Positions 1 to 41,053 of a stretch of DNA of 41,053 bases are shown here, one piece after another (within the stretch, counting starts at the first letter, position 1; the number at the start of each line of letters is the position of its first letter). Position numbers and translations under genes: made by a program. Origin of the DNA: a virus (lineage: Duplodnaviria > Heunggongvirae > Uroviricota > Caudoviricetes); IMG/VR virus record IMGVR_UViG_2617270962_000012, positions 1 through 41,053 of that record, one strand, 5' to 3'. The notes under the pieces were generated by a model that did not search any database, had not been told where the DNA came from, and was given only the letters and a program-made list of their open reading frames with translations.

Positions 1-16469: not shown

Positions 16470-18199
16470 GCCGGAAATCTTACCCCAACGTAAATGCTGC
16501 CAATCAGTATGCCCGGGATGTCGTGCGCGGAAAGATTGTGGCCTGCCAGTTTGTGATTCAGGCCTGCCAGCGCCATCTTGATGACCTGATGGCGGAAAAA
16601 AGTAAGTCGTTTCGTTACCGCTTCGACAAGGACCTGGCTGAACGGGCCGCCAAATTTATTCAGCTGTTGCCGCACACCAAGGGTGAGTGGGCATTCAAGA
16701 GGATGCCCATCACGCTGGAGCTGTGGCAGCTCTTTGTGATCTGCTGCGCGTTTGGCTGGGTCAATAAAGGCTCCCGGCTGCGCCGCTTCCGGGAGGTGTA
16801 TACCGAAATCCCCCGTAAGAACGGCAAATCAGCAATCTCTGCCGGTGTCGCCCTGTATTGTTTTGCCTGTGATAACGAGTTCGGCGCGGAAGTGTATTCC
16901 GGTGCCACGACGGAGAAACAGGCATGGGAAGTCTTTCGTCCGGCAAGACTGATGTGTAAACGCACACCCATGCTGACGGAAGCGTTCGGGATTGAGGTTA
17001 ACGCCTCAAACATGAATCGTCCGGAGGATGGCGCGCGGTTTGAACCGCTGATCGGTAACCCCGGTGATGGTTCATCACCCCACTGTGCGGTGGTGGATGA
17101 ATATCACGAGCACGCCACCGATGCGCTTTACACCACGATGCTTACCGGGATGGGGGCGCGACGTCAGCCACTGATGTGGGCCATTACTACTGCCGGGTAC
17201 AACATTGAGGGGCCGTGCTACGACAAGCGACGGGAAGTTATCGAGATGCTCAACGGGTCGGTACCCAACGATGAACTGTTCGGGATCATCTATACCGTTG
17301 ACGAAGGCGATAACTGGACCGACCCGCAGGTGCTGGAAAAAGCTAACCCGAATATTGGCGTGTCGGTTTATCGCGAATTTTTGTTAAGTCAGCAGCAGCG
17401 TGCGAAAAATAACGCCCGTCTGGCAAACGTCTTTAAAACAAAACACCTCAATATCTGGGTGTCGGCGCGTTCGGCGTATTTCAACCTGGTGAGCTGGCAG
17501 AGCTGCGAGGATAAATCACTGACCCTTGAGCAGTTCGAGGGGCAGCCGTGCATTCTGGCCTTTGACCTGGCGCGTAAGCTGGATATGAACAGCATGGCGC
17601 GACTTTATACCCGCGAGATTGACGGTAAAACGCATTACTACAGTGTGGCCCCGCGTTTCTGGGTACCGTATGACACGGTGTACAGCGTCGAGAAAAATGA
17701 AGATCGACGGACAGCCGAACGCTTTCAGAAATGGGTGGAAATGGGCGTTCTGACCGTTACCGATGGTGCGGAGGTGGATTATCGCTACATCCTCGAGGAG
17801 GCCAAAGCGGCGAACAAAATCAGCCCGGTCAGTGAGTCACCCATCGACCCCTTCGGGGCGACCGGGTTGTCACATGACCTTGCTGATGAAGACCTGAACC
17901 CCATCACTATCATTCAGAACTACACCAACATGTCCGACCCGATGAAAGAGCTGGAAGCGGCAATTGAATCGGGGCGCTTTCATCATGATGGCAATCCCAT
18001 CATGACCTGGTGTATCGGCAACGTGGTCGGCAAAACCATTCCGGGTAACGATGATGTGGTGAAGCCCGTCAAAGAGCAGGCGGAAAACAAAATCGATGGT
18101 GCAGTGGCGCTGATTATGGCGGTTGGCAGAGCCATGCTGTACGGGAAAGAAGACACGCTGTCTGACCACATTGAGTCCTATGGGATCCGCTCGCTTTAA
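16466..18199 (+). CDS. terminase large subunit
   Basis: 577 aa; ATPase and nuclease regions; position between TerS and portal. Confidence 0.85.
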
Positions 18200-18210
18200 C
18201 TGAGGTAATT

Positions 18211-18393
18211 ATGATCATGCTGATTCTCGCGCCTCTGGTGGGCGTGCTGGGGGCGCTTTTGCTGGCGTATGGTGCCTGGCTGATTTATCCCCCGGCGGGG
18301 TTTGTTGTTGCCGGGGCGTTGTGCCTGTTCTGGTCGTGGCTGGTGGCGCGATATCTCGACCGTACACAGTCGTCTGTCGGCGGAGGTAAATAG
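18211..18393 (+). CDS. small hydrophobic protein
   Basis: 60-aa ORF with two predicted TM helices between TerL and portal. Confidence 0.3.
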
Positions 18394-19634
18394 TGTTCTT
18401 TTCGGGATTATTTCAACGAAAAAGTGACGCACCGGTGACCACGCCAGCAGAGCTGGCGGAGGCTATCGGGTTGTCCTACGACACCTATACCGGAAAGCAG
18501 ATCAGCAGCCAGCGGGCCATGCGACTGACGGCGGTTTTTTCCTGTGTCAGGGTGCTGGCGGAGTCGGTCGGGATGTTGCCCTGCAACCTGTATCACCTGA
18601 ACGGCAGCCTGAAGCAGAGAGCCACTGGCGAACGTCTGCATAAGCTGATCTCCACGCATCCCAATGGCTATATGACGCCGCAGGAGTTCTGGGAGCTGGT
18701 GGTCACCTGTCTGTGCCTGCGGGGAAACTTTTACGCCTACAAAGTGAAAGCATTTGGCGAAGTGGCTGAACTGCTGCCCGTCGATCCCGGCTGTGTGGTA
18801 CCGAAGCTTAACAGTAGCTGGGAGCCGGTCTATCAGGTCACATTCCCGGATGGCTCCACGGATGTACTGAGCCAGGAAGATATCTGGCATGTGCGCACGC
18901 TGACGCTGGACGGACTGGTGGGGCTGAATCCCATCGCCTATGCCCGCGAGGCAATATCGCTGGCGGCAGCGACCGAAGAGCACGGGGCCAGACTGTTCAG
19001 CAATGGCGCGGTGACGTCGGGTGTGTTGCGTACAGAGCAGACGCTGTCAGATCAGGCTTATGAGCGCCTGAAGAAAGATTTTGAGGAGCGTCACACCGGG
19101 CTTGGCAATGCTCACCGCCCGATGATCCTTGAGATGGGGCTGGACTGGAAGTCGATGGCGCTGAACGCCGAGGACAGCCAGTTCCTGGAAACCCGCAAGT
19201 TTCAGCTTGAAGAAATCTGTCGTCTGTTCCGGGTGCCATTGCACATGGTGCAGAACACCGATCGCGCCACCTTCAACAATATCGAAGAGCTGGGGCTGGG
19301 ATTTATCAACTATTCACTGGTGCCGTATCTGACCCGCATTGAGCAGCGGATCAACACCGGACTGGTACGAAAAAGTAAGCAGGGCGTTTATTACGCCAAA
19401 TTTAACGCCGGGGCCTTACTGCGTGGGGATATGAAGTCCCGTTTTGAAGCCTACGCTACCGGGATCAACTGGGGAATTTACTCTCCCAATGACTGCCGCG
19501 ACCTGGAAGATATGAATCCGCGTCCCGGTGGTGATGTCTATCTCACACCGATGAACATGACCACGAAACCCTCCGATGGCAGTAAAGCCGGTAAGCAGAA
19601 GGATAACGCCAATGCAGACGAAACAACGTCTTGA
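18393..19634 (+). CDS. portal protein (HK97-type)
   Basis: 413 aa; position after terminase; typical portal size and composition. Confidence 0.8.
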   Translation: MFFSGLFQRKSDAPVTTPAELAEAIGLSYDTYTGKQISSQRAMRLTAVFSCVRVLAESVGMLPCNLYHLNGSLKQRATGERLHKLISTHPNGYMTPQEFWELVVTCLCLRGNFYAYKVKAFGEVAELLPVDPGCVVPKLNSSWEPVYQVTFPDGSTDVLSQEDIWHVRTLTLDGLVGLNPIAYAREAISLAAATEEHGARLFSNGAVTSGVLRTEQTLSDQAYERLKKDFEERHTGLGNAHRPMILEMGLDWKSMALNAEDSQFLETRKFQLEEICRLFRVPLHMVQNTDRATFNNIEELGLGFINYSLVPYLTRIEQRINTGLVRKSKQGVYYAKFNAGALLRGDMKSRFEAYATGINWGIYSPNDCRDLEDMNPRPGGDVYLTPMNMTTKPSDGSKAGKQKDNANADETTS

Positions 19635-20262
19635 TGTACCGCTGAGTCTGAAATCTGTCAGTGACTCCGGTGAGTTTGAAGGGTATGGCTCCGTCTTTGG
19701 TGTAAAGGACAGCCACGATGATGTGGTGATGTCAGGGGCATTTGCCGCTTCCCTGCGGGCGTGGAGTGACAGAAAAGCGTTACCTGCGCTGCTCTGGCAG
19801 CACCGCATGGATGAACCCATCGGTGTTTACACCGAAATGAAGGAAGACGATGTCGGGCTTTACGTCAGGGGACGGTTGCTTATTGATGATGATCCCCTCG
19901 CAAAACGCGCACATGCACACATGAAGGCCGGTTCGTTAACCGGCCTTTCTATTGGGTACGTCCTGAAAGACTGGGAATACGACCGGACGAAAGAAGCCTT
20001 TCTGCTGAAAGAAATCGACCTCTGGGAAGTCAGTCTGGTGACGTTCCCGTCTAACGACGAGGCGCGGATCAGCGACGTCAAGAACGCGCTGGCCCGCGGG
20101 GAAATCCCCGAACAGAAAAAAATCGAAAGAGTCCTGCGTGATGTCGGACTCTCCCGTACCCAGGCCAAAGCATTCATGGCCGGGGGCTATGGCGCACTGT
20201 CCCTGCGCGACGCTGAGGATGTGAGCTCTGCACTGAATGCACTGAAAAATCTGAACTTCTAA
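19612..20262 (+). CDS. prohead protease (HK97-type)
   Basis: Internal ATG with SD 'aagga' 8 nt upstream; between portal and major capsid. Confidence 0.7.
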   Translation: MQTKQRLDVPLSLKSVSDSGEFEGYGSVFGVKDSHDDVVMSGAFAASLRAWSDRKALPALLWQHRMDEPIGVYTEMKEDDVGLYVRGRLLIDDDPLAKRAHAHMKAGSLTGLSIGYVLKDWEYDRTKEAFLLKEIDLWEVSLVTFPSNDEARISDVKNALARGEIPEQKKIERVLRDVGLSRTQAKAFMAGGYGALSLRDAEDVSSALNALKNLNF

Positions 20263-20276
20263 TCAGGAGAAATACG

Positions 20277-21482
20277 ATGGCGGTAGATATTAAAGATGTC
20301 GAACAGGTCGCGCAGGAGCTGCAGCAGAAGTTTGACGACTTCAAAGCAAAGAACGACAAGCGCGTGGATGCGATTGAGCAGGAAAAAGGCAAGCTTGCCG
20401 GGCAGGTGGAAACCCTGAACGGGAAACTCAGCGAGCTGGAAAATCTCAAAAGCGACCTTGAAAAAGAGCTGCTTGAGCTGAAACGTCCGGCAGGTGGAGC
20501 GCAAAATAAACTGGCCACCGAGCATAAAGAGGCGTTTGTGGGCTTCCTGCGTAAAGGCCGTGAAGACGGTCTGCGCGATCTGGAGCGTAAGGCATTGCAG
20601 GTGGGCACCGATGAAGACGGTGGCTACGCCGTGCCGGAAGAACTGGATCGCAACATTCTTAACCTGCTGAAAGATGAAGTGGTGATGCGTCAGGAAGCCA
20701 CGGTGATCACCGTTGGCGGCTCCGACTACAAAAAACTGGTGAATCTGGGCGGTACGGCTTCCGGATGGGTTGGCGAGACTGACGCGCGATCCCAGACTGC
20801 CACCTCCAGACTGGAGCTGATTGAACCTCTCATGGGGGAAATCTACGGCAACCCGCAGGCTACCCAGAAAATGCTGGACGATGCCTTCTTCAACGTGGAG
20901 GCATGGATCAACAGCGAGCTGGCAACCGAATTTGCCGAACAGGAAGAAATTGCCTTTACCTCAGGCGATGGCACCAAGAAGCCGAAAGGGTTCCTGGCGT
21001 ATGAATCCACTGATGAAACCGACAAGGTCCGGGCGTTCGGCAAACTTCAGCATATTGTATCCGGCGAAGCGACCGCGGTGACCGCAGACGCCATTATCAA
21101 ACTGATTTACACGCTGCGTAAGGCACACCGCACTGGCGCGAAGTTCATGATGAACAACAACAGCCTGTTTGCCATCCGTCTGCTTAAAGACAGCGAGGGT
21201 AACTATCTGTGGCGTCCAGGGCTGGAACTGGGGCAGCCGTCCTCTCTGGCGGGTTACGGTATCGCTGAAAACGAACAGATGCCGGATATCGCCGCTGATG
21301 CGAAAGCCATTGCATTTGGTAACTTCAAACGGGGTTACACCATCGTTGACCGTATCGGCACCCGCATTCTGCGTGACCCGTACACCAATAAACCGTTTGT
21401 CGGTTTTTATACCACCAAGCGCACCGGCGGGATGCTGGTCGATTCGCAGGCCATCAAACTGCTGAAGATTGCAGCGGCGTAA
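20277..21482 (+). CDS. major capsid protein (HK97 fold)
   Basis: 401 aa; N-terminal coiled-coil delta-domain-like region then capsid body; followed by strong terminator. Confidence 0.85.
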   Translation: MAVDIKDVEQVAQELQQKFDDFKAKNDKRVDAIEQEKGKLAGQVETLNGKLSELENLKSDLEKELLELKRPAGGAQNKLATEHKEAFVGFLRKGREDGLRDLERKALQVGTDEDGGYAVPEELDRNILNLLKDEVVMRQEATVITVGGSDYKKLVNLGGTASGWVGETDARSQTATSRLELIEPLMGEIYGNPQATQKMLDDAFFNVEAWINSELATEFAEQEEIAFTSGDGTKKPKGFLAYESTDETDKVRAFGKLQHIVSGEATAVTADAIIKLIYTLRKAHRTGAKFMMNNNSLFAIRLLKDSEGNYLWRPGLELGQPSSLAGYGIAENEQMPDIAADAKAIAFGNFKRGYTIVDRIGTRILRDPYTNKPFVGFYTTKRTGGMLVDSQAIKLLKIAAA

Positions 21483-21489
21483 TCATTCA

Positions 21490-21517
21490 GGGGCGCGGAA
21501 CCGCGCCCCCTGTTTTG
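21490..21517 (+). terminator. rho-independent terminator after major capsid gene
   Basis: 'gggcgcgg aa ccgcgccc' hairpin followed by T-run. Confidence 0.6.
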
Positions 21518-21531
21518 ACGGGTGAAGAATC

Positions 21532-21732
21532 ATGATACTGAAACAAGATCTGAAATGGTCACCGGACGGTATGCGTGTTGAGGTCATTCGGGCCGGTGAG
21601 TATGACGACGGGGCGCTTCCTGCCCGGGTGCAGGAGATTGCACTTCAGGCCGGGTTAGCAGAGCGCGGAATCAGTGCAAAAAGCAGTAAAGCGGCAAAAG
21701 AGAAAAAAGCCACGACCAGTAAAGAGGGCTGA
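21532..21732 (+). CDS. hypothetical small protein
   Basis: 66-aa ORF between capsid and connector genes. Confidence 0.3.
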   Translation: MILKQDLKWSPDGMRVEVIRAGEYDDGALPARVQEIALQAGLAERGISAKSSKAAKEKKATTSKEG

Positions 21733-21734
21733 GT

Positions 21735-22058
21735 ATGCTTCTGACAATGGAAGAGATTAAAGCCCAACTCCGGCTGGATGAGGATTTCGATGCTGATGAC
21801 CGCCATCTGCAACTGCTGGCCTGTGCGGCACAAAAGCGGACGGAAACGTATCTGAACCGGAAGCTCTATGCACCGGATAAAACCATTCCGGACAGCGATC
21901 CGGACGGGCTGCACCTGCCGGATGATATTCGTCTGGGGATGCTGATGCTTATCAGCCATTTTTACGAAAACCGCTCGTCGGTTACGGAAGTGGAGAAACT
22001 CGACATGCCGCAGAGTTTTGGCTGGCTTGTCGGCCCGTACAGGTACTTTCCGCAATGA
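21735..22058 (+). CDS. head-tail connector (gp6-like)
   Basis: 107 aa; position and size typical of HK97-type gp6. Confidence 0.55.
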   Translation: MLLTMEEIKAQLRLDEDFDADDRHLQLLACAAQKRTETYLNRKLYAPDKTIPDSDPDGLHLPDDIRLGMLMLISHFYENRSSVTEVEKLDMPQSFGWLVGPYRYFPQ

Positions 22059-22465
22059 AAATTCGTCAGGCGCAGACCAGCGCAACCTACATTCTGCCTG
22101 ACCCAGGCGAGCTGAATAAACGCGTCCTGATCCGCCAGCGGGTGGATATGCCTGCGGATAACTTTGGCGTGGAGCCTCAATACCCGGTTGCGTTCCGGGC
22201 ATGGGCGAAGGTTGTCCAGACCAGTGCCACCACCTGGCAGGAAACTGCGCAGACCGGGGACGCCATCACCCATTACATCACCATTCGTTACCGCCGGGGG
22301 ATCACCGCTGATTATGAGGTGGTCTGCGGTGACAGTGTGTACCGGGTGAAACGTCAGCGCGATCTGAACGGGGCGCGGCGCTTTCTGCTGCTGGAGTGTA
22401 CGGAGCTGGGCGAATGTAGGCAGAGTCACGGAGGCAGCAATGGCGACTCCCTTTTTTCACGTTGA
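22055..22465 (+). CDS. head-tail adaptor / head closure protein
   Basis: Overlapping start; conserved module position. Confidence 0.5.
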   Translation: MKIRQAQTSATYILPDPGELNKRVLIRQRVDMPADNFGVEPQYPVAFRAWAKVVQTSATTWQETAQTGDAITHYITIRYRRGITADYEVVCGDSVYRVKRQRDLNGARRFLLLECTELGECRQSHGGSNGDSLFSR

Positions 22466-22946
22466 TGTTCAGCAGCCCGCCGAGATGCGCTTTAACCGCG
22501 CCCGTGTCCGGCGGGCGTTTGTCACGATTGGGCAGCGTCATATGCGTGATGCCCGTCGGCTGGTGATGCGCCGTGCGCGGTCGGCACCGGGTGAAAACCC
22601 CGGTTATCAGACCGGACGCCTGGCTCGTTCGATTGGTTATATGGTGCCGAGAGCCAGTAAAAAGCGAGCCGGTTTTATGACACGCATTGCCCCTAACCAG
22701 CGCAACGGGAAGGGGAACCGGATGATCTCTGGTGACTTCTATCCGGCGTTTCTGTTTTTTGGTGTCCGGGGAGGAGCAAAACGTCGTCGTAGTCATCATC
22801 GTGGTGCATCCGGTGGCAGCGGCTGGCGACTGGCTCCACGTAATAACTTCATGGTGGAAACTCTTGAAAAGAACCGCAGCTGGACACGCTATTTTCTGGC
22901 GCGGGAATTGCGTAAATCACTGAAGCCGGAGCGACGACACAGATGA
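22440..22946 (+). CDS. HK97 gp10-like tail component
   Basis: 168-aa ORF in the head-tail joining module. Confidence 0.45.
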   Translation: MATPFFHVDVQQPAEMRFNRARVRRAFVTIGQRHMRDARRLVMRRARSAPGENPGYQTGRLARSIGYMVPRASKKRAGFMTRIAPNQRNGKGNRMISGDFYPAFLFFGVRGGAKRRRSHHRGASGGSGWRLAPRNNFMVETLEKNRSWTRYFLARELRKSLKPERRHR

Positions 22947-23503
22947 AACTGACGCCTGTTATTGCTGCACTGCGTGCCCGCTGTCCGTATTTTGAAAACC
23001 GGGTTGCAGGCGCGGCCCAGTTCAAAAATCTGCCGGAGGTCGGAAAGCTGAAGCTCCCGGCGGCATATGTGGTACCGGGTGATGACTCTCCGGGAGAAAA
23101 CAAAAGCCAGACCGACTACTGGCAGGAGCTGAAAGAGGGCTTCTCCGTGGTTGTCATACTGAGTAACGGGCGTGATGAGCGCGGTCAGTTTGCCTCGTAT
23201 GATGTGGTGGACGATGTCCGGCAGATGCTCTTTAAGGCTCTGCTGGGCTGGAACCCGGAAGCGTGCGGTAACCCGATTACCTATGACGGCGGTACGCTGC
23301 TGGATCTGAATCGTCATGAGCTGATTTATCAGTTCGATTTTTCGGTCATCAGCGAGCTGACTGAAGACGATACCCGCCAGCAGGATGACCTGAACAGTCT
23401 GGATGAACTGCGAACGCTGGCGATTGATGTTGATTATCTCGATCCCGGTAACGGGCCTGACGGCGATATCGAACATCACACCGAAATAACCCTTCCTTCC
23501 TGA
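22943..23503 (+). CDS. tail terminator / tail-associated protein
   Basis: 186-aa ORF immediately upstream of the sheath module. Confidence 0.45.
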   Translation: MKLTPVIAALRARCPYFENRVAGAAQFKNLPEVGKLKLPAAYVVPGDDSPGENKSQTDYWQELKEGFSVVVILSNGRDERGQFASYDVVDDVRQMLFKALLGWNPEACGNPITYDGGTLLDLNRHELIYQFDFSVISELTEDDTRQQDDLNSLDELRTLAIDVDYLDPGNGPDGDIEHHTEITLPS

Positions 23504-23511
23504 GAATCATC

Positions 23512-23682
23512 ATGTTTGTGAAACCTGTTAAAGGGCGGTCAGTGCCTGACCCTGCCCGCGGCGACCTTTTGCCCGCCGAAGGGCGAAATGTTGACGAGAA
23601 CAACTACTGGCTGCGCCGTGAAGCAGCGGGTGATATCCGGCGCGTGAATAAAAAGGTGAATACCGATGACGATAAGCTTTAA
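23512..23682 (+). CDS. small protein upstream of the sheath gene (not in ORF track, under 60 aa)
   Basis: 56-aa ORF 'MFVKPVKGRSVPDPARGDLLPAEGRNVDENNYWLRREAAGDIRRVNKKVNTDDDKL'; overlaps sheath start; conserved position in Mu-like tail clusters. Confidence 0.4.
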   Translation: MFVKPVKGRSVPDPARGDLLPAEGRNVDENNYWLRREAAGDIRRVNKKVNTDDDKL

Positions 23683-25162
23683 CACCATTCCGTCGAATAC
23701 GCTGGTTCCGTTGTTTTATGCGGAAATGGATAACCAGGCGGCGAATACTGCACAGGACAGCGGAGCATCGCTGCTGATTGGTCATGCCAATAACGGTGCA
23801 GAGATTGTTGCCAACAGTCTGGTACTGATGCCGTCGGCAGACTATGCACGCCAGATTTGTGGTGCGGGAAGTCAGCTGGCGCGTATGGTCGAGGCTTATC
23901 GCCAGACTGACCCGTTTGGCGAGCTGTATGTGATTGCCGTTCCTGAATCCACAGGCGCGGCGGCAACAGTTACGCTGACGGTGACCGGGGCAGCAACCGA
24001 AACCGGCACGGTGAATGTTTATGTGGGACGTACCCGCGTGCAGGCACCGGTGACCAACGGCGATAACGTCGCGACGATTGCCAGCAGTATCAAAGATGCC
24101 ATCAATGCCGTTCCGGCCCTGCCGTTTACGGCCTCATCTTCGGCTGGTGTGGTTACACTGACCGCTCGCCATAAGGGGCTTTGCGGGAATGAAATTCCTG
24201 TCAGCCTCAATTACTACGGCTTCGGTGGGGGCGAAGTGCTGCCAGCGGGCGTACAGATTGCCGTGGTGACGGGGAACGCCGGAACGGGCGCTCCTGTTCT
24301 CACCGGCGCGGTGGCTGCAATGGCGGATGAGCCGTTTGATTATATCGGCCTGCCGTTCAACGACACGGCCTCCGTTAACACGCTGGTGACCGAGATGAAC
24401 GATACCAGCGGTCGCTGGAGCTATGCGCGTCAGCTGTATGGTCATGTGTATACGGCAAAGATCGGCACGCTGTCAGAACTGGTGACCGCAGGTGACCAGT
24501 TTAACCAGCAGCACATTACCCTGGCGGGGTACGAAAAAGACACCCAGACGCCTGCCGACGAGCTGGCGGCAAGCCGTACCGCCCGCGCAGCGGTGTTTAT
24601 CCGCAACGATCCGGCACGTCCCACGCAGACCGGTGAGCTGGTGGGTATGCTGCCTGCGCCGAAGGGGAAACGGTTCACGATGACCGAGCAGCAGACCCTG
24701 CTGTCTCATGGCGTGGCAACGGCGTATGTCGAAAGCGGGGTGCTGCGCATTCAGCGTGATGTCACCACGTACAGGAAAAATGCTTACGGGGTTGCGGATA
24801 ACAGCTACCTCGACAGCGAGACGCTGCATACCAGTGCGTATGTACTGCGCAAACTGAAATCCGTCATTACCAGTAAGTACGGGCGTCACAAGCTTGCCAG
24901 CGACGGTACCCGCTTTGGTCCCGGTCAGGCGATTGTCACCCCGGCGGTAATCAAAGGGGAACTGCTGGCAACCTACCGTCAGCTTGAGCGTGCGGGGATC
25001 GTGGAAAACTACGAACTGTTTAAGCAGTACCTGGTTGTGGAGCGTGATGCCAGCGATCCGAACCGCCTGAACACGCTGTTCCCGCCTGACTATGTTAACC
25101 AGTTGCGTGTTTTTGCCGTGGTTAACCAGTTCCGTCTTCAGTATTCAGAGGAGTCTGCATAA
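23666..25162 (+). CDS. contractile tail sheath protein (Mu L-like)
   Basis: 498 aa; followed by tube, chaperone and tape-measure genes. Confidence 0.8.
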   Translation: MTISFNTIPSNTLVPLFYAEMDNQAANTAQDSGASLLIGHANNGAEIVANSLVLMPSADYARQICGAGSQLARMVEAYRQTDPFGELYVIAVPESTGAAATVTLTVTGAATETGTVNVYVGRTRVQAPVTNGDNVATIASSIKDAINAVPALPFTASSSAGVVTLTARHKGLCGNEIPVSLNYYGFGGGEVLPAGVQIAVVTGNAGTGAPVLTGAVAAMADEPFDYIGLPFNDTASVNTLVTEMNDTSGRWSYARQLYGHVYTAKIGTLSELVTAGDQFNQQHITLAGYEKDTQTPADELAASRTARAAVFIRNDPARPTQTGELVGMLPAPKGKRFTMTEQQTLLSHGVATAYVESGVLRIQRDVTTYRKNAYGVADNSYLDSETLHTSAYVLRKLKSVITSKYGRHKLASDGTRFGPGQAIVTPAVIKGELLATYRQLERAGIVENYELFKQYLVVERDASDPNRLNTLFPPDYVNQLRVFAVVNQFRLQYSEESA

Positions 25163-25518
25163 TGGCCCGTATCGGGGGAACCTGTTATTTCAAAATTGAC
25201 GGTCAGCAGCTATCGCTGACCGGCGGCATTGAGGTGCCCATGAACAGGACGGTCAATGATGACATCATCGGCCTGGACGGTTCAGTGGACCGCAAGGAAA
25301 CTCACCGTGCGCCTTATGTCAAAGGGACCTTCAAGGTGCCGAAGAATTTTCCGGTGAGCAAAATCACCTCGTCTGATGAGATGACCATCACTGCCGAGCT
25401 GGCGAACGGTCAGGTCTATGTATTGTCGTCCGCCTGGCTGCACGGAGAAGCGAACCATAATGCCGAAGAAGGCACGGTTGATCTTGAGTTCCACGGTGAA
25501 GAAGGGGATTACCAGTAA
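25162..25518 (+). CDS. tail tube protein
   Basis: 118 aa directly downstream of sheath. Confidence 0.7.
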   Translation: MARIGGTCYFKIDGQQLSLTGGIEVPMNRTVNDDIIGLDGSVDRKETHRAPYVKGTFKVPKNFPVSKITSSDEMTITAELANGQVYVLSSAWLHGEANHNAEEGTVDLEFHGEEGDYQ

Positions 25519-25787
25519 TGAAAGAGCTTGAGTTAAAGAAACCGATTATCGCTCATGGTGAGACACTCTCCGTACTGGAGTTTGATGAACCCACCGGGAA
25601 GGATGTCCGCGAGCTGGGGTATCCCTACCAGATGAATCAGGATGAGTCCGTCAGACTTCTGGCGCATGTGGTGTCGAAATACATTGTGCGGCTGGCGAAA
25701 GTGCCGCAAAGCTCTGTCGACCAGATGTCTCCGGCAGACCTGAATGCAGCGGCGTGGCTTGTGGCTGGTTTTTTCCTCCAGGCCTGA
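25518..25787 (+). CDS. tail assembly chaperone (short product); -1 frameshift-extended form ends at 25936
   Basis: Pair of overlapping ORFs (25518-25787 frame 0; 25754-25936 frame -1) upstream of tape measure. Confidence 0.6.
   Translation: MKELELKKPIIAHGETLSVLEFDEPTGKDVRELGYPYQMNQDESVRLLAHVVSKYIVRLAKVPQSSVDQMSPADLNAAAWLVAGFFLQA
25769..25775 (+). promoter_or_regulatory. programmed -1 ribosomal frameshift slippery heptamer
   Basis: 'T TTT TTC' in the zero frame, 10 nt before the zero-frame stop. Confidence 0.55.
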
Positions 25788-25928
25788 CGGCTGAATACCT
25801 CACTGATCGCTTCTTTGACTGCGCCAGCTACTGGCGCATTAATCCCTTCGAATTGCTGAATATGCCGATCAGTGAAATTCCCTTGCTGGTCAGTCAGGCA
25901 AACAGGATAGAGCAGGAGAAACGCACAC

Positions 25929-27761
25929 ATGGCTGAATTTGAGCTTAAGGCGTTGATCACCGGTGTCGACAGGCTTTCTCCCGCGCTGTCGAAAATGCAA
26001 AAGAAAATCCGGGGATTTAAACGCCAGGCGGAAGAAGCGTCACAGGGTGGGCTGGCGCTTGGTGGCGGACTGGCAGCGGGTCTGACGCTTTCCCTGAAAT
26101 CTTATGCTGATCAGGAAAACGCCGCCACCGGGCTGAAAGTCGCCATGATGGATGCGAACGGCGAGGTTGGAAAGAGCTTTCAGGACATCAATAAACTGGC
26201 TATTGGCCTGGGTAACCAGCTACCCGGTACAACGGCTGATTTCCAGAACATGATGCAGATGCTGGTGCGTCAGGGGATCCCGGCAGAAAACATTCTTGGT
26301 GGTGTGGGTAAAGCGACAGCTTATCTTGCGGTACAACTGAAAAAAACACCGGAAGCGGCTGCTGAGTTTGCCGCAAAGATGCAGGATGCTACCGGAACGG
26401 CCTCAGAAGACATGATGGGGCTGTTCGACACAATTCAGAAGGCGTTTTATCTGGGCGTGGACGATACCAACATGCTGTCATTCTTCACTAAAACCAGCTC
26501 TGTTCTGAAGATGGTGAATAAGGACGGTCTTCAGGCTGCACAGAGTCTTGCCCCCATCAGTGTCATGATGGATCAGATGGGGATGAACGGGGAGTCGGCA
26601 GGTAATGCCCTGCGAAAAGTTATCCAGTCCGGATTAAGCGTTAAGAAAATCAGGGACGTCAATAAAATCATGGCCCGCCAGAAACTCGGGGTACAGCTCG
26701 ATTTTACTGATGGCAAAGGGAGTTTTGGCGGTCTTGATAACATGTTCAGGCAACTGGCAAAGCTGCGAAAACTGACCGACGTTAAGCGAACCGGTGTACT
26801 TAAGGCAATATTTGGTGATGATGCCGAAACCCTTCAGGTGGTCAATGCACTAATCGATAAAGGAAAGGATGGCTACGATCAGATCCAGCAGAAGATGAAT
26901 AAACAGGCCAGCCTGAATAAACGTGTTCAGGCTCAGCTTGGTACGCTGTCCAACCTGTGGGAGGCAATGACGGGGACCGCAACTAACGGCCTTGCGGCTA
27001 TTGGCGGCGCATTTTCTGGTGACGCTAAGAACATCACGCAGTGGCTGGGGGAGTTGGGGGAGAAATTCACGAAGTTTGCGGATGAAAATCCCCGGGTTAT
27101 TCGCGGCGTCGTCGGGCTTGCTGCCGGTCTTGCGATTCTGAAACTGGGATTGATGGGCGTGGGCAGTGCCATCAGCATTGTCAGCAGGATCATGTCGATG
27201 ACGCCGATTGGCATGATTGCGACGGCGATAGCCCTGGCTGCGGGATTAATTATCACTAACTGGGATGTTGTCGGACCTTATTTCAAGAAGCTCTGGGAAA
27301 CCATTGGTCCTTATTTTGAGGCTGGCTGGGAACTCCTTAAGAAAGTTTTTGCCTGGTCGCCGCTGGGGATGGTGATCAATAACTGGGGACCGGTTGTTAA
27401 GTGGTTTCAGGATATGTGGGATAAGCTGAAGCCGATTATTGAATGGTTTACCGACAGTTCCGGTGACACGGTCGATACCATTAACTCGGCGCAGTGGGGC
27501 GCGGGTGCTTATGATGCTTATGGGACGGGAATACCGGCACGGGGATACACGCCTTATCCGGCGGTGGATCCGGCTCAGGCAAACAACGCCTCCGATGCCA
27601 CAGGCTCGAATCCCTTCATGATTAATAAAGCTACCGCGCCAAAAGTTGATGGTGAGATCAAGGTATCATTTATAAATATGCCACCAGGTATGCGGGTTAC
27701 GGAAACACGCTCCAGTGGCATTGATATAAATCACGATGTTGGCTATACCCGATTTTGGTAG
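25929..27761 (+). CDS. tail tape measure protein
   Basis: 610 aa; helical N-terminal part and hydrophobic Gly/Ala-rich segments; downstream of chaperone. Confidence 0.8.
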   Translation: MAEFELKALITGVDRLSPALSKMQKKIRGFKRQAEEASQGGLALGGGLAAGLTLSLKSYADQENAATGLKVAMMDANGEVGKSFQDINKLAIGLGNQLPGTTADFQNMMQMLVRQGIPAENILGGVGKATAYLAVQLKKTPEAAAEFAAKMQDATGTASEDMMGLFDTIQKAFYLGVDDTNMLSFFTKTSSVLKMVNKDGLQAAQSLAPISVMMDQMGMNGESAGNALRKVIQSGLSVKKIRDVNKIMARQKLGVQLDFTDGKGSFGGLDNMFRQLAKLRKLTDVKRTGVLKAIFGDDAETLQVVNALIDKGKDGYDQIQQKMNKQASLNKRVQAQLGTLSNLWEAMTGTATNGLAAIGGAFSGDAKNITQWLGELGEKFTKFADENPRVIRGVVGLAAGLAILKLGLMGVGSAISIVSRIMSMTPIGMIATAIALAAGLIITNWDVVGPYFKKLWETIGPYFEAGWELLKKVFAWSPLGMVINNWGPVVKWFQDMWDKLKPIIEWFTDSSGDTVDTINSAQWGAGAYDAYGTGIPARGYTPYPAVDPAQANNASDATGSNPFMINKATAPKVDGEIKVSFINMPPGMRVTETRSSGIDINHDVGYTRFW

Positions 27762-27852
27762 CCAGGATTCCCCTCACATGTATTGCTGGTTGTAAGTCAT
27801 AAATAGAGTGATAGAATTAATGCACATTTAGAAAAATGTTAATAGGCGAAAA

Positions 27853-28383
27853 ATGAAAGGCTATATCACAGCAAGTGTAATTCTTGGAGCAGCGGCTATT
27901 TTTTCATCTCTCATAATCTCTGGCAACATCTCCTTTAAAGATGAACATATTATTCAGTTATCTGGAGGAGCCATAAAACTTGGTGATGTTTATAAAGAAA
28001 ATAAATTGATAAGTGCAAAGATTATTTTTCCAGATAATCAGGGTGAACAGATTCTTGTTGTCGACGGCAATCCTGAAAACTTTAAGGAGGATTTTCAGGA
28101 GAAATTAAATAAAGTAATAAAAACTTTAAATGCGTCAAAGAAAAAAGATGAAGAGAAAGTTAGCCTGGATAATTTAAGTGTTATTGAAGAGTCTAAACTA
28201 GAGCTCGTTTCTGCGGTGCGTTACTCTGCTCAGTATGTTCCTATGTTTACTCTGACGCTGGACAAAAAAGAAATTACCATGCCTAAAAATACGGTAATAT
28301 TTCCATTTGCCAGCGATGAAACAGCTAAGTATTTAAATGAACAACAGCAAAAGTATAAAGATTCGTTGTTTCTGACTCGCTAA
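27853..28383 (+). CDS. AT-rich moron: secreted or membrane-anchored protein of unknown function
   Basis: 176 aa; N-terminal signal/anchor; Lys/Glu-rich; own promoter-like upstream region and terminator downstream. Confidence 0.45.
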   Translation: MKGYITASVILGAAAIFSSLIISGNISFKDEHIIQLSGGAIKLGDVYKENKLISAKIIFPDNQGEQILVVDGNPENFKEDFQEKLNKVIKTLNASKKKDEEKVSLDNLSVIEESKLELVSAVRYSAQYVPMFTLTLDKKEITMPKNTVIFPFASDETAKYLNEQQQKYKDSLFLTR

Positions 28384-28402
28384 TTAATAAAATTCATTAC
28401 AA

Positions 28403-28434
28403 GGCCACCTTCTAATAGGTGGCTTTTTTATTTT
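28403..28434 (+). terminator. rho-independent terminator after the moron
   Basis: 'ggccacct tctaat aggtggc' followed by 'ttttttatttt'. Confidence 0.6.
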
Positions 28435-28444
28435 CGGAGTGTAT

Positions 28445-29773
28445 ATGACGTGGAAAGACAGGCTTCAGGATGCGTCATTTCGAGGTGTGCCGTTTAAGGT
28501 TGAAGAAGAAAGTGCGGGAACCGGCCGTCGTGTGGAAACACACGAATATCCGAACCGCGACAAACCCTATACCGAAGATCTGGGAAAAGTCACTTTCCGC
28601 CCGTCCATCACGGCTTATGTGGTGGGAGATGACTGCTTTGACCAGCGCGATCGCCTGATTGACGCGCTGAATAAACCCGGTCCCGGCACGCTTGTCCACC
28701 CGACATACGGTGAGCTGAAAGTCTGTGTTGACGGGGAAGTTCGGGTCAGCACATCGAAGAGTGAAGGGCGTATTGTCCGCTTTGACCTGAAGTTTGTCGA
28801 AGCGGGAGATCTCTCTTACCCCACATCAGGCGTGGCGACGGCGCAGACGCTGATGTCATCCTGTTCTGCACTGGATGACTGCATCAGTGACAGCTTCAGC
28901 GGTTTCAGTATCGATGGCGTGGCGGATTTTGTGCAGAACGACGTTATCGGTAATGCCAGCACAATGCTTGGGTATGTTTCTGATGCGATGAAAGTGGTGG
29001 ATTCTGCCGTATCGGATGCCGCCAGGCTGTTGCAGGGGGATATCTCGGTACTTCTGCCGCCACCATCGTCAGGCAAAAATTTCGTTGAGCAGGTGCAGAA
29101 AATGTGGCGTACCGGGAAACGCCTTTATGGTAACGCCAGCGACCTGGTCACCATGATCAAAACGCTTTCCGGTGTCAGCCTCGGCAGCGATCTGCAACCG
29201 CGCGGCGTCTGGAAAACGGACAGTAAAACCACCGCCACGGCGACGCAGCAGCGTAATGTGGTTGCCAGCACTCTTCGTACGACCGCAATCAGCGAAGCGG
29301 CGTATGCCGTCACCCGATTGCCTGCGCCAACAACTTCCGCGGTGATGCAGAATGCCACAGTGGGGCAGTCAACAACACCCGCGCAGAGCACCGGCTGGCC
29401 TTCTGTCACGCATCCGGCACTGAACAATGCACCGGCGGTGAAAAACACGGTTGACCTGCCAACGTGGGAAGAACTGACCGACATTCGCGACACACTGAAT
29501 ACGGCAATTGATAAGGAGTTGTCCCGTACAACCAGTGATGCGCTGTTTCTGGCGCTGCGCCGGGTGAAAGCAGATCTGAATGCGGATATCAACACGCGCC
29601 TTGAACAGTCTGCACGGATCATTCAGCGCACGCCGGATGAGGTTTTACCCGCGCTGGTGCTGGCGGCGACCTGGTTTGATAACGCGGCGCGTGACGCGGA
29701 CATTATCCGGCGTAATGCCATTACGCATCCCGGCTTTGTGCCGGTGATCCCTCTGAAGGTGCCAGTGCAATGA
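28445..29773 (+). CDS. DNA circulation protein (Mu N-like)
   Basis: ATG with SD 'ggag' 7 nt upstream; position after tape measure in a Mu-like tail module. Confidence 0.6.
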   Translation: MTWKDRLQDASFRGVPFKVEEESAGTGRRVETHEYPNRDKPYTEDLGKVTFRPSITAYVVGDDCFDQRDRLIDALNKPGPGTLVHPTYGELKVCVDGEVRVSTSKSEGRIVRFDLKFVEAGDLSYPTSGVATAQTLMSSCSALDDCISDSFSGFSIDGVADFVQNDVIGNASTMLGYVSDAMKVVDSAVSDAARLLQGDISVLLPPPSSGKNFVEQVQKMWRTGKRLYGNASDLVTMIKTLSGVSLGSDLQPRGVWKTDSKTTATATQQRNVVASTLRTTAISEAAYAVTRLPAPTTSAVMQNATVGQSTTPAQSTGWPSVTHPALNNAPAVKNTVDLPTWEELTDIRDTLNTAIDKELSRTTSDALFLALRRVKADLNADINTRLEQSARIIQRTPDEVLPALVLAATWFDNAARDADIIRRNAITHPGFVPVIPLKVPVQ

Positions 29774-30849
29774 ATGACAATGTCACGCTACGGGTAAATG
29801 GCCGGGAGTGGAATGGCTGGACATCGGTGCGCATCGGTGCCGGTGTTGAACGACTGGCGCGGGATTTCAGTGTGGAGATCACCCGCCAGTGGCCGGGAGA
29901 TGAGGGTATTACCACGCTTCAGCCGCGCATTAAAAACGGTTCAAAAGTGGAAGTGCTGATTGGTGATGAGCTGGTGATCACCGGCTGGGTGGAGGCGACG
30001 CCCGTTCGTTACGATGCCCGTTCGGTCAGCACCGGTATTGCCGGACGTAGTCTGACCGCTGATCTGATTGACTGTGCAGCCGAACCGACACAGTTTAACG
30101 GACGATCGCTGGTACAGATTGCGCAGGCGCTTGCTGCGCCTTTCGGCATTGAGGTGGTGAACAGCGGTGCGCCGTCGGGTGTTATTCCTGATGTCCAGCC
30201 TGATCACGGTGAAACGGTGATTGAGGTGATCAACAAAATACTCGGTCAGCAGCAGGCGCTGGCTTACGATGACCCGCACGGCAGGCTGGTGATTGGCGGT
30301 ATTGGCTCAACGCGGGCACATACCGCGCTGGTACTCGGGGAAAACATCCTTTCCTGCGATACGGAGAAGAGTATCCGGGAGCGGTTTTCTGTTTACCAGG
30401 TGGCGGGGCAGCGTGCCGGAAACGATGATGATTTCGGTGAGGCCACCACCACCGCGCTGCGGGCCCGCACAGAGGACGCATTTATTGCCCGTTACCGTCC
30501 GATGTATATCAGGCAGACAGGGCAGGCTACGGGGGCAGGCTGTATTGCGCGTGCTGACTTTGAAGCCCGGCAACGGGCGGCGCGGACGGATGAAACCACC
30601 TATGTGGTGCAGGGCTGGCGACAGGGTAACGGTACGCTGTGGCAGCCCAACCAGCGGGTGATTGTCTTCGATCCGGTATGTGGTTTCGATAATACCGAAC
30701 TGCTTGTTTCGGAAGTCACGTTTACTCAGGACCAGAACGGCACCCTGACGGAAATCCGTGTCGGCCCACCTGATGCTTATCTGCCTGAACCCGAAGCCCC
30801 CGGCGCGCGGAAAAAGAAAAAAGCCAGAGTACAGGAGGACCCGTTCTGA
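29770..30849 (+). CDS. baseplate hub / tail protein (Mu P-like)
   Basis: 359 aa; conserved order. Confidence 0.6.
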   Translation: MNDNVTLRVNGREWNGWTSVRIGAGVERLARDFSVEITRQWPGDEGITTLQPRIKNGSKVEVLIGDELVITGWVEATPVRYDARSVSTGIAGRSLTADLIDCAAEPTQFNGRSLVQIAQALAAPFGIEVVNSGAPSGVIPDVQPDHGETVIEVINKILGQQQALAYDDPHGRLVIGGIGSTRAHTALVLGENILSCDTEKSIRERFSVYQVAGQRAGNDDDFGEATTTALRARTEDAFIARYRPMYIRQTGQATGAGCIARADFEARQRAARTDETTYVVQGWRQGNGTLWQPNQRVIVFDPVCGFDNTELLVSEVTFTQDQNGTLTEIRVGPPDAYLPEPEAPGARKKKKARVQEDPF

Positions 30850-31397
30850 TGAGGACGATTGAAGCCATGCAGCGACAACTCCTCGGCCTGATTGGGCGGG
30901 CAGTGGTGAAAAGCATCAGTGCCGCCACGAAATGTCAGACCGTGGATGTGTCCCTGATTGCCGGTGAACCTAAAGCCGGGGTTGAACATCTTGAACCCTA
31001 CGGTTTTACCGCAAGGGCAAACAGCGGTGCGGAAGCAGTGGTGTTGTTTCCGGATGGTGACCGTTCTCATGCGGTGGTTGTTACGGTGTCGGACCGGCGC
31101 TACCGCCTGAAAGGGCTGCAGACGGGTGAGGTGGCTGTCTATGACGATCAGGGGCAGTCCGTGACGCTGACCAGGGAGGGGATCGTGGTGGACGGTGCAG
31201 GTAAAACGATCACGTTTCGCAATTCACCTAAAGCACGTTTTGAAATGGACCTGGAAGTGACAGGACAGGTGAAAGACCTGTGCGACTCCAGCGGCACCAC
31301 CATGTCAGCGATGCGGCTTGCCTATAACGGGCATCGTCACAGAGAGAACGGTCAGGGCAGTAACACCGACAAACCTGATAAAGCGATGGAGGCATGA
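30849..31397 (+). CDS. baseplate spike / assembly protein V (Mu gp45-like)
   Basis: 182 aa; conserved order. Confidence 0.6.
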   Translation: MRTIEAMQRQLLGLIGRAVVKSISAATKCQTVDVSLIAGEPKAGVEHLEPYGFTARANSGAEAVVLFPDGDRSHAVVVTVSDRRYRLKGLQTGEVAVYDDQGQSVTLTREGIVVDGAGKTITFRNSPKARFEMDLEVTGQVKDLCDSSGTTMSAMRLAYNGHRHRENGQGSNTDKPDKAMEA

Positions 31398-31822
31398 TGG
31401 AACTGTGGCTGACGGTGAACGGTAAACGCACCTGCGCCAGCGCACCGCTGGATCCGCTGACCCGCGCTGTGGTGATTTCCCTGTTCACCTGGCGGCGGGC
31501 GGAGCCTGATGACAACGCCGACGTCCCGATGGGATGGTGGGGGGATACCTGGCCTGCGGTACAGAATGACCGTTACGGCTCCCGACTGTGGCTGCTTCAG
31601 CGCAGCAAACTGACCAATCAGCTGGTGCAGACGGTAAGGGGGTATATCCGCGAATGCCTGCAATGGATGATTGATGACGGCGTGGTGTCCCGTATTGATC
31701 TGGATATCCGCCGCACCGGGATTAATGAGCTGGGTAACAGTATCACTCTCTGGCGTCGTGACGGACCGGTAATGATTTCTTTTGATGATCTGTGGAGTGC
31801 GATAACGCATGGCGGACAGTGA
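31394..31822 (+). CDS. baseplate protein (Mu gp46-like)
   Basis: 142 aa; overlaps neighbours. Confidence 0.55.
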   Translation: MMELWLTVNGKRTCASAPLDPLTRAVVISLFTWRRAEPDDNADVPMGWWGDTWPAVQNDRYGSRLWLLQRSKLTNQLVQTVRGYIRECLQWMIDDGVVSRIDLDIRRTGINELGNSITLWRRDGPVMISFDDLWSAITHGGQ

Positions 31823-32867
31823 ATTTCAGCGCCCGACGCTGGCAGAAAATATCAGTATGCTCCGTAACGATTTATTCGCCAGGCTGGACGTCAGCGACAC
31901 GCTCCGGCGCATGGATGAAGACGTGCGGGCAAAGGTGTATGCGGCGGCGCTGCATACGGTTTACGGGTACATCGATTATCTGGCAATGAATATGCTGCCT
32001 GACCTGTGCGATGAGTCCTGGCTGGCGCGACATGCTGCGATGAAACGGTGTCCGCGCAAGGGGGCCACGGCTGCCAGCGGGTATGTGCGCTGGGAAGGTG
32101 TCAGCGATGGCCTGAAGGTGACCGCCGGGAGTGTTATTCAGCGCGATGACCTGGTTCAGTACACGGCAACTGCCGATGCAACCAGCTCCGGTGGTGTCCT
32201 GCGTGTGCCGATCACTTGCTCAACTACAGGCGCGGTCGGTAACGCTGACGACGGTACGGCATTAATCCTGGTCACGCCGGTGAATGGTCTGCCGTCTTCC
32301 GGTGTTGCAGATACCCTGACTGGCGGATTCGATACTGAAGATCTGGAAACGTGGCGCGCCCGCGTCATTGAGCGGTATTACTGGACGCCGCAGGGCGGGG
32401 CTGACGGGGACTATGTCGTCTGGGCTAAAGAAGTGCCCGGCATTACCCGCGCATGGACATACCGTCACTGGATGGGAACGGGAACTGTCGGTGTGATGAT
32501 TGCCGGCAGTGACCTGATTAATCCCATTCCGGAAGAATCAACGGAAACGGCGGCAAGACAACATATCGGGCCACTGGCCCCGGTGGCAGGCTCTGATTTG
32601 TATGTGTTCAGGCCGGTGGCACATACGGTGGATTTTCATATCCGCGTGACGCCGGACACACCGGAAATACGGGCTGCCATCACCGCCGAGTTGCGTTCGT
32701 TCCTGCTGCGTGATGGTTATCCGCAGGGAGAACTGAAGGTGTCACGTATCAGTGAAGCGATTTCCGGTGCGAACGGGGAATACAGCCATCAGTTGCTTGC
32801 ACCGGCGGACAATATCTCCATTGCAAAAAATGAACTGGCGGTTCTGGGGACGATTTCATGGACGTGA
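31809..32867 (+). CDS. baseplate J-like protein (Mu gp47-like)
   Basis: 352 aa; conserved order. Confidence 0.7.
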
Positions 32868-33442
32868 CAAACGATGATTACATCCGTCTGTTGTCGGCAC
32901 TGCTGCCGCCCGGTCCGGCGTGGTCAGCCAGCGATCCGGCGATTGCTGGTGCGGCACCGTCATTAACCCGCGTTCATCAGCGTGCGGATGCCCTGATGCG
33001 GGAGCTGGATCCGCGCACCACCACTGAACTGATAAACCGCTGGGAGCGTCTGTGCGGTCTGCCGGATGAATGTATTCCCGCAGGGACACAGACCCTTCGC
33101 CAGCGTCAGCAACGGCTGGATGCGAAGGTTAATCTGGCTGGCGGCATCAATGAGGATTTTTATCTTGCACAGCTTGCTGCCCTGGGCAGACCAGACGCCA
33201 CTATCACGCGATACGATAAAAGCACGTTCACCTGCTCATCGGCCTGTACTGACGCGGTGAATGCGCCGGAATGGCGGTATTACTGGCATGTCAACATGCC
33301 AGCCGCCACCAACACCACCTGGATGACATGTGGCGATCCCTGTGATTCCGCACTGCGTATCTGGGGCGACACCGTTGTCGAGTGTGTGCTTAACAAACTC
33401 TGCCCGTCGCATACCTACGTAATTTTTAAATATCCGGAGTAA
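32858..33442 (+). CDS. tail protein (Mu gp48-like)
   Basis: 194 aa; Cys-rich C-terminus; between J-like and tail fiber genes. Confidence 0.55.
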
Positions 33443-33445
33443 TCC

Positions 33446-34507
33446 ATGCATCGTATAGACACAAAAACCGCGCAGAAGGATAAGTTCGGCGCGGGTAAGA
33501 ACGGTTTTACCCGTGGTAACCCCCAGACCGGCACGCCAGCCACCGATCTGGATGATGACTACTTTGACATGTTGCAGGAGGAGCTTTGCAGCGTGGTGGA
33601 GGCATCCGGTGCCAGCCTGGAGAAGGGGCGGCATGACCAGCTGCTTACCGCGCTTTGTGCGCTGCTGTTAAGTCGTAAAAATCCGTTTGGCGATATCAAA
33701 TCGGATGGCACTGTGCAAACGGCTCTCGAAAACCTGCAATTGAGAGAATCATTTTCTGGCGTTGTTGGGCAATCGCGAAATGCCAGAATGTCAGTGGCTG
33801 CCGCGAGTGTTACAGCGACATTTTCAGCCGATGAGTTGATTGTTGAAGATGGTGATGGACGCCAGTATCGATTGAGTAATTTCAATAAATCTGTAGATCT
33901 GATGAATACTGGGGCTGGTGGTATGGATACGGGGACAGTGCCGGAAACAGGATTTGTTGCTTTGTATGCGATTTATAATCCGACTACTTATATGTCGTCA
34001 TTGCTTGCGGTAAACGCAACCACCGCTGGATTGCCAGAGATTTATGGTGGTTCGGCATTACCTCATGGCTATACTGCCAGCGCACTGGTAAGTGTTTGGG
34101 GTATTTCAAAATCAAAATTCAAAACTGGAATGCAACATGGGCGGGTAATTAACACTGACCGTCAGATAGCAATAACAACAACCGCAAAAATAAACAATCT
34201 AACTGAGTTATCTATTGCCTCGATTGTTCCAAAAAATGCAAGAAAAGTGAGCGGCTATGGTTCTATCTATGCAACATCAGGTGATGAGAAATCGGGCGGT
34301 TTAATTATAGATGTCGCATCCACCAGTAGTGGTGTTGGACGCGTATCAATCGGTGGGTATGTTGGGAATTATGGTATAGGGGTTTATGGTCAGTTTACAG
34401 AATTATTGCTATCAACCCCGCAATCAATTTTTTATGACGTGAATCCAGACGGCACATCAATCACGGAGTTTTCTGCATCATTATTTATCAGTGGGTATAC
34501 GATATGA
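33446..34507 (+). CDS. tail fiber protein
   Basis: Conserved N-terminal anchor '[47 protein letters not shown]'; AT-rich, Gly/Ser-rich variable C-terminus. Confidence 0.7.
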
Positions 34508-34668
34508 TTTATGCCGAATTAACACCAGATGAAAAGTCAATTGTTGCATTGTTCTCATGTGAGCAAGAAAATACTACGCAGATTCATAAAAATGATGTGC
34601 GCTATATTGAGTTTTATAACCTACAACCAAAGTTCATTCAGAAGCTACTGCCTACACCGGCGGTATAA
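34504..34668 (+). CDS. small ORF translationally coupled to tail fiber (possible fiber chaperone)
   Basis: 54-aa ORF starting in an ATGA overlap with the fiber stop; not in ORF track (under 60 aa). Confidence 0.3.
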
Positions 34669-34973
34669 GGAACATGCCAATGATTGACTTGTTTCCCGGA
34701 GGCGTAGCCCTGGCTGGATTTGATGTATCAACGCGCATCAGCAGATATTGAATAGCACGATATGCTTGTATAGGGAATTCTATCAGATATAATTGATGAG
34801 ACTGAACTGTGACACACAAAACGTTGCACTGGAATGTAATGCTTTGAATGCTTCTATGTTGAGGATGTAACGTGGTTTGAACTATTTACAGTATATATGA
34901 TTATTCTACATATTGATGTCGATATGTATGAATGTTTTTATAAGTGAAGTGCATGCGAATAATTCGCAATATG

Positions 34974-35006
34974 ATTAGAGTCAATGTAATGGTTATTGAC
35001 TCTAAT
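34974..35006. terminator. perfect 12-bp inverted repeat hairpin between convergent fiber-side and acyltransferase genes
   Basis: 'attagagtcaat' - 9 nt - 'attgactctaat', followed by T-rich sequence on the plus strand. Confidence 0.4.
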
Positions 35007-35026
35007 TTATTACAAAATAACTTTAT

Positions 35027-36094
35027 TTAATGAAATTTAGTTCGGATGAATTGTTGCGATGGTTTTTCAATGAGTATATATGACATATAGCTAATTGCTA
35101 TTAATGTAAGCATGAACAAAATGAATACATTGGGTCTGTAAAAAATATCGCGTCCATAGCCAATCTTGTCAGCTAAATAAACAACAATGATTTGCAAAGG
35201 AAAATGTAAAAGATAAGATGAATAACTGATATCACCCAACCATTCAATTTTCTTCCCAAAATCGTTTCGTATTGCGCTAATTGATACAAGGAAAAAGATT
35301 ATGGAGGTAAATCCGAATAAGATAATTGAGAATATATCTGCTACTTGCAGGGTAAAGATAACTCCCCATGAGATCAATAGAAAAACACAAGCAAAAATAA
35401 AAAATAACTTTGCGCTAATATTTTTTATGGCCGCAATCGTAATTTTATAAGTTAGACCACCAATAAAGAAAGAGAATGCGCCGATCATTATGGGATTGTT
35501 AATTTTGAAAAAGTAGTACGACAATGCAACTATTAAAATTGATATGAATGTTGTTTTTGATGTGAACTTGCATAATATAAAAAATATCATGTACATAAGT
35601 ACTTCAATCGACACGGACCATGTCGGGGCGTTGAAGGACCAACCTCGCTCAAATCCCCATGATTGAATCATCAATAAATTCAGAATGGCATGGTAAATGT
35701 CATTCATAGGATAAACAAAAAAATAATTATGACTTTTAAAGAAAATAATTTGTAATATTGCCACGACAGCAAATGTAAATATATAAAGTGGATATAATCT
35801 ACTGACACGGTTAACTATAAAAGTTTTTGCTGAGGTTTTATTGCTGTGTATATTGTCAGCGTATAGATAAAAAAATATGAATCCAGAAATCATAAAAAAC
35901 AATTCGACAGCATATAAACCGTAATGATAAAAGACGGAAAAAAATTCATAAAAAGGTTGGCGGTTTATGATTATGTCAGATGCAGCATTCTTTTTCATAA
36001 AAAAATGTTGCCAATGCCATAACACAACGGAAAGTGCGGCAAATCCTCTCAGAACATCCAGGGTATATATTCTCTTCCCAAAAACATTCGTCAC
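35027..36094 (-). CDS. acyltransferase family 3 integral membrane protein (O-antigen acetylase-like)
   Basis: 355 aa, about ten hydrophobic segments, N-terminal 'LDVLRGFAALSVVLWH' typical of acyltransferase-3; very AT-rich. Confidence 0.75.
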   Translation of the reverse strand: MTNVFGKRIYTLDVLRGFAALSVVLWHWQHFFMKKNAASDIIINRQPFYEFFSVFYHYGLYAVELFFMISGFIFFYLYADNIHSNKTSAKTFIVNRVSRLYPLYIFTFAVVAILQIIFFKSHNYFFVYPMNDIYHAILNLLMIQSWGFERGWSFNAPTWSVSIEVLMYMIFFILCKFTSKTTFISILIVALSYYFFKINNPIMIGAFSFFIGGLTYKITIAAIKNISAKLFFIFACVFLLISWGVIFTLQVADIFSIILFGFTSIIFFLVSISAIRNDFGKKIEWLGDISYSSYLLHFPLQIIVVYLADKIGYGRDIFYRPNVFILFMLTLIAISYMSYILIEKPSQQFIRTKFH

Positions 36095-36597
36095 AACGAA
36101 CCTCTTTTAATAAAGTCAAGTGATAATGAAAGATAAATATTGTAAACGAAAAAGCACTGGACTGGAACATATATCTCTGCCTATAATTTAACTAGGATAA
36201 TTTTACTAACGCAGTCATAATTCGTTCATGTATACCAGATGAAAGTACATGTTCTATGAAATAGGGTTTTGCCTGGAGTTTGAAGGTTTTTAACGATTAT
36301 ACCTGTTTAATCGACTCCCCATGTTTTTTGACATTATCCACCGCACACGATACTGGATGCCAGGCAAACTGATTTGCTGGCATAAAGTCACTGAGAATTT
36401 TTTACCAACAATATCTTGCCACATCTTTTCCCGCACAGTTTCGGCAATAGAATCAGCGGGCAGCGGTCATCAATATTCACCAGACATTGATCTGCCGCAC
36501 TATCTGACCGGTGTCCTGCTGAGAATACTAATTTCTTTTTTTGCAAGTGCTGTCCAATCATGATTGGGGGGGTGCCCCTATTAAGTTGTCAAGCATG

Positions 36598-41053: not shown

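Follow-up and report, generated by a model that had tools for sequence, protein, structure and literature searches.

Positions 27762-28420 of the window, as we call the whole 41,053-nucleotide stretch of viral DNA analysed here, form a discrete AT-rich cassette of ~660 bp that carries a single ORF and lies within the tail operon of an SfV-like E. coli prophage. The cassette is a compositionally foreign, optional insert with sharp boundaries, and in sister prophages it is replaced either by nothing or by unrelated single-gene cargos. We hypothesize, with a probability of roughly 45%, that it is a moron expressed on its own in the lysogen, and that its product faces the periplasm and blocks the entry of incoming phages. 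As it stands, the cassette is a well-documented, ordinary moron with an uncharacterised product.

By its gene content, the window is a mosaic prophage of E. coli that belongs with SfV, SfI and SfII and combines lambdoid early genes with an HK97-type head and a Mu-type contractile tail. It encodes an S24 repressor, a Q antiterminator, a DNA methylase, a holin, an HNH endonuclease and the head and tail modules (Table 1). The tail is followed by an acyltransferase-3 gene and an IS110-family transposase, which lie between the tail-fibre region and the integrase, and the prophage abuts the dus gene. The acyltransferase-3 gene is possibly a cargo for O-antigen acetylation or seroconversion. The DNA methylase gene, between those for the Q antiterminator and the holin, occupies another classical moron position, and a gene for a YafO-family toxin lies close to the window's left end. 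Around the cassette, 2.2 kb (27000-29200) are 100% identical to several E. coli chromosomes, and these chromosomes align to the window only at 15499-33735, with 98.8% identity (L001, L032); the early, lysis and tail-fibre/cargo regions (1-15498 and 33736-41053) differ from theirs.

Table 1. Features of the window discussed in the text, and alternative cargos found at the same junction in other genomes.
Feature	Position	Strand	Basis or occurrence
Tail tape measure protein gene, left flank of the slot	25929..27761	+	Pfam PhageMin_Tail, 1.3e-26; RefSeq annotation of identical DNA; breakpoints
Cassette-specific upstream non-coding region	27762..27852	+	Read from the sequence; at least 99% identity, with the ORF, in 174 genomes
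Cargo ORF, 176 aa	27853..28383	+	PHROG 5485 member (function unknown)
Intrinsic terminator	28401..28436	+	10-bp stem 28401-28426, then T-run
DNA circulation/baseplate hub gene, right flank of the slot	28445..29773	+	Pfam DNA_circ_N, 4.2e-34; RefSeq start codon
Q-type antiterminator, same prophage	10469..11263	+	Pfam Antiterm PF03589, 1.2e-53
YafO-family toxin gene	557..1015	+	
DNA methylase gene	11858..12910	+	
Acyltransferase-3 gene	35027..36094	-	Acyl_transf_3
IS110-family transposase gene	36598..37794	-	
Integrase gene	38453..39550	-	
Dihydrouridine synthase (dus) gene	39652..40677	+	
Alternative cargo: bPH_1 PH-domain protein, 125 aa	same slot		24-42 genomes
Alternative cargo: 164-aa protein with cleavable-looking signal peptide, phrog_8976	same slot		84 genomes and phage SKA5
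Alternative cargo: 225-aa lipoprotein, LLGGC lipobox, phrog_1353	same slot (L005)		54 genomes
Alternative cargo: OB-fold (tRNA_anti-like) protein with N-terminal TM, PF12869	same slot	reverse	~58 genomes

The foreign composition of the cassette is evident from 200-nt windows, in which GC is 0.30-0.36 across 27800-28400 vs 0.50-0.58 on both flanks, and the same contrast between cargo and flanks is repeated in six homologous loci. Comparison with six junction variants places the left breakpoint at 27755-27761, at the very end of the tape-measure coding sequence, and the right breakpoint at 28418-28442, within or just past the 3' arm of the terminator. The initial annotation, made from the letters of the sequence, had delimited the element as 27762-28434, which nearly coincides with these homology breakpoints. 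Its description of an AT-rich moron inside the tail operon is borne out by the foreign GC content, the sharp breakpoints and the empty junction of sister phages, and the Pfam assignments of the flanks agree with the position that it gave between tape measure and DNA circulation genes. The ORF begins with ATG and is preceded by an SD-like AGG triplet at 27844-27846; its 176-aa product is Lys/Glu-rich, as described (K 11.9%, E 8.0%).

Of 5426 complete E. coli genomes, 1096 contain the tape-measure/hub junction, and in only 173 of these does the match cover the insert. Searched on its own, the 673-bp cassette is present in 179 E. coli genomes, 174 of them with the full length and nearly all at 99% identity or more; its locations comprise several chromosomal sites and 4 plasmid records, and ~3% of complete E. 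coli genomes carry it. Among 40 evenly spaced E. coli matches, the junction is empty in 19, the two tail genes lying 60 nt apart. It is also empty in SfV, SfI, SfII and E. coli IHE3034, and the two tail genes are adjacent in SfIV too. The comparison of related prophages that had been proposed as a check therefore gives a clear presence/absence pattern, with ~174 genomes bearing the cassette, about half of the sample empty, and other genomes holding one of at least four unrelated alternative cargos.

Alternative cargos were delineated in E. coli prophages and phage SKA5 (L002, L003, L004, L005, L007 and L025). Export or anchor signals, namely a signal peptide, an LLGGC lipobox and an N-terminal TM, are present in three of the four, and in four of the five cargo types when the 176-aa protein is included. 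None of the alternative cargos matches PADLOC; the OB-fold cargo matches phrog_8545, annotated 'superinfection exclusion Sie-like', at 3e-41. Pairwise hhalign comparisons among the cargos, the 176-aa protein included, gave probabilities of at most 1.4%; the cargos of the slot are therefore mutually unrelated, and remote homology linking the alternative ones is ruled out. Our literature search found no description of the tape-measure/hub junction as a cargo slot or hotspot, and the moron reported in the SfIV paper is a different one, downstream of Q.

According to the Juhala/Hendrix definition, a moron is recognized by extra DNA, deviant composition, its own promoter, its own terminator and expression in the prophage (PMC3594210). 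Three of the four sequence criteria are found here: the cassette is extra DNA between genes that are adjacent in related phages, its composition is unlike that of its neighbours, and it has its own downstream terminator, although the empty junction has a terminator too. With the genome comparisons above, its classification as a classical moron is solid.

The terminator deserves closer consideration. The cassette hairpin, a 10-bp stem followed by a T-run, has a folding energy of -15.6 kcal/mol (z = -5.8), a stability that 0 of 200 shuffles reach. Its stem is specific to the cassette, but homology to the backbone restarts at ~28418-28424, so that the T-run and the ribosome-binding site of the hub gene belong to the backbone. 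The empty junction has a hairpin and T-run as well, GTCCCACTCCGGTGGGATTTTTT (-14.8 kcal/mol, z = -4.3), which the SfII record marks as a putative terminator, and every plus-strand cargo in the slot is closed by its own hairpin and T-run. The empty-junction hairpins lie inside the late tail operon, at L006:1066-1125 in E. coli IHE3034 and L024:1278-1316 in phage SfII. The terminator is therefore a backbone feature of the slot, whether or not it holds a cargo, and it is ruled out as proof of cassette autonomy. Thus, the strong terminator that the initial annotation placed at 28403-28434 is real, but the autonomy read from it does not follow, because an equivalent hairpin exists without the insert. 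In lambdoid phages, late transcription antiterminated by Q passes terminators. Late transcription driven by the Q-type antiterminator of this prophage would likewise read through the junction terminator, which would then halt only transcripts that are not antiterminated, an arrangement compatible with moron logic.

Evidence for a dedicated promoter is ambiguous. A sigma-70-like site at 27790-27817 consists of TTGTAA (27790-27795), a 16-nt spacer and TAGAAT (27812-27817), with 9 of 12 matches to consensus and a TG preceding the -10 candidate (together 27809-27817). These are the hexamers that had been noted as promoter-like. However, a scan returned 5 such sites per 3 kb vs 3.6 +/- 1.7 in shuffled sequence, so that the match is at chance level, and homologues do not keep the site in the same position; in one of them, the upstream region is only 34 nt long. 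The sequence ACATTT-AGAA-AAATGT (27824-27839), a perfect inverted repeat, lies just 3' of the -10 candidate, where a transcript would be expected to begin, and may represent an operator or a weak hairpin in the 5'-UTR. Stand-alone relatives of the gene, with long intergenic flanks (~0.75-1.4 kb), must carry promoters of their own. AT-rich genes are typical targets of H-NS in E. coli, and expression of the cassette in the lysogen could therefore be low.

The 176-aa protein has no Cys and no lipobox. Its residues 5-23 are hydrophobic (Kyte-Doolittle over 19 residues, 2.11) and there is no second hydrophobic segment, a pattern kept throughout the family (median KD19 2.23). Across the family, the flank preceding this segment has a net charge of about +1 and the flank following it one of about -0.7; the counts of positive charges are similar on the two sides (1.1 vs 1.3), so that the predicted topology derives from net charge only. 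A single N-terminal hydrophobic segment, a positive n-region and no other TM, as expected of a Sec-exported or signal-anchored protein, are all present. A conserved small residue (S23/G24) fits the -1 rule, and the h-region, at ~18-19 residues, is long for a cleaved signal. One homologue bears the source name 'Secreted protein'. An AlphaFold (AF2) model built on a 66-sequence alignment has a pLDDT of 90.6 and comprises a TM/signal helix (3-23), strands (32-72), a helix (74-93), a hairpin (114-143) and a second helix (149-171); the protein is thus predicted to consist of one N-terminal helix and a compact alpha/beta domain. The signal or anchor segment claimed at the N-terminus is supported by the hydrophobic stretch, the modelled helix and the family-wide pattern, and we infer that this helix acts as a Sec signal-anchor or cleaved signal peptide and that the C-terminal domain lies in the periplasm.

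Searches for a function were largely uninformative. The protein matches PHROG 5485 at 3.8e-108 and a second PHROG, family 34391, both of unknown function. It has no match in Pfam, NCBIfam or PADLOC (0 matches) or among Sie-annotated PHROGs, and a PDB sequence profile search returned nothing (best E 0.52). A Pfam scan of the 66 aligned family members gave scattered chance matches only, and a PHROG 'endonuclease' match with an E of 0.014 was likewise dismissed as chance. Carriers of the cassette include ETEC H10407, in which the gene is ETEC_RS01640, and strain B27; a literature search for WP_000679479 and ETEC_RS01640 yielded nothing relevant. dN/dS between two Leclercia-type alleles is 0.078, which indicates a functional gene under purifying selection.

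A word-indexed search found only the E. coli copies and relatives at ~52-59% (Leclercia, Lelliottia and metagenomic assemblies), a genome scan with close alignment found only 2 loci, with a Citrobacter copy at 59%, and 50,697 phage records, searched by tblastn with three family members as queries, gave no match. An exhaustive profile search recovered 79 family representatives (50% clustering) that align end to end, with named members from Edwardsiella, Mangrovibacter, Yersinia, Pectobacterium and Pantoea. Nearly all of the full-length members have ~166-203 aa, and members are free-standing; a few have N-terminal extensions and a few truncated variants exist. Fusion to tail structural genes, which would have spoken against an envelope-targeted lysogen protein, occurs in none of the family members. 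In these searches, the family appears small, uncharacterised, so far confined to Enterobacterales, and without a match among solved structures.

Relatives at 30-58% identity occupy the same tape measure/DNA_circ junction in Leclercia, Lelliottia, Edwardsiella, Mangrovibacter and two metagenomic prophages, in one of which the tail proteins are only ~25% identical to those of the window. All of these same-junction homologues are AT-richer than their flanks, and with a single exception a hairpin terminator lies downstream of them. Another relative lies amid further small non-structural genes in the tail module of a different kind of myovirus, and Yersinia relatives lie beside anti-repressor-like and tail genes. 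The Pectobacterium and Pantoea relatives (24-31% identity) stand alone between non-coding flanks of ~0.75-1.4 kb. For example, one in a Pantoea-type prophage (L030:4476-5063) lies between the holin and RecT regions, with intergenic flanks of ~1.4 kb and 0.8 kb, and one on the Pectobacterium versatile chromosome (L029:5001-5519) has genes for an IS transposase and a glycosyltransferase as neighbours, and the surrounding region examined contains no phage genes. These stand-alone members indicate that the family is not confined to tail operons. From these positions, the family looks like a mobile cargo that strongly, though not exclusively, favours the tape-measure/hub slot.

At the shared junction, cargo identity tracks the identity of the tape-measure C-terminal 150 aa (r = 0.93) and of the hub (r = 0.84), but not that of the rest of the tape measure, its mosaic body (r = 0.49). 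These correlations are descriptive only and come from 15 non-independent pairs among six loci. Between L008 and L012, dS is 1.07 for the cargo (X) and 1.24 for the tail assembly chaperone, 3-5x the values for sheath, tube, hub and gpP (0.2-0.44), and the tape measures are only 40% identical, which suggests a separate recombination history for the chaperone/tape-measure/cargo block. The Leclercia/Lelliottia-type loci also have an extra block between the DNA_circ and gpP genes (L008:10013-11808 and equivalents in L009-L012), absent from the window, which encodes two proteins, one of 503-520 aa that matches phrog_5939 ('tail protein') and nothing in Pfam, and one of 94 aa.

Taken together, our hypothesis can be laid out as follows. 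In the lysogen, the gene would be transcribed from its own weak sigma-70 promoter, with transcription stopped at the hairpin terminator; during lytic growth, it would also be transcribed within the Q-antiterminated late operon. The N-terminal helix would export or anchor the product such that its C-terminal domain faces the periplasm, and at the inner membrane or in the periplasm the product may block tail penetration or DNA delivery by incoming phages, an exclusion of the HK97 gp15 or P22 SieA type. Expression in the lytic phase might also protect progeny. The exclusion role is plausible by analogy with HK97 gp15, P22 SieA, Tab and SNIPE, the latter two being known tape-measure-directed defences (PMC10884400 and PMC13190303, respectively), and from the cargo pattern of the slot, in which export or anchor signals predominate and one cargo has a 'Sie-like' PHROG match.

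A more far-reaching version of this hypothesis is that the junction of SfV-like Mu-type tails is a dedicated, exchangeable 'entry-exclusion slot'. The 176-aa family would then be an exclusion protein of a new type, facing the periplasm and having a fold unseen in solved structures. Its target, with which it would co-diversify, would be either the C-terminus of the tape measure or the hub, recognized while kin phages are entering through the periplasm. This version is suggested by the co-variation of cargo and tape-measure C-terminus (r = 0.93 over the 15 non-independent pairs) and by the persistence of the cargo at the junction even where tail proteins are only ~25% identical, but we regard it as speculative and unlikely in this full form.

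Alternatively, the product might be a factor of lysogenic conversion or host fitness that acts in the envelope, through envelope physiology, stress or host interaction, like lambda Bor/Iss or Lom. Bor/Iss and Lom are among the morons known from the tail regions of lambdoid phages (PMC3594210), iss is present in related prophages, the window holds another surface-modifying cargo in its acyltransferase-3 gene (Acyl_transf_3, 35027-36094), and the cassette occurs in E. coli of many hosts and pathotypes. However, the strain sources have no pathotype bias, and the protein has no similarity to Bor, Lom or any virulence family. It also lacks a lipobox, an outer-membrane beta-barrel signature and Cys, which makes surface exposure of the 176-aa protein unlikely. 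On balance, we consider this explanation improbable, with about one chance in five.

Comparable weight can be given to the possibility that the gene is a late-expressed accessory that serves the lytic growth of its own phage and stays silent in the lysogen. It might prevent the loss of progeny on lysing cells or debris, for which there is a precedent in progeny protection (bioRxiv 10.1101/2024.03.05.583538), modulate the periplasm at lysis or, like T4 Imm/Sp, exclude secondary infection only after induction. Consistent with this, the gene is co-oriented within a Q-dependent late operon, the promoter evidence is weak, with only 34 nt upstream in one homologue, and relatives down to 30% identity keep the tail-operon position even where structural proteins are ~25% identical. 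The tracking of the tape-measure C-terminus (r = 0.93, in the same descriptive sense) also speaks for it. On the other hand, the distant relatives with long non-coding flanks stand outside late operons, most sister phages do without the cassette, and its foreign AT-rich composition and own terminator stem are those of classical morons. We doubt this possibility, with about one chance in five, and retain the lysogen-expressed exclusion moron as the preferred reading.

A structural or assembly component of the tail, tied to the tape measure or the hub, is very improbable and effectively excluded, despite a position that is conserved across several genera. Since SfV, SfI and SfII are viable with an empty junction, the cassette gene is unnecessary for infectious virions, and this dispensability rules out a tail-structural role. 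A structural protein of a Mu-type tail should be required and universal in its tail module; instead, the gene is absent from these phages, from SfIV and from most E. coli prophages with the same tail, about half of those sampled having nothing at the junction, and it is replaced elsewhere by unrelated genes, including those for a cytoplasmic PH-domain protein and the reverse-strand OB-fold protein. Furthermore, family members occur outside tail modules, and an N-terminal membrane anchor is atypical of virion proteins. Finally, the notion of a non-functional ORF or decaying remnant in AT-rich junk DNA, to which the absence of an annotated function and the few truncated variants might point, is effectively refuted by the dN/dS of 0.078, the 79 diverged full-length representatives, the confident fold prediction (pLDDT 90.6) and the presence of the cassette at 99% identity or more in 179 genomes.

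If the proposed entry block is true, the 176-aa protein would represent a fairly widespread new family among the few characterised exclusion proteins of the E. coli inner membrane and periplasm. The slot belongs to a common prophage type and houses unrelated small cargos of at least five kinds, four of which bear export or anchor signals; it would then be a place to seek more. Both the entry block and the slot would bear on the host range of phages in therapy and on competition among prophages.

Among known systems, the hotspots of P2-like prophages and P4-like satellites resemble the slot in that a fixed inter-gene site holds alternative, unrelated cargos across strains (PMC9122126). However, the SfV-like slot lies inside a late tail operon, its cargos are single, small and mostly envelope-targeted, and none of them matches a known defence model. 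The small exported proteins Cor of HK022/N15/phi80, Llp of T5 and Ltp of TP-J34, which protect the lysogen or the infected cell (PMC3594210, PMC3952083), are likewise encoded within or beside the tail gene cluster. They are lipoproteins, whereas the 176-aa protein lacks a lipobox, Cys and any homology to them; a lipoprotein cargo does fill the tape-measure/hub slot in other E. coli prophages (L005).

The closest parallel in arrangement is HK97 gp15, the first described moron, an inner-membrane protein for which tail-dependent superinfection exclusion was experimentally shown (PMC3594210). Both are single-gene, compositionally distinct inserts in the tail operon beside the tape-measure gene, followed by a putative terminator and dispensable for the virion, and gp15 is inserted in the membrane as the N-terminal segment of the 176-aa protein is predicted to be. 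In contrast, gp15 has 62 aa and is encoded upstream of the tape measure, whereas the 176-aa protein is encoded downstream and has a folded extramembrane domain in the model. The two have no sequence relationship, and remote homology is ruled out by an hhalign probability of 0.2%. P22 SieA, a prophage-encoded membrane protein that acts at DNA delivery against kin phages (PMC10883804), is encoded elsewhere in its genome and is unrelated to the 176-aa protein, but it offers the functional model that we propose for it.

Follow-up and report, generated by a model that had tools for sequence, protein, structure and literature searches.

An AT3 acyltransferase cassette beside the tail fiber of an Escherichia coli prophage is a candidate for O-antigen modification

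O-antigen acetylases encoded by phages are a textbook case of lysogenic conversion. Could an acyltransferase gene that lies beside a prophage tail fiber, and that is only remotely similar to those enzymes, act in the same way? The question is raised by the window analyzed here, a stretch of 41,053 nucleotides of Caudoviricetes DNA (IMG/VR record IMGVR_UViG_2617270962_000012). The window is an E. coli prophage, and a gene for an acyltransferase of the AT3 family sits between its tail fiber and the dinI-integrase-dusA end. The original prediction treated the gene as a lysogenic-conversion candidate, laid out like the phage O-antigen acetylases that change host serotype and block superinfection. 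We consider this the best explanation of the locus: the gene is probably prophage cargo (a “moron”) encoding an O-acyltransferase, with O-antigen as the likely acceptor and with serotype change and receptor masking as the putative outcome. The category of phage O-antigen acetylases is known already, and the AT3 subfamily described here is most likely a member of it.

The AT3 gene and its product

The gene occupies positions 35027 to 36094 on the minus strand and encodes a predicted AT3-only membrane O-acyltransferase of 355 amino acids, with a GTG start at 36094 and a TAA stop. Six bases ahead of the GTG, a GAGG Shine-Dalgarno element could be read from the sequence (36101 to 36104, minus strand), and it is unchanged in 6/6 aligned copies of the cassette described below. 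The product matches Pfam PF01757 (Acyl_transf_3) with an E value of 3.7e-25 and 89.1 bits (cutoff, 31). This match runs nearly end to end, with residues 10 to 334 aligning to positions 2 to 321 of the 326-position profile, and upholds the first reading of a multipass AT3 protein encoded on the opposite strand. The protein was assigned to phrog_3333 in PHROG. The AT-rich island noted at the outset is equally evident, with G+C contents of 0.317 in the gene and 0.30 to 0.32 in both flanks versus 0.58 in the baseplate genes.

Motifs named as conserved or essential in AT3 proteins are R/K-x10-H, FFxISG, and RxxR (PMC7448272), and each has its counterpart here. TMH1 contains R16-x10-H27, both residues of which are invariant among 50 homologs; FFMISG corresponds to FFxISG, with F66, F67, S70, and G71 invariant in the same set; and RVSR (R96-V-S-R99) supplies the RxxR motif, with R96, S98, and R99 invariant. 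The invariant TMH1 histidine is the catalytic one, equivalent to H25 of OafA, and in Oac and OafB the RxxR motif, which lies in the first loop on the cytoplasmic side, is essential (PMC7448272). An AlphaFold2 model (pLDDT 91, pTM 0.90) has ten long helices, so that a ten-helix transmembrane acyltransferase fold is confidently predicted. Comparison with a Citrobacter homolog gave a dN/dS of 0.20 (66 synonymous and 60 nonsynonymous changes), and comparison with the allele of strain IAI1 gave 0.25; ratios of about 0.2 in these alignments indicate purifying selection on the gene. No NCBIfam model matched the AT3 protein, the tail fiber, or the neighboring 54-amino-acid open reading frame (ORF), no PADLOC defense-system model matched the AT3 protein, and a sequence search of solved structures with that protein returned no match.

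Prophage context and cassette limits

Gene order from 33446 to 40677 places the AT3 gene between the tail fiber and the integrase end, as anticipated. The fiber gene (33446 to 34507, plus strand; PHROG tail-fiber families) has an N terminus of about 100 amino acids common to e14 StfP-type fibers and, from about 33735, a tip of a rare type and lower G+C. A 54-amino-acid ORF (34504 to 34668, plus strand; phrog_20339, function unknown) travels with this tip, and its counterpart is annotated behind the same tip in strain B27. Behind a related fiber tip, B27 also has an invertible fiber segment. On the other side of the AT3 gene lie ISEc20 of the IS110 family (36576 to 38029, minus strand; named in strain PD7), with its transposase at 36598 to 37794 (PF01548 and PF02371), then a dinI-like gene (38143 to 38391, minus strand; Pfam DinI), a tyrosine integrase gene at the prophage end (38453 to 39550, minus strand; Pfam Phage_integrase), and dusA (39652 to 40677, plus strand; Pfam Dus). 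Both PD7 and the circular element of CT01 have the same dinI-integrase-dusA arrangement. PD7 is the twin strain of the window, with an identical locus, and its O-antigen cluster, of a rare type, comprises O60-family wzm/wzt, manC, manB, gmd, and a methyltransferase gene.

Overall, apart from the fiber tip and the cargo slot, the window is 97% identical to a dusA element of 43.6 kb that is present as a circle in the O8 strains AH02/CT01; this circular form suggests that the dusA prophage is able to excise. Alignment with a sister element (L004) is divergent between 33735 and 34805, and homology resumes at 38030, past ISEc20, in the place of which the sister carries a GIY-YIG gene together with a restriction-modification pair. 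These alignments indicate that the fiber tip of this prophage has been exchanged. Among 5,426 complete E. coli genomes, the tip of the window occurs in three, PD7 (100%) and B27 and EC6 (88%), which are also the sole carriers of the PD7-type (O60-family) wzt. Given the exchanged tip, and a nearest strain of the O60 type rather than O8 or O9, the AT3 gene in this prophage may be the legacy of an earlier host.

The island had been drawn from 34669 to 36320. An AT3 island is indeed present, but these limits are not, as the transferable unit common to different prophages is an AT-rich cassette of ∼1.8 kb from 34805 to 36575. Homology with other prophages stops on the left at 34805 (34841 in IAI1) and on the right at 36572 to 36575. 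Positions 34669 to 34804 fall outside the cassette and belong to the fiber-tip block; their sole recognizable content is a short tail-fiber-assembly-like stretch, 49 bases (34695 to 34743) with a 92% match to annotated tail-fiber assembly genes. We interpret 34669 to 34804 as a leftover of the fiber module because of this DNA match and the block structure, comparison of a minus-strand ORF (34652 to 34819) with the B27 tail-fiber assembly protein being not significant. Within the cassette, the gene is flanked at its 3′ side by 34805 to 35026 (minus strand, 30% G+C) and at its 5′ side by an AT-rich leader (36095 to 36289, minus strand, 32% G+C), a putative regulatory region that is near-invariant across cassette copies. 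Within the upstream end (36290 to 36575, minus strand, 44% G+C) are a gene fragment, a TATAAT, and a variable A run: the L006 counterpart of 36297 to 36383 bears the annotation of an SOS response-associated peptidase truncated at its N terminus, and the run at ∼36536 to 36542 varies among cassette copies as A7, A8, or A9.

The cassette was present in 49 of the 5,426 genomes, lodged behind the fiber module in dusA, icd/e14-like, IAI1-type, and other prophages. Seven E. coli contexts were read, covering at least four prophage contexts, and the cassette is convergent to that module in each of them. A near-identity search of phage records found the cassette in no deposited phage genome, with matches confined to insertion sequence (IS) and assembly-gene fragments, and the best match to the AT3 protein in such records was 38% identical, on an unannotated fecal contig.

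Expression signals and disrupted alleles

A promoter region belonging to the island itself was also predicted. A consensus scan did not support it: no minus-strand promoter was returned upstream of the gene, and the total of promoter-like sites was below that of shuffled sequences (7 versus 10.9). By eye, a perfect TATAAT lies at 36301 to 36296 on the minus strand, without a −35 element. Islands of 31% G+C are the sort of DNA that is silenced by H-NS in E. coli. In PD7, an IS1 at 36109 to 36117, 15 bp upstream of the AT3 start codon, parts that codon from its upstream region.

Between the convergent fiber and AT3 genes, a hairpin of fourteen pairs (34973 to 35007) has a dG of −21.5 kcal/mol on the plus strand, where UUUAUU follows, and −19.6 on the minus strand. 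Its z is about −4.6, none of 200 shuffles folded equally well, and across cassette copies its stems are kept, with changes confined to the loop. The hairpin is a probable two-way terminator and fits an independent AT3 transcription unit; a terminator scan called no terminator-like site in the region, this hairpin included. An Rfam scan of 34000 to 38500 at a permissive threshold gave two sub-threshold chance matches only.

An A7/T6 tract at about 35995 to 36005 had been put forward as a possible site of slipped-strand switching. The A7 is there (35999 to 36005, plus strand; T7 on the coding strand), spans codons H30-F31-F32-M33, and is a frameshift hot spot; the adjacent run is a T5 (35991 to 35995) rather than a T6. 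Were slippage in this tract to turn the gene on and off, AT3 would be a phase-variable contingency locus, for which there are precedents in the phase-variable AT3 genes of Haemophilus and an epigenetically switched one in Salmonella (PMC9558356). Two of 48 genomes, DS26-1 and EH09-18-41, both complete, from different countries, and with different cassette-flanking sequences, have T6 exactly at 35999 to 36005; in these alleles the AT3 frame ends after 32 codons and an upstream ORF (ATG at 36170) fuses in, yielding a 396-amino-acid product (WP_233408252.1) that is listed for nine E. coli sequences. However, seven-base runs occur in the gene at chance frequency (4 T7 runs seen, against the 4.6 ± 1.6 that a synonymous-codon shuffle predicts), so the tract is best viewed as a chance product of a Phe-rich, AT-rich gene, and it is short for a contingency tract. 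The two T6 alleles, moreover, have three single-nucleotide polymorphisms (SNPs) in common and may descend from one event, and one T6 allele carries a second frameshift. Other alleles break elsewhere, with gene calls from M68 and M130 and +1/−1 changes at the four-base K281-K282 run, and frameshifted, truncated, and IS-flanked alleles are common. Because the T6 alleles accompany frameshifts elsewhere, second-site frameshifts, and IS insertions, the whole looks like repeated decay rather than reversible switching, and we regard a contingency locus as highly improbable. A Dam/OxyR epigenetic switch of the gtr/oafB type was ruled out: the 480 bp upstream of the gene contain a single GATC (at 36489), with no pair and no gtr-like cluster.

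Frequent disruption of the gene, together with the negative promoter scan and the IS1 of PD7, would also suit an explanation in which AT3 is silent or useless baggage here, inherited from an O8/O9-adapted ancestor and intact for the brief time since the tip swap and the move to an O60-type host. The 97% identity to the AH02/CT01 (O8) element outside the tip and cargo slot, and the confinement of the tip to the three genomes with PD7-type wzt, point the same way. Nevertheless, the frame in the window is intact and retains every subfamily-invariant residue, and exactly the same protein recurs on 23 contigs. The O60-type cluster is, like those of O8 and O9, of the ABC-transporter, mannose-pathway kind, so the PD7 polymer may still be a substrate. 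We judge such baggage unlikely; it would in any case describe the present state of this copy rather than the function of the family, and is compatible with an O-antigen acyltransferase.

Comparison with known acetylases and homologs

A close precedent in layout is Sf6 Oac, the AT3-only 2-O-acetylase of rhamnose I from a Shigella phage, which brings about serotype conversion and superinfection immunity. The two proteins are of similar size (333 versus 355 amino acids) and have in common the family motifs that are essential or conserved (PMC7448272). In Sf6, the acyltransferase gene (minus strand) lies directly after the receptor-binding gene (plus strand); a terminator separates the two, and the integrase is situated farther on. 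The window has the same layout, with the hairpin as the probable terminator. The sequences, however, are barely alignable (31% identity over 86 C-terminal residues; E = 0.004 in a single comparison), Sf6 is a podovirus with a tailspike whereas the window encodes a contractile Mu-like tail with a fiber, and the host glycans differ; the activity of Oac is proven, while that of the window protein is predicted. The E. coli O157 phage phiV10 likewise has a convergent AT3 oac gene (minus strand) directly after its receptor-binding gene (plus strand), annotated as acetylating O-antigen for superinfection immunity, but its product is just 21% identical to the window protein over 84 amino acids. An O-acetyltransferase of coliphage TL-2011b, itself uncharacterized, is encoded beside the tail fiber and aligns over its full length at 27% identity. 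Both phages are epsilon15-like, with hosts that have Wzx/Wzy O-antigens. Neither Sf6 Oac nor phiV10 Oac is a close relative. The Salmonella proteins OafA and OafB, which modify O-antigen in the periplasm and affect phage interaction, have the AT3 domain, the TMH1 histidine, and the RxxR motif (PMC7448272, PMC9558356). Unlike the window protein, they have eleven helices and, fused to the AT3 part, an SGNH domain that makes the final transfer; OafB differs also in its epigenetic switching, of which the window gene shows no sign.

Outside the enterobacteria, the closest homologs (43 to 44% identity over the full length; 365 to 366 amino acids) are from Pseudomonas savastanoi/syringae and Xanthomonas albilineans. 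The genes read in context, one from each species, lie inside O-polysaccharide clusters of the ABC-transporter pathway type, to which the clusters of E. coli O8/O9 and PD7 also belong. They are surrounded there by wzm/wzt, deoxyhexose pathway genes, and genes for a double-GT4 polymerase and a methyltransferase that terminates the chain. These homologs differ from our gene in being chromosomal parts of biosynthetic clusters rather than phage cargo, and, as far as we could find, their function, too, is predicted. Closer to the window, a Citrobacter prophage homolog (84%) has the same position relative to the fiber module, and those of Serratia (50%) and K. aerogenes (47%) lie between fiber-adaptor genes and genes for fibers or beta-helix tailspikes. 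A tail-fiber-side position is therefore common to prophage homologs in four genera, E. coli, Citrobacter, Serratia, and Klebsiella. A Kluyvera homolog (59%) is chromosomal, without phage or O-antigen surroundings.

O-antigen types of the carriers

Carriers of the cassette are strongly biased in O-antigen type. O8 wzt was found in 35 of 48 carriers and O9 wzt in 7, whereas their shares across all genomes are about 5.5% and 3.8%; O8 or O9 carriers thus make up 42/48 (88%) versus a background of 9% (odds ratio, 74; P = 7e-38). Among genomes with the fiber tip that usually neighbors the cassette, 74% of those with AT3 but 35% of those without it are O8 (odds ratio, 5.5; P = 5e-7). Fiber carriers without AT3 being already 35% O8, the O8 bias belongs partly to the neighboring fiber and the phage lineage, and some of the association needs no explanation beyond host range. 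An intact gene is present in O8 and O9 carriers such as IAI1, NCTC11129, and PEC131. That this common tip is tied to the cassette was rejected, as the tip occurs in 293 genomes, P1-like plasmids included; that all carriers have ABC-transporter O-antigens was rejected as well, PC-NDM34 and 22AR0322 having Wzx/Wzy clusters. In the O8 strain IAI1, the galF-gnd interval contains a second polysaccharide cluster.

The enzyme could instead be active on another envelope glycan, such as enterobacterial common antigen (ECA), lipopolysaccharide (LPS) core, K antigen/colanic acid, periplasmic glucans, or peptidoglycan. AT3-only proteins serve many acceptors, among them WecH (ECA), OpgC (periplasmic glucans), IcaC, and others (PMC9558356). 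The remote similarity of the nearest characterized phage acetylases, the chromosomal Kluyvera homolog, the unrelated Wzx/Wzy O-antigens of at least two carriers, and the second cluster of IAI1 would all be in keeping with such an acceptor. A conserved acceptor, though, would predict neither 88% O8/O9 carriers nor homologs inside O-polysaccharide clusters and beside beta-helix tailspikes, which makes this alternative improbable in our estimation. The O-antigen acetylase interpretation is strengthened by the same comparative evidence, namely, a layout like those of Sf6 and phiV10, placement beside fibers in four genera, homologs in O-antigen clusters, and the O8/O9 bias of carriers.

Proposed function and implications

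We infer the donor and the acceptor of the acyl group, expression of the gene in lysogens, and an exclusion phenotype along the following lines. As in other AT3 enzymes, the acyl group, which is most likely an acetyl supplied by acetyl-CoA in the cytoplasm, would pass through the ten-helix bundle by means of the Arg-x10-His pair in TMH1 and the loop with the RxxR motif. At the periplasmic face, it would then be transferred to a hydroxyl of a polysaccharide sugar. The most likely acceptor would be O-antigen that is still lipid-linked, and probably, in detail, the mannose/rhamnose-type homopolymers of the Wzm/Wzt ABC-transporter pathway (E. coli O8, O9). Acetylation would alter the serotype epitope and hide the receptor of phages with the neighboring fiber type, and we propose that the lysogen therefore resists superinfection. 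The gene travels in the 1.8-kb cassette, which is lodged, convergent to the tail-fiber genes, in several unrelated prophages.

Several observations count against an O-antigen acetylase: its remote similarity to the proven phage enzymes (Sf6 Oac and phiV10 Oac), the negative promoter scan and H-NS-type DNA, the part of the O8 bias that goes with fiber and phage lineage, the two or more Wzx/Wzy carriers, the swapped tip of the window and a twin strain that is not O8/O9, the IS1 ahead of the gene in PD7, and the commonness of disrupted alleles. To our knowledge, moreover, no O-acetyl group is known from the E. coli O8/O9 mannans, which are described as unacetylated. Our literature search found no paper reporting O-acetyl on these mannans and nothing specific on this cassette or on prophage-made acetylated O8/O9 mannans.

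More tentatively, the subfamily may act specifically on O-polysaccharides that are products of the Wzm/Wzt ABC-transporter pathway, namely, D-mannans and rhamnans such as those of E. coli O8/O9. If so, a mobile 1.8-kb cassette would create unrecognized O-acetylated O8/O9 subtypes, and lysogens would be shielded from phages bearing the companion fiber tip of the cassette. The subfamily is uncharacterized yet recurs beside tail fibers in E. coli, Citrobacter, Serratia, and Klebsiella prophages, and the O8/O9 bias indicates where to look, for acetyl groups on O8/O9 mannans in carriers versus noncarriers. The rare fiber tip and the rare O60-type wzt, found together in 3/3 genomes of 5,426, point to a directly testable fiber-receptor pair. 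The mannose polymers of E. coli O8 and O9 recur as the O5 and O3 antigens of Klebsiella, which are under consideration as vaccine targets. An unnoticed acetylated variant of O8/O9 (Klebsiella O5/O3) would bear on serotyping and vaccine design.

Results

An acyltransferase-3 (AT3) gene occupies positions 35027-36094 of the window, on the strand opposite to that of the tail fiber gene. It begins with a GTG codon, six bases 3′ of a GAGG, and its 355-residue product matches the Pfam family Acyl_transf_3 (PF01757) from end to end (E = 3.7e-25) and the phage family phrog_3333, “O-acetyltransferase” (E = 4e-41). These matches, together with a G+C content of 0.317 in the gene and 0.30 to 0.32 in both flanks versus 0.58 in the baseplate genes, confirm the original prediction of such a gene in an AT-rich island. 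In AT3 carbohydrate acetyltransferases, an Arg-x10-His arrangement in the first helix and the motifs FFxISG and RxxR are invariant or essential (PMC7448272). The protein has all three (R16 and H27 in the first helix, residues 66 to 71, and residues 96 to 99), and none of these residues varies across 50 aligned homologues, the most distant at 38% identity. A confident AlphaFold2 model computed from this alignment (pLDDT, 91; pTM, 0.90) contains ten long helices. The protein lacks a fused SGNH domain and therefore has an “AT3-only” architecture, which it shares with Oac of phage Sf6. The dN/dS ratio is 0.20 against a Citrobacter homologue (84% identical) and 0.25 against the allele of strain IAI1, so purifying selection has acted on the protein. 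The ORF is an intact AT3-only O-acyltransferase gene, carried as prophage cargo on a mobile AT-rich cassette between the tail fiber and integrase genes.

Comparison with other genomes places the recurring unit at 34805-36575; the AT-rich island stands, but its earlier limits (34669-36320) do not. Bases 34669-34804 fall in a block (33735-34804) that differs from a sister element, the circular dusA prophage of strains AH02 and CT01, and their sole recognizable content is a 49-base match to tail fiber assembly genes; a comparison of proteins was not significant. The far end, 36290-36575, has a G+C content of 44% and contains a fragment that is labeled in another genome as a truncated SOS-response-associated peptidase. 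The island had also been credited with its own promoter. A scan for consensus sites gave no minus-strand hit ahead of the AT3 gene, promoter-like sites in the region were fewer than in shuffled sequence, and a perfect TATAAT noted by eye (36301-36296) has no −35 partner. Between the convergent fiber and AT3 genes lies a hairpin of fourteen pairs (34973-35007), a probable two-way terminator, that folds much better than its shuffles (z about −4.6), with conserved stems and a variable loop. The locus in strain PD7 is identical to the window apart from an IS1 copy (10774-11471 of PD7 sequence L003) whose insertion point is 15 bp before the GTG, the 9-bp overlap corresponding to window positions 36109-36117; this insertion would separate the AT3 gene from any upstream promoter. 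Near the distal cassette end, in noncoding sequence (∼36536-36542, ∼440 bp upstream of the gene), a minus-strand A run differs in length among copies, with seven bases in the window, eight in MSI001, and nine in IAI1; it has no evident function.

Slipped-strand switching at an A7/T6 tract had been suggested. The A7 is present (35999-36005), but the adjoining run is T5, and the coding strand has four T7 runs against 4.6 ± 1.6 expected from synonymous-codon shuffles, a number that reflects the protein's 48 phenylalanines and AT-rich codons. Two complete genomes, those of DS26-1 and EH09-18-41, have T6 in place of the first T7 run; the normal frame then ends after 32 codons, and an upstream ORF is fused, replacing the helix that bears R16 and H27, a fusion that PGAP calls as a 396-aa protein. 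The wider protein collection includes other disrupted forms: gene calls from M68 (22 contigs) and M130 (36 contigs), single-base gains and losses (+1 and −1) within the four-base run at K281-K282, a T6 allele that has acquired another frameshift, and, in the circular copy of CT01, a T4 run shortened by one base. PD7 and EH09-18-41 have insertion sequences ahead of the AT3 gene, and a gtr-type cluster of GATC sites is absent upstream. With T7 runs at the shuffle expectation and frameshifts at several sites alongside insertions, these alleles look like those of an accessory gene that has been lost repeatedly and do not suggest one reversible switch.

The gene was found in 49 of 5,426 complete E. 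coli genomes, and no deposited phage genome carried it at high identity. We read seven E. coli contexts of the cassette: two dusA prophages, a 43.6-kb circular form of one of these (deposited as a “plasmid,” with a dusA fragment), an e14-like prophage at icd, an IAI1 prophage with a different baseplate type near yfhH, and two other sites. In all seven, the cassette directly follows a tail fiber or fiber assembly gene, on the opposite strand. The Citrobacter homologue likewise follows the fiber genes of a prophage with a Mu-like tail, and homologues in Serratia marcescens (50%) and Klebsiella aerogenes (47%) lie between a fiber adaptor gene and fiber or beta-helix tailspike genes. The acetylases of phages Sf6 and phiV10 are linked experimentally to O-antigen modification and immunity; their genes show the convergent order seen in the window, and the proteins are only remotely related to the AT3 protein described here. 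The best full-length phage match, at 27% identity, is a TL-2011b protein that is itself uncharacterized.

The window covers the right two-thirds of a prophage inserted in E. coli DNA at the 5′ end of dusA (39652-40677). The AT3 gene is preceded by a baseplate J gene (31809-32867), a Mu gp48/YmfQ-like gene (32858-33442), the tail fiber gene (33446-34507), and a 54-aa ORF (34504-34668); ISEc20 (IS110 family; 36576-38029, transposase at 36598-37794) separates the cassette from a dinI-like gene (38143-38391), and a tyrosine integrase follows (38453-39550). The circular element of AH02 and CT01 is 97% identical over the structural genes and integrase end, and the differing blocks are two, the fiber tip (33735-34804) and a cargo slot. 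This slot holds ISEc20 in the window and, in CT01, a GIY-YIG (LEM-3-like) gene, a cytosine methyltransferase, and a type II restriction enzyme, and it looks like a hot spot for defense cargo. A SIR2-family gene fills it in another carrier. The AH02 (NZ_CP081704.1) and CT01 (NZ_CP081794.1) circles are the excised form of the same prophage type and include a 105-base fragment of the dusA 5′ end; phages of this family thus seem capable of excision. The chromosomes of both strains also carry an AT3 copy. Two more low-G+C pockets of the window (0.35 to 0.40) contain ORFs of 176 aa (27853-28383, +), 208 aa (14343-14969, −), and 117 aa (15013-15366, −), which had no match in Pfam or PADLOC and may be further prophage cargo genes. 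At the right end of ISEc20 (38025-38073, +), a subthreshold Rfam match to the Shigella sRNA CssrB (25.8 bits; gathering score, 76) is probably due to chance.

Homologue neighborhoods and the O types of carriers are two independent lines that point to O-antigen, and to one class of it. Homologues in Pseudomonas savastanoi and Xanthomonas albilineans (43 to 44%) lie within O-polysaccharide clusters of the ABC transporter type. These clusters combine wzm/wzt, including the Wzt C-terminal domain, with genes for a terminating methyltransferase and a double-GT4 polymerase and for deoxyhexose or mannose pathways. For O typing, the AT3 gene was joined to serogroup-specific wzt segments as a query, and records with both pieces were counted among 48 genomes with a full-length copy. 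O8 wzt was present in 35 of the 48 and O9 wzt in 7; PD7 had an “O60 family” wzm/wzt cluster with manC, manB, gmd, and a methyltransferase, two genomes had Wzx/Wzy clusters, and three were not typed. The background of O8 plus O9 is ∼9% of the collection (carrier odds ratio, 74; P = 7e-38), and the O8/O9 count with obvious clones collapsed was 38 of 43. The fiber tip that usually lies ahead of the cassette (293 genomes) is itself O8 biased, and among its carriers the O8 share was 74% with the AT3 gene versus 35% without (odds ratio, 5.5; P = 5e-7). Since tip carriers without the gene are already 35% O8, part of the association reflects phage host range, and the gene contributes further. O8 strain IAI1 has, besides an O8 wzm/wzt cluster adjoining his, a second, Wzx/Wzy-type cluster between galF and gnd (18758-26819 of IAI1 sequence L023) with a flippase, an EpsG-family polymerase-like gene, and a pyruvyl transferase, and O9 strain PEC131 has a flippase gene upstream of gnd.

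The fiber tip of the window was found elsewhere in the 5,426 genomes only in PD7 (100%) and in B27 and EC6 (88%), in the latter two on a P2-like prophage with an invertible fiber segment (window, 33735-34710; B27 sequence L016, 4938-6919; PD7 sequence L024, 6266-8273). The PD7-type (O60 family) wzt was confined to the same three genomes, a striking one-to-one match of fiber tip and O-antigen type that suggests a specific fiber-receptor pair. AH02 and CT01, hosts of the 97%-identical element, are O8, and the O60-type polymer of PD7 is likewise a product of the ABC transporter and mannose pathways. In the simplest history, a dusA phage from O8/O9 hosts would have exchanged its fiber tip and moved to an O60-type host, with the acetylase retained.

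Discussion

The most likely mechanism would be periplasmic O-acetylation of lipid-linked O-polysaccharide by the AT3 enzyme, which would benefit the lysogen by masking the receptor; donor, acceptor, expression, and phenotype are as we infer them here. O-antigen is, on balance, the probable acceptor. Activity in the window's particular host is less likely, as is a superinfection exclusion phenotype. The host range and gene parts of the O8 association are both compatible with, but not proof of, a module whose fiber and enzyme act on one polysaccharide, the fiber by recognizing it and the enzyme by modifying it. The AT3 gene is an uncharacterized addition to the well-known class of phage O-antigen acetylases. 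This analysis adds the limits of the cassette, its recurrent placement across genera, and an O8/O9 association that makes a general annotation testable by a specific experiment.
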